Source of the DNA: Anaerolineae bacterium
GTDB taxonomy: Bacteria > Chloroflexota > Anaerolineae > S140-20
Assembly: GCA_027021705.1 (NCBI GenBank)
Contig: JALUTT010000073.1
Location: forward strand, 29,535-93,534
Direction of reading: 5' to 3'
DNA length: 64,000 bases
Shown here: positions 1-64,000 of the stretch, piece after piece
How positions within the stretch are numbered: the first letter of the stretch is position 1
Layout: every line of letters starts with the position of its first letter
The notes under the pieces: generated by a model
The model's database searches: none
What the model was told of the DNA's origin: nothing
What the model saw: only the letters and a program-made list of their open reading frames with translations
Program-made: the position numbers and the translations under genes

Positions 1-456
1 GCCCGACTGCCCCAGGTCCGGCCCGGCAGCCTCTAGCCGCTCCAGGAAGTCACGGACCGTGAGGATCGGAACGCCCCGATACACCCCCAGGTCCAGCAGG
101 TGGCGGTCACCACTGACGATCAGATCAGCCTGCGCATCCAAGGCACAGGCCAGCACCGCCTCGTCATCCGGATCCTCGGGAATGGCCCCAGCGACCTCGG
201 CGCGCCCCGGAACCAGGAGGGCGTCTTGCTCCAGGAGAGCCGTAAGCTGCTCGACATCGGCATCGGTGAGGGCATACTTGCGCCGGATGCGGGGGTAGTT
301 TAGCACAGCCCGGATTTCAGCGATGAGGGCGGGAGAGGTGATCAAGAGGTACTCGCGTCTGCGCCAGGCATCAAGGACTTGAGCAGCGAGCCCCTTTCGG
401 ACCAACAGGCTGCTGACGAAGACGTTGGTGTCAAGAACCACCCGCAACATCGGCCT
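1..456 (-). CDS. PIN-domain toxin (VapC-like), C-terminal part runs off the window edge
   Basis: I translated the minus strand by hand from the ATG at 456: MLRVVLDTNVFVSSLLVRKGLAAQVLDAWRRREYLLITSPALIAEIRAVLNYP...DLIVSGDRHLLDLGV. This shows the PIN acidic motifs (D-T-N near the N-terminus and a later DxxxD). There is no in-window stop, so the ORF is absent from the ORF track. It overlaps the stop of the upstream antitoxin ORF by about 26 nt. Confidence 0.75.
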
Positions 457-718
457 TTCTCACGGCAGCGATAGCTTCCGCGACATCCTGTTCCACCTCC
501 TCCGGCGGCAGGTCGGGCAGCCGGCTGCGAACGCGGTCCAGCACTTGGAAACGTATCTCCCGTTCGGCGACAAGCCGCTGGTACATCTCTAGGGGGATGA
601 CGGCTACCATTGGACGGCCCGACCGTTCGACGATGACCACCTGACCCCCGTAGTGCACGCGACCGATCAGGTGGGCGAAGTTGTTGCGGGCCTCTCGAGC
701 GCCCATGCGCACAACCAT
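431..718 (-). CDS. Phd/YefM-family antitoxin
   Basis: ORF of 95 aa: MGAREARNNFAHLIGRVHYGGQVVIVERSGRPMVAVIPLEMYQRL. This is the typical Phd/YefM N-terminal fold signature. It lies immediately upstream of the PIN ORF and overlaps it, which is the classic type II TA arrangement. The true start may be the internal Met at about 706. Confidence 0.7.
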   Translation of the reverse strand: MVVRMGAREARNNFAHLIGRVHYGGQVVIVERSGRPMVAVIPLEMYQRLVAEREIRFQVLDRVRSRLPDLPPEEVEQDVAEAIAAVRKADVAGGS

Positions 719-842
719 CCAGCACCTCCTTTACCGAGCCCCCTTGCAGGTTCGGCAGTGGGGGAAGCTCTGAACTTCACCTGTAGGTGGAGGGTGAGCC
801 CAACGGTCCAGAAGCCTGTGGGTGGGCCGGAAGCGACACCCG

Positions 843-972
843 GTATCTATTCAGCCTACCCTCCCTCAGGTCACCGGTCGAGGGCGCTTTCAGCCCCGAT
901 GGGCTAATTGAAACACGGCCTCGCGTCGGAAACGCGCCTAACCTGCGGGAGGGTGAACAGTTGCGACACCCG
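843..972. repeat. Palindromic repeat family B, copy B1 (long stem CCCTCCCtCAGG ... CCTGCGGGAGGG around a ~95-nt loop)
   Basis: Near-identical over the stems and immediate flanks (about 60 of its ~130 bp) to the reverse complement of 27822-27955; the central ~70-nt segment diverges extensively, with both substitutions and indels (several >5-nt mismatched runs). It shares the 12-bp GC-rich inverted stem with the copies at 48480-48615 and 62770-62890. It sits in the intergenic region between the TA operon start and moaA. Confidence 0.6.
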
Positions 973-1270
973 TAAGACAACGCTGAGTATAGCACAGAGA
1001 TGACACAGTGTCAAGGATGTACACTGTGTACCTCCTTAAGAGCGCTTTTCCTCCCCTCTTCCAGCGGCCTCACCGCTCGGCAAGGGTAGGAGAACCCCCG
1101 GCGGGATCGGTTGGGGAACGGAACCGTTGCCAAAGATTGACAACTCAGGGGGTTTTGTGGTACACTTGTAGCCACCGTTATGCTTGTAGAGCATAAAGCC
1201 TTCGTTCTGCTGTGCGCTCTACCCGCTGTCTCCCTCGTTCCTACCCACACACCGACCAGGAGGGTGAGCC

Positions 1271-2251
1271 GTGGCCTGGGATAAGCATGGGCGCTGGATC
1301 CGCTACCTGCGCATCTCCCTGACCGATCGCTGCAATCTGCGTTGTGTCTACTGTATGCCCGAGGATATGGTCTTCCGCCCCCGGGCAGAACTCCTTCAGG
1401 ATGACGAAATCCTCCTCATCGTCCGGGCAGCCACCGAGATCGGCTTCAACAAGTTCCGCCTCACCGGCGGGGAACCGACGATCCGCCACAACGTGGTGAA
1501 CCTGGTACGGGCCATCGCGGCGATCCCCGGCGTCGAGGAGCTGACGATGACGACCAACGGGGTGCTGCTGCGCCGGCTGGCCCATCCTCTGGCCGAGGCG
1601 GGGCTGCAGCGGGTGAACGTCAGCCTGGACACGCTGGACGCCGGCAAGTTCCAGCGCATCACCCGCTGGGGCCGGCTGGAGGACGTGCTGGACGGCATCA
1701 AGGCCGCCGAGGAGGCCGGCCTGACCCCCATCAAGCTCAACGCCGTCGTCGTGCGGGGCTACAACGAGGACGACGTGGTCGAGATGGCCCGCCTCTCCTA
1801 CGAGTGGCCCTGGCAGATCCGCTTCATCGAGATGATGCCCTTCGGCGACGTGGCCACCTTTGCCCGCAACGCCGTCGTCACCACCCAGGAGATGATCGCC
1901 CAGATCGAGGCGGCCCTGGGACCGCTACGGCTGGTCAACGGGGGCAAGCTCGACGGAGAGGCCCGCCTCTACCAACTGGAGGGGGCTCGCGGCGTCCTGG
2001 GCTTCATCAGCACCGTCAGCCAGCCCTTCTGCGCCAGTTGCTCCCGCGCCCGCCTCACCGCCGACGGCAAGCTCCGCCTCTGCCTGCTGCGGGACAAGGA
2101 GGTAGACCTGCTGACCCCCATCCGGTCGGGCATCTCTTTGGAAGAGCTCAAGGCGCTGATGACCGCCGCCATCTGGGAGAAGCCCTGGGGGCACCGGCTG
2201 GAAGAGGACGTGATCCCGGTCGCCCGGGTGATGTCCCAGATCGGCGGCTGA
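1271..2251 (+). CDS. moaA: GTP 3',8-cyclase MoaA (radical SAM molybdenum cofactor biosynthesis)
   Basis: CxxxCxxC radical-SAM motif (DRCNLRCVYCMPE), MoaA-type C-terminal Cys cluster (FCASCSRARLTADGKLRLCL), GTG start. Confidence 0.9.
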   Translation: MAWDKHGRWIRYLRISLTDRCNLRCVYCMPEDMVFRPRAELLQDDEILLIVRAATEIGFNKFRLTGGEPTIRHNVVNLVRAIAAIPGVEELTMTTNGVLLRRLAHPLAEAGLQRVNVSLDTLDAGKFQRITRWGRLEDVLDGIKAAEEAGLTPIKLNAVVVRGYNEDDVVEMARLSYEWPWQIRFIEMMPFGDVATFARNAVVTTQEMIAQIEAALGPLRLVNGGKLDGEARLYQLEGARGVLGFISTVSQPFCASCSRARLTADGKLRLCLLRDKEVDLLTPIRSGISLEELKALMTAAIWEKPWGHRLEEDVIPVARVMSQIGG

Positions 2252-2272
2252 GGCCCCTGAGGACGTGGGAGC

Positions 2273-3901
2273 GTGAGGCAGGCAGGACGCAGGCTCTGGG
2301 TGGCGGGGCTGGGGGCGCTGGTGGTGCTGGTGTGGGCCAACCTGCCCTACCTGGTCGGCTACGCCCGCTCCACCCCCGACCTCGCCTTCGGCGGCTTCTT
2401 CATCTTCGAGCAGGACGGCTTCTCCTACCTGGCCAAGATGCGCCAGGGGGCGACCGACGGCTGGGAGTACCGCCTGGCCTACACCTCGGAGGCGTTCGCC
2501 CAACAGGGGGAGGTGATCTTCACCCTCTACTTCGCCCTGGGAAAGCTGGAGCGTCTGTTGAGGGTGCCGGCCATCGCCCTCTACCACGCGGCCCGGCTGG
2601 GGGCCGGCCTCCTGCTCCTGGTCCTGCTCTACCGCTTCGTCGCCCATCCCCGTCTCCGGGATGCCGAAGGCCCCTCGGCGGATGAGACGGCGTGGGCCTA
2701 CGGGCTAATCCTCGTCTCCGGCGGCCTGGGCTGGCTCCTCACGCTGCTGAACCCCCGCTACGTCTCCTTGGAGCTGGTCGCGCCCGACGCCTACATCTTC
2801 TCGATGCTCTACGGCCCGCCCCACGTCCCTCTGGCGATGGCCCTCCTGCTGGCCTTCTGGCTGGTGCTGCTGACCGGCGTCGAAGGGGAGCTCACCTGGA
2901 GGCGGCTCCTGACCCTCAACCTGCTGGCCCTGGGCGCGGTCCTGGCCCGGCCCGCCTACGCCCTGGTCCTCTACCCGCTGCTGGGTCTCTGGTGGCTGGG
3001 GGGATGGCTCCTCCCGGCGCAGGCCCCGGCGGGCGGCCTCGTCTCCGGGAAGGTCCGGGGGGAGGCCCGGCGACCCGACCTGCGCCCGCTCCTGGCCGCC
3101 GTCGCGCCGCTGCCCTACCTGGTCTACTTCTACCGGGCCTTTCAGACCAACCGGGCCTACCGGCTCTGGGCCGCTCAGAACCCCTTCGTCACGCCGGGGG
3201 TGGGGGACCTGCTGGTCGGGTTCGGGCTCCTGCTCTTCCCGGCTTTGCTGACGCTGGCCCGCGAGCGGGGGCGCTGGCACCGTCCCCGCCGGCGGCTCTT
3301 CTTCACCTGGGCGGTGGCCGGGCTGCTCCTGGCCTACGCGCCGGTGCCCGTCAGCCGGCGGCTCCTGGCCGGATGGCAGGTCCCGCTGGCCCTGCTGGCC
3401 GTCCGCACCTTCACCCGCTGGCTCCGGCAGCGCCGGATGCGCCCGCTGCCCTACCTGTTGACCGGGCTGCTCCTCCCCTCGACCCTCCTGGTCATCCTGG
3501 GGGGAACGGCCTTGGTGCTCCAGCGGCCGGCGGAGCTCTTCCAGAGCGCCGACGAGCGGGCGATGCTGGCCTGGCTGGCCGACCACGGGAGCGAGCAGGA
3601 CGTGGTCCTGAGCGCTTGGCGAACGGGGAACCGCCTCCCGGCCTGGACGCCGGTTCGGGTCTACGTGGGGCACCCCATCGAGACCCTGGCCTTCGACGAG
3701 AAGGAGGAGGCCGTGCGCCGCTTCTTCGACCCGACGACGCCGGACCGGTGGCGGCAGAGCTTTCTGCGCCGCTGGCGGATCACCTACGTCGTCCACGGCC
3801 CCTTCGAGCGGGCGCTGGGGGGGTGGTCACCGGAGGATGCGCCCTACCTGGAGCCGGTCTTCGGTCAGGGGGAGTACATCGTCTACCGGGTGCGGGAGTA
3901 G
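2273..3901 (+). CDS. Polytopic integral membrane protein, possible GT-C-type glycosyltransferase or DUF membrane protein
   Basis: ORF of 542 aa with many hydrophobic helices (LGALVVLVWANLPYLVGY..., LLLLVLLYRF..., LLLAFWLVLL...). There is an acidic motif in the first loop (IFEQDGFSY) and a large soluble C-terminal domain. Function not recognisable with confidence. Confidence 0.65.
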   Translation: MRQAGRRLWVAGLGALVVLVWANLPYLVGYARSTPDLAFGGFFIFEQDGFSYLAKMRQGATDGWEYRLAYTSEAFAQQGEVIFTLYFALGKLERLLRVPAIALYHAARLGAGLLLLVLLYRFVAHPRLRDAEGPSADETAWAYGLILVSGGLGWLLTLLNPRYVSLELVAPDAYIFSMLYGPPHVPLAMALLLAFWLVLLTGVEGELTWRRLLTLNLLALGAVLARPAYALVLYPLLGLWWLGGWLLPAQAPAGGLVSGKVRGEARRPDLRPLLAAVAPLPYLVYFYRAFQTNRAYRLWAAQNPFVTPGVGDLLVGFGLLLFPALLTLARERGRWHRPRRRLFFTWAVAGLLLAYAPVPVSRRLLAGWQVPLALLAVRTFTRWLRQRRMRPLPYLLTGLLLPSTLLVILGGTALVLQRPAELFQSADERAMLAWLADHGSEQDVVLSAWRTGNRLPAWTPVRVYVGHPIETLAFDEKEEAVRRFFDPTTPDRWRQSFLRRWRITYVVHGPFERALGGWSPEDAPYLEPVFGQGEYIVYRVRE

Positions 3902-3910
3902 GGGGGTGCT

Positions 3911-4046
3911 CTCGTCAACGAATGTTCAACGAATAAACGAATGGGGCGGTTTGTAGGTCGCTTTGGCGTCCTCCTAGCCGGTTGGTTGGCAGACTGCCGC
4001 TTGGGGGGCTGCTCTCGCCAACGAATGTTCAACAAAGCAGAGAAAG
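3911..4046. repeat. Two ~28-bp direct repeats (GCTCTCGyCAACGAATGTTCAAC), each containing ACGAAT triplet motifs
   Basis: 3911-3950 reads ctcgtcaacgaatgttcaacgaataaacgaatgg and 4016-4040 reads ctcgccaacgaatgttcaac. The ACGAAT x3 arrangement resembles the CACGAAT x3 core of the MITE-like element A. The repeats lie in the intergenic region upstream of pepA. Confidence 0.4.
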
Positions 4047-4057
4047 GAGCGTATGCG

Positions 4058-5581
4058 ATGGACAAGCTGGAGGTCCGCGTGCAGCAAGGCGCGATTCAAG
4101 AAGTGGACGCCGACCTCATCGTCGTCAACCTCTTCGAGGGGGTGGAGACGCCCGGCGGGGCGACGGGCGCGGTGGACCGGGCGCTGGAGGGAGCGATCCG
4201 GGAGCGGATCGCGGCGGGCGACCTGAAGGGCAAGCTGAACGAAACGGCCCTCTTCTACCCCCGAGGGGCCATCCCCGCCCGCCGGGTGCTCGTCGTCGGC
4301 CTGGGCAAGCCGGACGCCTTCAACCTGGAGAAGGTGCTCCAGGTCTCGGCGACGGCGGCGCGGACGGCGCGGGAGCTGGGGGTGAAGCACCTGGCGACCA
4401 TCGTCCACGGAGGCGGCGCGGCCGGCCTGGACCTGGAGGCGGCGGCCCAGGCCGTCGTGGAAGGGACGCTCTTGGGCCTCTACCGCTTCCTCGACCACAA
4501 GTCGGAGCCGCCGGAGGAGGCGGACCCGGAACGGCTGACACTGGTGGAGTTCAGCGCCGAGAAGCTGCCCGCCGTCCAGGCCGGCGCCCGGACCGGCGAG
4601 ACGGTGGCGCGGGCCGTCGCCCTGACCCGCGACCTGGTCAACCAGCCGGCCAACGTCGCCACCCCCGACTACCTGGCGACCAAGGCGGCCGAGCTGGCCC
4701 AGGCCCTGGGGATGGGGCTGACGGTGCTGGACGAGGCGGCGATGGCCCAACTGGGGATGGGCGCGTTGCTGGCCGTCACCCGGGCCTCGGACCTGCCGGC
4801 CCGCTTCATCATCCTGGAACACCGCCCCGAAGGGGTGGACGCCCCGCCGGTGGTGCTGGTGGGCAAGGGGATCACCTTCGACACGGGCGGGGTGAACCTG
4901 AAGACGGCCGAGGGGATGCAGGCGATGAAGGGGGATATGGCCGGCGCGGCGGCGGTGATGGGTACGATGGCCGCCGTGGCCTCGCTGAACCTGCCCCGGC
5001 CCGTCGTGGGGCTGATGCCGGCTTGCGAGAACAAGCCGGGAGGGCGGGCCTACCGCCCCGGCGACGTGTTGAAGGCGATGAACGGCAAGACCATCGAGGT
5101 GATCAACACCGATGCCGAGGGGCGGCTGATCCTGGCCGATGCCCTGGCCTACGCGGCCCGCTACCACCCGGCGGCCGTGGTGGACCTGGCGACGCTGACG
5201 GGGGCCTGCGTCATCGCCCTGGGGGCGGGGATGGCGGCCGGCCTCTTCGCCAGTGACGACGACCTGGCCCGGCGGATCGAGGAGGCAGCCCAGGCCACCG
5301 GCGAGCGGGTCTGGCGGCTGCCCCTTTGGGAGGACTACCTGGAGAAGATGCGCTCCGACGTGGCCGACCTGAAGAACAGCGCCGGGCGCTTCGGCGGGGT
5401 GGGCACGTCGGCCATCTTCCTCAAGCAGTTCGTCGGCGACCTCCCCTGGGCGCACTTGGACATCGCGCCGGTGGCCGGCATCACCCGGGAGACGAACACC
5501 CTGCCCCCCTACCTGACCAAAGGGGGGACGGGCTACGGTGTCCGGCTGATGACGGCCCTGCTGCGCCGGTGGGCGGCGTAG
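4058..5581 (+). CDS. pepA: Leucyl aminopeptidase (M17 cytosol aminopeptidase)
   Basis: M17 signature NTDAEGRLILADALAYA, KGITFDTGG, start ATG at 4058 preceded by GAAAGGAG SD. The longer ORF-track start (3941) lies in repeat-containing noncoding DNA. Confidence 0.9.
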   Translation: MDKLEVRVQQGAIQEVDADLIVVNLFEGVETPGGATGAVDRALEGAIRERIAAGDLKGKLNETALFYPRGAIPARRVLVVGLGKPDAFNLEKVLQVSATAARTARELGVKHLATIVHGGGAAGLDLEAAAQAVVEGTLLGLYRFLDHKSEPPEEADPERLTLVEFSAEKLPAVQAGARTGETVARAVALTRDLVNQPANVATPDYLATKAAELAQALGMGLTVLDEAAMAQLGMGALLAVTRASDLPARFIILEHRPEGVDAPPVVLVGKGITFDTGGVNLKTAEGMQAMKGDMAGAAAVMGTMAAVASLNLPRPVVGLMPACENKPGGRAYRPGDVLKAMNGKTIEVINTDAEGRLILADALAYAARYHPAAVVDLATLTGACVIALGAGMAAGLFASDDDLARRIEEAAQATGERVWRLPLWEDYLEKMRSDVADLKNSAGRFGGVGTSAIFLKQFVGDLPWAHLDIAPVAGITRETNTLPPYLTKGGTGYGVRLMTALLRRWAA

Positions 5582-5590
5582 CGATTGCCC

Positions 5591-5620
5591 TTGCCCCGAA
5601 CGCCAAAGCGTGGTATAAAT
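5591..5620 (+). promoter_or_regulatory. Sigma70-like promoter candidate (TTGCCC - 17 nt - TATAAA) upstream of the Uma2 gene
   Basis: -35 TTGCCC at 5591-5596, 17-nt spacer, -10 TATAAA(T) at 5614-5620. About 60 nt upstream of the 5683 start. Confidence 0.35.
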
Positions 5621-5682
5621 GGGCTGTCGTGGAGCGTCGCTGAGTTGTCCGCCCTTGAGGTCCGATCCGAGGAGGTGATGAG

Positions 5683-6540
5683 ATGACCCGCCCGGTTCCC
5701 CCGGCCCCCACCGGGGTGATGGCCCCCGGCCTGTACCCGGCCGACGTGGACGAAATCCAGGCGATGCTCGCCGAGCTGGAGGCCCTCACGGCCCAACTGC
5801 CGGAAGAGGACGGCCGCCTGATGGAGACGCGACGTCATCACTGCCAGATGGACCTGCTCATCCACTCCCTGCACCACGCTTGGCGGGATCGGCAGGACTT
5901 CTGGGTGGGGGGCAATCAGTTCGTCTACTACAGCGAAGAACAGGCGCGGGCGGTGATCCGGGAGGTGAAGGCCGAGCGGGGGGAAGCTCCCCCGCCCCCC
6001 AAAGGGTTCCGAGCCTACCGAGGACCCGACTTCTTCGTCGTGCGGGGAGTGGACGGCAGCTACTCCCGTCAGAAGTGGGTGGTCTGGCAGGAGGGAGGCC
6101 GATACCCCGACCTGATCGTCGAACTGCTCTCCCCCTCCACCCGGTCCAAGGACCTGGGGGAGAAGAAGCGGCTGTACGAACAGGTCTTCCGCACCTCGGA
6201 GTACTTCGTCTGGGACCCCTTCGATCCCGGCCAGTTCCAGGGATGGCGGCTGCACGATGGGCACTACGAGCCCATCGAGCCTAACGGACGGGGGTGGCGG
6301 TGGAGCGCCGTCCTGGAGATGTGGCTGGGGCCGTGGGAGGGGGTGTACGACCGGGAGCGGGCGGTCTGGCTGCGGTTCTACGATGCCGAGGGGAACCTGG
6401 TCCTCACCGGAGAGGAGGCCGCCGAGCAGCGGGCGGAGGCTGCCGAGCAGCGGGCGGAGGCGGAGCGCCGGCGGGCCGAGGCCGCCGAGGCCGAACTGGA
6501 GAGGGCTGCCGGCCAGGATGACCTGGGCGAGCCAGGATAG
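5683..6540 (+). CDS. Uma2-family (DUF820) PD-(D/E)XK endonuclease with C-terminal AEQRAEA coiled-coil repeats
   Basis: Uma2 hallmarks: YPDLIVELLSPSTRSKDLGEKKRLYEQVFRTSEYFVWDP. The C-terminus is encoded by a tandem DNA repeat (gccgagcagcgggcggaggc x2). Confidence 0.75.
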   Translation: MTRPVPPAPTGVMAPGLYPADVDEIQAMLAELEALTAQLPEEDGRLMETRRHHCQMDLLIHSLHHAWRDRQDFWVGGNQFVYYSEEQARAVIREVKAERGEAPPPPKGFRAYRGPDFFVVRGVDGSYSRQKWVVWQEGGRYPDLIVELLSPSTRSKDLGEKKRLYEQVFRTSEYFVWDPFDPGQFQGWRLHDGHYEPIEPNGRGWRWSAVLEMWLGPWEGVYDRERAVWLRFYDAEGNLVLTGEEAAEQRAEAAEQRAEAERRRAEAAEAELERAAGQDDLGEPG

Positions 6541-6678
6541 GGGGCGAGGCGTTTCCCCCCATCCTTGTCGAGGACCAAAACGAGATGAGTCACTGCCGCA
6601 GACCTCCGGAGTCTGTTAGACCTCGGAGGTCTTGACCCAGAGGTTATTTGCACAACAACTTAGGGAGGAAATCGGAAT

Positions 6679-7080
6679 ATGAGCAGTTGGATTGACAAGC
6701 TGATGGGCAAACAGGAACCTGAAGAGTCGGCAAGCGAGTCGGCGGGTCGAGAGGGAGCCGCTCCCATCCACGTGACCGATGACGAGTTCGAGGAAAAGGT
6801 GCTGCGCTCCCCGGTGCCCGTCATCGTGGACTTCTGGGCTCCCTGGTGCATGCCCTGCCGGATGATCGCGCCGGCCCTGGAGCAGTTGGCCGCCGAGTAC
6901 GCGGGCCGGATGATCGTGGCCAAGGTGAACACCGACGAGAACCCCCGTTGGGCCATCCAGTTCGGCGTCCAGGGTATCCCCACCCTGCTCTTCGTCAAGG
7001 ACGGCCAGGTGGTGGACCGGATCGTCGGCGCAGTGCCCCTCGGCCACATCAAGCAGCGGCTGGAGGCGATGCTGAACTGA
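6679..7080 (+). CDS. trxA: Thioredoxin with non-canonical CMPC active site
   Basis: VDFWAPWCMPCRMIAP followed by VAKVNTDENP...GIPTLLFVKDGQVVDR: thioredoxin fold. The active site reads C-M-P-C instead of C-G-P-C. GGGAGG SD lies 8 nt upstream. Confidence 0.85.
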   Translation: MSSWIDKLMGKQEPEESASESAGREGAAPIHVTDDEFEEKVLRSPVPVIVDFWAPWCMPCRMIAPALEQLAAEYAGRMIVAKVNTDENPRWAIQFGVQGIPTLLFVKDGQVVDRIVGAVPLGHIKQRLEAMLN

Positions 7081-7103
7081 GCCCTGAGCCTTGAGGGACG
7101 CAG

Positions 7104-7130
7104 AGGCCGCCCCGAAGGGCGGCTTTTTGT
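7104..7130 (+). terminator. Rho-independent terminator (GGCCGCCCC-GAA-GGGCGGC + TTTTTG)
   Basis: Perfect GC hairpin followed by a T-tract, 24 nt after the trxA stop. It may also serve the convergent purB. Confidence 0.65.
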
Positions 7131-7156
7131 TCTCTGCCGGGTGGTCAAGTAGTCGG

Positions 7157-7186
7157 GTAGTCCTCAGTCCTCAGTCCTGAGTCCAC
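7157..7186. repeat. Heptamer microsatellite (AGTCCTC)x4
   Basis: tcctcagtcctcagtcctgagtcc lies between the trxA terminator and the purB stop. Confidence 0.5.
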
Positions 7187-7190
7187 CCGT

Positions 7191-8576
7191 TCAATCCGCT
7201 CCCGAATCCGCCGACAGCCCCTCGTCCGCCGGATCGGCTTGCAAAGGGGTAGGGATCGCCTTCAGCCGGGCGAAGAGGCGATCCAGGTGGCGCAGGGCGG
7301 CCCGCACGTCCAGCAACGCCTCGATCTCCCGGCGGGTGAGGTGGCGGGCGACCACCGGATCGGCAGCCAGCAGGTCGGCGAAGCGGTCCTTGCCCTCCCA
7401 GGCGGCCATCGCCGCTGCCTGGACGCGCTCGTAGGCCGTCGTCCGGTCCAGCCCCCGCTCCACCAGGGCCAGGAGCACCCGCTGGGAGTGGACCAACCCC
7501 TCGGTGCGGGCCAGGTTGCGGGCCATCCGCTTCGGGTGGACGACCAGCCCCTCGATGAGGCCAGCCAGCCGGTCCAGCATGTAGTCCAGGGTGATGGTCG
7601 CGTCCGGCAGGATCACCCGCTCCACCGAGGAGTGGGTCAGGTCCCGCTGGTCCCACAGGGCCACGTTCTCCAGCCCCGCCACCAGCCAGCCCCGGAAGAG
7701 GCGGGCCAGCCCCGTCAGCCGCTCGCTGAGAATGGGGTTGCGCTTGTGAGGCATCGCCGAGGAGCCCTTCTGGCCGGCCCGGAAGGGCTCCTCCACCTCC
7801 CCCTGGTCGGTGCGGGACCAGAGACGGACCTGGGTGGCCATCTTCTCCACCGAGGCGGCGGTGATGGCGCAGGCCCACAGGAGCTCGGCGTGGCGGTCCC
7901 GCTGAATGATCTGGCTGCTGAGGGGAGCCGGCCGTAGCCCCAGCTTGCGGCAGACGTAGGTCTCGACGAAGGGGTCCACACTGGCGTAGGTGCCCACCGG
8001 CCCCGACAGCTTCCCCACGGCGACGGTCTGGCGGGCCCGGTGGAGCCGCTGGCGGTTGCGGTCCATCTCGAAGGCCCAGAGGGCCAGCGTCAGCCCCAGC
8101 GTCACCGGCTCGGCGTGGATGCCGTGGGTCCGTCCCACCATCACCGTCTCCCGCTCGGCCAGGGCCCGCGCCTTGAGGGCGGCCAGGCAGCGGTCGGCGT
8201 CGGCGATGAGCAGGTCCAGGGCCTGGACCATCTGGAGGGCCAGGGCGGTGTCCTTGACGTCGGAGGAGGTCAGGCCCAGGTGGAGGTAGCGGCCGGCCTC
8301 GCCCACGTGGGCCTGGACCTCTTCGAGGAAGGCGATGAGGTCGTGGCGGGTCACCGCCTCCCGCCGAGCGATCCCCTCCAGGGTGAAGTCGGCCCGGGCC
8401 TTGATCTGGGCCAGGGCCTCGGCCGGCACCAGCCCCAGTTCGGCCATCGCCTCGGCGGCCAGCACCTCGATCCGCAGCCAGAGCCGGTACTGGTTCTCCA
8501 GGGACCAGATGGCTCCCATCTGGGGGCGGGTGTAGCGGGCAAGGATGGTGCACCTCCTTCGGGTTGTTGGGGTCAT
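7191..8576 (-). CDS. purB: Adenylosuccinate lyase
   Basis: N-terminus ARYTRPQMGAIWSLENQYRLWLRIEVLAAEA matches the conserved PurB start. Fumarate-lyase signature GSSAMPHKRNP. I chose the ATG at 8576; GAAGGAGG follows it and an in-frame ATC may be the true start. The longer ORF-track start at 8762 is unlikely. Confidence 0.9.
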   Translation of the reverse strand: MTPTTRRRCTILARYTRPQMGAIWSLENQYRLWLRIEVLAAEAMAELGLVPAEALAQIKARADFTLEGIARREAVTRHDLIAFLEEVQAHVGEAGRYLHLGLTSSDVKDTALALQMVQALDLLIADADRCLAALKARALAERETVMVGRTHGIHAEPVTLGLTLALWAFEMDRNRQRLHRARQTVAVGKLSGPVGTYASVDPFVETYVCRKLGLRPAPLSSQIIQRDRHAELLWACAITAASVEKMATQVRLWSRTDQGEVEEPFRAGQKGSSAMPHKRNPILSERLTGLARLFRGWLVAGLENVALWDQRDLTHSSVERVILPDATITLDYMLDRLAGLIEGLVVHPKRMARNLARTEGLVHSQRVLLALVERGLDRTTAYERVQAAAMAAWEGKDRFADLLAADPVVARHLTRREIEALLDVRAALRHLDRLFARLKAIPTPLQADPADEGLSADSGAD

Positions 8577-8654
8577 GCAGGCCGGTGACGAGGGCATTGT
8601 AACACGATCCGGGGCACAGCACAAATTACGCTTTCCGATCGCTCCCACGGCCTG

Positions 8655-8690
8655 AAAACGCGCCCCCGCGCAACCCATGACGCGGGGGCT
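8655..8690 (-). terminator. Candidate rho-independent terminator for the 8750-9535 gene
   Basis: On the minus strand, GCCCCCGCG ... CGCGGGGGC hairpin followed by GCGTTTTC, about 60 nt past the stop. Confidence 0.45.
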
Positions 8691-8749
8691 GTAGTTCTCG
8701 GTGCCTTCGCACCGCTCCAGGAACTTTTCCTGCTGTCCTCTCTCTGGGA

Positions 8750-9535
8750 CTACGGTGTCCATCGTTCAGAGGAGGTTTGATCGTTCATCACTCCCATAGT
8801 CGCACAGCTGCCACCGCAGTCAAGCACTGCTCCCGTCCAATTCGTATGTTCGTAGTGATAGTAGTGATTGCACCCCGCGTAGGAGCGGGCCGAGGAGACC
8901 TCGTCATTCCACCCTGGGGGCATTCCCGGGGACCCGTAAGTCGAACCATCGCTACAGCCGGCGGTGTGGGGCGTTTCCCACACCAGGGATTGTCCCCTGA
9001 AGTTTGAGTCCCAGTAGTCAATCCCAATAACGATGTTGCTCTGAGCTGGTGCGAGCATTTCAGGGGTCACCTCGTCGGGGCCGATGTCGGGGGGCAACCG
9101 TACCGCCCCTCGAGTCGCTGCTGAAATGGCCTCGGAGAATGTGGCGAAGCACCCCACCGGCCGCACTTGTGAAGCGGACTCACCCGGTCTGATGGGATCG
9201 ATCTCGAGCACACAGTGCCGATCTGCCGGGCTTTCCTCAAGATCAGCGTCAAGGCCGGGCAGAGGCTGTGGCGTGGGAAGGGCATTAGCAGGGGAAGGTT
9301 GGAACGTACCAGGATCGAGGCCAATTGATCGGATTGCCTGCTCGAAGCTGCCAAAGCAGATGGGTTCAGACACCTCGGACGCCTCCTGGCCAGGCTGAAT
9401 GGGAGCAATCTGCACGACACAGGAGGGCTGTTCTTCGGGCAGGCTTGCGTTGGCCGGCACTCCGTTCAAGCCGATCCCCAGAACCCCTCCGGCCAAGAGC
9501 AAAGCTGCTAAGGCGAACCAGACCATCTTCCACAT
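8750..9535 (-). CDS. Secreted Cys-containing protein with internal ~50-aa tandem duplication
   Basis: Signal peptide MWKMVWFALAALLLAGGVLGIGLNGVPANA. Two repeats: C-[VL]-[VL]-x-I-x-PI-x-PG-x-x-AS-x-V...P[IV]-[CG]-CF-x-x-F-[SE]-[QE]-AI. C-terminal CNHYYHYEHTNWTGAVLDCGGSC. No recognised family. Confidence 0.65.
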   Translation of the reverse strand: MWKMVWFALAALLLAGGVLGIGLNGVPANASLPEEQPSCVVQIAPIQPGQEASEVSEPICFGSFEQAIRSIGLDPGTFQPSPANALPTPQPLPGLDADLEESPADRHCVLEIDPIRPGESASQVRPVGCFATFSEAISAATRGAVRLPPDIGPDEVTPEMLAPAQSNIVIGIDYWDSNFRGQSLVWETPHTAGCSDGSTYGSPGMPPGWNDEVSSARSYAGCNHYYHYEHTNWTGAVLDCGGSCATMGVMNDQTSSERWTP

Positions 9536-9745
9536 CTTACACCTCCTGAAGCCAAGGTTATCGGGCTGCCCAACTATCCCTAGTGTACCATAGTCGGTGT
9601 TAAATCCTTGTTAAGTCGTGGGGGATCCGCTTGTGGATTAGCATCTCGCCGGCCTTCAGTCGGGTTGAACTACCCGGCAGAGGCTTGAGATGCTTGGAGC
9701 GATCGGTCGTTCACCTTGGCCTGAACTGCGGAATGAGGGGGGGAA

Positions 9746-10954
9746 CTACAGGGGCAAATACACGCTGAAGGTGCTGCCTACTCCGGGGGTGCTTTCGACC
9801 TGGATACGGCCACCGTGCAATTGGACAATGTGCGCCGTGATGGACAAGCCCAGCCCGGCACCACCTCGGTGCCGGGCGCGTGATTGGTCAACCCGGTAGA
9901 AGCGGTCAAAGATGCGAGACTGCTCTTCCGGGGGGATCCCGATGCCGGTGTCTCTGACGCTTATGACCGCCCAATCTGCCTCACGGGAAACCGTAATCGT
10001 CACGGAACCATCCGGACGGTTGTATCGAATCCCGTTCTCGACCAAATTGCTGATTGCTCGAACCAGCAGCGGAACATCCGCCGACAGCACTACGTCGTCA
10101 GCGACCTCGAGGGCCAGGGACACCCGGTGGTCCCGGGCCAGAGGTTCGAGCTCGTGCACTACCTCGGTTAGGAGGACCTCCAGGTTGATGGCCTCCGTTT
10201 GAATTTCCTGCTCCCCTTTTGCTAGGAGCAGGAGAGCGTCCACCAATGCCTCTAGCCTGTCCAATGCCCGTTCGAATGCGATGACCATCTCCCGATAGTC
10301 GGCCAACGTCGCATTGGGATCTTGCCGGATCACTTCCAGGTTTGTGCGAAGGACGGCCAAGGGGGTGCGTAACTCGTGAGATGCATCGGCCACAAATCGG
10401 CTCTGTTGCTCGAAGGCCCGCTCCAGGCGCTCCAACATGTCGTCGAAGGCATCGGCCAGTGCCTTGACCTCATCTTGAGGCCCATCTATGGACAATCGGC
10501 GGTGCAGAGAGTCTACCTGGATCTCTTGGACCAAGCTGGTAAGGCGGCGCACCGGTTGTAGTGCCCGTTGGGCGATCCAGTAAGCCCCCCAAGCTCCTAG
10601 CAGTGTGAAAATTCCCACGCTAATCAATGAGATGATGCGCACTTCGTGGATAGCGATCTCTTGAACCTGTCCTAGAACTAAGGGGGGTGCCGCGCCGGGG
10701 GAGGAGGCCCCTGGCTGGGATGATAATGGGGTTGGTGAAGCCATCAAGGGCAATGGTTCAGAGGAAGGGTATTGGGTCGGCAGGAGGACCTCTCTAATGG
10801 CCTGCGGCACCCTGATGCTCGCTAGGCCGCTGAGGAGCACGATTAGGCCAAAACCGAGGGCCAGGAACAGGCCGGCCGTCCAGAGCGTCAATCGCCAACG
10901 CAGGGTGAGGGATCGGGTGAAGCGGAGATGCCAGGCCCGCAGGAATCGCTTCAT
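9746..10954 (-). CDS. Sensor histidine kinase (TM-HAMP-HisKA-HATPase_c)
   Basis: H-box SHELRTPL, N-box NLVENGIRYN, G-boxes RDTGIGIP and GGAGLGLSI. Two N-terminal TM segments. Confidence 0.85.
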   Translation of the reverse strand: MKRFLRAWHLRFTRSLTLRWRLTLWTAGLFLALGFGLIVLLSGLASIRVPQAIREVLLPTQYPSSEPLPLMASPTPLSSQPGASSPGAAPPLVLGQVQEIAIHEVRIISLISVGIFTLLGAWGAYWIAQRALQPVRRLTSLVQEIQVDSLHRRLSIDGPQDEVKALADAFDDMLERLERAFEQQSRFVADASHELRTPLAVLRTNLEVIRQDPNATLADYREMVIAFERALDRLEALVDALLLLAKGEQEIQTEAINLEVLLTEVVHELEPLARDHRVSLALEVADDVVLSADVPLLVRAISNLVENGIRYNRPDGSVTITVSREADWAVISVRDTGIGIPPEEQSRIFDRFYRVDQSRARHRGGAGLGLSITAHIVQLHGGRIQVESTPGVGSTFSVYLPL

Positions 10955-11640
10955 CCGCCTTCTTCCTCCGGCGGGAGCAGTCGGTACCCCTGGCCTGCGA
11001 CGGTCTCGATGTACCGAGGGTGTTCCGCCCTGTCATCCAGCTTGCGACGCAAGGAGTGGATGTGGACCCGAACGCTGCCGGTGAACAGGTCAACATCCTC
11101 TCCCCAGACGTGCTCGATCAGTTCCTCCTGGCTGATGACCTCGCCAGGGTGACGCATAAGGTAGTGCAAGATCCCGAATTCCTTGCGGGTGAGCTTCAGC
11201 CGCCGCGTCCCCTGCCAGGCCGTTCGACTGGCCGGATCGAGTTTCAGATCACCGACGCACAAAATCGGCTCCCGCACTCTGAGATCACGCCTCAACAGTG
11301 CCCGGATGCGTGCCGCCAGTTCCTCGAAGTGGAAAGGCTTGACCAGGTAATCGTCGGCACCCAGATCGAGTCCGGTGACTTTGTCTTCGAGCCGGCTACG
11401 GGCCGTCAGCATCAGGATGAGCAGTTTGGGTTTGCTGGCCCGCAGACGCCTGCACACTTCCAAGCCGTCCATTCCTGGCAAGTTGAGGTCCAGGATCACC
11501 AAGTCGTAGTCGTTGATCTCGCCCATCGCCCAGCCTTGCTCACCGTCTACAGCGATGTCCACCACGTAGCCCTGCTGGGACAGTCCACGAGCCAGGGCGT
11601 TGGCCAAGTCGAGTTCGTCTTCTACGAGCAGAATTCTCAT
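10951..11640 (-). CDS. OmpR-family response regulator (REC + winged helix)
   Basis: MRILLVEDELDLA...DLVILDLNLPGMDG. C-terminal winged-helix motif RVHIHSLRRKL...YIETVAGQGYRL. 4-nt overlap with the kinase gene. Confidence 0.9.
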   Translation of the reverse strand: MRILLVEDELDLANALARGLSQQGYVVDIAVDGEQGWAMGEINDYDLVILDLNLPGMDGLEVCRRLRASKPKLLILMLTARSRLEDKVTGLDLGADDYLVKPFHFEELAARIRALLRRDLRVREPILCVGDLKLDPASRTAWQGTRRLKLTRKEFGILHYLMRHPGEVISQEELIEHVWGEDVDLFTGSVRVHIHSLRRKLDDRAEHPRYIETVAGQGYRLLPPEEEGG

Positions 11641-12269
11641 TCCACCCTTTCAAGGGCTGAGGGGAAGACCTGAGCCACGGGAACCCGGAAGCCGGTCACG
11701 ACTTGGGAGCGGACGATCTCCCCCAGACCGTACCGGCCGGCCAGCCGGTAGGCCTCTCCCTCCAACACGTAGACCTCAATGGTCCGAGCATCGGGGTCCA
11801 CGATCCAGTACTCGGCCACCCTACCTTCCTGGTAAGCCCGCATCTTCTCCCGGCGGTCATAGAGCCAATTGCCGGGGGGAAGGATCTCGATGATCAGGTC
11901 AGGTGCGCCCTCCACATACTGCTCCCCGAGGATCTTCAGCCGCTCAGCCCGGATGAAGAGGATGTCCGGCTGGAAGGGAACCGGCTGGGAGGGCAGACGG
12001 ACGCCCGTCGGCGCGAAGAGCACCTCTCCCTTCAGAGGGGGCGGATCGTCCCGCAGGAAGGCGGTGAGCGCCTCTACGAGGCGGGCAGCGATGCGTTGGT
12101 GCAGGGTGCTGGGCGGCGGGGCCATATAGAGCACTCCGTCAATCACCTCATAGCGATAGCCGTCGTCAGGAAGCCGCAACCAGTCCTCATAGGTCCATTG
12201 ACCTTGAGGCGGGGGCCAGGCCCGTTCGGAAATCCTTGCCTCCTCCTGAGCCGTTGAAGCCTTTCCCAT
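11637..12269 (-). CDS. Uma2-family (DUF820) PD-(D/E)XK endonuclease
   Basis: YEVIDGVLYMAPPPSTLHQRIAARL...QPDILFIRAERLKILGEQYVEGAPDLIIEILPPGN...REKMRAYQEGRVAEYWIVDP. Its stop overlaps the response-regulator start by 4 nt (ATGA). Confidence 0.75.
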   Translation of the reverse strand: MGKASTAQEEARISERAWPPPQGQWTYEDWLRLPDDGYRYEVIDGVLYMAPPPSTLHQRIAARLVEALTAFLRDDPPPLKGEVLFAPTGVRLPSQPVPFQPDILFIRAERLKILGEQYVEGAPDLIIEILPPGNWLYDRREKMRAYQEGRVAEYWIVDPDARTIEVYVLEGEAYRLAGRYGLGEIVRSQVVTGFRVPVAQVFPSALERVE

Positions 12270-12374
12270 AGCACTCGCCTCTCGTCAGGCACGGGGACGA
12301 GTACAGAGGTCCAGCGGTAAGTCCCTGCCTCAATTGTACTTGCCCCTTTCAAGGGCGTCAAGGCCCCGTCGCCC

Positions 12375-12526
12375 TGTGATTACCCATATCTTTGGAGATA
12401 GGGAGACGAGCCGTCCACGAATGGGACACGAATACACGAATTAAGGACCGCCTCATTCGTGCATTGGTGAGAAATTCGTGGACGGCCTGCTACGGACCAC
12501 TCTCTCGCTCACTTGTGGGTAATCAC
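12375..12526. mobile_element. MITE-like palindromic element A, copy 1 (152 bp; TIR GTGATTACCCA / TGGGTAATCAC)
   Basis: Terminal inverted repeats plus internal inverted repeats (GCCGTCCACGAAT / ATTCGTGGACGGC) and a CACGAAT x3 core. Flanked by a 13-15-bp direct repeat, GCCCCGTCGCCCT(G), at 12363-12376 and 12528-12541, consistent with a target-site duplication. Confidence 0.7.
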
Positions 12527-12550
12527 CGCCCCGTCGCCCTGTCCTACTGC

Positions 12551-13840
12551 CTACCGGACAATGGTCTGCTCCCGGCCCGGGCCGACGCCGATGAGCCGGA
12601 CGGGGACGCCGGTGAGGGCTTCGACCCGCTCGACGTAGCGGCGGGCGGCAGGGGGCAACGCCTCCCAACGCCGGGCCGTCGTCAGGTCCTCCGACCAGCC
12701 GGGTAGCTCCTCGTAGATGGGGCGACAGCGAGCCAGCACGTCGGCCTCGGTGGGGAAATGCTCCAGCCGCTCGCCCCGGTAGTCGTAGGCCACGGCGATC
12801 TTGACCGTCTCGAAGCCGCTCAAGATGTCCAGCTTGGTCAGCGCCAGGCCGGTCAGTCCGTTGACCCGGGCCGCGTAGCGCAGGATCACCGCGTCCAGCC
12901 ACCCGCAGCGGCGGGGCCGGCCCGTCGTCGTGCCGTACTCGTCCCAGGGATTCGCCCCCGTCCCCCGCAGCCGGTCCCCCAACTCGTCCGTCAGTTCGGT
13001 GGGGAAGGGGCCGGCCCCCACCCGGGTGGTGTAGGCTTTGGCGACGCCGATCACCTCTTCGACGTAGCGGGGGCCGAAGCCCAGGCTGGTCAGCGCCCCG
13101 CCGACGGTGGCCGAGGAGCTGGTGACATAAGGATAGGTGCCGTGATCCAGGTCCAGGAGCGTGCCCTGAGCCCCCTCGCACAGGAGGCGTTGCCCGCCGG
13201 CCAGCCGCTCGTTGATGAGCAGGGAGACGTCGGCCAGGTAGGGGGCCAGACGGCGGGCGTAGTCGTGGAACTGGGCGGCGATGGCTTCGGCATCCAGGGC
13301 CGGCTGGCCGTAGACGCCGGTGAGGATGGCGTTCTTGGCCTTCACCGCCTCGTAGACGCGGTCGGCAAACCGCTCCGGGTCCTGCATCATCCCGGCCCGG
13401 AGGCCGGCCCGGGCCGCCTTGTCGGCGTAGGCCGGTCCGATCCCCCGCCGGGTGGTGCCGAGGGCCTTCTTGCCCCGCTGCAACTCCATCGCGCCGTCCA
13501 GGGCGATGTGGTAGGGCAGGATGAGGTGAGCGCCGACGCTGAGCTTCAGCCGGCTGGGGCTGGCGTCCACGCCGCGCTCGGTCAGCCCGTCAATCTCGGC
13601 GATCAGGCGGGCCGGGTTCACGACCATCCCCGCCCCCAGGACGCAAAGGGTGTCAGGGTAGAGGATGCCGGAGGGGATCAAGTGGAGGGCGAAGCGCTCC
13701 CCGCCGACGGTGACGGTGTGGCCGGCGTTGTCGCCGCCGGCGTAGCGGGCCACAATGTCCGCCTGGGCGGCCAGCCAGTCCACCACCCGTCCCTTCCCCT
13801 CATCTCCCCACTGAGTTCCCACCACAATCGTCGCGGTCAT
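12551..13840 (-). CDS. purA: Adenylosuccinate synthetase
   Basis: MTATIVVGTQWGDEGKGRVVDWLA (P-loop), GGDNAGHTV, conserved along the whole length. Start chosen at MTAT (13840) rather than the ORF-track extension. Confidence 0.9.
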   Translation of the reverse strand: MTATIVVGTQWGDEGKGRVVDWLAAQADIVARYAGGDNAGHTVTVGGERFALHLIPSGILYPDTLCVLGAGMVVNPARLIAEIDGLTERGVDASPSRLKLSVGAHLILPYHIALDGAMELQRGKKALGTTRRGIGPAYADKAARAGLRAGMMQDPERFADRVYEAVKAKNAILTGVYGQPALDAEAIAAQFHDYARRLAPYLADVSLLINERLAGGQRLLCEGAQGTLLDLDHGTYPYVTSSSATVGGALTSLGFGPRYVEEVIGVAKAYTTRVGAGPFPTELTDELGDRLRGTGANPWDEYGTTTGRPRRCGWLDAVILRYAARVNGLTGLALTKLDILSGFETVKIAVAYDYRGERLEHFPTEADVLARCRPIYEELPGWSEDLTTARRWEALPPAARRYVERVEALTGVPVRLIGVGPGREQTIVR

Positions 13841-13856
13841 TCTCCTCCCTCCTTCC

Positions 13857-13929
13857 TCCTCACGTATCACGCATCACGCATCACGCATCACGCATCACGC
13901 CTCACGCCTCACGCACCACGCACCACCCC
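13857..13929. repeat. Heptanucleotide tandem array A, (NTCACGY)x~10
   Basis: ctcacgt atcacgc x4 ctcacgc x2 accacgc accacc, directly upstream of the purA start. Same unit as the arrays at 43804-43908 (inverted) and 44371-44497. Confidence 0.8.
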
Positions 13930-13966
13930 AGCACCGCATAGCAGACTGCGGACTCTGGACCGAGCT

Positions 13967-15148
13967 TCACGCCAACATCTCCACCGCCAGCGCTGCGTAG
14001 ACCGACGCCGCCTTGAAGAGGTCTTCCAGCCGGAGCTGTTCGTCGGCGGTGTGAGCGTAGCGCTCCTCTCCCGGCCCAAACCCAACGGTGGGGATGCCGG
14101 CCACGCCCATCGTGTAGGCTCCGTCGGTGGAGAAGGCCCATTGGCCGATGGTGGGACGGTAGCCCAGCGTGTTGCGGATTGTCCGCGCTAACGTTTTGAT
14201 CAGCGGGTGGCCCTCCTCCAGCGCCCAGGCCGGATAGTAGGCCCGCTGCCGGGCTTCGTAGCCGGTGTAGCTGGTGGCCCGGTACTCGGTGACCTCGACC
14301 TCGGCCCGCACCCCCTCCCGCAGGATGATCCCCTGGACCTCGGAGAGGGCCTTGGCCTCCGTCTCGCCCAGGGTCAGCCGGCGGTCAATGATGAAGCTGG
14401 CCCGGTCCGGGATGGCGTTGCGGCTGCTGGCGCTGCTCTCTACGTGGGTCACCGCCAGCGTCCCCCGGCCCAGGAAGGGGTCGTAGCCCAGCTTATCCGC
14501 CAGCAACTCCAGGCCGAAGATGAGACGGGCGGCAGCGTAGATGGCGTTCTCCCCCAGGTCGGGGTTCGAGGCGTGGCAGGAGCGCCCGTGGGTCGTCACC
14601 TGCATCTCCAGCCGGCCCCGGTGGCCCCGGCTGATCTGCAGGTTGGTGGCCTCGCCCAGCACCACCCAGTCGGGCCGCAGCCCTTCCTCCTCGATCAGGA
14701 CCTGCATCGCCAGCCCCTCGCAGGGCTCCTCCTGGACCACGCAGGCGACGACCAGGTCGCCCTTCAGCCGGACGCGGGCCTCGGCCAGCATCTTCACGCC
14801 GTAGATCATCGCCGCGATCGCGCCCTTCATGTCGGCCACGCCTCGCCCGTAGATGATCCCGTCTTCGACCTCGCCGCCGTAGGGGTCCCGTTGCCAGGCC
14901 TCGGGGTCCGAGATGCCCACCGTGTCCATATGGCCGTTGTAGAGCAAGATGGGGCCGCGGCCGCTGCCGTAGCGCCCGATGACGTTGCCGATCCGGTCGG
15001 TGAAGACCTCTCGAAAGCCGACCCGCCGCATCGCCGCCGCAATGCGGATGGCGACGGCCTCCTCCTGGGTGGACGGGCTGGGCGTGCGGATCAGGTCCTG
15101 CAGGAACTCGACCAACTCCTCGCGATCTGAGCGCGATAGGGTGAACAT
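13967..15148 (-). CDS. M20-family metallopeptidase (ArgE/DapE/ACY1-like deacylase)
   Basis: LLYNGHMDTVG, GRGVADMKGAIAAM, dimerisation domain. Start at MFTLSR (15148); the ORF-track 5' extension to 15895 is noncoding/overlapping. Confidence 0.8.
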   Translation of the reverse strand: MFTLSRSDREELVEFLQDLIRTPSPSTQEEAVAIRIAAAMRRVGFREVFTDRIGNVIGRYGSGRGPILLYNGHMDTVGISDPEAWQRDPYGGEVEDGIIYGRGVADMKGAIAAMIYGVKMLAEARVRLKGDLVVACVVQEEPCEGLAMQVLIEEEGLRPDWVVLGEATNLQISRGHRGRLEMQVTTHGRSCHASNPDLGENAIYAAARLIFGLELLADKLGYDPFLGRGTLAVTHVESSASSRNAIPDRASFIIDRRLTLGETEAKALSEVQGIILREGVRAEVEVTEYRATSYTGYEARQRAYYPAWALEEGHPLIKTLARTIRNTLGYRPTIGQWAFSTDGAYTMGVAGIPTVGFGPGEERYAHTADEQLRLEDLFKAASVYAALAVEMLA

Positions 15149-15168
15149 AGCGTGGCCTCCGATGTACG

Positions 15169-16599
15169 CTAGTAGGCTCCGTCCCCGGTCAGGATCTTGG
15201 GAATGGTGCGCAGCAGGATCTTGAAATCCAGGACCGGGGACCAGTGTTCGATGTAGTAGATGTCCAGCAAGCACATCTCGTCGAAGGTCAGCTCGCTGCG
15301 GCCACTGACCTGCCAGAGGCCGGTGATGCCGGGACGGACCTCCAGACGGCGTTTGTGCCATTCCTGATACTGGCGGACCTCTTCGGGCAGCGGGGGGCGC
15401 GGTCCGACCAGGCTCATCTCCCCCCGCAGGACGTTGAAGAGCTGGGGGAGTTCGTCCAGGCTGGTGCGCCGCAGCCACCGCCCCACCCGCGTCCGCCGGG
15501 GATCGTCTCGGATCTTGAAGAGGGGGCCATCGGCCTCGTTCAGGGCGGCCAACCGTCGGCGCTCCGCTTCGGCACCGATGTGCATTGAGCGGAACTTGTA
15601 GATGACGAAGTGCCGACCGTTTTTGCCCACCCGCACCTGGCGGAAGAGGGCCGGCCCCGGGGAGTCCAGGCGGATCAACAGGGCGATGAGCCCCATCAGG
15701 GGGGAGAGCACCAGGAGGGCCAGGGCAGCCAGGGCGATGTCCATCGCCCGCTTGAAGCGCTCCTGCCAACGACCGATGAGCGGCTCTCGCACCCCGATGA
15801 GGGGGATCCCGCCCAGGTCGTCCACGTCCACCTGGCTGAGGCTCATCTGGAAGAGGTCGGGGACGATGCGGGCCCGCACCTGCTTCCGCTCGCACTCCCG
15901 GACGATGTTCATGATCTTGCGGTGATACATCCAGGGCAGGGTGATGATCACCACGTCCACCTTTTCGCCTTCGATCACCCGCGCCAGGTTCTCCAGGTCG
16001 CCCAACCCCCGGAAGCGGCCGATGTTCTTCCGGCCCCGCTCGGGGTTGTCGTCCACGAAGCCCACGACCTGGTAGCCCAGCTCCGGGCGGGCGACCAGGG
16101 TGCGCATCACGGCCCGGCCCACCTCGCCGGCCCCGACGATGACCACCCGCTCGGTGCCGATCCCCCGTTTGCGCAGCCGGGCCTCGATCTCCCCCCGAAC
16201 GAAGCGGCTGGCCCCCAGCAGAAGGATGATGAGGGCGCCGGCCTCCAGGAACATCAGCCCGGAGTAGTAGAGGGGGCGGGTGGCGAAGACGACGGCGAAG
16301 AGGATGATGATCGCCTTGGCCGTGCTGTTGACAATGGCGTACATCTGGTCGAACCAGGAGACGCCTCGGGGGCCGTTGTAGACCCCATCCAGCTTGAAGG
16401 TGATCAGCAGCAGGAGCGTCAGGCCGGCGGCGAAAGGGATGTAGACGGAGAAGGGCGCGTCGTAGCTGACCTCGCGGAAGAGGCGCAGCCGGTAGCGCAT
16501 CCAGTAGGCCAGGACGAAGGCCCCGTTGATCAGGATGACGTCCGTGATCACCGTGAGCCAGAGGATCCGGCGACGAAACCGCTGGGCCATCTTACCCAT
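15169..16599 (-). CDS. Polyprenyl glycosylphosphotransferase (WbaP/CpsE-type bacterial sugar transferase)
   Basis: N-terminal TM helices, Rossmann-like NAD-binding-type region ([11 protein letters not shown]). C-terminal sugar-transferase signature [42 protein letters not shown]...[21 protein letters not shown]. Confidence 0.8.
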
Positions 16600-17761
16600 C
16601 CTGCAACGCTCGCCGATAGGCCACGACGGTCTGGGAGGCCGTCTGGGCCCAGGTGAAGCGGGCGGCCTGCGCCTGACCCCGCTCTCGCAGGTGGAGGCGC
16701 AGGGCCTCGTCCTTCAGCAGCCGCGCCATCGCCCCCGCCAGCCCCTCCACGTCATCGGGGGGCACGAGGAGGCCGGCCTCGCCCACCACCTCCGGCAGGG
16801 CGCTGCTGCGGGCAGCGATCACCGGGGTGCCACAGGCCATCGCCTCCAGCAGGGGCATGCCGAACCCCTCGTAGAGGGAAGGGTAGACGAAGAAAGTGGC
16901 GGCGCTGTACCAGAGGGGCAACTCCTCGTCGGGCACGAAGCCGGGAAAGCGCACCCGGTCGGAGAGCCCCAGGGCCCGCGCCTGGGCGAAGAGGGGGTCG
17001 TAGTACCAACCCTTCCCACCGGCGATGACCAGCGTGACCTCCTCCTCTGGGTGCTGCTCTCGGAGCCGGGCGAAGGCCCGGAGCAGGGTGGGCAGGTTCT
17101 TGCGGGGCTCCAGCGTGCCCACGAAGAGGATGAAGCGGTCGGGAAGCCCTCTGGCCTGGCGGAAGGCGGCCACCTGGGCCGGCGGGTAGGGGTGGAAGCG
17201 GGTGTGGTCCACGCCGTGGACCACGACATCCACCCGTTCTTCAGGAAAGCCGAGCAGGCGCACCACCTCCGTTCGGGTGTAGTGGGATACGGCGATGATC
17301 CGGCGGGCGCGACGGGCCGAGAGCCGAGTCATCCAGGTCAGGTAGAGCCGGTTGGCCGGGCGGAATCGCTCCGGGAAGCGCAAGAAGCTCAGGTCGTGCA
17401 CCGTCACCACCGTGGGACAGGGACTCCAGAGGGGCGCGACGAAGGCCAGGGCGTGCAACAGATCCACCCTGGCCTGGCGTAGCGCCCACGGTTGCGCCAC
17501 CTGCTCCCATAGGATGCGGACCAGAGGGCGCTCGGTGGGCCAGCGGGTCGCGCGAACGGTCAGGGTGGCCTGCCGACCTGGTCCGCCAGACGGGACAGGC
17601 CGCCCGCGACCGGTGAAGACGGTGTAACGGAAGGTCGGGTCGGCCTGGGGAAGGTGATGCAGCAGATGGTAGATGTAACCGTGAATCCCTGCGCTGCGGT
17701 AGCCGGCCTGGCCGGACAGCAGTTGAGCATTGAGACCCACGTGGCCGCGCATACCCGGCAT
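16592..17761 (-). CDS. Glycosyltransferase family 4 (GT-B)
   Basis: GT4 C-terminal motif YSAATFFVYPSLYEGFGMPLLEAMACGTPVIA; overlaps the downstream sugar-transferase gene by 8 nt. Confidence 0.75.
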   Translation of the reverse strand: MPGMRGHVGLNAQLLSGQAGYRSAGIHGYIYHLLHHLPQADPTFRYTVFTGRGRPVPSGGPGRQATLTVRATRWPTERPLVRILWEQVAQPWALRQARVDLLHALAFVAPLWSPCPTVVTVHDLSFLRFPERFRPANRLYLTWMTRLSARRARRIIAVSHYTRTEVVRLLGFPEERVDVVVHGVDHTRFHPYPPAQVAAFRQARGLPDRFILFVGTLEPRKNLPTLLRAFARLREQHPEEEVTLVIAGGKGWYYDPLFAQARALGLSDRVRFPGFVPDEELPLWYSAATFFVYPSLYEGFGMPLLEAMACGTPVIAARSSALPEVVGEAGLLVPPDDVEGLAGAMARLLKDEALRLHLRERGQAQAARFTWAQTASQTVVAYRRALQDG

Positions 17762-17821
17762 TATACCACCTTTTGCCCGATTCTGCGAGATGAGCAGGCC
17801 CTGTCGGACAACACGAAGCGA

Positions 17822-17845
17822 GGCCGGGGGCAGACTCCCCCGGCC
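17822..17845 (-). terminator. GC hairpin (GGCCGGGGG-cagact-CCCCCGGCC) downstream of the beta-helix gene
   Basis: Perfect 9-bp inverted repeat 43 nt past the stop at 17888. Weak U-tract, so tentative. Confidence 0.3.
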
Positions 17846-17887
17846 TCGTCTTCCCGCTTCCTCGCCCAGGTTGGCGAAGCAGCGTCC

Positions 17888-19954
17888 TCAGGGCTCGACG
17901 GGCGATACCGGTAGGTCGGACGTGGACGATTCGGCTTCTGGAGCGTTCGTCGAGTTCATCGTCGGACAGCCCTCGTCCACGATGTCCTGGCCGTTGTTGC
18001 GGAACCGGTTGCCCACCTCTTGGAAGTTGGTGGCGCAGTAGAGGTAGATGCCAACGTCGTTGTTCTTGATGAGGTTCCGCTTGGCCAGGGTGTTGTCGGA
18101 GGTGTCCACCACGATGCCGTAGCCGTTGCCCAGCACCTTGTTGAAGGCCAGTCGGGCGTTGTTCGACTCCCAGAGGTAGATGCCGTAGTCGTTCCCCTTC
18201 ACCGTGCTGCGCTCGAAGTTGAGATTGTGGGACTGGTAGGCGATGGCCCCGTACTCGCTGGCTTCGAGCCTCATCCCTCGGACGGAGACATCGTCGGCGA
18301 AGACAAGGTAAAGGGCGACCTGGCTATCGGTTCCACGGCTGCTCATCACCCGAGCCCCCGGCGCGTCGAGGAGCAAGTAGCCGCTGGCTGCCCAGTAGGG
18401 GCCGGTGTAGGCGATGCCGGTGACGAAGTTACCGTTGTAGATGGAACCGGTCGCGCCAAAGCCGATCTGGATGCCGTTCTGGGCGATCTTGTCCGTCGGC
18501 CCCCAACCGTAGACCCGGTTCTTCTTGATGTAGGCGATGGTGGTGCCGGTGCCGTAGTAGGAGTTGGCGGTGATGCCGTTCTTCTGGAAGTCTCTGACCG
18601 TGTTGCGCTCGATCCAGACCTTGCTGGTGCCGCCGTCCCGGCTCAACACGTAGATGCCTCCACCGCTCTGGCAGCCCTCGTAGCCGGGTGGGTGCTTGAT
18701 GCCCTTGATCTTGTTCCACTGGATTTTGCCGCTGGCGTTGAAGTAGTAGATGCCGTGGAAGCGCTCATCTCCACCCACACAGCCGGGGTAGCCACGCCCA
18801 TCGCCGTCAATGGTGAAGTTGCGCACGATGACGCGGTCGGCGTTCTTGACCCAGACGATGGGGCCTTTCTGGTCAGGCACGGCCAGGATGGTCGCCTTGT
18901 AGCGGGGGCGTCCTTCCAGCGTCAGGTTCTTGCCGTCAACGACCACCTGTTCCTCATAGGTTCCCTCGTGGACGATCACCTTGCCCCCGTCGGCCACGGC
19001 ATTCACCCCGTCTTGGATGGTGGCGAAGGCGTTGTAGCCGAAGATCCAGCCGGGGAGGACCTCTTCCTTGGGCGGCGTGCCGGCCCAGTCATCGTCCACC
19101 TTGACCACGGGAGGCGCCGGCAGGGCCATGCAGCCCGTGATGGTGATGTCGGAGAGGACGACATCGCCATAGGTGTCGTCGGGAGCCCAGAGCCCGGCGA
19201 AGAGCTGCATCCAGGCCATATCGCCCTTGAAGCTCAGGCCGGCGGGGTAGATGTCGGGCTCGTCGTCCTTCCAGCCGGCGGTGTAGAAGCCGGTGGGGAT
19301 CCCGTTGACGGTGGCGAACATCGTGCCCAGATTGGCGTTGACGGCGTGATAGGAGATCTCGATGTGGTAGATGCCACCGGTGTTGTAGGTCCCGCCGTCC
19401 ACCATCCCCCACATCACCGCCTGCCACGGGTCAACGCCGTCGCGGTCGAACCAGATGCCGTAGTTGTCGTAGGTACCAAAGGGGGCGACGACGGTATCGG
19501 GGTCGGTGGCATCGTAGTCGCGCTCGTCCCGTCCGCCGGAAGCGGCGAGGTTGTGCTTGTCGTCCAGGTCCTGGCTCTCAGGATCGGTGTCCAGGTCCCC
19601 GACGAGGGAGACCATCCAGCCGCCCTTGCCCCCCTGATAGGTGTCCCAGGGGCCTGGATTGAAGTTGCTGGCTCCCAGTTCGCGGAGCCCTACCTCAGTG
19701 TATGAGGTCTGCCAGGGTCCGGGCTGGGTGATCCCCGTCATGTCAATGGTGTAGGAGAGGGTGAGATCGCATTGGGTCAGGTCCCAGACCTCGCTCCAGT
19801 TGGTTGCCGTGTAGGCGGGGCTTAGGGTCAGGGTACCGTAATGGACGGTCGTGGGGGAGGGACCACTCGCTGTGATCGGTGCCGCGAAGACTGACGTGGT
19901 TGCCAGTACCGCAATCAGTACGAGGATCCGTAGGGTTCGACTTCGCGTTGTCAT
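17888..19954 (-). CDS. Secreted right-handed parallel beta-helix (pectate-lyase-like) repeat protein
   Basis: Signal peptide MTTRSRTLRILVLIAVLATTSVFA. PbH1-type repeats (NNARLAFNKVLGNGYGIVVDTSDNTLAKRNLIKNNDVGIYLY, ERNTVRDFQKNGITAN...). Confidence 0.75.
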   Translation of the reverse strand: MTTRSRTLRILVLIAVLATTSVFAAPITASGPSPTTVHYGTLTLSPAYTATNWSEVWDLTQCDLTLSYTIDMTGITQPGPWQTSYTEVGLRELGASNFNPGPWDTYQGGKGGWMVSLVGDLDTDPESQDLDDKHNLAASGGRDERDYDATDPDTVVAPFGTYDNYGIWFDRDGVDPWQAVMWGMVDGGTYNTGGIYHIEISYHAVNANLGTMFATVNGIPTGFYTAGWKDDEPDIYPAGLSFKGDMAWMQLFAGLWAPDDTYGDVVLSDITITGCMALPAPPVVKVDDDWAGTPPKEEVLPGWIFGYNAFATIQDGVNAVADGGKVIVHEGTYEEQVVVDGKNLTLEGRPRYKATILAVPDQKGPIVWVKNADRVIVRNFTIDGDGRGYPGCVGGDERFHGIYYFNASGKIQWNKIKGIKHPPGYEGCQSGGGIYVLSRDGGTSKVWIERNTVRDFQKNGITANSYYGTGTTIAYIKKNRVYGWGPTDKIAQNGIQIGFGATGSIYNGNFVTGIAYTGPYWAASGYLLLDAPGARVMSSRGTDSQVALYLVFADDVSVRGMRLEASEYGAIAYQSHNLNFERSTVKGNDYGIYLWESNNARLAFNKVLGNGYGIVVDTSDNTLAKRNLIKNNDVGIYLYCATNFQEVGNRFRNNGQDIVDEGCPTMNSTNAPEAESSTSDLPVSPVEP

Positions 19955-20483
19955 TGGTGTACCTCCTGAGTCGGATAAGCGGGGGAGGCCCGCCCAGTAC
20001 GCCCTCGGTTGTTCCCGATTCTCATCCTATGGTCATCACCCCAAGTGATCCTCCCGGCCGGTACGTGGGGCTTTTGTCAATGTGCCCAGAGTCAAACCTC
20101 TCCGGTCGTTCGATCACCTCCTTTCCGACAAAAAATAAGCCCCACCATCCACGCCGTGCGTGGCCTTGGTGTGGCTCGATCTTCCCCGGCCGACCATGAC
20201 CTGCCTCCCGTCAGGGTAGGGGAGCGGTGAGGGCAGCGATGCCGGAAACCGTGATCTTATGGAAGGCGATTTGCGCGATGATTTGGAAGAGAGTTGTCCT
20301 CGGAGGATAGTGTGGCGCAGAAGTGTTGGAAAACGGTAAGGAGAGTGTTGGAAATTGGTTAGAATCCCCATTGGTTACGGAGGGCCTGTGGCCGTGGCAG
20401 AAACGCTACCGGCCCCGGAATCCTCGATGCCGGGGCCGGCCCCAGACAGCACTCAACCAATCCACCAATGATGCCGCACCGCC

Positions 20484-23400
20484 TTACGGCCACCAGCGGC
20501 CTACATCTTGGATGGCCTGGAAGGTCCCGACAATGGCCTCTGGTCCGCCCAGGGCGTAGATAAGGGGGGCGAGGGCGCTCAGGTCGGAGAGGAGGTCCCG
20601 GCGGGTGCGCCGGGCGAGTGTGTGGAGCGTCTCCCGCCAGAGATCGTGGACGGCGTTTCGGTTCCGCTTTGCCCAGTTGGCCAAAGGGGAGGCCAGTGCC
20701 GAGAGCATCTTTCCCCGGGCACGGGTGTTCTCAACGTCCCGGGCGATCCTCAAAGTCTCCTTCAGGTCTTCTCTCGGGAGCATCTGCGGCAGGGAGGAGG
20801 CCAACTCTTCCAGTGCTTCGGCCTGTCTCTCAGCGTCCTTCTCCTCTCGCAGCGCGTCCAGAGCGTTCCGCAGAGCGTGTTCCTGCTCCGGCTCCGGCAG
20901 GTGGGGGATCAGACGGGCCAGAACCTGAACCCGCCGGGTCGGCCGGACGATCTCCTCCGTGGCCATCATAGCCTCTAGGAGTGCCTGCCTCCGTAGCGCT
21001 TCCGGCGGATGGAACAAGGCCAGTTCCCGAAGTTCCTCGGCTCGCGTGGCCGCATCGGAGATCCCTCGGATCGTGGAGAGGGCCTCCAGCCAGCGGCCTT
21101 GTCCTGCCATAAGGCGTGCAATGGCCCTCAACACGCGATCGAACTGCCTCCTGGACCCATTGCCCCGAAGCGTTGGGGCAGCCCTCGCGACTTCCCATAG
21201 CATGGTCTCCCACGGGGAAAAGGCCGGTTCCTCTCCCATTTCCCAGAGTATTTGCTGCCGTAGGGCCGCAGGAAGGTAGGAGAGGTGAAGCAGTTCCCAC
21301 ACCACAGAGGCTTGGATCCAAGGGTCCTCAATCCCTCGTGCCGCTTCCCACGCTTCCCATAGGGCCTCTTCCCGTTGCGGAGGGGGCAGGTGGGCGGCCA
21401 ACACCCGCAGAGTCTGGGCTCGCAGACTCTTGTCCTCGATCTCCCCCGCCGCCGACAGAGCTTTCTGCTGGACACCTTCTCGCAGCGTCGCCTCCGGGAA
21501 GTTGTGAGAGAGCAATCTTAGCAGGGCGTCAGCTTGCTGCCATGGGTCCTCGATCTGCGAGGCCGTTTCCACAGCTTCCTGCAGGGCCTCCTGTTGTCGT
21601 GGCTTCGACTCCTGCTGTTGTGACTCCGACTCCTGTTGTCGTGGCTCTGAGAGGTGGAGAGCCAGTTGCGCCAGCAGGTTGACCCGTAGGTAGGGGTCCT
21701 GGACGTTCCGGGTGGCTTGCCAGGCGTTCTGAAGGGCCTTTTCGCGATCCTGGGCTGAGAGATGGGGGGCAATGTCGGCCAGAGTCTGTGCCCGCCGGTA
21801 CTCGTTGGTGATTTCGCGGGCTGCGGCCAGGGCCTCCTGGAGGGCCGCCCCCCGCTCCCCCCCCGCCAAGTGACGGGCCAGCTCGATCAACGTCCTGGCT
21901 TGTGCACCCCTATCCCCGATGCCCTGGACGGTTGCCAGAGCCTCTTGGAGAGCCCGCTTGCGGGGGGATGGCGGCAAGCGAGGAGCCAGTTCCAGGAGCA
22001 CCTCCACCCGTGTCCGGGGGTCTCGGACCTCCCGGGCCGCCGTCAACGCCTCCCGGAGGACTTGTTGCCGTGCCGATTTCGACAAGTAGTAGGAGGTAGC
22101 CAGGTGCAAGAGCGTGCGGGCCCGAACCGGCGCGTCCCGAATCTGCCGCGCTGCGACCAGCGCTTCCGTGATGTAACCCTGTCTCGCCAGGCGCCGGACT
22201 TGGGTCTGGGGTAGCTCGACAGGCATCGTCCTTCTCCGAAGCACCGAGGCGGCTTTCTGGATCGCTTGCAAAGCTTGCTCTTCCCACTTCGGTGGGAGGT
22301 GATGGCTCAGCGCCAGGAGGGTCTCTATCCGAAGATGGGCATCTTGAATGCGCTGCGCTGCTGCCAAGGCCTCTAGACTCCGGCCCTGCTGCGCCAGACC
22401 CAATGCCCGGTCCCTGAACTCCTCATCCTGCGGGTTGCCCTCGCGGAGATCCCGGGCGGCTGCCAGCGCTTCCTCCAGGACAGGGGCGTACTGGGATGCC
22501 GGCAGATACTCGATCAGGCTGAGCAGGGCTCCGGCGCGGATCCGAGCATCCCGGATCGTTCGCGCCACGTCCAACGCCTCGCGCAGCAGCGTCTCCGGGA
22601 GGTAGGGGGCCAGGGAGGCCAGGGCCTGAGCCCGTTGCTCCTCCCGCTCGATTCCCCGGGCGGCTGTCAGCGCTTCCCGGACGGCCCGTTCTCGCTGCTC
22701 GTCCGATACGTAAGAGCAGGAAGCAAGAGCCAGAAAAGCCTCGACCTGCTCTTTGGCATCGCGGGTATTCCGAGCTACGGCCCAGGCTCGTGCTAATAAG
22801 CGCTGCTTCCACGTTTCGTTCGGCAGGTGGGGAACCAGATCCAACAGGGCTGCTACCTGATCTGGGCCTTTTCGGATACTCCTCACAGCCCTGCTCGCTT
22901 CGTGCCAGTCTCCCTGCTCGGCCCAGTGTCGGGCCAGCATCTTCAACACGTTATCCTCTAAGCTCTCTGTCTCCTGTACGGCCGCCTGTGCAACTTGTAC
23001 CGCCTTGGCTCGCAACGCTTCCGACAGGTGAGGAAACAGGTCTGCAAGCGTCCGGATCCGTATCTCCACTCTCTCGATGTTGCTGGCTATGCTCAGGGCC
23101 TCTTCCTGCAGTGCTTCCGGCGAATGGGGAGCCAGGGTTCTGAGGATTGCGGCCTTCCATTCCTCCTCCTCAATCGCCCTCACCGTGGATAGGGCCTCCT
23201 GCCAGAGGGATTCCCGTTCCGACTCGGTTAGAGCGGGACAGGTTGCGATCTCCCGAAGTGCCTGGATCCGATCCTCGGGCCATAGAATCCCTTGGGTGGC
23301 TTTCCGGGCTTTCTTCACGGCTTCTCCCTGTTGCCTATCTGGCAGGTGGGGAATCAGCTTTACGAGCGCTGACACGCGCTCTCGTTCGTCGGCAATCCGC

Positions 23401-26153
23401 GATGTTGCTTCCAACACCTCCTGCAGAGTTTGCTCCCGCTCCGGTTCGGGCATATAAGGAGCTAGGCCGGCGAGGGCCTTGATCCGGTCATCCCTGTCCT
23501 CAATCTGCCTGGCTATGGTCCATGCCCCTTGGAGTAAGGTCTCGTCCCTCTCGAGAGAAGGAGCCAGCCCGGCGAGGGCTTCTGCCCGGACCTCGGTCCA
23601 TTCGATCTGCTGAACGACCGCTAGTGCCTTTGAGAAGAGGTCTTGGGACAGATGGGGGGCCAGCTTCACCAGTGCCTCCGCCCGTTGCCCCGCGTCCGGC
23701 GCCTGCCGGGCGTAGGCCAGCCCTTGGGCCGGAGGCCACTCCTTTTTCTCCACCAGTGCCGCCAGCAGTTGTGGGGGGATGTTCTTGGCCAGGCTGTTGA
23801 GGGAGGCAGTGATGAGGGCGTAGCGGCATTGGAGGGCGATGTCCTCACCCCTCTCCCCGGCCCCCTCCCCTCTCCCACCCGGTGAGAGAGGGGAGGGGGT
23901 GGCGGCGGCCGCTGTCGGGGGTTCTTCCACCAGCCCCCAGGCTCGCGCCACGTCGGTCAGGAAGCCGTCGGTGTCTCCCACGGCCTCCTTAGTCGCGTAC
24001 CAGGCGTTCTCGTGCCGGCGGCGCTGGTGGGTCCGCTTCTGGCCCGGAAGTTGGCCAGGCCGCTCCTTCGGCCCAGGGCAGGTGTAGGGCACCTCCTCTT
24101 CATGCACCCATTCCACCCGCAACAGGCGATGCAGGTCCTCCCCCCGGCCCGCCCCTTCCAAGTGGGCCGCCAGGTGGCGCAGGCCGTAGCCGCCGTCCAG
24201 GTCCCGCCTCCCCGGCTCCCGCAGCCCCGGCAGCCCCGCCTCTAGCCCGCTCCAGGCCGCCAGGTACCGGTCGGCGATGCGGGCGTGGGCCTGCTGCGTG
24301 GCCGCCGCCAGCTCCTCCGTCAGGCTCCGCTCCACCTCCGTCAGCCGCTCTAGGTCGGCCCGCCCGTCCAGGAACTCCCGCAGGCTGGCGTGGTAGAGGC
24401 GGTAGCGGCGGTCCCCTGCGGTGCCCTCCACGGCCAGGAAGGGCCGCCAGGCCTCCCGCAGTAACCGCTCCAGATCAGGCCGCACCTCCACCCCGGCCAG
24501 GGTGCAGAGCCGAGGGAAGGGGAGGGCCTCTTGGGCGGCGGCCAGGGTGCTCAGCAGAGGGAGGTAGTCGGTGTACCATCGGGGATCATCCCGCCACCGA
24601 CTCCAGTACTGGGCGTAGTACTGCCACACGCCCTCCGGCAGGGTCGCCAGGTCCAGGGGGGAGCGCTCCCCGCGCTCGATCTCGCCCACCACGTAGTGCA
24701 GGTAGATCCACACCCCCCGGCATTTCTCCAGCAGCGCGGCCACGAACTGCTCCCGCGCATACCCCTGCTCGGCCAGGGCCCGGGCCACCCCCGACCAGGT
24801 GGCGGCCGCCTCCAGGTAGGCCCGCATATCGGCCCGGTTCTTCTCGCTCTGGGCTTCCAGGCGAAAGACCCGGCGCGGCCCCTCCACCCGCAGCGTCACC
24901 GCCACCGGCCGCTGGGAGATGATGAGGTAGACGCCTTGGGGGAGCACGCGCGGCAAGCCCAGGACGTTCTGGCCCGGCGGGGTTCCGGCCTCGTCCAGGC
25001 CGTCCACCACCAGGACGATTTGCTCTCCGGGCCGCACCTCGTCCCGCTTGCGGGCCGCCTCGAAGAGCAGGTTCAGGAGGAAGTGGGGGCGGGCTGCCGA
25101 GCCGGGCAGCACCCCCTCGGCCTGATGGGGGTCGAGCAGCCAGGCCCGCACCAATTGGGCGGCCAGGTTGCGTAGGCCGGTGGCGTCGTCACCGGGGGCC
25201 AGTTCCACGAAGTGGTGGATGTACCCCTGGGTCTTCACCAGGTGGGCCAGGAAGGTGGTCTTGCCCAACCCGGCGGCGGCTTCCAGGACGAACAGACCCC
25301 GGTCGTTATCCCGCAGGAAGGCGTCCACCTCGGCGGTCAGCCACTCCCGGCCCACGAAGCGGTCCAGCTTCACCCGCTCGAAGACGGACCAAGGGGGGAT
25401 GTAGGCGTCCCGCAGCCGCTCGTAATCACCGACGAAGACCCGGTTGTGGTCGCCGGTGATGAGGATGCTATGGATGGCCTGGCCGCCGATGGAGATGCTG
25501 CACTCACCGGAGGGTTCCTCGGGCTTCTCCGGCGGGTGCAGTTCCAGAGGCTCCGGGCACAGGGCCTGCACCGTCTCGGCGGGGATGGCGTAGGCGTAGC
25601 GTACTCTGGGAGCATCCTCTTCCTCAGGACGCCTCATATCGCGGTAACGGGTGATCATCCCGACCACGCGCCCGGTGACGATGTCCAGCACCGGCGCGCC
25701 GCTGAGGCCCCTGTCCACTTCAGGTCCCTGGACCTGGAGTAGGCGGATGGGCCAGCCTTGCACCGGCACCAGCCCACCGATCTTCGCCTGGGGCCAGCGG
25801 GCGAGCGCAGGGCCGTCCGCCGGGTAGCCCAGGGCCTGGTAGGGATGGCCGTTGCTCCCGTGGGCCGGGCCCAAGGTGGCGGGGTGTGTTCCTTCGGGCA
25901 ACACCCCAACCACCCGCAGGAAGGCCACATCCTTCTCCGGTTGCCAGCCCTTGGGGAGGACCTCGGCCTCCGCCGGTTCACCTCCAACGTGGAAGGCAAG
26001 CCGCACCCGCTTGCCCGGGCAGGCTCCGGCGGCCTCGACCACGTGCACGCAGGTCACCACCAGGTCCGGGCGCACGAGAAAGCCGGTGCCTATCGTCCGG
26101 CCCCTGGCGTTTTCGACGCGGACAACGCAAGCCTCCAGATCCGTTGCTTCCAC
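20484..26153 (-). CDS. Giant tripartite protein: N-terminal trypsin-like Ser protease (S1 fold) - STAND/NACHT-like P-loop NTPase - ~1000-aa HEAT/PBS-lyase-like repeat array
   Basis: 1889 aa, GTG start. Protease triad in chymotrypsin order: His in DLVVTCVHVV, Asp in EKDVAFLRV, Ser in GLSGAPVLD (aa ~1-200; nt ~25554-26153). NTPase: Walker A EAAAGLGKTTFLAHL (~nt 25270), Walker B QIVLVVDGLDEAG (~nt 25030), then winged-helix-like region. About 30 tandem ~31-aa repeats of the form A(R/L)xIxDxxxRaxALaxLAPHLP...ALqEAL, from aa ~800 to the end (nt ~20484-23750). Confidence 0.85.
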   Translation of the reverse strand: MEATDLEACVVRVENARGRTIGTGFLVRPDLVVTCVHVVEAAGACPGKRVRLAFHVGGEPAEAEVLPKGWQPEKDVAFLRVVGVLPEGTHPATLGPAHGSNGHPYQALGYPADGPALARWPQAKIGGLVPVQGWPIRLLQVQGPEVDRGLSGAPVLDIVTGRVVGMITRYRDMRRPEEEDAPRVRYAYAIPAETVQALCPEPLELHPPEKPEEPSGECSISIGGQAIHSILITGDHNRVFVGDYERLRDAYIPPWSVFERVKLDRFVGREWLTAEVDAFLRDNDRGLFVLEAAAGLGKTTFLAHLVKTQGYIHHFVELAPGDDATGLRNLAAQLVRAWLLDPHQAEGVLPGSAARPHFLLNLLFEAARKRDEVRPGEQIVLVVDGLDEAGTPPGQNVLGLPRVLPQGVYLIISQRPVAVTLRVEGPRRVFRLEAQSEKNRADMRAYLEAAATWSGVARALAEQGYAREQFVAALLEKCRGVWIYLHYVVGEIERGERSPLDLATLPEGVWQYYAQYWSRWRDDPRWYTDYLPLLSTLAAAQEALPFPRLCTLAGVEVRPDLERLLREAWRPFLAVEGTAGDRRYRLYHASLREFLDGRADLERLTEVERSLTEELAAATQQAHARIADRYLAAWSGLEAGLPGLREPGRRDLDGGYGLRHLAAHLEGAGRGEDLHRLLRVEWVHEEEVPYTCPGPKERPGQLPGQKRTHQRRRHENAWYATKEAVGDTDGFLTDVARAWGLVEEPPTAAAATPSPLSPGGRGEGAGERGEDIALQCRYALITASLNSLAKNIPPQLLAALVEKKEWPPAQGLAYARQAPDAGQRAEALVKLAPHLSQDLFSKALAVVQQIEWTEVRAEALAGLAPSLERDETLLQGAWTIARQIEDRDDRIKALAGLAPYMPEPEREQTLQEVLEATSRIADERERVSALVKLIPHLPDRQQGEAVKKARKATQGILWPEDRIQALREIATCPALTESERESLWQEALSTVRAIEEEEWKAAILRTLAPHSPEALQEEALSIASNIERVEIRIRTLADLFPHLSEALRAKAVQVAQAAVQETESLEDNVLKMLARHWAEQGDWHEASRAVRSIRKGPDQVAALLDLVPHLPNETWKQRLLARAWAVARNTRDAKEQVEAFLALASCSYVSDEQRERAVREALTAARGIEREEQRAQALASLAPYLPETLLREALDVARTIRDARIRAGALLSLIEYLPASQYAPVLEEALAAARDLREGNPQDEEFRDRALGLAQQGRSLEALAAAQRIQDAHLRIETLLALSHHLPPKWEEQALQAIQKAASVLRRRTMPVELPQTQVRRLARQGYITEALVAARQIRDAPVRARTLLHLATSYYLSKSARQQVLREALTAAREVRDPRTRVEVLLELAPRLPPSPRKRALQEALATVQGIGDRGAQARTLIELARHLAGGERGAALQEALAAAREITNEYRRAQTLADIAPHLSAQDREKALQNAWQATRNVQDPYLRVNLLAQLALHLSEPRQQESESQQQESKPRQQEALQEAVETASQIEDPWQQADALLRLLSHNFPEATLREGVQQKALSAAGEIEDKSLRAQTLRVLAAHLPPPQREEALWEAWEAARGIEDPWIQASVVWELLHLSYLPAALRQQILWEMGEEPAFSPWETMLWEVARAAPTLRGNGSRRQFDRVLRAIARLMAGQGRWLEALSTIRGISDAATRAEELRELALFHPPEALRRQALLEAMMATEEIVRPTRRVQVLARLIPHLPEPEQEHALRNALDALREEKDAERQAEALEELASSLPQMLPREDLKETLRIARDVENTRARGKMLSALASPLANWAKRNRNAVHDLWRETLHTLARRTRRDLLSDLSALAPLIYALGGPEAIVGTFQAIQDVGRWWP

Positions 26154-26496
26154 CGCTCAACCCTATCCCTTGTTTTGTCCGTGCTGTCTCAAAAGCATTG
26201 ATGAGCTTATGCCGCATTTGCGCAATGATCGGCTCCTCATCTGCTCCAGATCATCGGAGAACACCGCGCCTTTTGGGGGAGGGAGGAGGATGTGGGCAAC
26301 TAAGCTGACGGACAAGGGGCTCTTTCCAGGAATGCCTTCCCGCGCATCCTGGATGGCGCCATCACTCCTGTCATCGGCCATTGTATGACAACTGGTCAGA
26401 AAAGTCAAGGAATTTACGCAACAACACAGTACAAATCCCCCAAGATACGCGATGCGCAATACGTGTCACACAATGCGACGCGACACGATTTCCCCG

Positions 26497-26647
26497 GTGA
26501 TTACCCATATCTTTGGAGATAGGGAAACGAGCCGTCCACGAATGGGGCACGAATACACGAATCAAGGACCGCCTCATTCGTGCATTTGTGAGAAATTCGT
26601 GGACGGCCTGCTACGGACCACTCTCTCGCTCCCTTGTGGGTAATCAC
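26497..26647. mobile_element. MITE-like palindromic element A, copy 2 (151 bp)
   Basis: About 95% identical to copy 1. Flanked by a 9-bp direct repeat CGATTTCCC (26486-26494 and 26650-26658). It lies between the giant gene's upstream leader and the divergent FtsK-like gene. Confidence 0.7.
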
Positions 26648-26751
26648 CGCGATTTCCCTCTTGACACAGAACAAATGTTCTGGTATCATGTAGCCAGCCC
26701 CTTCCACCGCGTGACAGGCAACCCGCCATACGCATCGCCCGAGGTGTTCCG

Positions 26752-27777
26752 ATGGCCCGCAAGACCAACCGTCAGCTCCTAGAGCTCCAGGCCGATCGCA
26801 TCGAGATGGTCCTGGCCCGGCACAGGGCTCCCGCTCGCGTCGCCGGCGGTGTCGTCACCCCCCGCTGGGTCCGCTTCCACCTGCTCCCCGCCCTGGGGAC
26901 CTCCCTGGCCCGCATCAAGCGCCTCTCCGAGGAGCTGGCTCTCGCCCTGGGTGCCCCCGCCTGCCGCATCAGTCGCCGGGGAGAGCAGTTGGCCCTGGAG
27001 GTTCCCCGTCCCGACCCCCAGCCGGTGCGGCTGCTCCCTTTGCTCCGCTCCCTGGCCCCCCTCCCCTTTGGCACGGCCCTGCTGGGGCTGGCCGAGGATG
27101 GCGCTCCCCTGCTGCTCCGCTTCCCCTCCCCCGACGTGACCCACGTCCTGGTGGCCGGCACCACGGGGTCGGGCAAGACGGCCCTCCTGCGGACCATCAT
27201 CCTCTCCCTGGCCCTGAGCCACCGGCCCCGCGAGTGGGGCTTCGTCTTGGTAGATCCGAAGGGCCGGGCCTTCGAGGGGCTGGCGGGGCTGCCCCACCTG
27301 GTGAGGCCCATCATTCGGGAGGTGGACGACGCCCAGAGCGTGCTGGAGGAGGTGGTCGAGCTGATGGAGCGGCGAGATCGGGAAGGGGTGGCGGAGCCCC
27401 GGCTGCTGGTCGTGGTGGACGAACTGGCGGACCTGCTGCTGGTGGGGAGACGGGGAGGGAGGGGACAGCCATCGGTGTTGCCCCTCCTGGTGCGGCTGGC
27501 CCAGCGAGGACGGGAGGCCGGGGTACACCTGCTGGTGGCGACCCAGAAACCGTCGGCGGCGGTGGTGGGGACGCTGTTGCGGGCCAACTTCCCGGTGCGG
27601 CTGGTAGGACGGGTGGCAAGCTCGGAGGATGCGCGGGTGGCGGCGGGGCGCGGGGGCACCGGGGCGGAGCGGTTGCTGGGACGGGGGGACTTCCTGGCGG
27701 TGGCAGGCGGGCAGGTGGTGCGCTTCCAGGCAGCCTACGTAGGGCAGGACGAGATTCGCCGGTTCGGAGGTGCGTGA
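26752..27777 (+). CDS. FtsK/SpoIIIE-family motor-only ATPase (mini-FtsK; no TM or gamma domain)
   Basis: Walker A HVLVAGTTGSGKTALLRTII, Walker B RLLVVVDELADLL, FtsK arginine-finger region HLLVATQKPSAAVVGTLLRANFPVRLVGRVASSEDARV...GRGDFL. Only 341 aa. Confidence 0.75.
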   Translation: MARKTNRQLLELQADRIEMVLARHRAPARVAGGVVTPRWVRFHLLPALGTSLARIKRLSEELALALGAPACRISRRGEQLALEVPRPDPQPVRLLPLLRSLAPLPFGTALLGLAEDGAPLLLRFPSPDVTHVLVAGTTGSGKTALLRTIILSLALSHRPREWGFVLVDPKGRAFEGLAGLPHLVRPIIREVDDAQSVLEEVVELMERRDREGVAEPRLLVVVDELADLLLVGRRGGRGQPSVLPLLVRLAQRGREAGVHLLVATQKPSAAVVGTLLRANFPVRLVGRVASSEDARVAAGRGGTGAERLLGRGDFLAVAGGQVVRFQAAYVGQDEIRRFGGA

Positions 27778-27821
27778 TGAGCATCCTGGGCACGCCACGC
27801 AATGCGCCTGGCGCGACTGGA

Positions 27822-27955
27822 ATAGGAGGCGTAACTGTTCACCCTCCCGCAGGCTGGGCGCGTTTCCGACGCGAAACCGTGCTTCAAATAGCCCATCGGG
27901 GCTGCAAGCGCCCTCGACCGGTGACCTGCGGGAGGGTAGGCTGAATAGATACGAG
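27822..27955. repeat. Palindromic repeat family B, copy B2 (inverted relative to B1)
   Basis: The reverse complement matches 843-972 closely over the stems and flanks; the central ~70-nt loop shows multiple substitutions and indels. Perfect 12-bp stem CCCTCCCGCAGG / CCTGCGGGAGGG. Confidence 0.6.
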
Positions 27956-27966
27956 GAGGCGGTGCG

Positions 27967-38187: not shown

Positions 38188-38499
38188 CGCACGCACTGAC
38201 TTGACATGATGGATTATGGGTTATCACCGATCTCGTTGACTTGCGCGACACGATTTCGGGTGGGATGCCACAGGGCTCTCGTCATAGCATCATCATAGGT
38301 GTGGTCATAGGTCTCCTCTAGCCTGGAGGTGGCTTGGCAGTCGGCCTGTCGCCTGTCGTTCCCCAGGCGAGGCCGATCTCTGAACTATGTATGCGCAGTT
38401 TCCGGGTTGCTGCCGATCTCCTGGCTGCCAGGCTTCGTTTCGTGTTGGGCCTAGCGCCGGTCAGGGATGGCAATGGTGTCTCCTAGGAGAGGAAGCACG

Positions 38500-38739
38500 A
38501 TGTCCTACCAAGCCCTGGAGATGCTGGTTGGTGAGGCGATTATTGATCAGGAGTTCCGGTCCCGTCTCCTCAACGGCCAGCGCCCCCACATTCTACAGCA
38601 GTACGATCTGACTCCCGAGGAGCGCCGGATGCTCCTGAGCATCCAGGCCAATTCTCTGGAGGAGTTTGCCGCTTGCATTTACCATTGGCTGCAGACTCAG
38701 ACTCACCCTGGCGGGGCAACGCCCTGGCTGGCCGCGTAA
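38500..38739 (+). CDS. Small protein with Nif11/NHLP-leader-like domain and a GG motif near the C-terminus
   Basis: MSYQALEMLVGEAIIDQEFRSRLLNGQRPHILQQYDLTPEERRML... follows the A-x-x-D-x-x-F-R-x-x-L-L...L-x-P-E-E pattern of NHLP/Nif11 leaders. It ends ...QTQTHPGG-ATPWLAA. Family assignment is from memory of the motif, not a search. Confidence 0.45.
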   Translation: MSYQALEMLVGEAIIDQEFRSRLLNGQRPHILQQYDLTPEERRMLLSIQANSLEEFAACIYHWLQTQTHPGGATPWLAA

Positions 38740-38751
38740 CCGGGGAGCGAT

Positions 38752-39162
38752 ATGGCCGCTCGTATCCTCATTGCCGACGACGACCCCGACATGCGTCACC
38801 TGCTCCGGTTAATCCTCCGACGGCGAGGGTATCAGATCATCGAAGCTCAAGATGGCAAAGAGACGCTGGCGCGGGCGTCGGAGGAGAGACCTGATCTGAT
38901 CCTGTTGGACATTATGATGCCCCGGATGAGCGGTTTCGAAGTCTGTCGCCGACTTCAAGCTGACAAGGGAACAATGCACATTCCCATCATCTTCCTCACA
39001 GCCAAGAGTGATCCCGTCAGCCGCAGCGAAGGACTTCGGTTAGGAGCTCGGGACTTCATTAGTAAGATGGTTGGTCCTAAGCAGCTGGTTGAGCAGATCG
39101 AGCGGATCCTGAGTCCGTGCCGGGACGATGCTGCTCATGCTTCTCTGGCCAGCCAGGCGTAG
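38752..39162 (+). CDS. Single-domain response regulator (CheY-like REC)
   Basis: ILIADDDPDMRHLL...DLILLDIMMPRMSGFEV...IIFLTAKSD. Confidence 0.85.
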   Translation: MAARILIADDDPDMRHLLRLILRRRGYQIIEAQDGKETLARASEERPDLILLDIMMPRMSGFEVCRRLQADKGTMHIPIIFLTAKSDPVSRSEGLRLGARDFISKMVGPKQLVEQIERILSPCRDDAAHASLASQA

Positions 39163-39231
39163 TCCCTGCCCTTAAGGTGAGCAAGCCCTTCGCCAAGCTG
39201 GCGAAGGGTTTCCTCTGTTAATGGGGGTTCT

Positions 39232-40350
39232 GTGGACACCTTTCAGGTTCTCTATGCAACGGACTTCCTTGAAGTTGCCCGATCTACCCGGCAGCGCCTG
39301 AACGTCTACATCCCCTCTTTGAAAATCCACCTAGTCAGTCCGGCTCATCAGGCCCTGACGTGGCTTGACGCGAGACCTTTTCACGTGCTTCTGTTGGAGC
39401 CTTCCTCCTCCGAGGAGGCTCTGTCTCTGTTACAGACCCTTCGACGCCAGTTTCCTGCTCTCCCCGTCATCGTCCTGATAGAACCGGCCTCTCCCCAGGT
39501 TGTCGAAGCGTTCCTGAGGGCTAGCGCTTACGATTGCCTCCCTCGGAAGGAAGTTCTCCCCTCCCGGTTGGCTTCTCTCTTAAAGCATGCTGGTCATTAC
39601 GCCCAACTGCTCCGCCAGCAGAGGGAGCTAAACACCTGTCTGGATACCAATCGTCTTCAGATCGAGACGTTGCGCCAGCAACTGAGCAGCCTGATTCACG
39701 ATCTACGCACCCCACTCTCCAGTATCAAGCTTCACCTCACGCTGCTCCAGCGGGGGAAGGAGGAACGGCGCGAGGACTATCTGGCGACGCTGAGGCGGGA
39801 GGTGGAGCGGCTGGAGAGCCTTGTCCAGACAGCTCTTGAGTCTGCCCAGCCGGACCCTTCCGCCTCACCGGCGGCAAGGCAGACGTGCGACATCAACCAG
39901 GTGGTTCAAGCTTTGGTGAGGGATCGCCAGGAGATGGCTCATCAACGGGGGCTACGCTTCACTTGGCATCTGGCGCCTTACCTTCCCCCGGTGACCGGCA
40001 ATGGGCCGATGATTGCCCAGGCCATAGACAACCTCATCATCAATGCCCTCAACTACACGCCTGCGGGCGGGGAGGTTGCCGTCTACACGATGGGGCACCA
40101 CTTAGGCGAAGAGAGGTGGATCACCATCACGGTCAGCGACACAGGGCTGGGCATCGCTCCTGAGGAGATCTCCCACCTCTTTGATCGGTACTACCGGGGA
40201 GAAGCAGCCCGACAGACGGGAAGGCCAGGCAGTGGGCTGGGCCTGGCGCTCAGTCGGGAGATCGTGGAAGCCCACGGGGGACGTATTGAGGTCGAAAGTC
40301 AGCTTGGGCAGGGAAGCTCCTTCACCATCTGGCTACCGGCGATCTCCTGA
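39232..40350 (+). CDS. Cytoplasmic histidine kinase with N-terminal degenerate receiver-like domain
   Basis: HisKA H-box IHDLRTPLSSI, HATPase N/G boxes (NLIINALNYTPAGG, SDTGLGIAPEE, GSGLGLALS). N-terminal ~120 aa is REC-like (VLLLEP...VIVLIEP). Confidence 0.8.
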   Translation: MDTFQVLYATDFLEVARSTRQRLNVYIPSLKIHLVSPAHQALTWLDARPFHVLLLEPSSSEEALSLLQTLRRQFPALPVIVLIEPASPQVVEAFLRASAYDCLPRKEVLPSRLASLLKHAGHYAQLLRQQRELNTCLDTNRLQIETLRQQLSSLIHDLRTPLSSIKLHLTLLQRGKEERREDYLATLRREVERLESLVQTALESAQPDPSASPAARQTCDINQVVQALVRDRQEMAHQRGLRFTWHLAPYLPPVTGNGPMIAQAIDNLIINALNYTPAGGEVAVYTMGHHLGEERWITITVSDTGLGIAPEEISHLFDRYYRGEAARQTGRPGSGLGLALSREIVEAHGGRIEVESQLGQGSSFTIWLPAIS

Positions 40351-40359
40351 AAGGGCGTT

Positions 40360-41073
40360 TCACTCCAGGGTGAACTCCCCCTGGGACTGGACCAGCCGGT
40401 AGCCCACCCCACGCTCGGTGATGATCAGCTTGGGATGGGAGGGGTCCTCCTCGATCTTCTGGCGGAGGTACCAGATATAGAGTTTGAGGTATTGGCGCTC
40501 TTCCTCGTAAGCCGGCCCCCAGACCTGGCTGAGGAGGAAGCGGTGGGTCAGCACCTTTCCCTCGTTGCGGATCAGGGTGGAAAGCAGTTTGAACTCGATG
40601 GGGGTCAGGTCCACCGGTTTGCCATTCACCCGCACTTCCCGGCTTTCCAGGTCCACCGTCAAGGGGCCATTCTTGTAGACCCGGGCTTCAATGCCCGTTC
40701 CCCCTCCCTGGCGGGCTCGACGCAGGACCGCCTCGATGCGCGCCAGGAGCTCCCGAGGGCTGAAAGGCTTCACCAGGTAGTCGTCGGCCCCCATCTCCAG
40801 CCCCCGCACGATGTCTGCCTCCTTCCCAATGGCTGTGACGAAGATGATGGGCACGTCGGAGAGCTCGCGCAGCCGTTCGCAGACGGTCCAGCCATCCATA
40901 TCCGGCATCATAATGTCCAGCACGACCAGGTCCGGTTGCCAGGCATAAGCCTGCCGCAATCCCTCAGCGCCATCGTGAGCCACGATGACCTGGTAGTCCT
41001 TTGCCTCCAGCTGCAACTGGATCAGCGAGGCAATGGCAGGATCATCCTCCACGACCAGGATGCGGGTTGGCAT
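40360..41073 (-). CDS. OmpR-family response regulator
   Basis: RILVVEDDPAIASLIQ...DLVVLDIMMPDMDGWTV; C-terminal YLKLYIWYLRQKIE...ITERGVGYRL. Confidence 0.9.
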   Translation of the reverse strand: MPTRILVVEDDPAIASLIQLQLEAKDYQVIVAHDGAEGLRQAYAWQPDLVVLDIMMPDMDGWTVCERLRELSDVPIIFVTAIGKEADIVRGLEMGADDYLVKPFSPRELLARIEAVLRRARQGGGTGIEARVYKNGPLTVDLESREVRVNGKPVDLTPIEFKLLSTLIRNEGKVLTHRFLLSQVWGPAYEEERQYLKLYIWYLRQKIEEDPSHPKLIITERGVGYRLVQSQGEFTLE

Positions 41074-41144
41074 ACCTTCTCCTCCCTCTCACCACACAAA
41101 AGGTCCGGCTCTCCCCATTATACTACCCTTGAAGCAGAACTTTG

Positions 41145-42233
41145 TCAACGCCTTTCCGCAATTTCCGAGCGCCCCCGACGCTCTCTCACCTTCCGCCAGT
41201 GCCGCCAGCGCATCCAGGCCAGCAGGCGGGGCATCACCGTCGTGTAAAGCCTGTAGAGCAGGGGCCTGGCGGGGTAGTCGTAGGCCCCGATGTGGGGCAC
41301 GAAGGTGCCGCCAAACCCCTGCTTGAAGCGGTAGACCCCCCACATCGGGTCATCCTCGTCCAGCCGATCCGGCGCTCCCCACAGGTCGTACTCCAGGCAC
41401 CCCTGGCGCTTCGCCCAGCGGATCGCCTCCCACTGGAGCAGGTGGTTGGGCATCCGGTTGCGGTGCCGGCTGCGGGAGGCCCCGTACAGGTACCAGGCCC
41501 GCCCTCCGAAGCGAAAGAGGATGACCATCGCCAGGGGCTCCCCTTCGTACTCGGCGATCAGGGGTTGGGCCAGCCCCGCCTGGATGAAACGGCCCCAGGC
41601 GTCCTGGTAGTAGGCGAAGGGACGGATGACGAAGCCATCGCGGTGGGCCGTCTCCTCGTACATCTGGTAGAGAAGCGGAAGGTCTTCCAGCCCGCCCTGG
41701 CGGACCGTCACCCCTTTCCGCCGGGCCAGCCGGATGTTGTAGCGCCACTTGCTCTTCATTGCCGCCAGCAGCGCTTCCTCGTTGGGCCGCAGGTCGAGGA
41801 CCATCGTATTGCGGAACTGGACCTGCTCCGGCGAGAGCCGCCATCCCCGCTGGCGCAGCAGGGCCACGACCGCCTCCCCTTCCGCCGTGTCGGTCCGCAC
41901 GTCGGGGTCTATCTTGACGAAGATCGCCCGCACCCGGCGCGCGAACGCCTCCAGGTGCCCCAGGACCCCCTCCAGGACGGGAAGGTCTCCGTAGTCCAGG
42001 ATGGGGCCTTTGGGGACGTAGAGCACCGAGAAGGGCAGGGGGGAGGCCTGCCGGTGCAGAACGAGGGCGGCCGCCTTGGGCGCTCCTCCTTCGCGAAAGA
42101 GCCAGTAGGTCGGCTGCCAGCCGTGACGCCCTTTGAAAGCGCCCCACTCCCAGCTCTGCAGCAGGTGGGGGTGGGGCAGTGACCGGAGGGCCTGGTCCCA
42201 GGTTGCCGGATCGGCGATGGTCTCCCCGCGCAT
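41145..42233 (-). CDS. FemAB-family aminoacyltransferase (GNAT fold; peptidoglycan cross-bridge / BioF2-like)
   Basis: LLQSWEWGAFKGRHGW, ...FRFGGRAWYLYGASRSRHRNRMPNHLLQWEAIRWAKRQGCLEYDLWG is typical of the FemAB/FemX family. Confidence 0.7.
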   Translation of the reverse strand: MRGETIADPATWDQALRSLPHPHLLQSWEWGAFKGRHGWQPTYWLFREGGAPKAAALVLHRQASPLPFSVLYVPKGPILDYGDLPVLEGVLGHLEAFARRVRAIFVKIDPDVRTDTAEGEAVVALLRQRGWRLSPEQVQFRNTMVLDLRPNEEALLAAMKSKWRYNIRLARRKGVTVRQGGLEDLPLLYQMYEETAHRDGFVIRPFAYYQDAWGRFIQAGLAQPLIAEYEGEPLAMVILFRFGGRAWYLYGASRSRHRNRMPNHLLQWEAIRWAKRQGCLEYDLWGAPDRLDEDDPMWGVYRFKQGFGGTFVPHIGAYDYPARPLLYRLYTTVMPRLLAWMRWRHWRKVRERRGRSEIAERR

Positions 42234-42239
42234 CCTTCC

Positions 42240-43796
42240 CTATTCCCACTCGATGGTGGCCGGCGGCTTGCTGGTGATGTCGTAGACCACCCGGTTGACG
42301 CCGGCCACCTCGTTCACAATCCGGTTGCTCACCCGGGCCAGCAGTTCCAGGTCCAGCCGCGCCCAGTCGGCAGTCATAAAGTCCTCCGTCGTCACAGCCC
42401 GCAGGGCGACGGTGTAGCCGTAGGTCCGCTCATCGCCCATCACCCCTACGCTGCGCACGGGTAGCAGGACGGCAAAGGCTTGCTGGGTCGCCTCCCGCAG
42501 CAGTCCCGCCGCCTCCAGTTCCTCCAGGAAGATGGCGTCGGCCTGGCGCAGCATGGCCAGCCGCTCTTCCGTCACCTCCCCCAGGATGCGGACGGCCAGC
42601 CCCGGCCCCGGGAAGGGCTGCCGCCAGAGGATCTCCGGGGGCAACCCCAGCGCCTCCCCCACCGCCCGCACCTCATCCTTGAAGAGGTAGCGCAACGGCT
42701 CGATCAGTTCAAAGGCCATCTCCTCCGGCAGCCCCCCCACGTTGTGATGGGTCTTGATGCGAGCCGCGCTCTGCCGCTCCGGCCCCCGGCTCTCGATCAC
42801 GTCGGGGTAGAGGGTCCCCTGGGCCAGGAAGCGGAAATGGCCCAACCGGCGGGCCTGCTCCTCGAAGAGCCGGATGAAGGTCTCTCCGATGATCCGGCGC
42901 TTGGCCTCCGGGTCGGTCACGCCCCGCAGGGCCTCTAGGAAGGTGCGGCGGGCGTCTACCGCCACCAGCTCCATCCCCATCCCTTCGCGGAAGGTGCGCA
43001 CCACCTGGGCCGGCTCCCCTTGCCGCAGGAGGCCGGTGTCCACGAAGACGCTGACCAGCCGGTCTCCGATGGCCCGGTGGACGAGGGCGGCTGTGACCGC
43101 CGAGTCCACGCCGCCGCTGAGGGCGCAGAGGACCCGGTCCCGCTCCCCCACCCGCTCCCGGATGGCGGCGATCTGCTGCTCGACAATGTTGCCCGGCGTC
43201 CAGGTGGGCCGACAGCCGCAGACCTGCAGGGCGAAGTTGCGCAGCATCACGCCCCCGTGGGGGGTGTGGACGACTTCGGGGTGGAACTGGACAGCGTAGA
43301 GCCCCCGGTGGGGATCGCCCATCGCCGCTACAGGCGAGTTGACCGTCCGGGCCAGGACCTGGAAGCCGGGGGGCAGCCGCTCCACCCGGTCGCCGTGGGA
43401 CATCCAGACGGGCAGGCCCTCAGCCGGGGCGGGGAGGCCGGTGAAGAGCGGGGCCTCGGGCTCGACGACGGTCAGCCGGGCGGGACCGTACTCCCGTTGC
43501 CGGGCCGGGGCCACCCTTCCCCCCAGGGCCTGGGCCAGCAACTGCATCCCGTAGCAGATGCCCAGGACCGGCCGGCCGGAGGCGAGGACGTAGTCGGGCA
43601 AGGTGGGCGCCTCGGGGGCGTAGACGCTGGCCGGCCCCCCGGAGAGGATGAAGCCCCGGGGGCGCAGGGCCAGCACCTCCTCGGCCGGCGCATCCCAGGG
43701 GAAGAGCTCGCAGTAGACCTGGGCCTCGCGCACCCGCCGGACGATGAGCTGACTGGTCTGGGAACCGAAGTCGAGAACGATAAGGGTATTGGGCAT
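42240..43796 (-). CDS. guaA: GMP synthase (glutamine-hydrolysing)
   Basis: GATase [26 protein letters not shown]; ATP-PPase SGGVDSAV; C-terminal dimerisation domain ...PATIEWE. Confidence 0.95.
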
Positions 43797-43803
43797 GGTT
43801 GCA

Positions 43804-43908
43804 GTGAGGTGTGAGGTGTAAAACGTAAGGTGTGAAACGTGAAATGTGAAACGTGAAACGTGAGGCGTGAAACGTGAAGCGTGAGGTGTGGAACGTGAAA
43901 CGTAAGGC
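43804..43908. repeat. Heptanucleotide tandem array B, (GTGARRY)x~15; inverted relative to arrays A and C
   Basis: gtgaggt gtgaggt gtaaaac gtaaggt gtgaaac gtgaaat gtgaaac gtgaaac gtgaggc gtgaaac gtgaagc gtgaggt gtggaac gtgaaac gtaaggc. It ends 2 nt before the stop of the four-helix-bundle gene. Confidence 0.8.
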
Positions 43909-43909
43909 G

Positions 43910-44383
43910 TTACTCCAGTCGGTAGGTGATCTCAGCTTCGCGCAAGGGGCGTCCCCGTTGCTGAGGGATCATCGTCAGCAGCAGTCGGATAATCTCGCTG
44001 AGCAGCGTCAGCCGGTGTTCGAGGATCTCATCTCCCAAGACGTAACGGGCTTTGAAGTACCAATCACGGCTCTCGCGGGCCGACCCCAGAGCGTACTCGT
44101 AAAAGCGTGCGCGATCTCTGCCCGTGCCACGCGAATATCCTTCCGCCAGGTTGGCGCTGATGGAGCCCACCGCCCGGTATAGCTGGTCGGCCAAGGCTCT
44201 CGTCCGCCGGTCCCCGATCAGCCGAGTGACGTCCCGCCACCCCAGGTCACCCAGAAACAGGGCCCGCCTGTACGCCTGCATCCTCCAAAGCGAATCTTTC
44301 TTGATCGCTGCCGGCACCTGGGCCTCCCACTCGGCGTATGTTCTCCAAACGCTGTTCACCTCCTCCCTCCTTTCACGCCTCAC
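43910..44383 (-). CDS. Four-helix-bundle protein (TIGR02436 / 23S rRNA-IVS-protein family; Avd-like)
   Basis: Core ...[24 protein letters not shown]...[44 protein letters not shown]... matches the family signature (I/LAEG, ALGS). The annotated GTG start lies inside heptamer array C, so the true start may be an internal codon (e.g. near MQAYRR). Confidence 0.7.
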
Positions 44384-44497
44384 GCCTTACGTTTCACGCT
44401 TCACGTTTCACGCCTCACGCCTCACGCCTTACGTTTCACGCTTCACGTTTCATGCCTCACGCTTCACACCTCACGCCTCACGCTTCACGCCTCACAT
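44371..44497. repeat. Heptanucleotide tandem array C, (YTCACGY)x~18
   Basis: ttcacgc ctcacgc cttacgt ttcacgc ttcacgt ttcacgc ctcacgc ... It spans the intergenic region and overlaps the 5' end of the four-helix-bundle ORF and the last codons of the GT4 gene. Confidence 0.8.
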
Positions 44498-45665
44498 TTT
44501 CCGCCCCCATCTCCCGATAAACCCCTACCAGCTTCTCCTGAGCCATTTGCCAAGTGAACTCCCGGCGCACCCGCTGGTAGGCCGCTTCGGCCAGCTGGTC
44601 GGCCAAGGCCGGGTCGTCCAGGAGGCGGAGCACCACGCGGGCCAGGTCGCTGGGGTCATCGGGGGTGAAGAGGAGGGCATCCACACCCTCCCGCATCAGT
44701 TCGCGCACGACGGGGAGGTTGGCGGCCACCACGGGCCGGCGGCAGGCCATATACTCCAGCAGCTTGATGGGGCTGCACCCCTGGGTGACGTTGCGGTCGT
44801 TGTAGCCCAGCGGAGCCAGGCAGATGGTGGCCCGGTTGATGAGGTCGGGGATCTGATCGGGAGGCAGTGGCCCTTCCAGGCTCACCCAGTCGGCCAGCCC
44901 CTGCTTGCGAATCCGCCGGCGCAGCATCTTGAGGCGGACCTTGCGCCCCCCGCCGACGATGCGCAGCCGGACGGGGCGCTCGGCCAGGATGTGGGGCATC
45001 GCGTCCAGCGCCGTCTCCACCCCTTGCCAGGAGGCCAACGTCCCCACGTAGAGCAGGGTCGGCGGCTCCGTGGGCTCGACGGGCCGGGGGGCGAAGCGGG
45101 TTGGGTCCACGCCGTTGGGGATGACGACGATGCGCTCCGGGGGGATGCCCAGGCTGCGGATGTACTCCCGGGTCACCCGGCTGGGGCAGAGGATCCGGTC
45201 GGCCCGGTGGAGGGTGAAGACCTCCTGCTGGCGCAGCTTCTCCAGGAGAGGCTGGTGGCGCAGGGCCGGGTAGTGGTACTTGAGCTCGATGCTGGGAAGG
45301 CCGTTGACCTCGTAGATCGTCCGGTAGGGGGGGCGCCGTCCATCACCGGCCCGGACGGCCGGCAGCCCGCTCCAGATGGAGCGGAAGTGCACCACGGCGT
45401 AACCGGGGTGGGTCGCCAGATGACGGGCCACCATCTCGGAGAAGGCCATCGCCCGCCGCAGGAAGTTCGTGTCTTGGGAATGGAAGCGCCAGATGCGTGC
45501 GCCTTCGTAGGTCCCTTCGGCAGGAAGGCCAGGCGTGCCGGCCGTCAGGAGATGGACCTCATAGCCGGCCTGAACCAGCCCCCGCACGAAGTAGGTGATG
45601 TGGGTGCTGGCTCCCTTGGGACTGGGCACGACATCGAACGCGGCGTAGAGGACCGTTGGGTTCAT
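44478..45665 (-). CDS. Glycosyltransferase family 4
   Basis: N-terminus MNPTVLYAAFDVVPSPKGASTHI..., C-terminal GT4 region. The last residues (NVRREA*) are encoded by heptamer array C. Confidence 0.8.
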   Translation of the reverse strand: MNPTVLYAAFDVVPSPKGASTHITYFVRGLVQAGYEVHLLTAGTPGLPAEGTYEGARIWRFHSQDTNFLRRAMAFSEMVARHLATHPGYAVVHFRSIWSGLPAVRAGDGRRPPYRTIYEVNGLPSIELKYHYPALRHQPLLEKLRQQEVFTLHRADRILCPSRVTREYIRSLGIPPERIVVIPNGVDPTRFAPRPVEPTEPPTLLYVGTLASWQGVETALDAMPHILAERPVRLRIVGGGRKVRLKMLRRRIRKQGLADWVSLEGPLPPDQIPDLINRATICLAPLGYNDRNVTQGCSPIKLLEYMACRRPVVAANLPVVRELMREGVDALLFTPDDPSDLARVVLRLLDDPALADQLAEAAYQRVRREFTWQMAQEKLVGVYREMGAENVRREA

Positions 45666-45722
45666 CCGAGGGATCGGTCTACAGGGCAGGGAGGTGACGG
45701 GTCGGCGCGGTGGACCGTGGGC

Positions 45723-48395
45723 TCACGGGGCTTCCTCCAGCAGCCCGTAGAGACGGTCCAGGGCGGTGCGCAGGACCGGACGCGGCGGCCATTCCATCAG
45801 GGCCTCCTCCAGGGCGACCAGGGCGTCGGGCAGGGCAGTCCGGTCCTGGTCCATCGCAATGGCCTCTTCCAGGAGGGCCAGCCCCTTCGTCTCCTCCCCC
45901 CGCAGGAGCCAGAAGTAGGCCCGGTAGAACTGGTGCGAGGCCTGACGGGGGCTGGTTCCCCACTCGCGCTCCCCGTGCTCGATGGCCCGCTGGTAGGATT
46001 CCAGGGCTTCGTCCTGACGGCCCGCCTTCTCCAGCACGATCCCCCGGTAGGCCCAGGCCCAGCTCCGGTTGGGGATCAGGCGCAGCACCTGCTCCAGACT
46101 CTCCAGCGCTTCGTCGTAGCGCCCCATCAGGGCCAGCACCCGGCCCCGCCCCTCCCAGGGCCAGTAAGAGTCCGGTTCCAGGTGAAGGCGGTGGTCGAAG
46201 GCGTCCAGGGCCTCCTGCAGGCGGCCGGCCATGCGCAGCGCGTTCCCCAACTGGCTCCAGGCCCATCCCCAAGAGGGGGCGAGTTCGGTCACCCGCTGGA
46301 AAGCCTCGGCCGCTTCGGGATACCGCTTCATCGCCGCCAGGGCTTCCCCTTTGCTGGCCCACACCCAGTCGGCGTCCGGCGTCAGGGCCAGCGCCCGGTC
46401 GAAGGCCTCCAGGGCTTCCTGGTAGCGTCGGGCGAAGCGAAGGGTCTCCCCCAGTTGGGCCCAAGCCCAGGCGTACTGGGGCTTGAGCTCCAGGGCGCGG
46501 TGGAGGGCGTCCAACGCTTCGTCGTAGCGTCCCAATTGCTGGAGGGTGCGCCCCAGGTGGGCCCACCCCCAGGCGTAGTCGGGGAGCAGCTCCAGCGCCC
46601 GCTGAAAGGCGTGGCGGGCGTCGGCCGGCCGATCGGCCAGGCGCAGGGTCTCCCCCAGTTGGGCCCAGGCCCAGCCGTACTCCTCGTCCAGGTGGATGGC
46701 CCGCTGGAAGGCGGCGATGGCCTCATCGAAGCGGCGGAGCTGGAGCAGCGCCTGCCCTTTGCTGGCCCAGGCCCAGGCGTAGTCGGGGTCAATCTCCAGG
46801 GCGCGGTCGAAGGCATCCAGCGCCCCCTCGGGGCGTTCGGAGAGCCGGAGCGCCTCCCCCAGGTGGGCCCAGGCCCATTCATAGGCTTCGTCCAGCTCCA
46901 CAGCCCGTCGAAAGGCGGCGATGGCCTCGTCGAAACGGTCCAGCAGGGCCAGGGTCTCCCCCTTGCTGGCCCAGGCCCAGGCGTAGTCGGGCAGCAGTTC
47001 CAACGCCCGGTTGAAGGCGTCCAGGGCCCTCTCGAGATCGCGGCTCAGCCGGAGGGTCTCCCCCAGTTGGGCCCAGGCCCAGCCGTAGTCGGGGGCGATC
47101 TCCAGGGCCCGCTCCAGAGAGGCACGGGCGGCATCGTAGTAACCCATCCGGCGCTGGAGGGCCCCCTGTCGGGCCCAGGCCCAGGCGTAGTCGGGGGCTG
47201 CGGTGACCGCCCGGTCGAAGGCGGAGAGGGCATCCTCGTAGGCTCCCTGGTCTCGGAGCGTCTCGGCCATCCGTCCCCAGGCCCAGGCGTACTCGGGATC
47301 AAGCCGGACGGCCTGCTGGAAGTCGGCGAGGGCCTCATCGTAGCGTTGCATCTGGTGGAAGGCTTCGCCCCGGCTGGCCCAGGCCCAGGCATCCTCGGGG
47401 TCCGCGTCCAGCACCCGGCTGAGGACGTTGACCGCTTCGGGCAGCCGCTCGGCCAGGCGCAGGGCTTCCCCCAGGTGGGCCAGCGCCCACTGGTAGTCGG
47501 GGTCCAGGGCGACGGCCCGCTCCAGAGCGGAGACCGCCTCGTCGTACCGCTCCAGGTCAATCAGCGTCACCCCCAGGTGGGCCCAGGCCCACTCGTAGTC
47601 CGGGTCCAGGGTCACCGCCCGCCGGAAGGCACGGCGTGCTTTCTTCGCCTGTCCGTGGAGGCGGTAGGCCTCGCCCAGGCTGCCCCAGGCCCAGGCGTAT
47701 TGGGGGTCCAGTTCGACGGCCCGCTTCAGGACGGGGATGGCTTCCTCGAAGCGGTTCAACTGGTTGAGGACCTCTCCCAGCCGGCCCAAGGCCCAACTGT
47801 AGTCGGGGTTGAGGGCTACGGCCTGCTCAAAGGCTTCTCGGGCTTCCTCGTAGTTGCGCTGGAGGCGCAGGACCTCGCCCTTGTGGGCCCATGCCCAGGC
47901 GTACTCGGGGTCCAGGGCCAGGGCCCGATCGAAGGCGGCCAGAGCCTCTTCGGGCTGTCCCGACCGGGCGTGGGTCTCCCCCAAGCTGCCCCAGACCCAC
48001 GCGATGTCGGGCTGCAGGTCAATGGCCTGGTACAGGTCGGCCAGGGCGTGTTCCAGGTGGTTTAGGAGGAGGTAGGTCTCGCCCCGGTGGGCCAGGGCCC
48101 AGGCATAGTCGGGCATCAGGGCCAGGGCCCGGTTGAAGGCGATGAGGGCATCCTCAAGGCGACCCAGGGCCAGCAGGGCCTCGCCCTTGTGGGCCCAGGC
48201 CCAGGCCGACCCTGGTACCAAGGCGATGAGTTCTTCGAAAGTGGACAGGGCGTCTTCCAGGCGTCCCTCTTCTCGCAGCCGGTGTCCCTCTTGGGCCAGA
48301 TAGGCGGCGGTCTCCGGCAGCGGGCCTGCTGACGGCTCCCAACCCGCAGCTTCATCCTCTACGATCCGTCCCTGGTGAGAAGGTTTCTCCGCCAT
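45723..48395 (-). CDS. TPR-repeat protein (about 25 tandem tetratricopeptide repeats)
   Basis: 890 aa of 34-aa repeats with consensus AWAWahkGEaLrllgRyeEAlaafdRAlaLdPdy. Confidence 0.85.
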   Translation of the reverse strand: MAEKPSHQGRIVEDEAAGWEPSAGPLPETAAYLAQEGHRLREEGRLEDALSTFEELIALVPGSAWAWAHKGEALLALGRLEDALIAFNRALALMPDYAWALAHRGETYLLLNHLEHALADLYQAIDLQPDIAWVWGSLGETHARSGQPEEALAAFDRALALDPEYAWAWAHKGEVLRLQRNYEEAREAFEQAVALNPDYSWALGRLGEVLNQLNRFEEAIPVLKRAVELDPQYAWAWGSLGEAYRLHGQAKKARRAFRRAVTLDPDYEWAWAHLGVTLIDLERYDEAVSALERAVALDPDYQWALAHLGEALRLAERLPEAVNVLSRVLDADPEDAWAWASRGEAFHQMQRYDEALADFQQAVRLDPEYAWAWGRMAETLRDQGAYEDALSAFDRAVTAAPDYAWAWARQGALQRRMGYYDAARASLERALEIAPDYGWAWAQLGETLRLSRDLERALDAFNRALELLPDYAWAWASKGETLALLDRFDEAIAAFRRAVELDEAYEWAWAHLGEALRLSERPEGALDAFDRALEIDPDYAWAWASKGQALLQLRRFDEAIAAFQRAIHLDEEYGWAWAQLGETLRLADRPADARHAFQRALELLPDYAWGWAHLGRTLQQLGRYDEALDALHRALELKPQYAWAWAQLGETLRFARRYQEALEAFDRALALTPDADWVWASKGEALAAMKRYPEAAEAFQRVTELAPSWGWAWSQLGNALRMAGRLQEALDAFDHRLHLEPDSYWPWEGRGRVLALMGRYDEALESLEQVLRLIPNRSWAWAYRGIVLEKAGRQDEALESYQRAIEHGEREWGTSPRQASHQFYRAYFWLLRGEETKGLALLEEAIAMDQDRTALPDALVALEEALMEWPPRPVLRTALDRLYGLLEEAP

Positions 48396-48479
48396 TCGCT
48401 TCCACCGCTCCTATCGTCTGACCAAACAACGACTTTCTGAACGGGAAGTGTACCACAAGTTGCACGGTAACCCAAGGCC

Positions 48480-48615
48480 TTTCAGGGCTCCATCCCTCGC
48501 AGTGACCCTCCCGCAGGTGCCCCCCGCAGCCTGAAGCGGTCGTAGGCAGCCTCCGATAAGCCTTGCTATCGCCGGGCACCGCGGGACCTGCGGGAGGGTG
48601 ATGTTGAGGCCCTGG
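48480..48615. repeat. Palindromic repeat family B, copy B3, flanked by a 13-bp direct repeat
   Basis: Stems GACCCTCCCGCAGGTG / ACCTGCGGGAGGGTGA with a ~60-nt divergent loop. Outer TIR-like CAGGGCTC / GAGGCCCTG. Flanking direct repeats CGGTAACCCAAGG at 48465-48477 and 48617-48629, consistent with a target-site duplication. Confidence 0.6.
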
Positions 48616-48640
48616 CGGTAACCCAAGGACCCTGGCCGCT

Positions 48641-49255
48641 TCATTCCCCTTCGCTGATTTCCCCTCCTATCCCTTCGCCGATCGCCTCCAGCAGGGCCGT
48701 CAAGGTGGGGTAATCGTCCCGCAGCAGCGTGGTCAATTCGGTGATCACCTGCATCCGCCAGGTGGGGCCGGCATCTGCCCAAGCTGCCTCGGCTTGGCGC
48801 AGGTGGGCGGCCAGCAACTGAGGGAGGGGGAGGTCCCGGGCGGTCAGGAGCAGCCGCAGGTAGCCCACCTCTTGGGTGAAGGTCCGCACCTCTTCGGGGT
48901 TGCAGAGGAGGACCTGGTCCAGACTCAGAGGGGGACGTGGGGGCAGGAGATGGTGGACCCGTCCGCGCTCGTCCCGGTAGCCGACGGTGACGATTTCCAT
49001 TTCGATGGGGACACGCCGGTTGCGCCGCTGATCTTCGATGACCTCGGGGGAGACGTCCTGGGCAACCACGAGCTGGCGCACCAGCGGGTCATCCTCGATG
49101 TGGATGTCGGCGATGAGGCCGTAGACTTGGTAGCCCCCGTCGCGAGGAATGGCTTTGACCAGCGCGCCCAAGGCCGGCCCGGCCAGCTCGGTGACCCGAC
49201 AGCCAACGGCGAAGGCAGTTGTGCTGGCCCGCAGGATTCGTCCGATCACGTCCAC
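48641..49255 (-). CDS. Hypothetical protein (204 aa)
   Basis: Clean ORF with good coding periodicity. No motif recognised. Confidence 0.5.
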   Translation of the reverse strand: MDVIGRILRASTTAFAVGCRVTELAGPALGALVKAIPRDGGYQVYGLIADIHIEDDPLVRQLVVAQDVSPEVIEDQRRNRRVPIEMEIVTVGYRDERGRVHHLLPPRPPLSLDQVLLCNPEEVRTFTQEVGYLRLLLTARDLPLPQLLAAHLRQAEAAWADAGPTWRMQVITELTTLLRDDYPTLTALLEAIGEGIGGEISEGE

Positions 49256-49505
49256 GAGCCCCTCCCCCTTCCTGCCGAAAGCAGGAGAACCTGATCTTCC
49301 CCAACAGATGCTCCGGTTCAGATTATACCCTACACTCCCGCTCTTGCCCAGCCCCCCTTGCCTTTCCCTGTTATCTGTGTTAAACTACCGGGCGCTCTGA
49401 GAACCCGTTGATCCGACCTCTGAAGTCTCGAAAGGGTCCTGTCGGCGGCGAAAGGGATGGTTCTTGGCTCACCCCTTGAAGCCTTCAGAGGTCCAGAAGG
49501 ACGCG

Positions 49506-50249
49506 ATGGTCGAGGGAATGGCATTGGGCAGACGAACGCTCCCTGTGGGGATACTCCTGCTGGTCCTGATCACGGTTGGGCTCCCCGTCCACGCCAGCCC
49601 GCTCCTCCAGGCCGGCGGCGTGGCAGAGATCACCTCCCCCAAGAATGGGGAACGGCTGAGCGGCGTGGTCCAGATCATCGGCACCGCCACCCATCCTCAG
49701 TTCCAGCGCTACGAACTCCACTTCGGCCCGGTGCCCAACAACACCGATCAGTGGTACGGCATCGGTGACCCGGTGCCCACCCAGGTCGAAAACGGCTTAC
49801 TGGCCGTGTGGGACACCACCTACATCCCTGACGGCACCTACGCCATCCGGCTGAGGGTGGTGCGCCAAGACGGCAACTACACCGAGAAGATCGTCCAGGT
49901 GGTGATCGTCAACAGCGAGCCGACGCCGACGCCGACGCCGGCCGAGCCGACGGCGACGCCCCTGCCCACGGCGGTGGCGGCCACCCCCACGCCGGTGCCC
50001 ATCGAACTGCCGCCGACGGAGACCCCCCGCCCCTCGCCGACGCCAGGCGGTCCCCCCACCCTCACCCCCACGCCTTCCGCCTCGGTCCTGGCTGCCGTCA
50101 ACTTCCGGGGCTGGCGGGATGCCTTCTGCAATGGCGCCCTGCTGACGGTGCTGCTCTTCGCGGTCTGGGGCATTCTCCTCTTCTTGCGGGAGGCGATCCG
50201 CTTCCTCCTGCGCCGGGGGCGCGAAGACCAACTCCTCCCCCCACCCTGA
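49506..50249 (+). CDS. Exported protein with Pro/Thr-rich linker and C-terminal TM anchor
   Basis: Signal/TM MALGRRTLPVGILLLVLITVGLPVHA, globular ~120 aa, (PTPTPTPAEPTATPLPT...) linker, C-terminal TM ALLTVLLFAVWGILLFL. The exact start is uncertain (49464, 49506 or 49518). Confidence 0.6.
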   Translation: MVEGMALGRRTLPVGILLLVLITVGLPVHASPLLQAGGVAEITSPKNGERLSGVVQIIGTATHPQFQRYELHFGPVPNNTDQWYGIGDPVPTQVENGLLAVWDTTYIPDGTYAIRLRVVRQDGNYTEKIVQVVIVNSEPTPTPTPAEPTATPLPTAVAATPTPVPIELPPTETPRPSPTPGGPPTLTPTPSASVLAAVNFRGWRDAFCNGALLTVLLFAVWGILLFLREAIRFLLRRGREDQLLPPP

Positions 50250-50310
50250 TCCCGCCTCGGTGGTTGCCCACCGGGAGGCCATTTACCCAATTGCCCTACT
50301 TCCTGTGGCT

Positions 50311-50339
50311 TTGGCTCTTCTCCCCATCCGAAGTATAAT
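50311..50339 (+). promoter_or_regulatory. Sigma70-like promoter candidate (TTGGCT - 17 nt - TATAAT)
   Basis: Perfect -10 TATAAT at 50334-50339 and -35 TTGGCT at 50311-50316, in the AT-richer leader of the low-GC gene at 50420. Confidence 0.4.
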
Positions 50340-50419
50340 CCCTGTATCGGAGCCTGGTGCTTCGTCAAACGGATTCAGAATCCCCTTGATGGACTGACCA
50401 TACCTGGAGGGGCCGGTCC

Positions 50420-50959
50420 GTGGTGACGCCTGTTGAGTTGATTCCCTATCGAACGACCAGCGACGACTACAGGCTGACCGAGGATCTCAAATCCCGCTTC
50501 GCACGCCTACGCCTGCAACGTCGCCCTTTGTATCTGACCTGTGATGAGTTCGACCAGATTTTGAAGTGGAAACTGGGAAGGCAGTATGGTAGACAGCGGG
50601 AAAGGCGCAAAGCCAACACAGAAGAGGTGATACGTACAGTTACAAGCGCCGCGTTTGCCATCGAGCATCCCGATGAAGAGTACGAATTGGAACTACGGAT
50701 GAGCATTCTTTGCTCGTTGCGTGGGGTAGGCGTACCTGTCGCTTCTGCCGTTCTGGCGCTAGTCTTTCCCGAAAAATATGCGGTGATTGACTTCCGAGGA
50801 TGGAGACAGGTGTTTGGCGAAGAAAAGAGGATCTTCTCCATCCCGGATTACAAACGGTATCTTCGCGAAGTGCGGCGACTGGCCGATGAGCTGGGATGGC
50901 CTGTTCAGGAAGTTGATCTGGCGATCTGGGAGTATGACCGAGCAAATTCAAAAAGGTGA
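50420..50959 (+). CDS. HhH-motif protein, probable archaeal-type 8-oxoguanine DNA glycosylase (Ogg2-like)
   Basis: Gene with markedly lower GC. HhH-like LRGVGVPVASAVLALVFPEKYAVID with the Asp directly after the hairpin. C-terminal DYKRYLREVRRLADELGWPVQEVDLAIWEY resembles the Ogg2 family tail. The assignment is from recalled family features, not a search. Confidence 0.5.
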   Translation: MVTPVELIPYRTTSDDYRLTEDLKSRFARLRLQRRPLYLTCDEFDQILKWKLGRQYGRQRERRKANTEEVIRTVTSAAFAIEHPDEEYELELRMSILCSLRGVGVPVASAVLALVFPEKYAVIDFRGWRQVFGEEKRIFSIPDYKRYLREVRRLADELGWPVQEVDLAIWEYDRANSKR

Positions 50960-50991
50960 ATTTCTAGGATGTTCGAGGTAAGGCCTAAGAG

Positions 50992-51582
50992 GTGATCGCG
51001 CACGAGCCTTGCTGGCTTATCGTCGGGCTGGGGAATCCCGGTCGTCGGTACGCCCGCCACCGCCACAACATCGGCTTCCGCTGCCTGGACCGGCTGGCCG
51101 CCCGCCACGGCCTGGTCTTCGACCGGGTGCAGAACCGGGCGTTGCTGGCCACAGGCCGCATCGCTGACCGGGCCGTTGTCCTGGCCAAGCCCCAGACCTT
51201 TATGAACGAGAGCGGGCGGGCCGTTGCCCCCCTGGTCCGTGCCTACCACGTGCCGCTGGAGCGTCTGCTGGTCGTCTACGACGACCTGGACCTGCCCCCG
51301 GGCACCATCCGCCTCCGGCCCGAGGGGGGAAGTGGTGGCCACCGGGGGATGCGCTCCGTCATCGAGGCCCTGGGGTCCCAGGACTTCCCCCGCCTGCGGG
51401 TGGGGATCGGGCGGCCACCGGGCCGAATGGACCCGGCCGACTATGTGCTCCAGGACCTCTCGCCGGAGGAAGAGGAACGCTTCGACCGGGTCTGCGAGCG
51501 GGTGGCCGAGGCCATCCACTGCTGGCTGACAGAAGGGATCGTGTTGGCGATGAGCCGGTACAACGGGCCGGCCATCCAATGA
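50992..51582 (+). CDS. pth: Peptidyl-tRNA hydrolase
   Basis: WLIVGLGNPGRRYARHRHNIGF, GHRGMRSV, full-length Pth. Confidence 0.9.
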   Translation: MIAHEPCWLIVGLGNPGRRYARHRHNIGFRCLDRLAARHGLVFDRVQNRALLATGRIADRAVVLAKPQTFMNESGRAVAPLVRAYHVPLERLLVVYDDLDLPPGTIRLRPEGGSGGHRGMRSVIEALGSQDFPRLRVGIGRPPGRMDPADYVLQDLSPEEEERFDRVCERVAEAIHCWLTEGIVLAMSRYNGPAIQ

Positions 51583-51609
51583 TTCTGAGATGCCTAGGAG
51601 GAAAGAGAA

Positions 51610-51834
51610 ATGAACCGGGAGAAGGTTAAGGAAGCTCGATTGCTTGGCCGTTATCTTATCGCTGACCCAAGGGTCTGTCACGGTCAGCCAACTTTTCGTG
51701 GCACGCGCGTCTTGGTGTCGGACGTGCTCGAACAGGTTGCCAATGGAATGGCCTGGGAGGCCATCATTGAGGAATGGAATGGTAGCATCACCGAAGAGGC
51801 CATTGCCGAAGCTGTCCAATTGGCCATTGTATGA
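51610..51834 (+). CDS. DUF433-domain protein (putative antitoxin-like HTH; orphan)
   Basis: CHGQPTFRGTRVLVSDVLEQVANGMAWEAI is the DUF433 signature. Its stop TGA overlaps the mfd ATG (ATGA). Confidence 0.7.
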   Translation: MNREKVKEARLLGRYLIADPRVCHGQPTFRGTRVLVSDVLEQVANGMAWEAIIEEWNGSITEEAIAEAVQLAIV

Positions 51835-54800
51835 ACCTCTCGCCTCTGCTTGCTTTGATCGCCCAAGCGCCGGGCTATGCGGAACTGAAGAGCACGTTGC
51901 AGTCGGAGAAGGAGTCGGCACTCCGGCGCGGCCGGCCCCTGGGCCTGCTTCGGGCAGCCCGACCGGCGCTGCTGGCGGCCCTGGCCCAGGACCTCTCCCG
52001 TCCCCTCCTCGTCGTCGTCGCCACCGCCGAACGCTCCCGCGCCCTGACCGAGAGCCTCCGGGCTTGGATGGCCGATCCGACCCGCCTCCACCGCTTCCCG
52101 GAGCCCAACGCCCTCTTCTACGAACGCGCCCCCTGGACCCAGGAGGTGGTCGTCGGCCGGCTCCAGACCCTCGCCGCCCTGCTGGAGCCCGGAGACCGCC
52201 CGCCCATCGTCGTCACCTCCGTCCGCGCCCTGATGCAGGTCACCCTGCCCCCGCGCCAGTTCCGGCTGGGCACCCGGACCCTGCGCCAGGGCCAACTCAC
52301 CTCGATGGAGAAGCTGGTGGCCGCCTGGCTGGGGCTGGGCTACCGGCCGGCCACCGTCGTCGAAGTGCCGGGCCAGTTCAGCCGCCGAGGCGGCATCCTG
52401 GACGTCTACCCACCTACCGACGAAGGACCGGTGCGCATCGAGTTCTTCGGCGACGAGGTTGAGAGCCTGCGTCGCTTCGACCCGGCCACCCAGCGCTCCC
52501 GAGAGCGGCTGGAGCGGATCACCATCCCGCCGGCCAGCGAAGCCCTTCCCCGCCTCGGCCCCGCCATCGCTCCGAAGCTGACCCCTTGGGACCTCTCCCG
52601 GCTTCCCAAGGACGAGGCGGAGCCGCTGCGCCGTGACCGTCAGCGGCTGGCGGAGGGCAGCTTCTTCCCGGAGCTTCCCTTCTACCTGCCCTACCTCTAC
52701 GCCCCCACCCCCTCCTGGCTGCTGGACTACCTGCCCCCGGAGGGGCTCATCGTCGTCGAAGAGCCGGAGGCGCTGCGTGACGCTTGGGCCGACCTGGAGC
52801 AGCAGGCCCACCGCCTGCGGGAGGAGGCCACCCGGCAGGGCCGGCTCCCCCCCGGCTATCCGCCCCCCTACCTCCCTTGGGAGCGATGGCAAGAGGCCCT
52901 GACCCGCCGTCCCTGGTTGAACCTGGGCTACGGGGAAGAGGAGGAAACCCATCCCCATCCGCTCTCCAACGCCTTCATCCCCGGCCCCCGCTTCGGCGGC
53001 CAGATCAAGCCCCTGCTGGGCCACCTGCGGAGTGCCCAGGCCGTCGGGGAGCCGGTCATCCTGATCAGCCGCCAGGCCCCTCGGCTGGCCGAACTGTGGA
53101 CCCAAGAGACGGGCCAGGACGCGCCGCTCCAGGACGCGCTCCCCATCGCCGACGGCCTGCTCCCCCCGCTCACCTTCGTTCAGGGTGTTCTGGAGGAAGG
53201 GTGGAGCTTGCGCACGGAGAGGAGGGGAGGAGCCCCGGCCCGGACGATCCACCTCTTCACCGACGCCGAGCTTTTCGGATGGCGTCGGCCGGCCCCCCGT
53301 CGGCGTCCCCGCCCCCGCCCCATCGCCCCCGAATCCCCCTTCACCGACCTGGAGCCGGGCGACTACGTCGTCCACATCGAGCACGGCATCGGCATCTTCC
53401 GGGGCCTGACGACGCTGCACAGCAACGGCAGCGAGCGGGAGTACCTGGTCATCCAGTACGCCGGCGAAGACCGGCTCTACGTCCCCATCCACCAGGCCGA
53501 CCGGGTCAGCCGCTACATCGGGACGGAGGACCGTCCGCCCCGCCTCCACCGGCTGGGGACCGCCGAGTGGGACCGGGTGAAGCGGCAGGCGAAGCAGGCC
53601 GTCGAGCAGGTGGCCCGGGAGTTGCTGGAGCTCTACGCCGCCCGCGAACTGGTCCCCGGCCACGCCTTCTCCCCCGACACCGACTGGCAGCACGAACTGG
53701 AGGCCGCTTTCCCCTACATCGAGACGGAGGATCAGATCCAGGCCATCGAGGCGGTGAAGCGGGATATGGAACGGCCCCGCCCGATGGACCGGCTCATCTG
53801 CGGCGACGCAGGGTACGGCAAGACGGAGGTGGCCCTGCGGGCCGCCTTCAAGGCGGTGATGGACGGCAAGCAGGTCGCCTTCCTGGTGCCCACCACCGTC
53901 CTGGCCCAGCAGCACTACAACACCTTCCGCGAGCGGCTGGCCCCCTTCCCCGTCGAGGTCGAGATGCTCTCCCGCTTCCGCTCCCCCCGCGAGCAGCGGG
54001 AGATCCTGGAGCGGCTGGAGGCCGGCCAGGTGGACATCGTCATCGGCACCCACCGGCTCCTCAGCCCCGACGTCCGCTTCAAGGACCTGGGCCTGCTCAT
54101 CATTGACGAGGAACAGCGCTTCGGCGTGACCCACAAAGAGCGGCTGAAGCGGATGCGGACCCAGGTGGACGTGCTGACGATGACGGCGACCCCCATCCCC
54201 CGCACCCTCTACATGGCCCTCACCGGCGTGCGGGAGATCAGCACCATCGAGACGCCGCCGGAGGAGCGGCTGCCGGTGACCATCCACGTGGGGGAGTACG
54301 ACCCCAACGTCGTGCGCCACGCCATCCTGCGGGAACTGGAGCGCGGGGGGCAGGTCTTCTACGTCCACAACCGGGTCCAGACCATCGCCACGGTGAAGCG
54401 GCGGCTGGAGCGGCTGGTGCCGGAGGCCCGGATCGCCATCGCCCACGGCCAGATGCGGGAGGCGGACCTGGAGCGGGTGATGCTCCGTTTCGTGGATGGC
54501 GAGGTGGACCTGCTCCTGACGACGACCATCATCGAGAGTGGGCTGGACATCCCCAACGCCAACACCATCATCGTCGAGGACGCCGATCGCTTCGGGCTGG
54601 CGCAACTCTACCAGCTTCGGGGCCGGGTGGGGCGCGGCGCGATGCGGGCCTACGCCTACTTCTTCTACCGTCGGGGGCGGATGACGGAAGAGGCCCGACA
54701 GCGGCTGGAAACGATCCGGGAGACCGGGGGGAGGCTGGGGGCCGGCTTCAACATCGCCATGCGCGACCTGGAGATCCGGGGCGCGGGGGAGCTGTTGGGC

Positions 54801-55388
54801 GTCCGGCAGCACGGCCACATCGCCGCCGTGGGCTTCGACCTCTACACCCGGCTGCTGGCCCAGGCGGTCCAGGAACTGAAGGCCCGACGGGGGGAGACGC
54901 TCCGAGAGCGGGAACGGGGGATGCCCACGTTGCCCCCGTTGGTGACCATAGACCTGCCCCTGCCGGCCTACATCCCCGAGGCCTACGTGTCCGACCAGAC
55001 GCTGCGGCTCCGCCTCTACCGGCGGCTGGCCCAGGTCGCCCGGCTGGAGGAGGTGGAGGCGATGGCCGAGGAACTGGCCGACCGCTTCGGCCCCCGGCCC
55101 CAGGAGGTGGAGAACCTGCTCTTCCAACTGCGGATCAAAGTGCTGGCCGGACGGGCCGGCGTGCGGGCCATCCGGCTGGAGGCGGGCAAGCTGGCCGTCT
55201 ACTGCGACCGGCTGGCGGAGGTGAACCGGCCGGGGCTGCAACGACGGCTGGGCCACGGCATCCGGGTGGGTCGGCGGGCCATCTGGATCCCCTGGCTCTC
55301 CCGAGAGCGGGCCTGGGCCGGGAAATCGGCGATCTCCTGGCAGGAACTGCTGGTGCGGGTGCTGGAGACGCTGGCGACGGAGCGGTGA
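51831..55388 (+). CDS. mfd: Transcription-repair coupling factor
   Basis: 1185 aa: UvrB-homology N-terminal domain, RNAP-interaction domain, DEAD/DEAH helicase motifs ([48 protein letters not shown]), TRCF C-terminal domain. Confidence 0.95.
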
Positions 55389-55391
55389 GCG

Positions 55392-56492
55392 GTGCGCATC
55401 GGCATAGACGCTCGGCTGCTGGCCTACCGGATGGGGGGGATCAGCCGCTACACCTGGCACCTGATCCAGGGCTTCGCGGCGATGGCGACGCCCCATCAGT
55501 TCGTCGTCCTCCAGAGCCGGAAGCAGCGCTCTTCCCTGGTCGAAGCGCCCCAGGTGCAGACCGTCTCCCTCTGGACCCCTCCCCACCACCGCTGGGAGGG
55601 ATGGGCCCTCTCCCTGGAGCTCTGGCCCCGCCGTCTGCACCTCCTCCACAGCCCCGACTTCATCCCCCCCCGTTACGGCTCCTTCCGGCGGGTCATCACC
55701 GTCCACGACCTGAACTTTCTCTACTACCCCGAGTTCCTCACCGCCGAGAGCGCCCGCTACTACGGCCAGATTGACCGGGCCGTCCGGCAGGCGGACCACA
55801 TCCTGGCCGACTCCCACGCCACCCGGCGGGACCTGATCGAGCGGCTGGGGGTGCCGCCGGAGAAGGTGACGGTCGTCCACCTGGCCGCCGACCCCCGCTG
55901 CCGACCGCTGGCGCCGGCCCAAGCGCGGGCGGTGGCCGACCGCTACGGGCTGCCGGAGCCCTTTCTGCTCTTCGTGGGGACGCTGGAGCCCCGCAAGAAC
56001 GTGCCCACGCTGCTGGAGGCGATCCACCGGCTGCGACAGACCGGCCTGGAGGTGCCCCTGGTCCTGGTGGGCCGGCGGGGCTGGCTCTACGATGAGATCT
56101 TCGCCCGGCTGCAGGCCCTGGGGCTGGAGGGGCAGGTCCGCTTCCTGGAGGGGGTCTCCGACGAGGACCTGGTGGGGCTCTACAACGCGGCCCGCTGTCT
56201 GGTGCTTCCCTCCTTCTACGAGGGGTTCGGGTTGCCGGCCCTGGAGGCGATGGCTTGCGGCACGCCCGTCGTCGTCTCCGACCGGGCCTCGCTGCCCGAG
56301 GTCGTGGGGGAGGCGGGGCTGCTGGTGGACCCGACCTCCCCGGAGGCGCTGGCCGAGGCCATCGGGCGGGTGTGGGAGGACGAGGCGTTGCGCCGGCGGA
56401 TGCGTCGGCAGGGGCTGGCCCAGGCGGCCCGCTTCTCCTGGGAGCGGGTGGTGCGGGAGACGTTGGCCGTCTACGAGGATGTGGGGCGGTAG
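55392..56492 (+). CDS. Glycosyltransferase family 4
   Basis: GTG start 3 nt after the mfd stop. GT4 C-terminal motif RCLVLPSFYEGFGLPALEAMACGTPVVVSD. Confidence 0.8.
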   Translation: MRIGIDARLLAYRMGGISRYTWHLIQGFAAMATPHQFVVLQSRKQRSSLVEAPQVQTVSLWTPPHHRWEGWALSLELWPRRLHLLHSPDFIPPRYGSFRRVITVHDLNFLYYPEFLTAESARYYGQIDRAVRQADHILADSHATRRDLIERLGVPPEKVTVVHLAADPRCRPLAPAQARAVADRYGLPEPFLLFVGTLEPRKNVPTLLEAIHRLRQTGLEVPLVLVGRRGWLYDEIFARLQALGLEGQVRFLEGVSDEDLVGLYNAARCLVLPSFYEGFGLPALEAMACGTPVVVSDRASLPEVVGEAGLLVDPTSPEALAEAIGRVWEDEALRRRMRRQGLAQAARFSWERVVRETLAVYEDVGR

Positions 56493-56652
56493 AGGGCAGC
56501 CACCGATGCCCCCTCCGGTGGTCTCCCCATAGACGTTGTCCGCCGGGCCCTCCTGGCCCCTTCACCTTGGTGTGAGGAAATCCACGTCTCGTCCGTGAAT
56601 CCATCCATAGACAAACCCGCCCTGGCGTGGTACTCTGGGTCCGAGCGCGGAG

Positions 56653-56727
56653 GTCAGGTAGCTCACCGGCAGAGCGCACGTTGAACGATCGTGAGGCAGT
56701 GGGTTCGATTCCCACCCTGACCACCAT
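56653..56727 (+). tRNA. tRNA-like gene with encoded CCA and non-canonical anticodon loop (possible pseudo-tRNA or unusual tRNA)
   Basis: Folds by hand: 7-bp acceptor GGTCAGG/CCTGACC, U8, D-stem GCTC/GAGC with A14 and G18G19, G26...A44, T-stem GTGGG/CCCAC with T-loop TTCGATT, discriminator A, encoded CCA. The anticodon arm CACGT-TGAACGA-TCGTG has a U.U at 31-39 and G at position 33 (nominal anticodon AAC), or alternatively a 4-bp stem with a 9-nt loop. Confidence 0.5.
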
Positions 56728-56806
56728 CGAGGTTAGCGACGAGGGGTGGGGGATCAAGAAGCATCGGGGCGACCCAGAGGGGTCGCCCCAATGGTTTGGG
56801 GTTTTC

Positions 56807-57607
56807 CTACACCTCGGCGGACCTCAGCAGCTCGATGGCGATGGTCACCACTAGGCTGGCGATCTCGCCCTGGTGCTGGTCAATCTGTTCGTAGATGCGA
56901 CTTCCCCATCCCCTCTGGGCGGCCTGCTCCCGCAGCACCGCCTTCAGCGCCTCGGAGGACTCCCCGCCCCCTCGAGCCCGCTCCAGGACATCGTCCAGCC
57001 CTTCCAGGATCGGGTCGGTGATCAGGGCCTGCAGCCTGTCTACCAGGGTGTAGTACTGGGTTCGGTAGCTCTTTTGGAGCTGGGTGTATCGCCCCACGTC
57101 TAGCAGGCCCTGATCGTACTGCCGTCGGGTCTCGTTCAACACATCGTCCAAGGCTCGGAGTTCGGCGTAGAGCTGGCTCAACCGCTCTACCGTCTTCGCC
57201 CGCGTGACTTCTCGCTCGCCTCTTGCTAGGGTAGTCGTGACCACCTCTTCGAAGTAGGGGATGTCGAAACGGTTCTTCTCGATGAAGTCCACGATCTGGA
57301 ACTCTTTGAAGGCGACCCGAACCACCTGGATGGTCCCCCGACCGCTGACGATGATGCAGCGGGTGTTCTCGTGGTGGTGGCGGATGTGGTTGAGCAGACG
57401 CTGCCCTTCCAGGAGGGGCGTGGCCGCATCCAGCTCTAGGTCCAGGATGACGAGGGAGAAGGGGGAGACCTCTTCGAGGGCCTGTCGGGCCTGCTGATAG
57501 GTGCTGGCCAGGCTCACCCGGTATCCCAGGTCTTCCAGAATCTCCCGCAGGATCGCCTGCCACTTAGGGTCGTCTTCCACGATCAAGATTCGCGGTGCCT
57601 CGCTCAT
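56807..57607 (-). CDS. Response regulator: REC domain + ~140-aa C-terminal domain of unknown function
   Basis: RILIVEDDPKWQAILREIL...LVILDLELD. No recognisable DNA-binding output. Confidence 0.8.
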   Translation of the reverse strand: MSEAPRILIVEDDPKWQAILREILEDLGYRVSLASTYQQARQALEEVSPFSLVILDLELDAATPLLEGQRLLNHIRHHHENTRCIIVSGRGTIQVVRVAFKEFQIVDFIEKNRFDIPYFEEVVTTTLARGEREVTRAKTVERLSQLYAELRALDDVLNETRRQYDQGLLDVGRYTQLQKSYRTQYYTLVDRLQALITDPILEGLDDVLERARGGGESSEALKAVLREQAAQRGWGSRIYEQIDQHQGEIASLVVTIAIELLRSAEV

Positions 57608-57619
57608 CGAGGTCCTCTC

Positions 57620-58912
57620 TCACAGGGCTCGGAGGGCGGTGGCCATCTCCCCGGCGGTCTGGTAGCGCTCCCCCCGGCGCTTAGCTGCGGCCTTGAAGAT
57701 GATCGTCTCCAGGGCGGGTGGAATGGCGGGGTTGAGCTGGCGGGGAGGCGGCAGAGGCTCAGAGATGTGCTTGATCGCCACCGCCACGGGCGTGTCCGCC
57801 TGGAAGGGTACCTGTCCGGTCAGCATCTCGAAAAGGACGATGCCCAGCGAGTAGATGTCGGCCCGGTGATCCACCGGCTCTTCCATCGCCTGCTCTGGTG
57901 ACATGTAGTTGAAGGTGCCCACGATCCCTGTCCGGGTCAGTTGCGGCCCTTCCACCAGCTTGGCGATGCCGAAATCGGTGATCTTCACCTGATCGCCGGG
58001 CAGAAGGATGACATTGGAGGGCTTGATGTCGCGGTGGATCACCCCTTGTTGGTGGGCGTAGTCCAGGGCATCGCAGATTTGGATGGCGATCTGGACGCTC
58101 CGTTGGACGGACAACGGCCCCTCCCGTTCGATGACCGTCGCCAGGGTGGGGCCGTCCAAATACTCCATCACCAGGAAGGAGGTTCCCCGGTCCTCCGCCG
58201 CGTCGAAGACGATGACGATGTTGGGGTGGACCAATCGGCCCGCCGAACGGGCCTCCCGTCGAAAACGCTGTTGCAGTTCCGGGTGGGCGCTAAGGGCCGG
58301 ATGGAGCACCTTCAGGGCCACGATGCGGTCAATGTTGGGATCACGGGCCTTGTAGACGATCCCCATGGCCCCCCGGCCCAGCTCCTCCAGGATCTCGTAG
58401 CGCCCGATGTAGCGTCCATCGGCCCGTTGCTCCTGCCGTTGGGCTTCCATCAGGGCCTTGTAGACGATCTCCCGGAACTCCTGGAGGTCGAATTGGTCCT
58501 TGGTGATGAAGTCGAAGACGTTGTAGCGTTTGAAGAAGTCCCGCACCTGCATCGTGGAGATGTCGGGCCGGCCTGTTACCACGATGCAGAGGGCCTGGGG
58601 GTAGTGCAGGTTGACGTAGTGGACAATGCGCTGCCCTGCCTTGACCTGAGGATACGAGGTGCCTTCGATGTCGGATACGCTGCCTCCTAGATCGGGCAGG
58701 CCGATGTCCACGGTAACCAGGTGGAAAGGGCGTCCCTCGTCCTGGGCTCGGGTCAGGGCTCGCTTCGCCTCTTCGTAGCTGGAGGCCAACTCCACCTCGC
58801 AGGTGTCCTCTAGCGTCTCCCGCAGCACCTGCTGCCAGTAGTGTTCATCCTCCACCACCAACACCCTACCCCAGTGCGCCGAGGCGTTCTCTTCTCCCGT
58901 CATCATCTTCAC
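57620..58912 (-). CDS. REC-domain / Hanks-type Ser/Thr protein kinase fusion
   Basis: N-terminal REC (RVLVVEDEHYWQQVLRETL...LVTVDIGLPD). Kinase subdomains: GRGAMGIVYKA, VALKVL, HRDIKPSNVIL, ITDFGIAK, SPEQ. Confidence 0.85.
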   Translation of the reverse strand: MKMMTGEENASAHWGRVLVVEDEHYWQQVLRETLEDTCEVELASSYEEAKRALTRAQDEGRPFHLVTVDIGLPDLGGSVSDIEGTSYPQVKAGQRIVHYVNLHYPQALCIVVTGRPDISTMQVRDFFKRYNVFDFITKDQFDLQEFREIVYKALMEAQRQEQRADGRYIGRYEILEELGRGAMGIVYKARDPNIDRIVALKVLHPALSAHPELQQRFRREARSAGRLVHPNIVIVFDAAEDRGTSFLVMEYLDGPTLATVIEREGPLSVQRSVQIAIQICDALDYAHQQGVIHRDIKPSNVILLPGDQVKITDFGIAKLVEGPQLTRTGIVGTFNYMSPEQAMEEPVDHRADIYSLGIVLFEMLTGQVPFQADTPVAVAIKHISEPLPPPRQLNPAIPPALETIIFKAAAKRRGERYQTAGEMATALRAL

Positions 58913-59293
58913 CTAATACAACACTTGATGCAAAATGGTGATGTACTCGAGGAGGTCAAACCGGCTCTTATCCAGGAAGGCGAAGGGATGGAAACGCTGT
59001 ACGCTGGCCTGGGTCACCTGGCGCGATCCGCTGACCACGATGGTGGGAATAGCGCGGCCCGATCGCGCGATGTACTGCAGGACCCTCTCGCCATCCCGAT
59101 TGCCTTGAATGCCCGTCAGGTTGATGTCCACGACGGCCAGGTCGAAGGGCTGGGCCTCCAACGCGGCGATTGCTTCCTGGTAGCTGCGGGCGGTGGTGAT
59201 CAGGTGGCCCTCTTCTTCCAGAGGCTCCCTCAGGATCTGCTCCCGCCATTCCTCGTTGTCCTCGACAATCAGGATTCGGCGCTGCTTGGTCAT
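58913..59293 (-). CDS. Single-domain response regulator (REC)
   Basis: RILIVEDNEEWREQIL...DLAVVDINL...TIVVSG. Start is 1 nt after the STK gene stop. Confidence 0.85.
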   Translation of the reverse strand: MTKQRRILIVEDNEEWREQILREPLEEEGHLITTARSYQEAIAALEAQPFDLAVVDINLTGIQGNRDGERVLQYIARSGRAIPTIVVSGSRQVTQASVQRFHPFAFLDKSRFDLLEYITILHQVLY

Positions 59294-59296
59294 CCT

Positions 59297-62200
59297 TCAC
59301 CTCTCCTCTCCCGCGCCTGCCTCCCTGTCTTCCGTGCTCCCCTCCCGGCCTGGGGAGACTTTACGGATGGGTATGCGCACGATGAAGGTGCTTCCCTTCC
59401 CGACCTCGCTCTCTACCAGGATGTCCCCCCCCAACCGTCGCATAAACATCCGTGACCACCAGAGGCCGTAGCCCAGTCCTCCCTTCTTCGTTGTGGTCCC
59501 CATACGGAAAATTTCCTCTTGCTGGTCCTTAGGGATACCCGGTCCGGTGTCGGAAACGTAAACGCTCACCCAGTTTTCGTCGGTCTGCTCCGTCCGTATC
59601 CGCAGCGTGCCCTCATCCCCCATCGCCTCCAGCGCGTTGGTGATCAGGTTTAGGAAGACTTCGCTCAGTTGAGGGGTGGCCATCACTGGCGGCAGGTCCT
59701 CGGCGTACTCTTTGATCACGGTGATGCCCGGTGGCATCGAAGGGATCTCGGTCCAGGCCCGGATGATGGCGCTGTTCACCTGGATCGGCTCCAGCGTCAT
59801 CGGCTGGAAGGGGCGGCGGATCCGTCGGGCGATCTCCAGCGTCTGTTCGGCGTTCTCCCGGATGGCCTGGAGCTTGTCCCGCAGGTAGGCGTTGGTCAGG
59901 GTGCCCTGCATCATCTTCAACTCGATCTGCTGGAGCATGGCCCGGATGGCCCCCACGTTGTTGTTGATCCGGTGGACCATGTTGCCGGCGATGTCGGCCA
60001 TCGCCGCGATCTTCTCCGCTTCCATCTGCCGCCGTTGCGACTCCCGCATCGCCTCCAGGTAGCGGGCGTTCTGGATGGCGATGGCGGCCTGGCTCGCCAG
60101 CGCCTCCAGCAGCCGTTGATCGTCCCGAGTGAAGGCACCGGGCTTAGGGCTGCCGATGTTGATGACGCCGATGGGCTCTCCCTGAGGGCCGCCGAGAATG
60201 GGGACCGAAAGGGCTGACCGGGCCTCGGGGATGATCTCTCGATACCAATCGGCCCAGCGCCAGCTTTGCCAGGGGGGACGGGTGACGTCAGGCACGATGG
60301 TGGGCCGCTTCTTCTCGATCAAGCGGGTGACGCCCGTCTCGTCCAGCTTCAGCCGGATGGTGCTCTTGCTCAGCCCCCGACCGACCTTGGAGACCACCTC
60401 ACCGGCCAGCCGGTCCAGGAGCATAATGTTGCCGTAGGGAGCCCCGATGATGTTCAGTGCACCTTCTAGGATCCGGTCCAGCACCCGGTCAATGTCCAGC
60501 GTGGAGGTGATCGCCTTGTCAATCTTCTGCAGTTCTTCCAGTTCCCGAATCTTACGGTGCAGCTCCGCGTTGGCCCGCTCCAGTTCCAGGTTGGCCTGGA
60601 AGAGGTCCTGGTTGAGCTTCTCGAAGAGGCGGGACTTGTCAATGACCAGCGCAGCCTGGTTGGCGAAGATCCGCAGGGTGGTCAGTTCGTCCTCGCTGAA
60701 GGGGTGGGGCTGCCGGAAGTTCACGTAGAGGATGCCTAGGGGGTGGTCGCCCACGGCCAGGTGGAAGCCGGCAAAGGCCCGGATCTGCTCCCGGGCGATG
60801 AAGGGCGTCTCCAGCAGTTCGGGCGCTTCCCGTTCCAGGTCCTCATAGCAGAGGATGCCTTCCTGGCGGACCCGGTCGGCGGGATCGCGGACTGCCGTGC
60901 CCCCTTCCGTCAGCGAGAGGGGATAGCGGGTCCCGTAGGTGGCGACGTTCTGCACGTCGTAGACGTCGCCCCGGCCGGAGACGTAGGGGTAGATAACGGC
61001 ACAGTCGGCCCCCACCACCTCACACGCCCCTTTGACGATCTGCTCCAAGACCCGCTTGGGGTGCTCCGAGACCGCCTGGGTCACCGCCTGGCCCACCTCC
61101 AGGAGCGTTTCCATCTCCTGGATGCGTTTGCGTTCTTCGTCGAAAAGGCGGGCGTTCTCCACGGCGACGGCCACGGAGGCGGCCACCAGCCGCAGCAGGT
61201 CCTCGTCCTCCTGGTCGAACATCCCCCCGATCTTGTTCACCACCTCGATGACGCCGATGACCTCCTTGCGTCCGATCAGGGGGACGCAGAGAAGGGATTT
61301 GGTCTGGAAGCCGGTCATCTGGTCCAGTTGGGGCGAGAAACGCTCGTCCCGCTGCACATCCGGGACCAGCGCGGGCTCGCCCGTCTTCACCACCCAGCCG
61401 GCGATGCCCTCGCCCACGGCCAGTTGGATGTCGGGGCACTGGTTGCCCAGGCCGGGGGAGTGGGCGGCGACCAACTGGAGGACCGGCGGTTCCCCGCCTG
61501 GTTTGGGGGTGGTCAGCCAGATAGAGATCCCCTCGACCGGGAGGATCTCTCGGACGCCCTGGAGCACCCGGTCGAGCACCGCTTCCCGCTCCAACCGGGA
61601 GGTGAGCGCCTCGCTGATCTGGTGGAGTGTCTTGAGGCGCTGGAGGAGACGGGCGTTCTGGATGGCGATCCCCCCCTGGGCGGAGAAGATCTCCAGCACC
61701 CGTCCGTCGGCCTCGGTGAATCCCAGGTTGTCCCGCTTGTTGGAGACCTGGAGCACGCCGATGGGGGAGCCGCCGGCCCGGATGACGGCCAGGATGGTGG
61801 AGCGGACCCCCACCCGGCGGGCCAGGTGATCCAGGCGCATAGCCCGCACCATGGGATTGGTGGAGACGTCGTTGATGATCAACGGAAAGCCGGCCTGCCA
61901 GGCTCGCCAGATCTGGATGTTCCTCCGCAGGGGAATCTGGTAGTCCTGGAGAGCTTCGTCCGGCACCCCGTACCCGGGGGGGTGGTAGACCAGGCGCTCC
62001 TGCTCGGCGTCGTAAAGCAGGATGGCGGACATCTCTGCGTCCAGGAGGGTGGCTGCCTGTTCGTTCAGCTTTCGGTAGATGTCCTCGATGGCCGTTCCCA
62101 GGCTCATCTGGCCCAGGCGCAGGGAGATCTGCTGCAAGCGCGTCAGCTCCTCCACCCGCTGTTCCAGCTCCTCGAAGAAGGCATCCCGCTCCTGGCGCAG

Positions 62201-62614
62201 GCGGGCCTCTCCCAGGACTTTGCGCACGGCATTCAGCAGATGCTCCAGGGATTCGAAGGGTTTTTTGATGTAGTCTCGCACGCCCAGTTGCAGGGCCTGG
62301 ATGGCGATCTCCTCGTTGCCGTAGGCCGTGGTGATGATGGTCGGTGGGGTGAAGCCGTAGCTGCTGAGGGCCTGTAGGAGCGAGATCCCCAGGAGTTTGG
62401 GGCTGCGGTGGGGGGAGGGAATGCTATCGGCGGGACCGGGGGGGATCCGCAAGTCCAGGAGAAGCAAGTCGGGGCGTTCGTGGAGCGCCTTTTCTAGCCC
62501 TTCCCTCATATTGTGCGCGATGACAACTTGATAGCCGTTCTGCTCGAGCCAGAGGCCCACCATACGGGCCTGATCCACCTCATCCTCGACGATCAGAATC
62601 TTCTCACCAGTCAC
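59297..62614 (-). CDS. Hybrid sensor: N-terminal REC + at least 3 GAF domains + HisKA/HATPase_c histidine kinase
   Basis: REC (KILIVEDEVDQARMV...DLLLLDLRIP). Repeated GAF blocks (e.g. ...GVIEVVNK..., ...GVINIGSP...). Kinase H-box MVHRINNNVGAI, N/G boxes LITNALEAMGDEG, SDTGPGIP, GGLGYGLWWS. Confidence 0.85.
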   Translation of the reverse strand: MTGEKILIVEDEVDQARMVGLWLEQNGYQVVIAHNMREGLEKALHERPDLLLLDLRIPPGPADSIPSPHRSPKLLGISLLQALSSYGFTPPTIITTAYGNEEIAIQALQLGVRDYIKKPFESLEHLLNAVRKVLGEARLRQERDAFFEELEQRVEELTRLQQISLRLGQMSLGTAIEDIYRKLNEQAATLLDAEMSAILLYDAEQERLVYHPPGYGVPDEALQDYQIPLRRNIQIWRAWQAGFPLIINDVSTNPMVRAMRLDHLARRVGVRSTILAVIRAGGSPIGVLQVSNKRDNLGFTEADGRVLEIFSAQGGIAIQNARLLQRLKTLHQISEALTSRLEREAVLDRVLQGVREILPVEGISIWLTTPKPGGEPPVLQLVAAHSPGLGNQCPDIQLAVGEGIAGWVVKTGEPALVPDVQRDERFSPQLDQMTGFQTKSLLCVPLIGRKEVIGVIEVVNKIGGMFDQEDEDLLRLVAASVAVAVENARLFDEERKRIQEMETLLEVGQAVTQAVSEHPKRVLEQIVKGACEVVGADCAVIYPYVSGRGDVYDVQNVATYGTRYPLSLTEGGTAVRDPADRVRQEGILCYEDLEREAPELLETPFIAREQIRAFAGFHLAVGDHPLGILYVNFRQPHPFSEDELTTLRIFANQAALVIDKSRLFEKLNQDLFQANLELERANAELHRKIRELEELQKIDKAITSTLDIDRVLDRILEGALNIIGAPYGNIMLLDRLAGEVVSKVGRGLSKSTIRLKLDETGVTRLIEKKRPTIVPDVTRPPWQSWRWADWYREIIPEARSALSVPILGGPQGEPIGVINIGSPKPGAFTRDDQRLLEALASQAAIAIQNARYLEAMRESQRRQMEAEKIAAMADIAGNMVHRINNNVGAIRAMLQQIELKMMQGTLTNAYLRDKLQAIRENAEQTLEIARRIRRPFQPMTLEPIQVNSAIIRAWTEIPSMPPGITVIKEYAEDLPPVMATPQLSEVFLNLITNALEAMGDEGTLRIRTEQTDENWVSVYVSDTGPGIPKDQQEEIFRMGTTTKKGGLGYGLWWSRMFMRRLGGDILVESEVGKGSTFIVRIPIRKVSPGREGSTEDREAGAGEER

Positions 62615-62769
62615 CGCTTCCTCCCGTTCCTATGCAGATGACCTGGAGGGCGGAACCTCAAGCCTGCCACCCCCGGCAGATGTGGCAGACATCCCGCCCA
62701 GGTGCGAGGGGGGCAGGGACCATTATACCCCGAAGCCAGGGGGTTGGCAATGGAGCTCGCTGTGATGCA

Positions 62770-62890
62770 GGCTTTCGGTGCTCTCTTGTCACCCTCCCGC
62801 AGGTCCTGCGATGTCCGGCGACCGCTATGGTGTATCGAAGGCTCCCTACGAGGTGCTTCAGGCCGTGGGGAGGGCCTGCGGGAGGGCTTC
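62770..62890. repeat. Palindromic repeat family B, copy B4
   Basis: Stems CACCCTCCCGCAGGTCC / GGCCTGCGGGAGGGC around a divergent ~65-nt loop. Intergenic between the hybrid kinase start and the alkaline-phosphatase-family gene stop. Confidence 0.5.
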
Positions 62891-62934
62891 TCTCAAGGGG
62901 TAGAGCGCTGAAAAACCCTGGCTGCGATGGCGGT

Positions 62935-63984
62935 TTATAGCGCCTCCAGCCGGACCATCAGGAAGGGGACCAGCATCTCCTCAGGGGTCAGGCTGCCGTG
63001 GTGACCCCGCAGCAGGTGGGGTTCCTCTTCCCGCCGCTTGACCATCAACTGGGCACCACCCTGGGCCAGGGCCAGCAGGTCGCCGATGCGCCGGGGCACC
63101 CCGCGCGCCCACCCTTCGGAGCCGTTCCCCCGACCGAAGAGGCCAGCCTCCAGGGCTTGTGGAGCCTCGACGACGACGAACTGGTCAGCCAGCCGCTCCT
63201 GGAGGTAGGCGCGGACCTCCTCTACCGCCCCCTGCCGGGCGTGCAGGTAGGCGGCCCGAGCCTCCCCCGTCGGTGGGATGAGAAGCATCTCCTCCAACTC
63301 AGGGTGGTCCTCCATCCAGACGATGGCCTCCGGCGGCGTGCTGACCTGGCCGTGGTCGGCCATGAGGATCAGCAGCGTGCCGGCCCGCTCCGAAAGAGAG
63401 AGGTCGCGCAGCAGCTCCCTTTCCAGCACCCAGGAGAGGCTGCGCAGCTCGGCCTCCCACTGGGGGGAGTCGGGGCCGTAGAGGTGCCCAATGCTGTCCG
63501 GCCCGGCCCAGTAGACGTTGAGGAAGAGGGGAGCGTCTTGATGGGCTGCCAACATCTGGCGCAGGTCCACCCACATATCGGTGGCGTGGAAGTAGCCCAC
63601 CGAGTCGGCGACACCCCGCAGGAAGAGCTCGTTCAGCCCGCCCTCCAGGTAGCCGACGTAGGTGAGGGAGTGGGTGACGATGCCCCGCTCTTGGAGGCGC
63701 TGGCCCAGCCCCGGGACGGGGACGAAGTGGTCCAGCTTCAGCCCCCACTGGAGGAGCAGCCCCGGCACCTTGGTGGCGGCAGGACTCAGGCGGATCATAT
63801 CGCCCACAGCTCCCTGCTCGTAGAGCCAGAGCTTGGTGCCCAAGTAGCCGTGGACGGCCGGCGGCTGTCCCGTCCAGAGGGTGGTTAGGGCGGCCATCGT
63901 GGCCGAGGGGAAGGTGGAGGTGAGGGGGATGAGGCGACCGGCCTCCACGAGCCGGTGGAAGACGAGGCTCCCGTCGTCGTCCAA
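62935..63984 (-). CDS. Alkaline-phosphatase-superfamily protein (type I phosphodiesterase / nucleotide pyrophosphatase-like); N-terminus may run off the window
   Basis: Metal-ligand motifs LLILMADHGQ and GHHGSLTPEEMLVP, and MADHGQVST, are typical of the AlkP core. The start is uncertain because the window ends 16 nt beyond 63984. Confidence 0.6.
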   Translation of the reverse strand: MDDDGSLVFHRLVEAGRLIPLTSTFPSATMAALTTLWTGQPPAVHGYLGTKLWLYEQGAVGDMIRLSPAATKVPGLLLQWGLKLDHFVPVPGLGQRLQERGIVTHSLTYVGYLEGGLNELFLRGVADSVGYFHATDMWVDLRQMLAAHQDAPLFLNVYWAGPDSIGHLYGPDSPQWEAELRSLSWVLERELLRDLSLSERAGTLLILMADHGQVSTPPEAIVWMEDHPELEEMLLIPPTGEARAAYLHARQGAVEEVRAYLQERLADQFVVVEAPQALEAGLFGRGNGSEGWARGVPRRIGDLLALAQGGAQLMVKRREEEPHLLRGHHGSLTPEEMLVPFLMVRLEAL

Positions 63985-64000
63985 CGCCTGGAGAAAGGCC

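Follow-up and report, generated by a model that had tools for sequence, protein, structure and literature searches.

A target duplication of 8 bp, together with ends that start with GTAA, is the signature of the IS66 family. Within the ISBst12 group of this family, ISDge4 of Deinococcus geothermalis has the terminal inverted repeats GTAACTGCTCAGCA and GTGACTACTCAGCA and an 8-bp direct repeat (PMC12898284), and is described as an element with a single transposase of 449 amino acids and that same 8-bp repeat (PMC12898284; PMC8369957). Repeats of 8 bp are also found for other members of the IS66 family (PMC3281130), and active transposition of the ISBst12 group was first reported in 2026 (PMC12898284). 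In the searched literature, no published MITE family of the IS66/ISBst12 type was found, and nothing specific on MITEs of Chloroflexi. The window studied here, i.e., the whole stretch of 64 kb that was analysed, contains four dispersed copies (B1 to B4) of a palindromic repeat, named family B, that share a GC-rich stem. From the comparison of these copies and their relatives with the IS66 family, we propose (probability of about 0.85) that family B consists of small non-coding MITEs that are common in Anaerolineae-type Chloroflexota and are moved by IS66-family (ISBst12-group) transposases.

The copies of the window are 122 to 153 nt long, and the spacing between the two 12-nt arms of the stem, CCCTCCCGCAGG and CCTGCGGGAGGG, is 69-71 nt in all four. 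The conserved stem extends to 14 bp (CCCTCCCGCAGGTT / AACCTGCGGGAGGG), within inverted-repeat arms that are longer still. The four paired stem copies reported by the sequence-only reading were confirmed: allowing at most one mismatch, the stem 12-mer occurs 13 times in the window against 2.4 expected, a number reached in 0/100 shuffles. The copies are also intergenic, as had been stated, all four being located between ORFs that are supported by Pfam hits or by their length. Besides, a lone exact CCCTCCCGCAGG was noticed at 14313-14324, inside a long ORF and with no partner arm; by a rough estimate, chance would give about 0.05 exact 12-mer matches over the window.

B1 (843-964, minus strand, 122 nt) has its stems at 859-870 and 942-953, the left 12-mer carrying one mismatch (CCCTCCCTCAGG). 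Its left side carries the long arm, GTATCTATTCAGCCTA(C), its short arm, TGAACAGTTGC, corresponds to 954-964, and the element is bordered by the 8-mer GACACCCG, which is found at 835-842 and recurs at 965-972 with an 8/8 match. B2 (27831-27952, plus strand, 122 nt), with stems at 27842-27853 and 27925-27936, has the short arm GTAACTGTTCA at 27831-27841 and the long arm TAGGCTGAATAGATAC at 27937-27952. Its target-site duplication, TAGGAGGC at 27823-27830 and GAGGAGGC at 27953-27960, is matched at 7/8 positions (T/GAGGAGGC), or at 8/8 (AGGAGGCG) if the frame is moved by 1 nt. B1 and B2 are in inverted orientation and share 92.7% identity over 123 nt. The gene that starts at 27967 (ORF 27967-28347) has the right duplication of B2 as its Shine-Dalgarno sequence. 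An AGGAGG ribosome-binding site was duplicated by the insertion of B2, and a copy was kept 7 nt upstream of the ATG at 27967 (window 27953-27969), so that the gene downstream of B2 probably stayed translatable despite the insertion of 122 bp at its start. B2, on the plus strand and duplicating the ribosome-binding site of a gene, is a concrete case of a tolerated insertion.

B3 (48473-48615, plus strand; stems 48506-48517 and 48587-48598) and B4 (62768-62920, minus strand; stems 62792-62803 and 62875-62886) are diverged MITE-like copies, inverted relative to each other. The outer arms of B3 are CAAGGCCTTTCAGGGCTCC... and ...GAGGCCCTGG, and the outer inverted repeat of B4 is CAGGCTTTCGGTGCTCT / AGAGCGCTGAAAAACCCTG. 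B3 is flanked by the direct repeat CGGTAACC at 48465-48472 and at 48616-48623 (8/8), the latter followed by CAAGG. These 8 nt are the first of a 13-bp repeat, CGGTAACCCAAGG, from which an insertion had been suspected; the repeat is present at both 48465 and 48616. It most likely consists of an 8-bp duplication, CGGTAACC, and of 5 nt resembling the element's own end. B4 lies between GCTGTGATG (62759-62767) and GCTGCGATG (62921-62929), which agree at 8/9 positions (GCTGYGATG). Within the window, the duplication is perfect at B1 and imperfect at B2 (7/8), B3 (8 within the 13-bp repeat) and B4 (8/9). The sequence-only reading had restricted the likeness in loop and flanks to B1 and B2. This was mistaken, since B3 and B4 share 77.6% identity over 134 nt, loop and flank included, a likeness that was overlooked because the two copies are inverted relative to each other. 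B3 and B4 are an older, decayed pair, with the same inner stem, different outer arms and duplications of 8-9 bp. Just outside the left end of B4, a near-consensus promoter of the sigma-70 type (TTGCCA-17-TATAAT, 11/12; 62722-62750, minus strand) was observed upstream of a GAF/histidine-kinase gene (59297-62614).

Other repeats were observed in the same window. A second dispersed repeat, presumably the "family A" of the sequence-only reading, has three copies (12372-12529, 26493-26650 and 38072-38190) that are 96-98% identical; it combines a palindrome, CCGTCCACGAATG...CATTCGTGGACGG, with repeated CACGAAT/ACGAAT heptamer units, and shorter ACGAAT-rich relatives are located at 3901-3948 and 4004-4051. 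Inverted tandem arrays of heptamers (GTGARRC / TCACGCY) at 43804-43915 and 44343-44523 flank a small gene (ORF 43910-44383, minus strand) whose product matches PF05635, the 23S rRNA intervening-sequence protein. A third heptamer array spans 13830-13954, and other Chloroflexota loci have similar heptamer runs beside the ends of IS and MITEs, e.g., upstream in L243. At 45723-48395 (minus strand), a gene for a TPR protein of 890 amino acids is built of about 20 tandem units of 102 nt (34 amino acids) with 60-75% DNA identity, and a long spurious ORF lies opposite to it. Finally, 16758-17149 and 55947-56332 share two stretches of 93-125 nt that are 73-80% complementary; these regions, 39 kb apart, match the same MAG loci and probably belong to paralogous genes in opposite orientation.

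The genome-wide search for the paired stem that had been proposed from the window alone yielded many more copies. With the pattern CCTCCCGCAGG-N55-85-CCTGCGGGAGG and one genome per species, at least 108 loci were recovered, nearly all from about 37 Chloroflexota MAGs among the matches listed. Carrier MAGs of the distinct relatives number at least 35 (Anaerolineae, Anaerolineales, Thermoflexales/Thermoflexia), many of them with several copies. A few matches to the pattern in Sphingomonas were excluded, as they represent another short palindrome, CCCCTCCCGCCTGCGGGAGGGG. When metagenomes were scanned with a single arm, another 120 loci were added, and 205 distinct elements, falling into many loop subfamilies, were gathered; among the metagenomic copies, L141 has 91% identity with B1 and B2. 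The window itself is a metagenome contig, and its genes show about 70% DNA identity with loci of Anaerolineae MAGs. Relatives are often found at contig ends, as would be expected of repeats, which break assemblies. The elements contain no conserved ORF and their loops are unrelated between subfamilies, hence the absence of coding capacity. When copies were aligned with their flanks, the consensus ends 5'-GTAACTGCTCAC-CCTCCCGCAGGTT...AACCTGCGGGAGG-GT(AGGC)TGAGCAGTTAC-3' were obtained in more than 100 loci, and the arms of the terminal inverted repeats, GTAACTGCTCA(GCCTA)CCCTCCCGCAGGTT with its complement, are at least 23-30 nt long. Two loci deserve a separate mention. At 107-270 of the reverse strand of L146 (about 2442-2605 on the plus strand), a B-type MITE is split by another MITE of the ISBst12 type, which has a different hairpin core (GTGTCATTGCGAGG...CTCGCAATGACAG) and its own terminal repeats. 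At L090 (190-365), a B-type core with outer arms down to 3-4 nt lies between direct repeats of 38 bp (CCATTGGTACAAAAGTCATATTGAATCTCCACCCGTCT); 38 bp being too long for a transposase duplication, another kind of event is suggested, for instance a local duplication.

Direct repeats of 8 bp occur directly outside GTAAC...GTTAC, with a sequence that differs at every locus (e.g., gtgaggta, gatttgtc, aatgaaag, ccagtaat and ccaaggag). A perfect 8-bp flanking repeat was present in 59/202 elements, all 59 sequences being different, against a mean of 2.5 and a maximum of 6 when the right flanks were permuted among elements. Likewise, exact repeats of at least 8 nt were counted in 63/199 elements versus 4.9 in the control, i.e., an excess of about 13-fold, and were predominantly positioned at the GTAAC...GTTAC boundaries. 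An empty site was provided by a related contig pair, in which L124 has the uninterrupted target AGATATTT and L150 has a copy of 122 nt between two AGATTTTT repeats.

The termini of B1 and B2 read GTAWCT.TTCA(GCC) and match the terminal inverted repeats of the ISBst12 group. Indeed, the first 14 nt of B1 are GTATCTATTCAGCC, and an ISGka4-like element of the IS66 family on the Geobacillus plasmid pHTA426 has the ends GTATCTATTCAGCC... and ...GGCTGAATAGTTAC, its other end being also given as GTAACTATTCAGCC and its duplication being GACGAGTT; the identity between this IS end and the long arm of B1/B2 is 14/14. The family B ends, GTAACTGCTCAGCC and GTATCTATTCAGCC, begin with a GTAA-type sequence, as do those of the ISBst12 group, whose terminal inverted repeats measure about 14-20 nt, and agree with those of ISDge4, of the pHTA426 IS and of seven metagenomic IS. 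In these seven ISBst12-like IS, carried by Anaerolineae- and Ardenticatenales-type contigs, the ends are GTAACTRCTCAG(C/G)C. The transposases of ISBst12-like IS contain the domains PF20042, PF13005 and PF03050, and intact genes for an ISBst12-type transposase are present at L232 and L244. At L140, a fragment of an ISBst12-like transposase is accompanied by an IS end located 16 bp from a B-type MITE; this transposase has 1261 homologues at E<=1e-20, most of them on short contigs, and the two with an organism name come from Anaerolineaceae and Ardenticatenales MAGs. Because their ends and their 8-bp duplication match those of ISBst12-group IS, B1 and B2 are, on the evidence of their sequence, MITEs of the ISBst12 type with ISBst12-group ends. 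For family B, the features observed comprise inverted-repeat ends, duplicated target sites, dispersal in many copies, one empty site and termini identical to those of autonomous ISBst12-type IS. The view of the copies as dispersed, inserted repeats of a mobile type is upheld by the duplications, the multicopy spread and the empty site.

An autonomous parent already carrying the stem was searched for as well. By tblastn, the 64-kb window yielded no gene for an IS66/ISBst12-type transposase. The searches of the window, of about 2.4 Mb of related loci, of viral contigs and of plasmids revealed no IS with the full arm, in which CCCTCCCGCAGG follows the IS-type end. In the at least 108 genome loci, every orphan stem and every long-range pair proved to be a chance match or a decayed copy. 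The related loci scanned contained 0 pairs of GTAA...TTAC located 0.6-4 kb apart with 8-bp duplications, the viral-contig scan returned 0 stem-bearing IS, plasmid blastn gave noise only, and each of the 15 "solo" ends of the metagenome scan belonged to a degenerate or truncated MITE. The IS ends read for homologues of the L140 transposase lacked the stem. Only the outer 14 nt or so are shared with the MITE by the eight ISBst12-type IS that were sampled, or nine if the published ISDge4 is counted. The similarity ends after about 14-17 nt, and CCCTCCCGCAGG is absent from every sampled ISBst12-type IS.

According to the MITE explanation, the outer 11-17 nt (GTAACTGCTCA(GCCTA)C and variants) would be the ends recognised and cleaved by the transposase, a staggered cleavage of the target would result in the 8-bp duplication, and an ISBst12-type transposase would ensure the mobilisation in trans. 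The 12-bp stem is the inner part of the long inverted arms, directly abutting the IS-type end, and the "loop" of about 66-70 nt is a non-conserved filler. An element of 120 bp is presumably too short for duplex looping, and a strong fold-back near the ends could help to bring them together. Our preferred guess is that the inner stem would allow the short element to fold back as a cruciform or as a single-strand hairpin, placing the ends side by side for synapsis. Alternatively, the stem could be a site for a sequence-specific accessory factor. Successful cores may have spread among co-resident MITE families by recombination.

In this otherwise ordinary mobile DNA, the inner stem of 12-14 bp is unusually conserved. 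Its conservation exceeds that of the outer ends, which, like the loop, are much more variable; the length of the loop peaks sharply at 70 nt and its sequence is not conserved. Among elements ascertained via one arm, the other arm was a perfect 12-mer in 79/123 and had one mismatch in 19/123, the stem conservation being partly built in by stem-based ascertainment and only the one-arm estimate of 79/123 being unbiased. The stem pair is also present inside shells with unrelated outer inverted repeats (TAGGGCTTTCTCAAAGT, GGCTACCTGACAG, CTCACTACCCGACAT, GGGTGCATTTCA and CCAATACCCGTGAA). The CAGGG... arms of B3 and B4 represent one more stem-carrying shell, giving at least six unrelated shells in all. 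The duplications of the shells with unrelated termini measure 9-12 bp, mostly 10 bp, versus 8 bp for the ISBst12 type, and a given shell is for the most part restricted to particular MAGs. The shells recur with other cores too: the TAGGGCTTTC (class II) shell has another core at L153, and ISBst12-type ends surround other hairpin cores at L146, L183, L189, L035, L008, L015, L030 and L041, with perfect 8-bp duplications. One chimera (L066_1211) has one arm of each kind. A literature search with the stem sequence returned unrelated hits only. A simple origin as a "deleted IS" does not explain the presence of the stem in shells with unrelated termini and duplications of about 10 bp, although an unsampled parental IS already bearing the stem would remove the puzzle. 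As far as the sequences tell, the family looks modular, with interchangeable transposase-specific ends around a hairpin core.

A refinement of the MITE explanation, rather than a replacement, can be put forward tentatively from this material. In this refinement, the 14-bp stem with its loop of about 70 nt would be an independent conserved module, acquired or exchanged by different MITE shells, and the stem the selected unit; it could be a candidate hairpin for the binding of a host factor or accessory protein, or an aid to fold-back. The recurrence of one stem pair in at least six shells with unrelated outer repeats, the 9-12-bp rather than 8-bp duplications of those shells, their near restriction to particular MAGs, their recurrence with other cores (L153; L146, L183, L189, L035 and L008), the chimera with one arm per kind, and a loop constrained in length (mode of 70 nt) and free in sequence all speak for such a module. 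However, the conservation of the stem is in part a product of ascertainment by the stem itself. Moreover, the variant arms of L199, L229 and L153 have no compensating change on the partner arm, which resembles decay and not structural selection, and the same pattern could arise by ordinary recombination among MITEs that share a genome. With similar reserve, one may suppose, as a doubtful though possible extension, that the stem CCCTCCCGCAGGTT/AACCTGCGGGAGGG was coupled in different Anaerolineae lineages to ends belonging to several transposon families that are unrelated to one another (with 8-bp and about 10-bp duplications), and that it either persisted by "switching" transposases or was kept through a sequence-specific factor or a need for fold-back that makes very short elements transposable.

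It is very unlikely that a function as structured small RNA or cis-regulatory RNA hairpin (terminator, attenuator or mRNA stabiliser) accounts for the conservation. Because their arms are inverted, all four window copies are predicted to fold into very stable hairpins (-51 to -78 kcal/mol), the strongest of the window being B3 (-77.6 kcal/mol, z = -3.9). B3 and B4 are located between same-strand genes, and other genomes contain short derivatives that have lost the loop and precede T-runs (e.g., L025 6987), as an RNA function would suggest. However, no Rfam family was matched at the gathering threshold or at E<=1, and the covariance term of RNAalifold was about 0 for the two loop subfamilies with most members (40 and 30). 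The predicted loop pairs are altered on one side or broken, the loops of different subfamilies are unrelated, and both orientations relative to the flanking genes occur in the window. The role of terminator or attenuator that had been envisaged for B3 and B4 was not sustained: there is no U-tract after any arm of the copies, nor after either arm in the consensus, and the terminator scan showed no terminator-like site at B3 or B4. A polar effect of the strong hairpin on read-through transcripts may occur.

The sequence-only reading had preferred REP/BIME-like elements, or hairpins recognised by IS200/IS605-RAYT. Dispersal by a RAYT or IS200/IS605 Y1 transposase now appears highly improbable, even though family B shares with REP/BIME the character of GC-rich dispersed extragenic palindromes with a conserved stem, has divergent loops and an intergenic siting, and has a GTAG adjoining one arm. 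This GTAG lies 3' of the right arm, where it is part of the IS-type end and not a 5' tag. An element of about 120 nt with a 70-nt loop also differs from REPs, which are 20-40 nt long (PMC3733652). REPs with their RAYT have a 5' GTAG or CGTC tag and rely on a Y1 transposase, and they lack both terminal inverted repeats and target duplications; family B departs from them on each count, and has instead IS66/ISBst12-type terminal inverted repeats and 8-bp duplications of non-conserved target sequence. To our knowledge, HUH/Y1 transposition makes no target-site duplications. The association with RAYT genes expected from a REP origin was not observed either: tblastn with E. coli RayT as the only seed, a search of limited sensitivity, returned nothing in the window and a single match (L038) in about 1.8 Mb of related DNA. 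This RAYT-like gene (L038 1319-1780, minus strand) is flanked by its own inverted, GTAG-tagged REPs (L038 1179-1849), CTACAAGACCTCGGAGGTCTT at 1179-1199 and AAGACCTCGGAGGTCTTGTAG at 1829-1849, which correspond to CTAC-AAGACCTCGGAGGTCTT and its inverse with GTAG and are unrelated to family B. It forms a textbook REP/RAYT unit in an Anaerolineae MAG, with a B-type MITE about 800 bp away.

That the conserved inverted repeats are sites at which a site-specific invertase flips the loop is hardly credible: a conserved inverted repeat does flank variable DNA of similar length at many loci, as in invertons, but the orientation of the loop is constant relative to the asymmetric outer arms within each subfamily (fixed in nearly all 40 members of cluster 0, in all 30 of cluster 1 and in clusters 2-5), and no recombinase gene adjoins any window copy. 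Integron attC sites were rejected, the copies being outside arrays and devoid of R'/R'' cores, as were hammerhead or other ribozymes, whose core motifs are absent and for which Rfam was negative.

As a set of MITEs of the IS66/ISBst12 type, family B supplies a record of non-autonomous partners for the ISBst12 group of IS66, a group that has been little studied. Family B accounts for many contig breaks and "palindromes" in Anaerolineae/Chloroflexota MAGs, and its recognition prevents its copies from being mistaken for regulatory RNAs or REPs. If the sharing of the stem by shells with different ends is real, it offers a tractable case of needs beyond transposase-binding ends, i.e., of what a very short element requires to move or to be retained. 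In eukaryotes, CORE-SINEs and V-SINEs are non-autonomous elements with a conserved central domain and differing ends and partners; since these are retroelements, with no homology to family B and an unrelated mechanism, the likeness is an analogy only. The ISBst12 group (ISBst12, ISDge4 and ISGka4-like elements) is closer: it has in common with family B the termini GTAACTRCTCAGCC (13-14/14 identical), the 8-bp target-site duplication and an occurrence in thermophile and Chloroflexota-type genomes. It differs in that its IS are about 1.5 kb long and carry a transposase, whereas family B elements measure 120-150 bp, have no transposase gene, and possess directly inside their ends a GC stem of 12-14 bp that no sampled ISBst12-type IS has. 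In their general organisation, the family B elements resemble the Correia/NEMIS elements of Neisseria, ERIC/IRU, RUP and the Nezha MITEs, all of which are small, non-coding, intergenic and present in many copies, with terminal inverted repeats, target duplications and long hairpins if transcribed. Unlike those MITEs, family B is related to the IS66/ISBst12 type of transposase, has loops that are hypervariable between subfamilies, and shares its inner stem with MITE shells of other termini.

Follow-up and report, generated by a model that had tools for sequence, protein, structure and literature searches.

The window, that is, the whole stretch of 64,000 nucleotides that was analysed, contains three copies of a short palindromic repeat which we call family A. 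Counted with their conserved outer bases, the units span positions 12373-12529 (copy 1, 157 bp), 26494-26650 (copy 2, 157 bp) and 38054-38190 (copy 3, 137 bp), all on the plus strand. Copy 1 lies between the stop codon of purA and the start of a gene of the Uma2 family, copy 2 between a gene for a 1889-aa trypsin/NACHT protein and one for a 341-aa protein of the FtsK/SpoIIIE family, and copy 3 between a DJ-1/PfpI gene and an operon for a small protein, a response regulator and a histidine kinase. All copies are intergenic, as the original prediction, made from the letters of the window alone, had stated. It had also put their mutual identity at about 95%, and the three repeats were found where it had placed them, about 96% identical. 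Copies 1 and 2 share 96% identity over 158 nt, and copy 3 shows 96-98% identity where it can be aligned; a T and a stretch of 19 nt from the right inner arm are missing from it. The window is otherwise ordinary chromosome, with moaA, pepA, purB, purA, guaA, mfd, folE and folK among its genes, and the best matches of its proteins carry Anaerolineae or Thermoflexia names, at 59-68% identity, which points to a host of Chloroflexota-like affinity.

Each unit is bounded by terminal inverted repeats (TIRs) of 11-13 bp, CGGTGATTACCCA / TGGGTAATCACCG, which are 100% complementary in all three copies of the window and are kept across 46 aligned copies of family A; in the consensus they measure 13 bp, with one additional conserved base beside each. 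The register of the element was set as CC-GGTG...CACC-GC, with the outer conserved bases counted as part of it, and a pattern such as CGGTGATTACCC ... GGGTAATCACCG would describe the two termini. Copy 1, with 97.5% identity to the family consensus, reads CCTGTGATTA at its left terminus where CCGGTGATTA is expected. Between the termini lies an inner inverted repeat with arms of 32 nt that are 81% complementary and carry CACGAAT three times, at spacings of 11 and 8 nt; in the family consensus this part forms an inner hairpin of 77 bp with three CACGAAT heptamers per arm. Both the TIRs and the inner repeat with its triple heptamer had been predicted, and both are present. Family A has no coding capacity, and the open reading frames that cross the element, of about 50 aa, are spurious.

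The triple heptamer also occurs in the window without the rest of the element. A related ACGAAT triplet at 3911-4046 had been taken for a relic of the family, and a module of the form CAACGAAT-GTTC-AACGAAT-A-AACGAAT is indeed found at 3914-3945 on the plus strand, with a partial second copy at about 4017-4033. The arrangement [AC]ACGAAT-N4-[AC]ACGAAT-A-[AC]ACGAAT, with identical spacing, is common to 3911-4046, to the core of the element and to a variant element at L047:1762. This inner heptamer module is all that 3911-4046 holds in common with family A, since terminal repeats are absent there.

Further copies were sought with an invariant exact 22-mer, ATTCGTGGACGGCCTGCTACGG, which lies in the right inner arm. 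All family statistics given here come from DNA fetched around copies holding this exact word, so that copy numbers are lower bounds and divergence is understated. Among species-representative genomes the 22-mer gave one match, on the MAG contig JALUTY010000047, and in the JGI metagenomes it gave 62, all of them in a single sample (Ga0256830), where they are spread over many long contigs. The copy-number check that the original prediction had called for thus returned a dispersed family with at least 60 loci carrying the exact 22-mer, and the flanks of the copies are unrelated to each other. From the fifty full copies whose orientation could be established, a consensus of 157 bp was derived, to which one copy is identical; pairwise identity among them averages 94%. 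No region of the window was orthologous at the DNA level to the Ga0256830 loci, and the best shared protein showed 45% identity. DNA identical to the window was found in ENA ERZ27262676 and Logan SRR8439019, in contigs that end inside the element, which is the usual behaviour of assemblers at repeats. When strain polymorphism at copies 1 and 2 was sought through exact matches of proteins, such identical assemblies were all that came back, their contigs breaking in the repeat.

Flanking duplications were analysed across the family. Exact flanking repeats of at least 6 bp were present at 36 of 58 copies, compared to 0.6% in a control that joined the left flank of one copy to the right flank of another. 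A register analysis showed a dominant period of the element plus 8 bp, with minor classes of 7 and 9 bp. In the same analysis, the outer conserved bases matched their would-be partners only about 50% of the time, which assigns them to the element rather than the duplication. With this register, copy 1 is flanked by an 8-bp target-site duplication (TSD), CCCGTCGC, at 12365-12372 and 12530-12537; a flanking match of 15 nt does exist, and its part beyond 8 bp overlaps the termini of the element. At copy 2 the duplication is GATTTCC, at 26487-26493 and 26651-26657, or, with the outer C included, the 9-bp CGATTTCCC at 26486-26494. The duplications that had been described at these two copies are hence real, but their proposed lengths (13-15 bp and 9 bp) give way to a family-wide length of 8 bp. 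Since more than 60 further copies exist and duplications are far more frequent than with shuffled flanks, a chance origin of the pattern is excluded.

No duplication directly adjoins the ends of copy 3. At 38216-38229 on the plus strand, 40 bp downstream of it, there is a second right terminus in degenerate form, TATGGGTTATCACCG, which resembles the right end of the element type at L009:4979-5141. After this terminus, at 38231-38237, comes TCTCGTT, the same word as in the left flank of copy 3 at 38047-38053. This layout suggests that copy 3 and the second degenerate terminus make up a composite or a rearranged double insertion. The internal deletion of 19 bp that had been noted for copy 3 is thus present, but it is accompanied by the loss of a T, and the copy seems to be one part of a larger structure.

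Insertion polymorphism was assessed by comparison with relatives. In GCA_964575835.1 (L068), whose PurA is 96% identical to that of the window and whose DNA is 93% identical to it, the sequence is collinear on either side of copy 1 but lacks window positions 12371-12552, while the promoter and leader of the Uma2 gene are conserved. Copy 1 is accordingly missing at the purA/Uma2 promoter of this relative, which is the kind of polymorphism that the original prediction had proposed to look for. The empty-site junction is imperfect, with a 14-nt indel adjoining it, and this is the single orthologous empty site that was obtained; for that one locus, a deletion in the relative is a formal alternative. 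For copy 3, no empty site could be read from the relatives L070 and L071, which have a different upstream neighbour, and their homology to the window ends exactly at the -35 box of the DJ-1 promoter.

Folded as a single strand, the element forms one long hairpin of about -70 kcal/mol with a z-score of about -8 on either strand. So stable a structure, together with the constant intergenic location, is what one would look for in a conserved structured non-coding RNA or in a regulatory palindrome of the host that does not move. We regard this identity as very improbable. Rfam gave no match at the gathering threshold over the whole window and no relevant one up to E = 1, the sole permissive match of the element being mir-150 at the chance level of E = 0.63. 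A compensatory change was seen in 1 of 46 predicted pairs, and the covariation term over 46 aligned copies was -0.3 kcal/mol, in a test that is weak because these copies have diverged little and their right arm is fixed by the search word. Neither a promoter-like nor a terminator-like site was found inside the element, which speaks against an RNA gene and also against the idea, put forward originally, of a mobile promoter, terminator or sRNA module. Moreover, copies occur in both orientations relative to the neighbouring promoter, are flanked by duplications, and are missing at the orthologous site of the close relative L068. Conserved synteny with compensatory, structure-preserving changes had been named as the pattern to be expected of an RNA, and the empty orthologous site of copy 1 is the opposite of it.

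A palindromic body adjoining a short conserved word, TTGAC (see below), could also bring to mind hairpin repeats that are moved by a single-strand transposase, such as REP/REPIN sequences with their RAYT or palindromic elements of the IS200/IS605 type. IS200/IS605 elements insert beside penta- or tetranucleotide targets, such as TTGAT or TTAC. REP/REPIN and IS200/IS605-derived elements, however, have neither terminal inverted repeats nor target-site duplications, and family A has both, with duplications of 8 bp. The conserved word, in addition, does not abut the junction but follows 3 nt after the duplication; among 52 targeted -35 hexamers, 20 differ from TTGAC; and copies are seen in both orientations. 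This origin appears to us the least probable of those considered here, slightly below even that of a structured RNA.

The dispersed family, the combination of TIRs and TSDs, the lack of covariation and of Rfam matches, and the absence of copy 1 from a relative lead us to read family A as a non-autonomous transposon. Collectively, these results support the identification of the three repeats of the window as MITEs, belonging to a family of non-autonomous DNA transposons that has been amplified recently. The dispersal of the family, its duplications above the control and the empty site in L068 also bear out the earlier view that the copies reflect transposition and not a conserved regulatory function.

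The position of the copies beside -35 boxes had no part in the original prediction. Promoters were predicted from sequence, the motif being of the sigma-70 type (TTGACa, 17 nt, TAnAAT). The word TTGAC starts 11-15 nt past the terminal ...CACC in 33 of 110 flanks, compared to 0-1 at any other offset, and the reverse word was never found at 11-15 nt in these 110 flanks. When the word was relaxed to TTG[ACT][AC], it was present at this place on exactly one side in 45 of 55 elements and on both sides in none. Flanks aligned on TTG show the profile cTTGACa, 17 nt, tGnTAnAAT, in which the T/A/T positions of the -10 box reach 84-86% and the spacer is unconserved; the promoters are therefore resident and mutually unrelated, and do not belong to the repeat. 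The spacer measures 17 nt in 43 of 52 promoters. A score of at least 4 on a 5-point promoter scale was obtained for 41 of 55 elements, whereas random positions reached it in 2.0% of cases where they were non-coding-like and in 0.4% overall; nine further elements of the 55 have a non-canonical -35 box with a full -10 box. About 10% of the copies, for instance those at L016, L026 and L047, have no recognisable adjacent promoter. Truncated, one-ended copies likewise have a promoter beside the intact end.

The distance between duplication and promoter is nearly constant. Counted from the promoter-proximal end of the duplication, TTG follows after a gap of 3 nt in 23 of 42 copies and of 2 nt in 9 of 42, and the duplicated 8 bp correspond to about -47/-46 to -39 relative to the start site. 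On the promoter side, a ribosome-binding site, a start codon and an open reading frame of at least 100 aa were found in 27 of 36 copies, mostly 39-150 nt downstream, whereas the opposite side had them in 16 of 36, with a flat distribution of distances. The -35 hexamers themselves vary. TTGAC occurs in 32 of 52, and the other 20 share only TTG and yet have good -10 boxes; at least 13 different hexamers are used in all, and the TTG that they have in common is invariant at its fixed offset. Compensation of a weak -35 box by a perfect -10 box was seen as a trend only (p = 0.12). The C at position -36 proved to be a general feature of promoters in these genomes and not a target motif, and no extra motif was seen.

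Copies 1 and 2 of the window follow this rule, and a separate promoter scan recovered exactly the promoters that adjoin them. Beside copy 1, a predicted promoter on the minus strand (12333-12361) consists of the -35 box TTGACG (12361-12356), a 17-nt spacer and the -10 box TACAAT (12338-12333), and would serve the Uma2, response-regulator and histidine-kinase genes. Because the Uma2 promoter is present without the element in L068, it is older than the insertion. Beside copy 2, the predicted promoter lies on the plus strand (26661-26689), with TTGACA, a 17-nt spacer holding the palindrome AGAACAAATGTTCT and the extended -10 box TGgTATCAT, upstream of the FtsK/SpoIIIE-family gene (26752-27777). 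At both copies, 3 nt lie between the duplication and the -35 box downstream of it. At copy 3, TTGACA is found at the usual 12-nt offset (38201-38206), with no usable -10 box after it.

Insertion of family A is thus strongly site-selective, the element being found at one fixed position about 3 nt upstream of the -35 box, with the promoter on one side only and the element in either orientation. By hand count the two orientations next to the promoter stand at about 26:14, with the same offset in both, and this bias is not significant. The position is also shared by elements other than family A proper. Two elements with the same termini and unrelated interiors, at L009:4979-5141 (163 bp) and L029:1849-1959 (111 bp), show the same offset, and remnants at L042 and L059 adjoin family-A copies at such promoter sites. 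Since other interiors occupy the same position, the CACGAAT core is not the thing that is selected. At L009, moreover, CTGCTGACC occurs three times around two tandem elements that lie between two divergent promoters, and a tandem layout with a shared duplication, as at L009, is seen at L042, L059 and L011 as well.

The same pattern might in principle have been produced after the event, with random insertion into intergenic DNA followed by selection, for example for an activating, insulating or transcription-factor-binding role of the CACGAAT arrays upstream of a promoter. The occurrence of the triple-heptamer module outside the elements, at 3914-3945, is what would be expected of an array of binding sites, and insertions inside genes would be purged by selection in any case. 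On the other hand, the position varies by no more than 1-2 nt whichever way the element points, and neutral intergenic insertions, which should have survived elsewhere, could account for only about 10% of the copies. Elements with common termini and unrelated interiors hold the same position, and tandem elements re-use identical stretches of 8-9 bp. Selection after insertion would hardly yield nucleotide precision in both orientations along with the loss of neutral insertions, and we consider it improbable, though not to the degree of the two identities dismissed above. Both orientations, alternative interiors and re-used targets, taken together, place the bias in the insertion step. The explanation that best covers all observations, and which we hold to be probably correct, is therefore that of a MITE family with an 8-bp (7-9 bp) duplication whose insertion is targeted to a site just upstream of the -35 box of promoters.

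In the mechanism that we propose, the shared termini would be recognised by a transposase provided in trans, presumably one of the DDE type whose cuts are staggered by 8 bp. This enzyme would be placed at the target either by the -35 element itself or by contact with a promoter-bound RNA polymerase or sigma factor. The edge of the promoter would in this way act as a safe haven, where neither the core promoter nor the gene would be disrupted and the displacement, by 165 bp, would affect only the DNA further upstream.

How the promoter is recognised can be accounted for along two lines, which we rate as roughly equal. According to the first, the transposase or a partner protein reads the -35 hexamer as DNA, by means of a helix-turn-helix resembling sigma region 4, and cuts at a fixed distance from it. 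The invariance of TTG at its offset, the dominance of TTGAC (32/52), the strict orientation relative to the hexamer and the lack of any further target motif are all consistent with this reading, which we hold as a tentative option somewhat short of even chances. It has to be weighed against the variety of at least 13 hexamers that share only TTG and all come with a proper -10 box. TTG alone holds too little information to define a site, which hints that the whole promoter or a bound protein is recognised.

According to the second line, to which we give a comparable if marginally smaller credence, the transpososome may be tethered to the promoter-bound RNA polymerase holoenzyme, through sigma region 4 or the alpha C-terminal domains at -38 to -47, or may respond to the DNA bend that the holoenzyme makes. 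The targets do look like complete functional promoters, in which the -35 box varies and the -10 box and spacer are good. At promoters of E. coli, taken as the model, the zone from about -46 to -39 is where sigma region 4 and the alpha C-terminal domain come together, and the duplicated 8 bp of family A would coincide with this proximal UP-element and alpha-CTD contact zone. Furthermore, insertions have been repeated at the same spot even though the first one had replaced all of the DNA upstream. Against this, intergenic TTGAC words are mostly promoters anyway, so that a read-out of sequence would look alike. We know of no bacterial case of transposition tethered to promoter-bound RNA polymerase. 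The more specific proposal that a DNA transposon docks on sigma-A/RNA polymerase at the -35 box, or on its bend, and integrates 3 nt upstream, as a prokaryotic counterpart of Ty3 and Ty1 that would disperse 157-bp hairpins along the upstream border of active promoters throughout the genome, is one that we regard as possible but doubtful.

A cognate transposase associated with these TIRs, the search for which had been recommended, was not found in any of the sources covered. In the window, a Pfam analysis of 36 open reading frames revealed no transposase domain, and there were no further matches to the terminal repeats. In about 600 kb of fetched loci, screened for pairs of terminal repeats 0.3-4 kb apart and for multi-copy families of open reading frames, no transposase gene with these termini was detected. 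Searches of IMG/VR with a 19-mer of the terminus and of plasmids by blastn gave no autonomous element either. The segment L043:1759-4979 was tried as a candidate for an autonomous element, which was not borne out.

As regards its anatomy, family A is an ordinary MITE. It resembles known bacterial MITEs (Correia/NEMIS of Neisseria, ERIC, RUP, MITEAba12 and Nezha) in being short (about 100-160 bp), non-coding, multi-copy and intergenic, and in having TIRs, TSDs and a long hairpin; those elements are presumed to be moved in trans by the transposase of an insertion sequence (IS), as family A would be. What is unusual is its precise target specificity for the edge of promoters. In its section on the choice of insertion sites, a 2024 review of prokaryotic MITEs gives insertion preferences as intergenic, 3' UTR or clustering only and, unlike what we see for family A, reports none of the families it treats at a fixed distance from a -35 box (PMC10969869). 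The Correia element duplicates TA and brings promoter parts of its own, whereas family A makes an 8-bp duplication and abuts a resident promoter. Our literature searches found no bacterial MITE, IS or transposon described at a fixed distance from the -35 box.

The closest parallels in behaviour come from elsewhere. Ty3 and Ty1 at genes transcribed by Pol III and Tf1 at Pol II promoters insert, as family A does, at a fixed short distance upstream, leave the gene intact and hit the same place repeatedly; they are, however, eukaryotic LTR retroelements whose integrase is tethered to transcription factors, whereas family A is a bacterial DNA element with TIRs. Tn7 at attTn7 downstream of glmS, class C group II introns after terminators, and IS1397 and ISKpn1 in the loops of REP/BIME sequences also use a functional non-coding landmark at a set distance. 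The landmark of family A differs from these in being the -35 region of many promoters, and not one locus, a terminator hairpin or a repeat.

Among insertion sequences, duplications of 8 (7-9) bp like those of family A are made by IS1, IS6/IS26, IS256, ISL3, IS66 and IS1595, a likeness that we take as a lead only. IS1 has the terminus GGTGATG... and IS6/IS26 the terminus GGTTCTG..., and the terminus of family A, (CC)GGTGATTACCC, begins like that of IS1. When compared with what is characteristic of IS1, whose members are mobilised by an InsAB' transposase and duplicate 8-9 bp, the length of the duplication fits, and GGTGATT agrees only in part with a GGnnnTG terminus. By termini and duplication IS1 and IS6 are the closest IS families, which again serves as a lead and not as an assignment. 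To our knowledge, none of the six IS groups named targets promoters.

MITEs are common and usually unremarkable, but a single nucleotide-precise position at dozens of unrelated promoters is not. Should the bias be mechanistic, it would add to the target choices of bacterial transposons a new class, in which the edge of the promoter serves as a safe haven, and a transposase or adaptor able to read promoters or RNA polymerase would still await discovery. For an uncultured Chloroflexota-like lineage, the copies would then also chart the sigma-A promoters in the manner of a natural map, and their spread would be a route by which UP elements and activator sites are cut off from core promoters genome-wide. 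An integrase directed to promoters would, in addition, be of practical interest for genome engineering.

Family A, the 157-bp MITE with 13-bp terminal inverted repeats, is not the only element that carries these termini. At least two more element types have the GGTGATTACCC termini of family A and different, GC-rich interiors, and each lies either at the edge of a promoter or beside a family-A copy in a tandem arrangement. Elements or termini of these further types were located in four of the loci fetched around element matches outside the window (L009:4979-5141, L029:1849-1959, from L042:4511 onward and from L057:6769 onward) as well as in the window itself at 38216-38229. In one of these types the two ends contain ...ATCTCGGGAATCCGCCC... 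and ...GACTTATGGGTAATCACC, respectively.

The promoter of the DJ-1/PfpI gene, next to copy 3, was compared with the relative JGI Ga0172420 (L070), which is 89% identical at the DNA level and keeps the window's order through the DJ-1 gene and into its promoter. Collinearity stops exactly at the first T of the DJ-1 -35 hexamer (window 37930-37960, minus strand, versus L070:565-595), and the DNA upstream is unrelated. Within the 94 nt separating this hexamer from copy 3 stands ATATGGGT, with which an element terminus begins; it may be the trace of an older insertion at this promoter edge. Two short-read contigs of the window's own organism, L002 and L067 (Logan SRR8439019), break off within the element, at 17 nt and about 25 nt, respectively, from a terminus, a sign in the assembly that the repeat has many copies in this genome.

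The triple-heptamer module [AC]ACGAAT-N4-[AC]ACGAAT-A-[AC]ACGAAT was also present without terminal repeats at window 3901-4051, immediately 5' of the pepA-like gene, where it is part of a 48-nt sequence that recurs in direct orientation at a distance of 103 nt. At L047:1762-1870 it forms an inverted pair, which is inserted into a family-A copy in its left arm. The module may serve as an array of protein-binding sites or may be a small palindromic element in its own right. Tandem heptamer arrays occupy three intergenic positions in the window, namely TCACGCA x9.6 immediately 5' of the purA start (13860-13926), GTGAAAC x10 (43832-43903) and TCACGCC x17.6 (44373-44495); the unit CACGnnT is similar to the CACGAAT heptamers inside the MITE. 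The MITE copy at L016 lies inside a (GTCCGCA)n array (L016:1360-1400) and not at a promoter edge.

In the relative GCA_964575835.1, purB directly follows Uma2 (L068:6004-6019), whereas the window (about 8600-11630) has between these genes an extra response regulator (10951-11640), a HAMP histidine kinase (9746-10954) and one additional ORF. This difference in gene content immediately adjoins the MITE-bearing promoter of copy 1. A minus-strand gene (45723-48395) encodes an 890-aa protein made up nearly entirely of TPR repeats, with a DNA periodicity of 102 nt over about 20 units, and three Uma2-family genes lie in or near the same stretch (among them those at 5683-6540 and 11637-12269).

Beside copy 2, the palindrome AGAACAAATGTTCT (GAAC-N4-GTTC, window 26668-26681) resembles a LexA/Cheo box. 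It occupies the spacer that separates the -35 from the -10 hexamer upstream of the 341-aa FtsK/SpoIIIE-family ATPase gene, which suggests that this gene encodes an SOS-regulated short FtsK-like protein.

What the first reader, a model, noticed from the sequence alone, without database searches (positions are those of the whole stretch)
20484..26153. Giant protease-STAND NTPase-HEAT repeat protein with Avs/bNACHT-like architecture in an accessory-looking context
A single 1889-aa ORF fuses three parts. First, a chymotrypsin-fold serine protease with an intact H-D-S triad. Second, a P-loop NTPase with Walker A GLGKTT and Walker B VVDGLDE followed by a winged-helix-like region (STAND/NACHT-like). 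Third, about 30 HEAT/PBS-lyase-like ~31-aa repeats. Effector-NTPase-repeat sensor is the logic of antiviral STAND (Avs) and bacterial NACHT immunity/abortive-infection proteins, and of the peptidase-NTPase 'apoptotic' proteins noted in multicellular bacteria. A trypsin-like effector with a HEAT-type sensor is an uncommon combination. The gene is monocistronic. It has an AT-richer ~340-bp leader and a ~500-bp AT-richer 3' region. A MITE-like element and a divergently oriented mini-FtsK lie immediately upstream, all of which suggests horizontal acquisition.
Basis: partly seen in the sequence, partly recalled or inferred. Interest (0 to 1): 0.85.

Follow-up and report, generated by a model that had tools for sequence, protein, structure and literature searches.

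The report
Solitary protease-NACHT-repeat immune-type sensor gene
This 1889-residue gene from an Anaerolineae-type (Chloroflexota) bacterium encodes an NLR-like protein (a serine protease, a NACHT-type switch ATPase and a long helical-repeat sensor), a kind of bacterial immune or cell-death protein already described, so it is a new member of a known class rather than a new kind of system.

Summary
The ORF is real: 20484-26153, minus strand, 1889 aa.

- **Protease.** The N-terminal domain is an HtrA/MarP-like chymotrypsin-fold protease with an intact triad (H37, D75, S151).
- **NTPase.** The central module is a STAND NTPase by fold (Apaf-1, MalT, Avs3). It carries the NACHT signature D[GAS]hDE (D384-G-L-D-E) and the conserved winged-helix His588.
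- **Repeats.** The C-terminal 1,000 residues form an all-alpha solenoid. The period is 36 aa, not 31. Pfam finds no HEAT match; the repeats are TPR/PPR-like at best. A conserved cap ends the protein in GRWWP.
- **Family.** The NTPase module defines a large family, with 1151 50%-identity clusters at E<=1e-30. N-terminal domains are swapped among members (trypsin, caspase, TIR, DUF4062, EAD1, HD, or none), and the repeat arrays diverge fast.
- **Nearest relative.** One metagenomic relative shares a 92% nucleotide-identical NTPase cassette but has no protease and a different repeat array.
- **Closest characterised system.** This is Avs1b of AVAST type 1 (weak, colinear HMM match). The gene lacks the Avs1a pro-nuclease, and it lacks the Trypco partners seen beside two homologs.
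- **Context.** Neighbouring genes are housekeeping. The mini-FtsK is a conserved Chloroflexota gene, and base composition is ordinary. Horizontal acquisition is therefore not shown.

Verdict: new member of a known kind; moderate-low interest.

The parts
20484..26153 (-). Whole ORF: 1889 codons plus stop, GTG start.
   Evidence: GC3 is 0.79. An identical protein, P0001, exists in a JGI metagenome.
25554..26129 (-). Trypsin-like (HtrA/MarP-type) serine protease domain, residues ~9-200. Catalytic codons: H37 (26043-26045), D75 (25929-25931), S151 (25701-25703).
25434..25553 (-). Flexible linker, residues ~201-240. This is the fusion point: similarity to the protease-less relative starts at residue 219.
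   Evidence: pLDDT is below 50 for residues 208-235. The nucleotide match to L052 begins at window 25499.
24354..25433 (-). NACHT-type STAND module (nucleotide-binding domain, helical domain, winged helix), residues ~241-600. Walker A G295-T299 (25257-25269). Walker B/NACHT signature D384-E388 (24990-25004). Sensor-1 R415 (24909-24911). Winged-helix H588 (24390-24392).
23709..24353 (-). Helical region with a beta-hairpin insert between the winged helix and the repeats, residues ~601-815.
   Evidence: Secondary structure and pLDDT of model m3e0286b252c1. Conserved across the family.
20739..23702 (-). Alpha-solenoid of ~36-aa helical-hairpin repeats, residues 818-1805. Consensus: xIxDxxxRAxALxxLAPHLPxxxxxxALxEALxAAR. 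This is the presumed sensor.
   Evidence: Autocorrelation peak at lag 36. 23 units plus one partial unit found by a self-built HMM. AF2 model is all-alpha with pLDDT 84. Profile match to designer PPR 6een, E=1e-19. Foldseek gives only generic TPR/HEAT solenoids.
20487..20738 (-). Conserved C-terminal cap, residues 1806-1889: ...LWRETLHTLARRTRRDLLSDLSALAPLIYALGGPEAIVGTFQAIQDVGRWWP.
   Evidence: It is the only C-terminal stretch conserved family-wide (consensus; sequences). It retains 74% nucleotide identity to L052 where the repeats do not align.
26380..26408 (-). Promoter-like site TTGACT-17-TACAAT, ~227 nt upstream of the GTG start.
   Evidence: This is a consensus match only.
20411..20441 (.). 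GC-rich hairpin CCGGCCCCGG...CCGGGGCCGG, 43 nt 3' of the stop codon. Possible transcript end; no T-run.
   Evidence: Read directly from the sequence. The terminator scan did not call it.
26494..26650 (.). Multi-copy nested-palindrome (MITE/REP-like) element in the upstream intergenic region. It is not part of the gene, but it also lies just upstream of the closest relative's gene.
   Evidence: A 96% identical copy lies at L052:7741-7897, about 100 bp upstream of where the nucleotide match to this gene starts (L052:8001).

Best explanation
The gene encodes a stand-alone NLR-like sensor-executioner of the bacterial NACHT/Avs type.

**Proposed mechanism**
1. At rest, the NACHT module is nucleotide-bound and locked, with the winged-helix His588 contacting the nucleotide. 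The protease domains are monomeric and ineffective.
2. The ~1000-residue solenoid of 36-aa helical hairpins binds a specific macromolecular cue. The most likely cue is a conserved phage or mobile-element protein, recognised by shape.
3. Binding releases the lock. The NACHT modules oligomerise in an NTP-dependent way.
4. Oligomerisation brings the N-terminal HtrA/MarP-like serine proteases together and so activates them.
5. The proteases cleave cellular target protein(s). No dedicated substrate is encoded next to the gene. The result is growth arrest or death of the infected cell, which protects its kin.

**Shown here:** the three-part anatomy, intact catalytic and switch motifs, STAND fold, NACHT signature, effector swapping and sensor diversification in the family, and the gene's solitary status.

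**Inferred by analogy with characterised Avs and bNACHT proteins:** ligand sensing by the repeats, oligomerisation, proximity activation of the protease, and the immune outcome.
For: **Protease**
- Intact H37/D75/S151 aligned to MarP and conserved in all 7 trypsin-bearing members.

**Switch**
- Walker A, Walker B and sensor-1 motifs are invariant or near-invariant.
- D[GAS]hDE is present in 45 of 45 sequences and His588 in 44 of 45.
- These are the features Kibby et al. use to define NACHT. Mutation of that His hyperactivates NLRC4.
- Fold matches: Apaf-1, Avs3, CED-4 and MalT.

**Sensor**
- Confident all-alpha solenoid model.
- TPR-like alpha-repeats are the commonest Avs sensors. They bind one phage protein by shape complementarity (PMC13581612).

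**Hallmarks of a conflict system**
- Of 119 homologs, 74 start within 40 residues of the NTPase module and so have no N-terminal domain. The 22 longer N-terminal extensions that were scanned include trypsin, DUF4062, caspase, TIR, EAD1, HD-CE and NNH2.
- The nearest relative is 88% identical over the first 830 residues (its match covers only the NTPase-helical part), but only 48% identical in the repeats.
- That relative shares a 91.8% nucleotide-identical NTPase cassette joined to no protease and to a recently amplified repeat array.
- Homologs sit next to Mu-like transposase and integrase genes, or next to other giant trypsin-STAND proteins.

**Link to a characterised system**
- The PADLOC Avs1b model matches both the protease (profile 16-107) and the NTPase (profile 199-466) in order.
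- Oligomerisation-dependent activation of such fused trypsin-like proteases has been shown experimentally for Hachiman and AVAST (PMC12799240).
Against: - There is no experimental evidence for this protein or for any member of its subfamily.
- The window shows no defence island. Neighbouring genes are housekeeping (purA, purB, guaA, aroA, mfd, sugar transferases). No PADLOC defence model matched the seven neighbouring ORFs scanned within about 5 kb on either side, apart from generic FtsK/HerA-type ATPase similarity of the mini-FtsK.
- The partners of the characterised or predicted trypsin systems are absent. These are the MBL pro-nuclease Avs1a and Trypco1/2. The substrate is therefore unknown.
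- Pfam NACHT falls just below its gathering score.
- Fold searches do not prefer NACHT structures over Apaf-1 or MalT.
- Most family members have no N-terminal effector at all. The family's output may therefore not depend on a fused enzyme.
Confidence: 0.65

Rival explanations
1. Avs1-type gated pro-effector activation. The protease has one dedicated substrate, a pro-toxin encoded elsewhere in the genome. Examples would be an MBL pro-nuclease with gating loops, a gasdermin-like pore former, or a Trypco-type partner. The protease only unmasks the toxin after sensing. This shares sensing and oligomerisation with the best explanation and differs in the killing step.
For: - Avs1b cleaves the separately encoded Avs1a pro-nuclease (PMC12799240).
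- The Avs1b HMM is the best PADLOC hit.
- Two trypsin-bearing homologs have a ~100-aa Trypco1 or Trypco2 gene immediately upstream. This matches the pairing noted by Kaur et al..
Against: - In the reported systems the nuclease partner is typically encoded immediately upstream of the protease gene.
- Here the gene stands alone, with 598 bp upstream and 529 bp downstream.
- Neither flank holds a recognisable ORF.
- tblastn finds no Trypco homolog anywhere in the 64-kb window.
- None of the 36 larger window ORFs scanned against Pfam (about four fifths of those likely to be coding) has an MBL-fold match.
Confidence: 0.2
2. A non-immune signalling role. The protein would be a STAND-type regulator or a developmental cell-death switch used by a filamentous Chloroflexota bacterium for its own physiology. 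The repeats would sense an endogenous protein or metabolite, and the protease would process a regulatory target, in the manner of MalT-like or apoptosis-like regulation.
For: - The gene sits in a housekeeping neighbourhood with no defence genes nearby.
- HtrA/MarP-type proteases usually act in stress signalling and protein quality control (established knowledge of those families).
- Kaur et al. tie such systems to a multicellular habit.
Against: - The STAND gene is absent beside the mini-FtsK in all 50 Chloroflexota loci found with the mini-FtsK, 42 of which hold at least 3 kb of DNA upstream of it.
- There is no close ortholog among 5.8 billion proteins. The best match is 61% identical and has a different architecture.
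- Effector swapping among trypsin, caspase, TIR and HD domains, together with fast-evolving repeats, is typical of conflict systems and not of conserved regulators.
Confidence: 0.12
3. The 36-aa repeats are PPR-like and bind nucleic acid. The protein would then be an RNA-sensing NLR, with a modular helical-repeat array reading single-stranded RNA, rather than a protein sensor.
For: - The family profile matches designer PPR proteins (6een, E=1e-19) and an artificial PPR scaffold (4ozs).
- The period of 36 aa is close to the 35 aa of PPR.
- Faint PPR Pfam hits are on record for relatives.
Against: - The HMMER alignment has low per-residue accuracy (0.4-0.66). It is driven by A/L/E-rich periodicity.
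- Pfam PPR does not hit this protein.
- Foldseek finds TPR and HEAT solenoids equally well, with TM-scores of only 0.1-0.25.
- Characterised Avs alpha-repeat sensors bind proteins.
Confidence: 0.04

Closest known systems
Avs1b of AVAST type 1 (for example the Erwinia piriflorinigrans EpiAvs system)
   Same: - Same order of parts: an N-terminal trypsin-like serine protease fused to a STAND NTPase, followed by a long C-terminal region.
- Similar size: the PADLOC Avs1b profile has 1924 positions, against 1889 aa here.
- The Avs1b HMM matches the protease (profile 16-107) and the NTPase (profile 199-466) colinearly.
- Avs1b is triggered by phage terminase, and its fused protease then acts. Oligomerisation is reported to activate such fused effectors.
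   Different: - The HMM score is low: 59 bits overall and 29 bits without the protease.
- No Avs1a MBL pro-nuclease or other partner gene is adjacent.
- The NTPase carries the NACHT signature.
- The sensor is made of regular 36-aa repeats with a GRWWP cap.
- The host is an Anaerolineae-type Chloroflexota bacterium, not an enterobacterium.
Bacterial NACHT (bNACHT) NLR-related proteins (Kibby et al.)
   Same: - D[GAS]hDE Walker B signature and the conserved winged-helix His.
- Tripartite layout: effector, NACHT module, repeat sensor.
- Trypsin and caspase peptidases are listed among bNACHT effectors, and TPR/HEAT among sensors.
- Some family members carry the NACHT N-terminal helical domain NNH2.
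   Different: - Pfam NACHT scores just under its threshold for this protein.
- No PADLOC model other than Avs1b, mad8 and PDC-M16A matched beyond the protease region.
- None of the experimentally tested bNACHTs mentioned in the passages read here has a trypsin effector.
- Placement among the 25 NACHT clades was not determined.
Trypco-trypsin and EAD-containing NTP-dependent conflict systems of multicellular bacteria (Kaur, Burroughs, Iyer, Aravind 2020)
   Same: - The same phyla are involved (Chloroflexota, Planctomycetota, Actinomycetota).
- Trypsin or caspase peptidases are combined with STAND NTPases and repeat domains.
- EAD1-bearing members exist in this family.
- Trypco1 or Trypco2 genes lie directly upstream of two trypsin-bearing homologs.
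   Different: - The window gene has no Trypco neighbour.
- It has no vWA-MoxR-VMAP ternary partners.
- Its trypsin domain is predicted to be active. The trypsin domains fused to the vWA component in those systems are mostly inactive.
Apaf-1 / CED-4 apoptosome
   Same: - Best Foldseek matches for the NTPase, helical and winged-helix region: Apaf-1 at 1.5e-8 and CED-4.
- Same logic: a repeat sensor triggers NTP-dependent oligomerisation, which activates a protease by proximity.
   Different: - Apaf-1 belongs to the AP-ATPase (NB-ARC) clade, uses WD40 sensors and recruits a separate caspase through CARD.
- Here the Walker B signature is of NACHT type, the sensor is an alpha-solenoid and a serine protease is fused directly.

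Membership tests
STAND NTPase superfamily | [quoted passage not shown] | tested here: met
   G295-L-G-K-T and D384 are invariant in 45 of 45 aligned relatives.
STAND NTPase superfamily | Helical and winged-helix extension C-terminal to the NTPase core. | tested here: met
NACHT clade (bNACHT) | D[GAS]hDE signature in Walker B. | tested here: met
   The motif here is D384-G385-L386-D387-E388. Across 45 relatives: D 45/45; A, G or S 45/45; L 43/45; D 40/45; E 43/45. The definition is quoted from Kibby et al..
NACHT clade (bNACHT) | Conserved His in the winged-helix domain (equivalent to NLRC4 H443). | tested here: met
   H588, in the motif YRLYHASLREF, is present in 44 of 45 sequences. It follows the beta-hairpin at residues 573-586 of the model. 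Equivalence to H443 is inferred from motif and position; the structures were not superposed.
NACHT clade (bNACHT) | Passes the curated Pfam NACHT (PF05729) threshold. | tested here: inconclusive
   The score is 24.4 bits against a cutoff of 26.7. Relatives P0035, P0051 and P0053 carry precomputed PF05729 hits, and many carry NPHP3_N.
NACHT clade (bNACHT) | Anti-phage activity that depends on the Walker A lysine. | not testable with these tools
   This needs expression with phage challenge and a K298A mutant.
AVAST type 1 (Avs1) | Avs1b: a trypsin-like protease fused N-terminally to a STAND NTPase. | tested here: inconclusive
   The architecture is met. The PADLOC Avs1b HMM matches colinearly, but with only 59 bits over a 1924-position model.
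AVAST type 1 (Avs1) | An MBL-fold pro-nuclease (Avs1a) encoded next to the protease gene, typically upstream. | tested here: not met
   The upstream 598 bp holds no recognisable ORF. Pfam finds no MBL-fold match in the two genes next to it or in any of the 36 larger window ORFs scanned (about four fifths of those likely to be coding). The requirement is described in PMC12799240.
AVAST type 1 (Avs1) | Activation by phage large terminase. | not testable with these tools
   This needs co-expression or binding assays.
Trypco-trypsin conflict systems (Kaur et al. 2020) | A Trypco1 or Trypco2 gene adjacent to the trypsin-domain gene. | tested here: not met
   Pfam finds nothing in the ORFs of the leader or the 3' region. 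tblastn with Trypco1 and Trypco2 finds nothing in the window. The feature is met in homologs P0044 (Trypco1) and P0079 (Trypco2).
HEAT / PBS-lyase HEAT-like repeats | Match to HEAT-family profiles and the stated ~31-aa period. | tested here: not met
   There is no HEAT, HEAT_2 or HEAT_PBS hit at E<=1. The period is 36 aa.
HEAT / PBS-lyase HEAT-like repeats | Alpha-solenoid built from antiparallel helix pairs. | tested here: met
   The model has ~60 helices in pairs and pLDDT 84. Foldseek matches TPR proteins (Ski3, IFT-A, Ctr9) and HEAT proteins (mTOR, CAND1, importins) alike. The feature therefore does not discriminate.
Pentatricopeptide (PPR) repeats | A 35-aa helical hairpin matching PPR profiles. 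| tested here: inconclusive
   The family profile hits designer PPR 6een at E=1e-19, but with low alignment accuracy. Pfam PPR does not match this protein.

The most novel reading that the evidence does not exclude
This subfamily may be a distinct NACHT lineage with a sensing or output logic that differs from the characterised Avs proteins. Its marks are the 36-aa 'LAPHLP' solenoid, the invariant C-terminal ...QDVGRWWP cap, and the lack of any fused effector in most members.

One version: the conserved cap is the real signalling element, and N-terminal enzymes such as the protease are optional add-ons that kill directly without a co-encoded pro-toxin.

Another version: the PPR-like array reads a non-protein cue such as RNA.

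The 92%-identical NTPase cassette joined to different heads and repeat arrays would then reflect an active recombination mechanism that generates receptor diversity within one lineage of filamentous bacteria.
Probability: 0.1. Interest if true: 0.7.

Novelty: new member of a known kind. Interest (0 to 1): 0.33.

Why it matters
If the mechanism holds, this would be a compact, single-gene bacterial counterpart of an apoptosome or inflammasome with the executioner protease built in. It comes from a poorly studied phylum, the Chloroflexota.

It belongs to a large, uncharacterised NACHT subfamily: 1151 50%-identity clusters at E<=1e-30.

The subfamily offers natural head-swap and sensor-swap variants, including a 92% nucleotide-identical NTPase cassette with and without the protease. 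These could be used to study how NLR-like receptors diversify, and what a fused serine protease cleaves when no pro-nuclease partner is present.

It does not change current concepts. Protease-STAND-repeat proteins are already catalogued, and one of them (Avs1b) is mechanistically characterised.

Tried and rejected
1. **Mini-FtsK as a partner or mobile-element marker.** Rejected. It forms a conserved pair with the 126-aa ORF downstream in many of 50 Chloroflexota loci. None of those loci has a STAND relative within the DNA held, up to 10 kb on either side.
2. **Compositional evidence for horizontal transfer.** Rejected. Gene GC equals the window mean, and the flanks look like other intergenic DNA.
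3. **Hidden partner gene in the leader or the 3' region.** A 98-aa ORF at 26163-26459 ends 10 nt before the start codon and has a Trypco-like size. It has no Pfam hit and no tblastn similarity to Trypco1 or Trypco2, and it lies in low-GC sequence.
4. **Sequence search of the PDB.**
   - The single sequence hit only MarP.
   - The family profile hit only repeat proteins, not NTPases.
   - NTPase classification therefore rested on motifs and fold.
5. **Fold searches to separate NACHT from NB-ARC or MalT.** Inconclusive. Apaf-1, Avs3, MalT and NRC2 all match.
6. **Fold search of the repeat model.** Only generic solenoids with low TM-scores.
7. **Exact look-ups of the contigs encoding P0001 and P0002.** Neither is on record. 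P0002's contig was recovered through the metagenome scan instead.
8. **Homology search with the 85-aa C-terminal cap alone.** Only 10 short proteins of 81-148 aa were returned. It is unclear whether these are fragments or independent genes. Uninformative.
9. **Rfam scan of the window.** Only one tRNA, and nothing in the gene's leader.
10. **Terminator scan.** It did not call the hairpin 3' of the gene.
Full report
**Observation**

The window holds one uninterrupted 1889-codon ORF on the minus strand, 20484-26153, with a GTG start. Its N-terminus lines up with that of the trypsin-bearing homolog P0004. The third-position GC of 0.79 fits a coding sequence in this 66% GC window. An identical protein, P0001, is on record from a JGI metagenome contig of 101,992 bp.

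**Protease domain**

- Pfam Trypsin_2 matches residues 22-166 at E=1e-14.
- The closest solved protein by sequence is M. tuberculosis MarP/Rv3671c. In that alignment H37 (TCVHVV), D75 (DVAFL) and S151 (GLSGAP) sit on MarP's TNAHVV, DVAIL and GDSGGP.
- All three residues are conserved in the seven trypsin-bearing family members aligned.

**NTPase module**

- Walker A is GLGKT (295-299) and Walker B is VVDGLDE (382-388). A sensor-1-like SQRP lies at 413-416. YRLYHASLREF (H588) lies in the winged-helix region. All are invariant or nearly so in 45 relatives.
- The fold does not discriminate between subclades, but the motifs do. Kibby et al. state that NACHT is separated from other STANDs by the D[GAS]hDE signature, and they describe the winged-helix His as a defining residue.
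- Here the signature is D384-G-L-D-E, and the tiny residue is A, G or S in 45 of 45 relatives. His588 is present in 44 of 45.
- Pfam NACHT scores 24.4 bits, just under its cutoff of 26.7. Several relatives carry precomputed NACHT or NPHP3_N hits, and one carries the NACHT N-terminal helical domain NNH2.
- I therefore file the module as NACHT-type STAND. A phylogenetic placement was not done.

**Repeats**

- Autocorrelation peaks at lag 36.
- An HMM built from the protein's own repeats finds 23 units plus one partial unit between residues 818 and 1805. The consensus is xIxDxxxRAxALxxLAPHLPxxxxxxALxEALxAAR. Wider gaps between some units probably hold degenerate repeats.
- The model of residues 760-1889 (pLDDT 84) has ~60 helices, about 30 hairpins.
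- Pfam gives no HEAT-family hit even at E<=1.
- A family profile hits designer PPR proteins (E=1e-19) with low alignment accuracy.
- Foldseek returns TPR and HEAT solenoids alike, with TM-scores of 0.1-0.25.
- The safe description is a 36-aa alpha-solenoid that is TPR/PPR-like at best.
- The last ~85 residues (...GGPEAIVGTFQAIQDVGRWWP) form a cap conserved across the whole family.

**Family**

- The NTPase module alone finds 5191 representative clusters at E<=1e-3 and 1151 at E<=1e-30. This is a large family.
- Named hits come from Anaerolineae, Caldilineaceae, Chloroflexus, Isosphaerales, Streptomyces and Paraburkholderia.
- Of 119 homologs, 74 start within 40 residues of the NTPase module and so have no N-terminal domain.
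- Among 22 representative longer N-terminal extensions, Pfam finds Trypsin_2 (6), DUF4062 (2), caspase, TIR, EAD1, HD-CE and NNH2.
- The nearest relative, P0002, is 88% identical over the first 830 residues (its match covers only the NTPase-helical part), but only 48% identical in the repeats. It lacks the protease.
- At the DNA level its contig (L052) matches window 25499-23649 at 91.8%. The match starts exactly at the linker after the protease.
- The repeat region of L052 does not align. It is instead a recently amplified tandem array with periods of 99, 207 and 423 nt. The window gene's repeats are too diverged for Tandem Repeats Finder.
- L052 also carries a 96% identical copy of the window's palindromic element just upstream of its gene. 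The two sequences therefore come from the same or closely related genomes.
- This is modular head-swapping and sensor-swapping on a conserved switch, as in other NLR-like families.

**Context**

- The window is ordinary chromosome: moaA, pepA, purB, purA, sugar transferases, pfkB, aroA, guaA, mfd, two-component systems and a tRNA.
- The 341-aa FtsK-like gene transcribed divergently has relatives, 29-74% identical, in 50 loci from genome assemblies, nearly all Anaerolineae or other Chloroflexota. It is often followed by a relative of the 126-aa ORF at 27967-28347. None of those loci has a relative of the STAND gene within the DNA held, up to 10 kb on either side.
- The mini-FtsK is therefore neither a partner nor a sign of a mobile element. 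The comparison also places the source organism in Anaerolineae/Chloroflexota.
- Gene GC is 0.67 against 0.659 for the window. The flanks have GC 0.53-0.59, like the other intergenic gaps at 0.53-0.64.
- The MITE-like element is real, with three copies in the window.
- The gene appears monocistronic:
  - a promoter-like site lies at 26408-26380;
  - a GC hairpin lies 3' of the stop codon;
  - Pfam recognises nothing in the ORFs of either flank.
- Horizontal acquisition is thus not demonstrated. All that can be said is that the gene is not conserved at this position in relatives, at a divergence where general synteny is also gone.

**Comparison with known systems**

- The best PADLOC hit is Avs1b. 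It matches colinearly the protease (profile 16-107) and, when the protease is removed, the NTPase (profile 199-466, E=3e-8).
[quoted passage not shown] During infection its protease cleaves the gating loops of the separately encoded MBL pro-nuclease Avs1a. Oligomerisation is what switches on such fused proteases (PMC12799240).
- The window gene has no such neighbour, and Pfam found no MBL-fold protein in the 36 larger window ORFs scanned, about four fifths of those likely to be coding.
- Two trypsin-bearing homologs have a ~100-aa Trypco1 or Trypco2 gene directly upstream. This matches the pairing described by Kaur et al.. The window has none.
- A third homolog, P0004, sits beside two more giant trypsin proteins, one of them trypsin-nSTAND1-WD40.
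- Kibby et al. already list trypsin and caspase peptidases among bNACHT effectors, and TPR/HEAT among sensors. The 2026 STAND survey finds TPR-like alpha-repeats to be the commonest sensors, each binding one phage protein by shape.
- The combination is therefore not unusual in kind.

**Mechanism and verdict**

The best-supported explanation is a solitary NLR-like sensor-executioner. The solenoid binds a foreign (probably phage) protein. The NACHT module exchanges nucleotide and oligomerises. The clustered HtrA/MarP-like proteases become active and cleave cellular targets, stopping the infected cell.

Anatomy, motifs, fold and family behaviour are shown here. Ligand, oligomerisation, substrate and outcome are inferred by analogy.

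Rival explanations:
- an Avs1-like dedicated pro-toxin encoded elsewhere in the genome;
- a non-immune regulatory or developmental role;
- an RNA-binding PPR-like sensor.

Novelty: a new member of a known kind. Points of modest interest:
- the uncharacterised 36-aa repeat and GRWWP-cap subfamily;
- the predominance of members with no fused effector;
- a protease head with no co-encoded substrate;
- the 92%-identical switch cassette found with different heads and sensor arrays.

Noticed in passing
window 26494-26650; also 12372-12529 and 38054-38190; L052:7741-7897: A ~155-bp nested-palindrome intergenic element. The outer inverted repeat is CGGTGATTACCCA / TGGGTAATCACCG, and the inner arms are 32 nt long. 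There are three copies in the window (83-96% identical, one with an internal deletion). A 96% identical copy lies on a related metagenome contig, again just upstream of a STAND gene. It looks like a MITE/REP-type repeat family.
   Followed up: partly
window 48503-48603 and 62789-62886; L052:6794-7637: A second ~100-bp repeat family. Two intergenic copies in the window are 75-83% identical to units of a tandem array (periods 109, 154 and 185 nt, 87-93% matches) that lies upstream of the related STAND gene in L052.
   Followed up: no
window 26752-27777 (+) and 27967-28347 (+): A 341-aa 'mini-FtsK' made of an FtsK alpha domain and the motor domain only (the best FtsK model match ends well short of its C-terminus). 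Relatives occur in 50 loci, nearly all Chloroflexota, and about half of them have a relative of the 126-aa ORF, which has no family match, downstream. It also matches the FtsK-like C-terminus of SspH, and mad8, in PADLOC. Its function is unknown.
   Followed up: partly
window 21588-21647 (inside the gene, residues ~1503-1522): An in-frame 21-nt tandem repeat, 2.9 copies, encodes a low-complexity insert (SEPRQQESESQQQESKPRQQE) that interrupts one repeat unit. It is the only DNA-level tandem repeat within the sensor array; a 15-nt x2 repeat lies further 5' in the gene at 24202-24231.
   Followed up: no
L001 (GCA_024434315.1, QMJC01000069.1), 1390-18885: The trypsin-bearing homolog P0004 sits in a cluster. 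A 623-aa HEAT_2 protein lies upstream. Two further giant Trypsin_2 proteins lie downstream: one of 2341 aa with an HTH_upst_double_PIN domain, and one of at least 1650 aa with trypsin, nSTAND1 and WD40 domains. This may be a conflict-system island in an Anaerolineae MAG.
   Followed up: no
L055:203-3339: The homolog P0044, with its Trypco1 partner, lies next to a Mu-like transposase (rve, Mu-transpos_C), an AAA_22 ATPase and a phage-type integrase. That copy is therefore on or beside a mobile element.
   Followed up: no
window 5683-6540 (+): A Uma2-family putative restriction endonuclease (E=1.5e-18) lies among housekeeping genes.
   Followed up: no
window 16592-17761 (-) and 55392-56492 (+): Two GT4 glycosyltransferases also score above the cutoff for the Pfam 'GT4-conflict' model (48.7 and 52 bits). 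Their generic GT4 scores are far higher, so this is probably family cross-match.
   Followed up: no
window 17888-19954 (-): The gene downstream of the STAND gene encodes a 688-aa protein. A NosD/parallel beta-helix domain occupies only its last ~140 residues. The N-terminal ~520 residues have no family match.
   Followed up: no
proteins P0221-P0230: A search with the 85-aa C-terminal cap alone returned only short proteins of 81-148 aa, some on contigs of 12-30 kb. It is unresolved whether these are fragments of large genes or free-standing cap-domain proteins.
   Followed up: no

Follow-up and report, generated by a model that had tools for sequence, protein, structure and literature searches.

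A four-helix-bundle gene between inverted heptanucleotide arrays in a Chloroflexota operon: a candidate relative of the intervening sequences of 23S rRNA

Gene and array content of the locus

The analysed window, a 64,000-nt stretch of contig JALUTT010000073.1 from an Anaerolineae bacterium (Chloroflexota), contains a gene for a four-helix-bundle (4HB) protein placed between two arrays of a heptanucleotide repeat. Together these elements form a cassette that occupies the entire gap between the stop codon of a GT4 glycosyltransferase gene and the start codon of guaA. The features of the locus are listed below in the direction of transcription, followed by a third array that lies elsewhere in the window.

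44478..45665, minus strand: GT4 glycosyltransferase, the upstream host gene; its C-terminal tail NVRREA* is array-encoded
44371..44497, minus strand: upstream (5') arm, ~18 units of GTGARRC (= CGTGARR) on the gene strand
44360..44373, minus strand: purine-rich ribosome-binding site AAAGGAGGGAGGAG, with a GGAGG core 6 nt before the GTG
43910..44359, minus strand: 4HB gene, 149 aa, PF05635/TIGR02436; GTG at 44359, TAA at 43910-43912
43804..43912, minus strand: downstream (3') arm, ~15 units of GYYTCAC (NNNNACG type) on the gene strand
42240..43796, minus strand: guaA (GMP synthase), the downstream host gene, co-directional
13860..13929, minus strand: solo array before purA, CGTGRTG/CGTGAGG on the purA strand, 9 CGT units

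The cassette is composed of a CGTNNNN array, a Shine-Dalgarno site, a PF05635/TIGR02436 gene that lacks an identifiable promoter, and an NNNNACG array. The downstream arm is the reverse complement of the upstream arm; it runs from the TAA codon of the 4HB gene to a point 7 nt short of the guaA ATG, and the upstream arm ends at the 4HB Shine-Dalgarno site. No promoter- or terminator-like site for the 4HB gene was identified on its own strand (sigma-70 consensus scan only).

Tandem Repeats Finder detected period-7 arrays at 43804-43908 (GTGARRY, ~15 units, reported in several rows), at 44373-44495 (TCACGCC x 17.6, plus a 42-nt super-period x 2.8), and at 13860-13926 (TCACGCA x 9.6). A search for three consecutive TCACGYY units with two mismatches tolerated gave 33 matches, all within these three arrays, versus 0.01 expected from shuffled sequences, in agreement with a preceding sequence-only reading that had reported YTCACGY arrays at three loci. 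The arrays at 43804 and 44371 are mutually inverted, and the gene that they bracket matches both PF05635 and TIGR02436 above the respective cut-offs, which confirms the earlier description of a TIGR02436 gene enclosed by arrays of opposite orientation. The arms are 107-126 nt long and 76-78% complementary overall; the best pair spans 126 nt at 76% complementarity, with the two arms 426 nt apart. The predicted RNA fold contains a ~100-bp stem, and its minimum free energy is -350 kcal/mol, compared to -279 kcal/mol for shuffled sequences (z = -6.6). No Rfam family matched the arrays, and no riboswitch was detected by Rfam upstream of purA or guaA. The solo array follows the stop codon of an M20 peptidase gene, precedes the Shine-Dalgarno site of purA, and lacks an inverted partner.

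Reading frames and repeat copy numbers

The 3' end of the GT4 gene, comprising its last six codons and the TGA stop (44478-44497), lies inside the upstream array, as had been claimed from the sequence, and the resulting NVRREA* tail differs in an orthologue that is 95% identical. Since TGA recurs once per 7 nt in the array, it is present in all three frames within any 21 nt of the upstream arm, and every reading frame stops within that distance. Judging from its sequence context, the GTG at 44359 is almost certainly the functional start codon of the 4HB gene. It is situated past the array and is separated by a 6-nt spacer from the preceding AAAGGAGG, homologue N-termini line up at this codon, and gene callers predicted a 149-aa product in three other assemblies. 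The Shine-Dalgarno site is kept with one or two substitutions in five aligned alleles, and 59 of 82 loci have an SD-like site ahead of the start. An alternative reading frame beginning MRRERREE opens at the GTG at 44383, within the array, but the claim that the start and first codons of the gene are array-encoded almost certainly does not hold.

A comparison of repeat copy numbers across strains, proposed in the sequence-only reading, revealed that near-identical strains differ both at the arms and at the purA array. The upstream arm comprises ~7, 11, 12, 18, or at least 35 units and the downstream arm ~11, 15, or 16 units in close alleles, and the purA array comprises 6, 9, 12, 16, or 17 units in contigs whose purA proteins are identical (one allele being arrayless), with all of these alleles coming from metagenome assemblies, in which short-read assembly may collapse repeat numbers. 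In one otherwise identical assembly, the upstream arm is shorter by exactly 42 nt, or 6 units.

Such variation in whole units between near-identical strains, at the arms as well as before purA, would fit a phase-variable contingency switch in which heptamer slippage alters either a reading frame or expression. Furthermore, the arrays abut ribosome-binding sites, where stem length or spacing could tune expression quantitatively. We nevertheless regard such a switch as highly unlikely. The placement of the 4HB start and Shine-Dalgarno site downstream of the array, whatever its copy number, is unchanged in all alleles, and the two elements are conserved in all five, so that the proposed frameshift switching is largely refuted by a condition that the sequence-only reading itself had set. 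In the upstream gene, the presence of a stop in each frame within 21 nt means that slippage would alter a few residues of the GT4 tail and cannot switch the gene on or off. In addition, no sigma-70 promoter-like site was found in or beside the arrays, which are carried by environmental Chloroflexota and other free-living bacteria, next to genes with housekeeping rather than surface or restriction functions. The simple-sequence contingency loci of Haemophilus and Neisseria likewise have short tandem repeats with high slippage and strain-specific copy numbers. However, their repeats are located within coding regions or promoter spacers, where a change of one unit switches the gene, whereas the cassette arrays are external to the 4HB coding sequence and contain frequent stops in every frame.

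Family affiliation of the 4HB protein

The 4HB protein scored 52.7 bits against PF05635 (cut-off 33.8), its sole Pfam match, and 63.7 bits against TIGR02436 (cut-off 24). Its AlphaFold (AF2) model (pLDDT 90.3) was aligned by Foldseek with 2RLD and 2GSC at a target-normalised TM-score of 0.88 and an rmsd of 1.7-2.1 Å, and a profile search of PDB sequences also matched 2GSC (E = 1.4e-5). The family motif of PF05635 is GxxRxxxSxxxNxxE (PMC3936711), and the protein shows its R-x3-S-x3-N-x2-E part, in which S, N, and E are invariant and R is present in most of 28 homologues. Comparison with close alleles yielded dN/dS values of 0.05-0.16, showing that the protein is under purifying selection. The PADLOC and PHROGs libraries gave no match. 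The family is abundant: with clustering at 50% identity, 1,482 clusters match the protein, and with clustering at 90% identity the number exceeds 6,700.

The family models and the structure superposition confirm that the gene encodes an Avd-like four-helix bundle, with TM-scores of ~0.80 to the Avd structures 4DWL and 8UB7. Since PF05635 is also the Pfam family most often found beside the reverse transcriptases of diversity-generating retroelements (DGRs) (PMC10053308), the locus might be a DGR remnant or accessory, in which the 4HB protein would act as an Avd partnered with a reverse transcriptase encoded elsewhere. However, the protein is only 11-12% identical to Avd, compared to 21-26% for the 23S-IVS/S23 group, so that the previously suggested Avd link stands for the fold and fails for the sequence. 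Consistent with the earlier remark that no reverse transcriptase lies nearby, none was found among the window ORFs checked; three of them contain a YxDD-like motif but code for proteins of different families, namely a sugar transferase, a NosD/beta-helix protein, and GTP cyclohydrolase I. Neither an adjacent template repeat (TR) nor a variable repeat (VR) was detected, since, TPR units and the heptamer arrays aside, the sole direct repeat of at least 50 nt in the window is a MITE in three copies. Moreover, the annotated neighbours in other loci are all housekeeping operon genes, and inverted short-period arrays around the gene are not a DGR feature. A DGR origin therefore appears extremely improbable.

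Recurrence of the architecture across genomes

A scan of GTDB species genomes confirmed at least 410 relatives among 599 candidate stretches, from which the best 80 were kept. In these 80 genomes, the 4HB genes are 63-74% identical and are accompanied by inverted CGTNNNN/NNNNACG arrays, with period-7 arrays on the flanks of almost all of them, so that the proposal that the arrays form the arms of a small cassette is borne out. The window is most closely related to Chloroflexota MAGs. The records of the best 80 carry about ten phylum labels; besides Chloroflexota, these are Rhodothermales, Bacteroidetes, Ignavibacterium, Poribacteria, Verrucomicrobia, Binatia, Acidobacteria, Latescibacterota, and Pseudomonadota.

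Array chains, defined as at least three CGT (upstream) or ACG (downstream) at 7-nt spacing, were present upstream in 66 of 82 loci and downstream also in 66 of 82, versus 30 of 1188 background windows. Ungapped inverted arms with a score of 12 or more were obtained for 63 of 74 loci and for 1 of 137 shifted controls. The unit types of the two arms covary (similarity of 0.60 within a pair versus 0.45 across loci, p = 3e-13), and unit type correlates with protein identity (Mantel r = 0.38, p = 0.0005). The arrays sought around other four-helix-bundle genes were found, as 7-nt inverted arms in relatives of this locus and as 8-nt inverted arrays on the flanks of distant PF05635 paralogues, where the units are GCGAATCA, AATGRGTC, and GGAAATTA. 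Based on these results, we consider it very probable that the cassette architecture is conserved. This combination of gene and inverted arrays is apparently undescribed, as the searchable full-text literature, in which subscription journals are thinly covered, gave no link between PF05635/TIGR02436 and flanking tandem arrays.

The arrays could alternatively be generic intergenic heptanucleotide microsatellites or leaders with a role for the host in translation or mRNA stability, next to which the 4HB gene happened to land. In favour of this, solo arrays directly precede the ribosome-binding sites of ordinary genes (purA and several other loci), and other heptamer families (GGAGATT and others) are present in the same loci. 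A parallel is offered by the TAACTGA repeats of Beggiatoaceae, which mostly lie forward-oriented immediately before start codons (PMC4679880). The association with the 4HB gene is too tight for such an origin, with chains on 80% of the 4HB flanks versus 2.5% of background windows and inverted arms in 85% of loci versus 0.7% of controls. Furthermore, the arms are without exception inverted relative to each other, one beginning at the upstream stop and the other at the 4HB stop, and the unit length differs between protein subfamilies. An independent origin of gene and arrays is accordingly quite doubtful.

Position in host operons and evidence of insertion

Among loci with callable orientation, the 4HB gene shares its direction with the upstream neighbour in 40 cases and is opposed to it in 1; for the downstream neighbour, the corresponding counts are 46 and 6. 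The annotated neighbours are housekeeping operon genes, and the cassette separates pairs such as those of an ABC exporter, CoxS/CoxL-type proteins, MoxR/DUF58, KdtA/LpxK, and HisRS/AspRS. The upstream stop codon falls within the array in 23 of 59 loci and no more than 5 nt away in ~21 more. We conclude that the cassette is probably an acquired insertion rather than an ancestral part of these operons. In a metagenome scan anchored on guaA, none of 80 guaA loci, all with 59-73% identity, contains the cassette, which indicates absence at the level of lineages, and one of these loci has an empty hairpin at the position of the cassette. Further empty arm-loop-arm hairpins are present in other loci. 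The GT4 orthologues (67-69% identity) show no synteny with guaA, and thus an empty site cannot be defined from them.

There is no sign of recent transposition. Paralogues of the 4HB gene within one genome are just 72-77% identical, cassette copies with at least 90% identity always share their flanking genes and diverge at approximately the rate of the neighbours, and the GC content of the 4HB gene follows that of the host (r = 0.73). No copies were found in 72,556 plasmids, and the search of 2.9 million viral contigs returned one weak match.

Relationship to 23S rRNA intervening sequences

The explanation that we favour, with a probability of about 0.55, is that the region 43804-44497 represents a single instance of a widespread cassette that resides in operons and is related to the 4HB-encoding intervening sequences (IVSs) of 23S rRNA. 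In the IVSs of Leptospira and Coxiella ('S23p'), too, terminal inverted repeats form a stem whose loop contains a PF05635 ORF, and both elements are sense insertions into a host transcription unit, lack a recognisable promoter of their own, and are sporadically distributed. The cassette differs in its position between protein-coding genes (GT4/guaA) rather than in helix 9, 25, or 45 of 23S rRNA; Rfam detected no rRNA in the window and one tRNA only. It also has a strong ribosome-binding site, and its arms are variable-copy 7-nt tandem arrays that reach more than 100 nt, whereas the Coxiella stem is reportedly a unique sequence of 28 bp. The Coxiella IVS is 428 nt long, encodes a PF05635 protein, and has a 28-bp terminal stem that is cut by RNase III, after which the host RNA is still functional (PMC4990558); for the cassette, processing is predicted by analogy. 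That study concluded that the protein encoded by the IVS is probably not produced in vivo (PMC4990558). More generally, PF05635/TIGR02436 proteins have for many years been remarked upon as unusual insertions into rRNA genes and cas operons (PMC4990558, PMC3936711).

On this model, read-through from the host operon would transcribe the cassette, and the stop-rich upstream arm would end any incoming ORF just ahead of the cassette's ribosome-binding site. The arms would pair in the transcript into a long stem (~100 bp here) with the cassette looped out, and as they are tandem, pairing would be possible in many registers. RNase III might then cut the stem, as in the 4HB-encoding IVS, freeing the 4HB mRNA and leaving the flanking cistrons usable. 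By analogy with the rRNA insertions, processing of the arms as an IVS-like RNA stem is a serious possibility, though somewhat short of an even chance. Replication slippage would lengthen and shorten the arms. We infer the mobility of the cassette and the role of its protein as follows: spread would most likely proceed by insertion or gene conversion into array hairpins, and the 4HB protein would probably bind repeat nucleic acid. That the protein acts upon its own repeats is a tentative suggestion.

Selection on the stem as sense-strand RNA was not supported by the mismatches between the arms or by duplex energies, which favour neither RNA nor DNA pairing. The mismatches have no strand bias (79 G-U-compatible in sense RNA and 101 in antisense RNA), and the sense strand was favoured in 36 of 75 loci by duplex energies, a non-significant result from a noisy measure that reaches -65 kcal/mol even for shuffled arms. 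Given this lack of bias, complementarity of the arms could be maintained at the DNA level.

A DNA-level alternative is that the 4HB protein recognises its own 7- or 8-nt unit and generates, keeps up, or spreads the arrays and hairpins in the manner of REPIN/RAYT systems; empty hairpins and solo arrays would then be non-autonomous products, and the RNA stem would be incidental. RAYT genes are flanked by their own repeats in inverted orientation, RAYT proteins are HUH tyrosine transposases (IS200/IS605-like), and REPs are single imperfect palindromes. The cassette resembles these systems in its small gene flanked by inverted copies of a repeat, in the dispersal of hairpin-forming repeats at intergenic sites, where empty hairpins and solo arrays of similar kind occur, and in its long vertical residence without transposition bursts. 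The absence of a sense-strand bias, the correlation of unit similarity with protein identity, and the shift of unit length and sequence with protein subfamily (7-nt CGTNNNN versus 8-nt) are also consistent with this alternative. On the other hand, the cassette protein, a four-helix bundle, has no known catalytic site and is not an HUH transposase, and no nuclease or recombinase motif was identified in it. Its repeats are tandem 7-8-nt arrays, and the 4HB genes are present in several diverged copies per genome. The correlation of unit and protein can also be explained by simple co-inheritance. Extra arrays resembled the resident unit type (0.45) not significantly more than those of other cassettes (0.38; p = 0.13, n = 14), and the strict co-directionality with host genes is unexpected for a purely DNA-level element. 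This alternative is therefore unlikely, and we retain the IVS-like cassette as the preferred explanation.

Wider relationships and implications

The arrays can also be compared with short-period repeats known from other bacteria. In heterocystous cyanobacteria, the STRR consensus units are CCCCAGT, TTGGTCA, and CAACAGT. Both the STRRs and the TAACTGA repeats of Beggiatoaceae (PMC4679880) consist, like the cassette arms, of tandem 7-nt intergenic units in variable number, often upstream of start codons. The cassette units differ in sequence (CGTGARR/TCACGYY) and occur in other taxa (Chloroflexota MAGs). Moreover, the STRR and TAACTGA repeats were described as direct repeats, and inverted arrays around a 4HB gene are not reported in the accessible literature. 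Long terminal inverted repeats built of variable short tandem repeats, with a central segment that may carry a gene, are also a feature of Foldback/Galileo transposons (PMC3573991), although these are eukaryotic, of kilobase scale, equipped with or dependent on a recognised transposase, and not embedded in operons. A broader and rather speculative view is that 4HB genes with inverted arrays constitute a distinct class of prokaryotic foldback-type elements that spans phyla, in which each protein subfamily would recognise and propagate a 7- or 8-nt unit of its own, with orphan arrays as non-autonomous derivatives and the ORF-containing 23S IVS as the special case found in rRNA. If so, the orphan arrays and hairpins of STRR-like and TAACTGA-like type would be non-autonomous derivatives of such elements.

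The PF05635/TIGR02436 family is numerous, and its function outside DGRs has had no explanation; the short-period intergenic repeats such as STRR and TAACTGA likewise have no accepted explanation. In the fixed architecture described here, inverted 7- or 8-nt arrays make up the stem, the loop contains the gene, and the whole is inserted exactly between operon partners. This architecture joins both puzzles and offers a concrete hypothesis for both, namely that RNase III processes the arm duplex and that the protein binds its own unit. It also suggests an origin for the rRNA intervening sequences.

In practical terms, the arrays break short-read assemblies and mislead gene callers. Many homologues sit on contigs of ~1 kb, and synteny breaks exactly at the arrays in two loci (L086, NUDIX-cassette; L174, SACS/NOV_C-purA) from short-read metagenomes, possibly through chimeric joins across the repeat. 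The N-terminal extensions that gene callers derive from the arrays account for annotated homologue lengths of ~120-190 aa, compared to actual lengths of ~145-150 aa.

Inverted heptamer arrays enclose a four-helix-bundle gene

Three period-7 arrays were located in the window by Tandem Repeats Finder, and two of them, in opposite orientation, bracket a PF05635/TIGR02436 four-helix-bundle (4HB) gene, as the sequence-only reading had described. All 33 window matches to a three-unit heptamer pattern fall within these arrays, against 0.01 expected from shuffled sequences. The cassette, comprising the upstream array, the 4HB gene and the inverted downstream array, is surrounded by minus-strand genes only; upstream and downstream are given on the strand of the gene. 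The four genes, in transcription order, and the arrays are as follows.

45723-48395, minus strand: TPR protein gene
44478-45665, minus strand: GT4 glycosyltransferase gene
between GT4 and guaA, minus strand: PF05635/TIGR02436 4HB gene
42240-43796, minus strand: guaA (GMP synthase)
13860-13926: period-7 array
43804-43908: period-7 array
44373-44495: period-7 array, 17.6 units, 42-nt super-period

The upstream array is built of GTGARRC units and the downstream array of their reverse complement, GYYTCAC, giving arms of up to 126 nt with 76-78% complementarity. The cassette occupies the whole intergenic gap between GT4 and guaA: the GT4 stop codon lies 19 nt within the upstream arm, and this arm extends to the purine run AAAGGAGGGAGGAG; the downstream arm opens with the TAA stop of the 4HB gene, and 7 nt separate its end from the guaA ATG. 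The third array (13860-13929), a solo arm, separates an M20 peptidase gene from the purA ribosome-binding site. No Rfam family matched the arrays, and a scan of the window found neither a sigma-70-like promoter nor an intrinsic terminator for the 4HB gene on its own strand. In the predicted RNA fold, the arms pair into a duplex of ~100 bp (minimum free energy -350 vs. -279 kcal/mol for shuffles, z = -6.6). Elsewhere in the neighborhood, ~20 tandem 102-nt units of 60-75% identity (46133-48267) encode the 34-residue repeats of the 890-aa TPR protein, an ordinary feature.

The 4HB protein is a member of PF05635/TIGR02436. AlphaFold models it (pLDDT 90.3) as a four-helix bundle preceded by a short N-terminal extension. 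Structurally it is closest to BT_0352 (2RLD) and XCC0516 (2GSC), with a TM score of 0.88 at 21-26% identity. Next comes Avd in the ribonucleoprotein of diversity-generating retroelements (TM ~0.80, 11-12% identity); the proposed Avd-like fold thus holds, but not a retroelement role, since, as had been noted, no reverse transcriptase turned up among the window ORFs checked, and the window has no TR/VR pair. About one third of the residues are invariant in 28 homologues, including the family motif R-x3-S-x3-N-x2-E. PADLOC and PHROGs searches with the protein gave no match, and plasmid and viral collections contain essentially no members of the subfamily.

The array-gene-array layout recurs across genomes

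More than 6,700 relatives of the 4HB protein exist at 90% clustering, many of them on ~1 kb contigs. When one genome was scanned for each GTDB species, at least 410 relatives were confirmed among the 599 candidate stretches examined. The best 80 of these are 63-74% identical to the window protein and carry, besides Chloroflexota, the labels Rhodothermales, Bacteroidetes, Ignavibacterium, Poribacteria, Verrucomicrobia, Binatia, Acidobacteria, Latescibacterota and Pseudomonadota; period-7 arrays stand beside nearly all of them. By the simple criterion of CGT or ACG repeated every 7 nt over three or more units, an upstream array was found at 66 of 82 loci, a downstream array at 66 and both at 54, compared with 30 of 1,188 background windows. 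Ungapped inverted flank matches scoring at least 12 were present at 63 of 74 loci and at 1 of 137 controls shifted by 1.5 kb. The suggestion of a small cassette is upheld by this recurrence, and the array-gene-array finding is real and more general than could be seen from the window.

Arm length has a median of 27 nt (range 12-152 nt), and the 107 nt of the window is among the longest. The constant part of the unit is CGT, and the remaining four bases vary by cassette, even inside one genome (CGTGAAA, CGTAAAA, CGTCAAA, CGTGATG, CGTATTG and others). Units are more alike between the two arms of one cassette than in cross-locus pairs (similarity 0.60 vs. 0.45, p = 3e-13), and unit similarity correlates with protein identity (Mantel r = 0.38, p = 0.0005). 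At locus L042, a second 4HB cassette with the same CGTAAAA-type arms lies 1.6 kb upstream of the first (482-965); it matches the query in two frames and is probably a frameshifted pseudogene, the sole decayed copy among ~85.

Cassettes are oriented with their hosts: among callable loci, the upstream neighbor is co-directional at 40 and opposed at 1, and the downstream neighbor co-directional at 46 and opposed at 6. The upstream stop codon falls inside the array at 23 of 59 loci, and at ~21 others the distance between the two is at most 5 nt. Operon partners split by a cassette include the two halves of an ABC exporter, the 2Fe-2S and molybdopterin subunits of a CoxS/CoxL-type enzyme, and MoxR/DUF58; a distant 4HB subfamily has as neighbors KdtA/LpxK, a pentose-phosphate cluster and HisRS/AspRS. 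The array-preceded host genes in the window, purA and guaA, encode the first steps of the AMP and GMP branches from IMP, which is probably coincidence because neighbors in other genomes have no link to purine metabolism; neither a purine riboswitch nor any other Rfam family was detected at the two arrays. Past guaA, in locus L088 from the genome of the window, a 79-aa gene annotated as PF14407 (Frankia_peptide) lies beside a response regulator and a histidine kinase (10668-10907).

Array length varies without shifting the 4HB frame

The cassette upstream of guaA is also present in other assemblies at 90-100% nucleotide identity. Among these alleles, the predicted length polymorphism was observed, with an upstream arm of ~7 to at least 35 units, as counted in short-read metagenome assemblies, where repeats may be collapsed or chimerically joined.

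Arm lengths of the guaA-upstream cassette (heptamer units)
L086: upstream ~7; downstream ~16
L081: upstream ~11; downstream at least 8 (contig ends in array)
L088: upstream ~12, identical to the window save exactly 42 nt; downstream ~15
Window: upstream ~18; downstream ~15
L087: upstream at least 35 (contig starts in array); downstream ~11

The solo array before purA likewise has 6, 9, 12, 16 or 17 units (window 13860-13929; loci L174-L178) in contigs from such assemblies that encode an identical PurA protein.

The sequence-only reading had placed the start and first codons of the 4HB gene in the array and suggested a phase-variable switch. A GTG at 44383, inside the array, does open the reading frame. 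The start is almost certainly GTG 44359, downstream of the array, judging from the GGAGG 6 nt before it, the 149-aa length called independently in three other assemblies, and the alignment of 27 homologue N-termini at this codon (MNYxEWE). Across five alleles of the guaA-upstream cassette, the ribosome-binding site and start are kept, with one or two substitutions, while the preceding array varies, and slippage therefore cannot shift the 4HB frame. Nor can it switch GT4, because the unit carries TGA every 7 nt and so places a stop in all three frames within 21 nt. A contingency locus working by frameshift is thus rejected. The C-terminus of GT4 is array-encoded, as claimed: the tail is NVRREA* in the window, differs in a 95% identical orthologue, and is VKREA* in a NUDIX gene of another strain. 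Each of these tails is just array sequence translated up to the next TGA.

A dN/dS of 0.05-0.16 in the coding region indicates that the 4HB gene is under purifying selection. Pairs of 4HB genes at least 90% identical share flanking genes and have diverged about as much as these, those 82-89% identical mostly lie in unrelated contexts, and paralogues within a genome are 72-77% identical. The GC content of the gene follows that of its host (r = 0.73) but lies 5-10 points below it. None of 80 guaA loci of 59-73% identity has the cassette, and its insertion before guaA is therefore specific to the lineage of the window. Two synteny breaks coincide with arrays, both in short-read assemblies open to joins through the repeat. 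In L086, a NUDIX gene replaces GT4 exactly at the array, and the 4HB sequence is identical to that of L081. In L174, purA lacks the array, and its ribosome-binding site directly follows the end of a 1,493-aa SACS/NOV_C-domain gene; this arrangement is either a genuine rearrangement at the array or a chimeric assembly.

Possible function of the arms

The cassette is a compact, promoterless-looking gene with its own ribosome-binding site, sense-oriented inside host operons between covarying, hypervariable, complementary arrays. RNA processing, mobility and the role of the protein are what we infer for it. Expression would come from read-through transcription of the host operon, and the stop-rich upstream arm would end the incoming reading frame close to the ribosome-binding site of the cassette. 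Within the transcript, the arms could zip in one of many possible registers to form a long duplex (~100 bp here), looping the cassette out and drawing the two host cistrons together.

Among experimentally studied relatives, the 23S rRNA intervening sequence is the nearest, with a PF05635 gene in its loop and inverted repeats at its ends that in Coxiella form a 28-bp stem cut by RNase III (PMC4990558). The cassette looks built alike but lies outside rRNA, and is thus not itself such a sequence. By this analogy, RNase III processing of the duplex is tentatively the most likely arm function, at a probability of about 0.4. Pairing at the DNA level is equally possible as pairing in RNA, since G-U-compatible arm mismatches have no sense-strand bias.

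In its logic the cassette is similar to REPIN/RAYT systems, its arms are structured like those of eukaryotic Foldback/Galileo elements (PMC3573991), and the size and placement of its units are like those of STRR/TAACTGA repeats (PMC4679880). 23S_rRNA_IVP genes are wedged in cas operons, for example cmr3-cmr2, in a report that leaves flanking repeats unmentioned (PMC3936711). No description of the array-gene-array architecture was found in the searchable full-text literature, which covers few subscription journals; the layout is apparently undescribed.

Empty hairpins, solo arms and other repeat units

Gene-free arm-loop-arm hairpins occur between co-directional genes at loci L023, L062, L067, L040, L020 and L004, and solo arms immediately before ribosome-binding sites at L019, L061 and others. 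In L140, from an unrelated lineage whose GuaA is only 63% identical to that of the window, an empty hairpin (2425-2490) lies between the upstream stop codon and the guaA start, the same position as the loaded cassette. It consists of three CGTGARG units (CGTGAGG CGTGGAG CGTGAAG), a 4-nt loop and four NNNNACG units (CCTCACG CCCGACG TTCCACG CCCTACG). Such hairpins suggest either targets, which the gene enters by conversion or recombination through the arms, or derivatives left after gene loss, as MITEs are of transposons.

Units of 8 nt flank other 4HB paralogues. A 45% identical one in L037 has GCGAATCA x10 upstream and GATTCGTT x3.8 downstream, and a very distant one in L045 also has 8-nt arms. 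Among relatives of the latter, the gene in L170 clearly has such arms, with AATGRGTC upstream and CATTGACT downstream, as does the one in L172, with GGAAATTA x4 upstream and CCAATTTC x10 downstream, and the one in L171, a weaker case, has AAYNGGKC-type units in 20-nt arms of 75% complementarity. With 8-nt arms at distant PF05635 genes, the layout, as read from these repeats, extends past the heptamer subfamily, and the unit differs between protein subfamilies.

In L037 (an Anaerolineae MAG, ~2380-2480), a 4HB cassette directly follows apparent CRISPR repeats (GTGCTCAAACCCTAACAGGGATTGAAAC, twice with a spacer), and the 45% identical second gene with 8-nt arms lies 600 nt upstream of the first; the CRISPR adjacency fits the earlier reports of 23S_rRNA_IVP genes in CRISPR-cas loci. 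Heptamer families unrelated to CGTNNNN (GGAGATT/AATCTCC, ATTGGAG, CTCTGAC x18.6) were seen at the Chloroflexota loci L002, L017, L064 and L072 (e.g., L064 1180-1225, L072 4263-4589), sometimes as back-to-back inverted pairs, and short-period array hairpins may be a broader trait of these Chloroflexota genomes. The window also holds a MITE-like element of ~155 nt in three copies of 96-98% identity (12372-12529, 26493-26650, 38072-38190), with 12-nt inverted repeats at its ends (GGTGATTACCCA / TGGGTAATCACC) and, further in, a second inverted pair (GCCGTCCACGAAT ... ATTCGTGGACGGC) around three CACGAAT motifs; the first copy at least lies between genes, immediately after purA, and the third has a 19-nt internal deletion. 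A 1,890-aa ORF (20484-26156, minus strand) has an N-terminal trypsin-like peptidase domain as its sole Pfam match.
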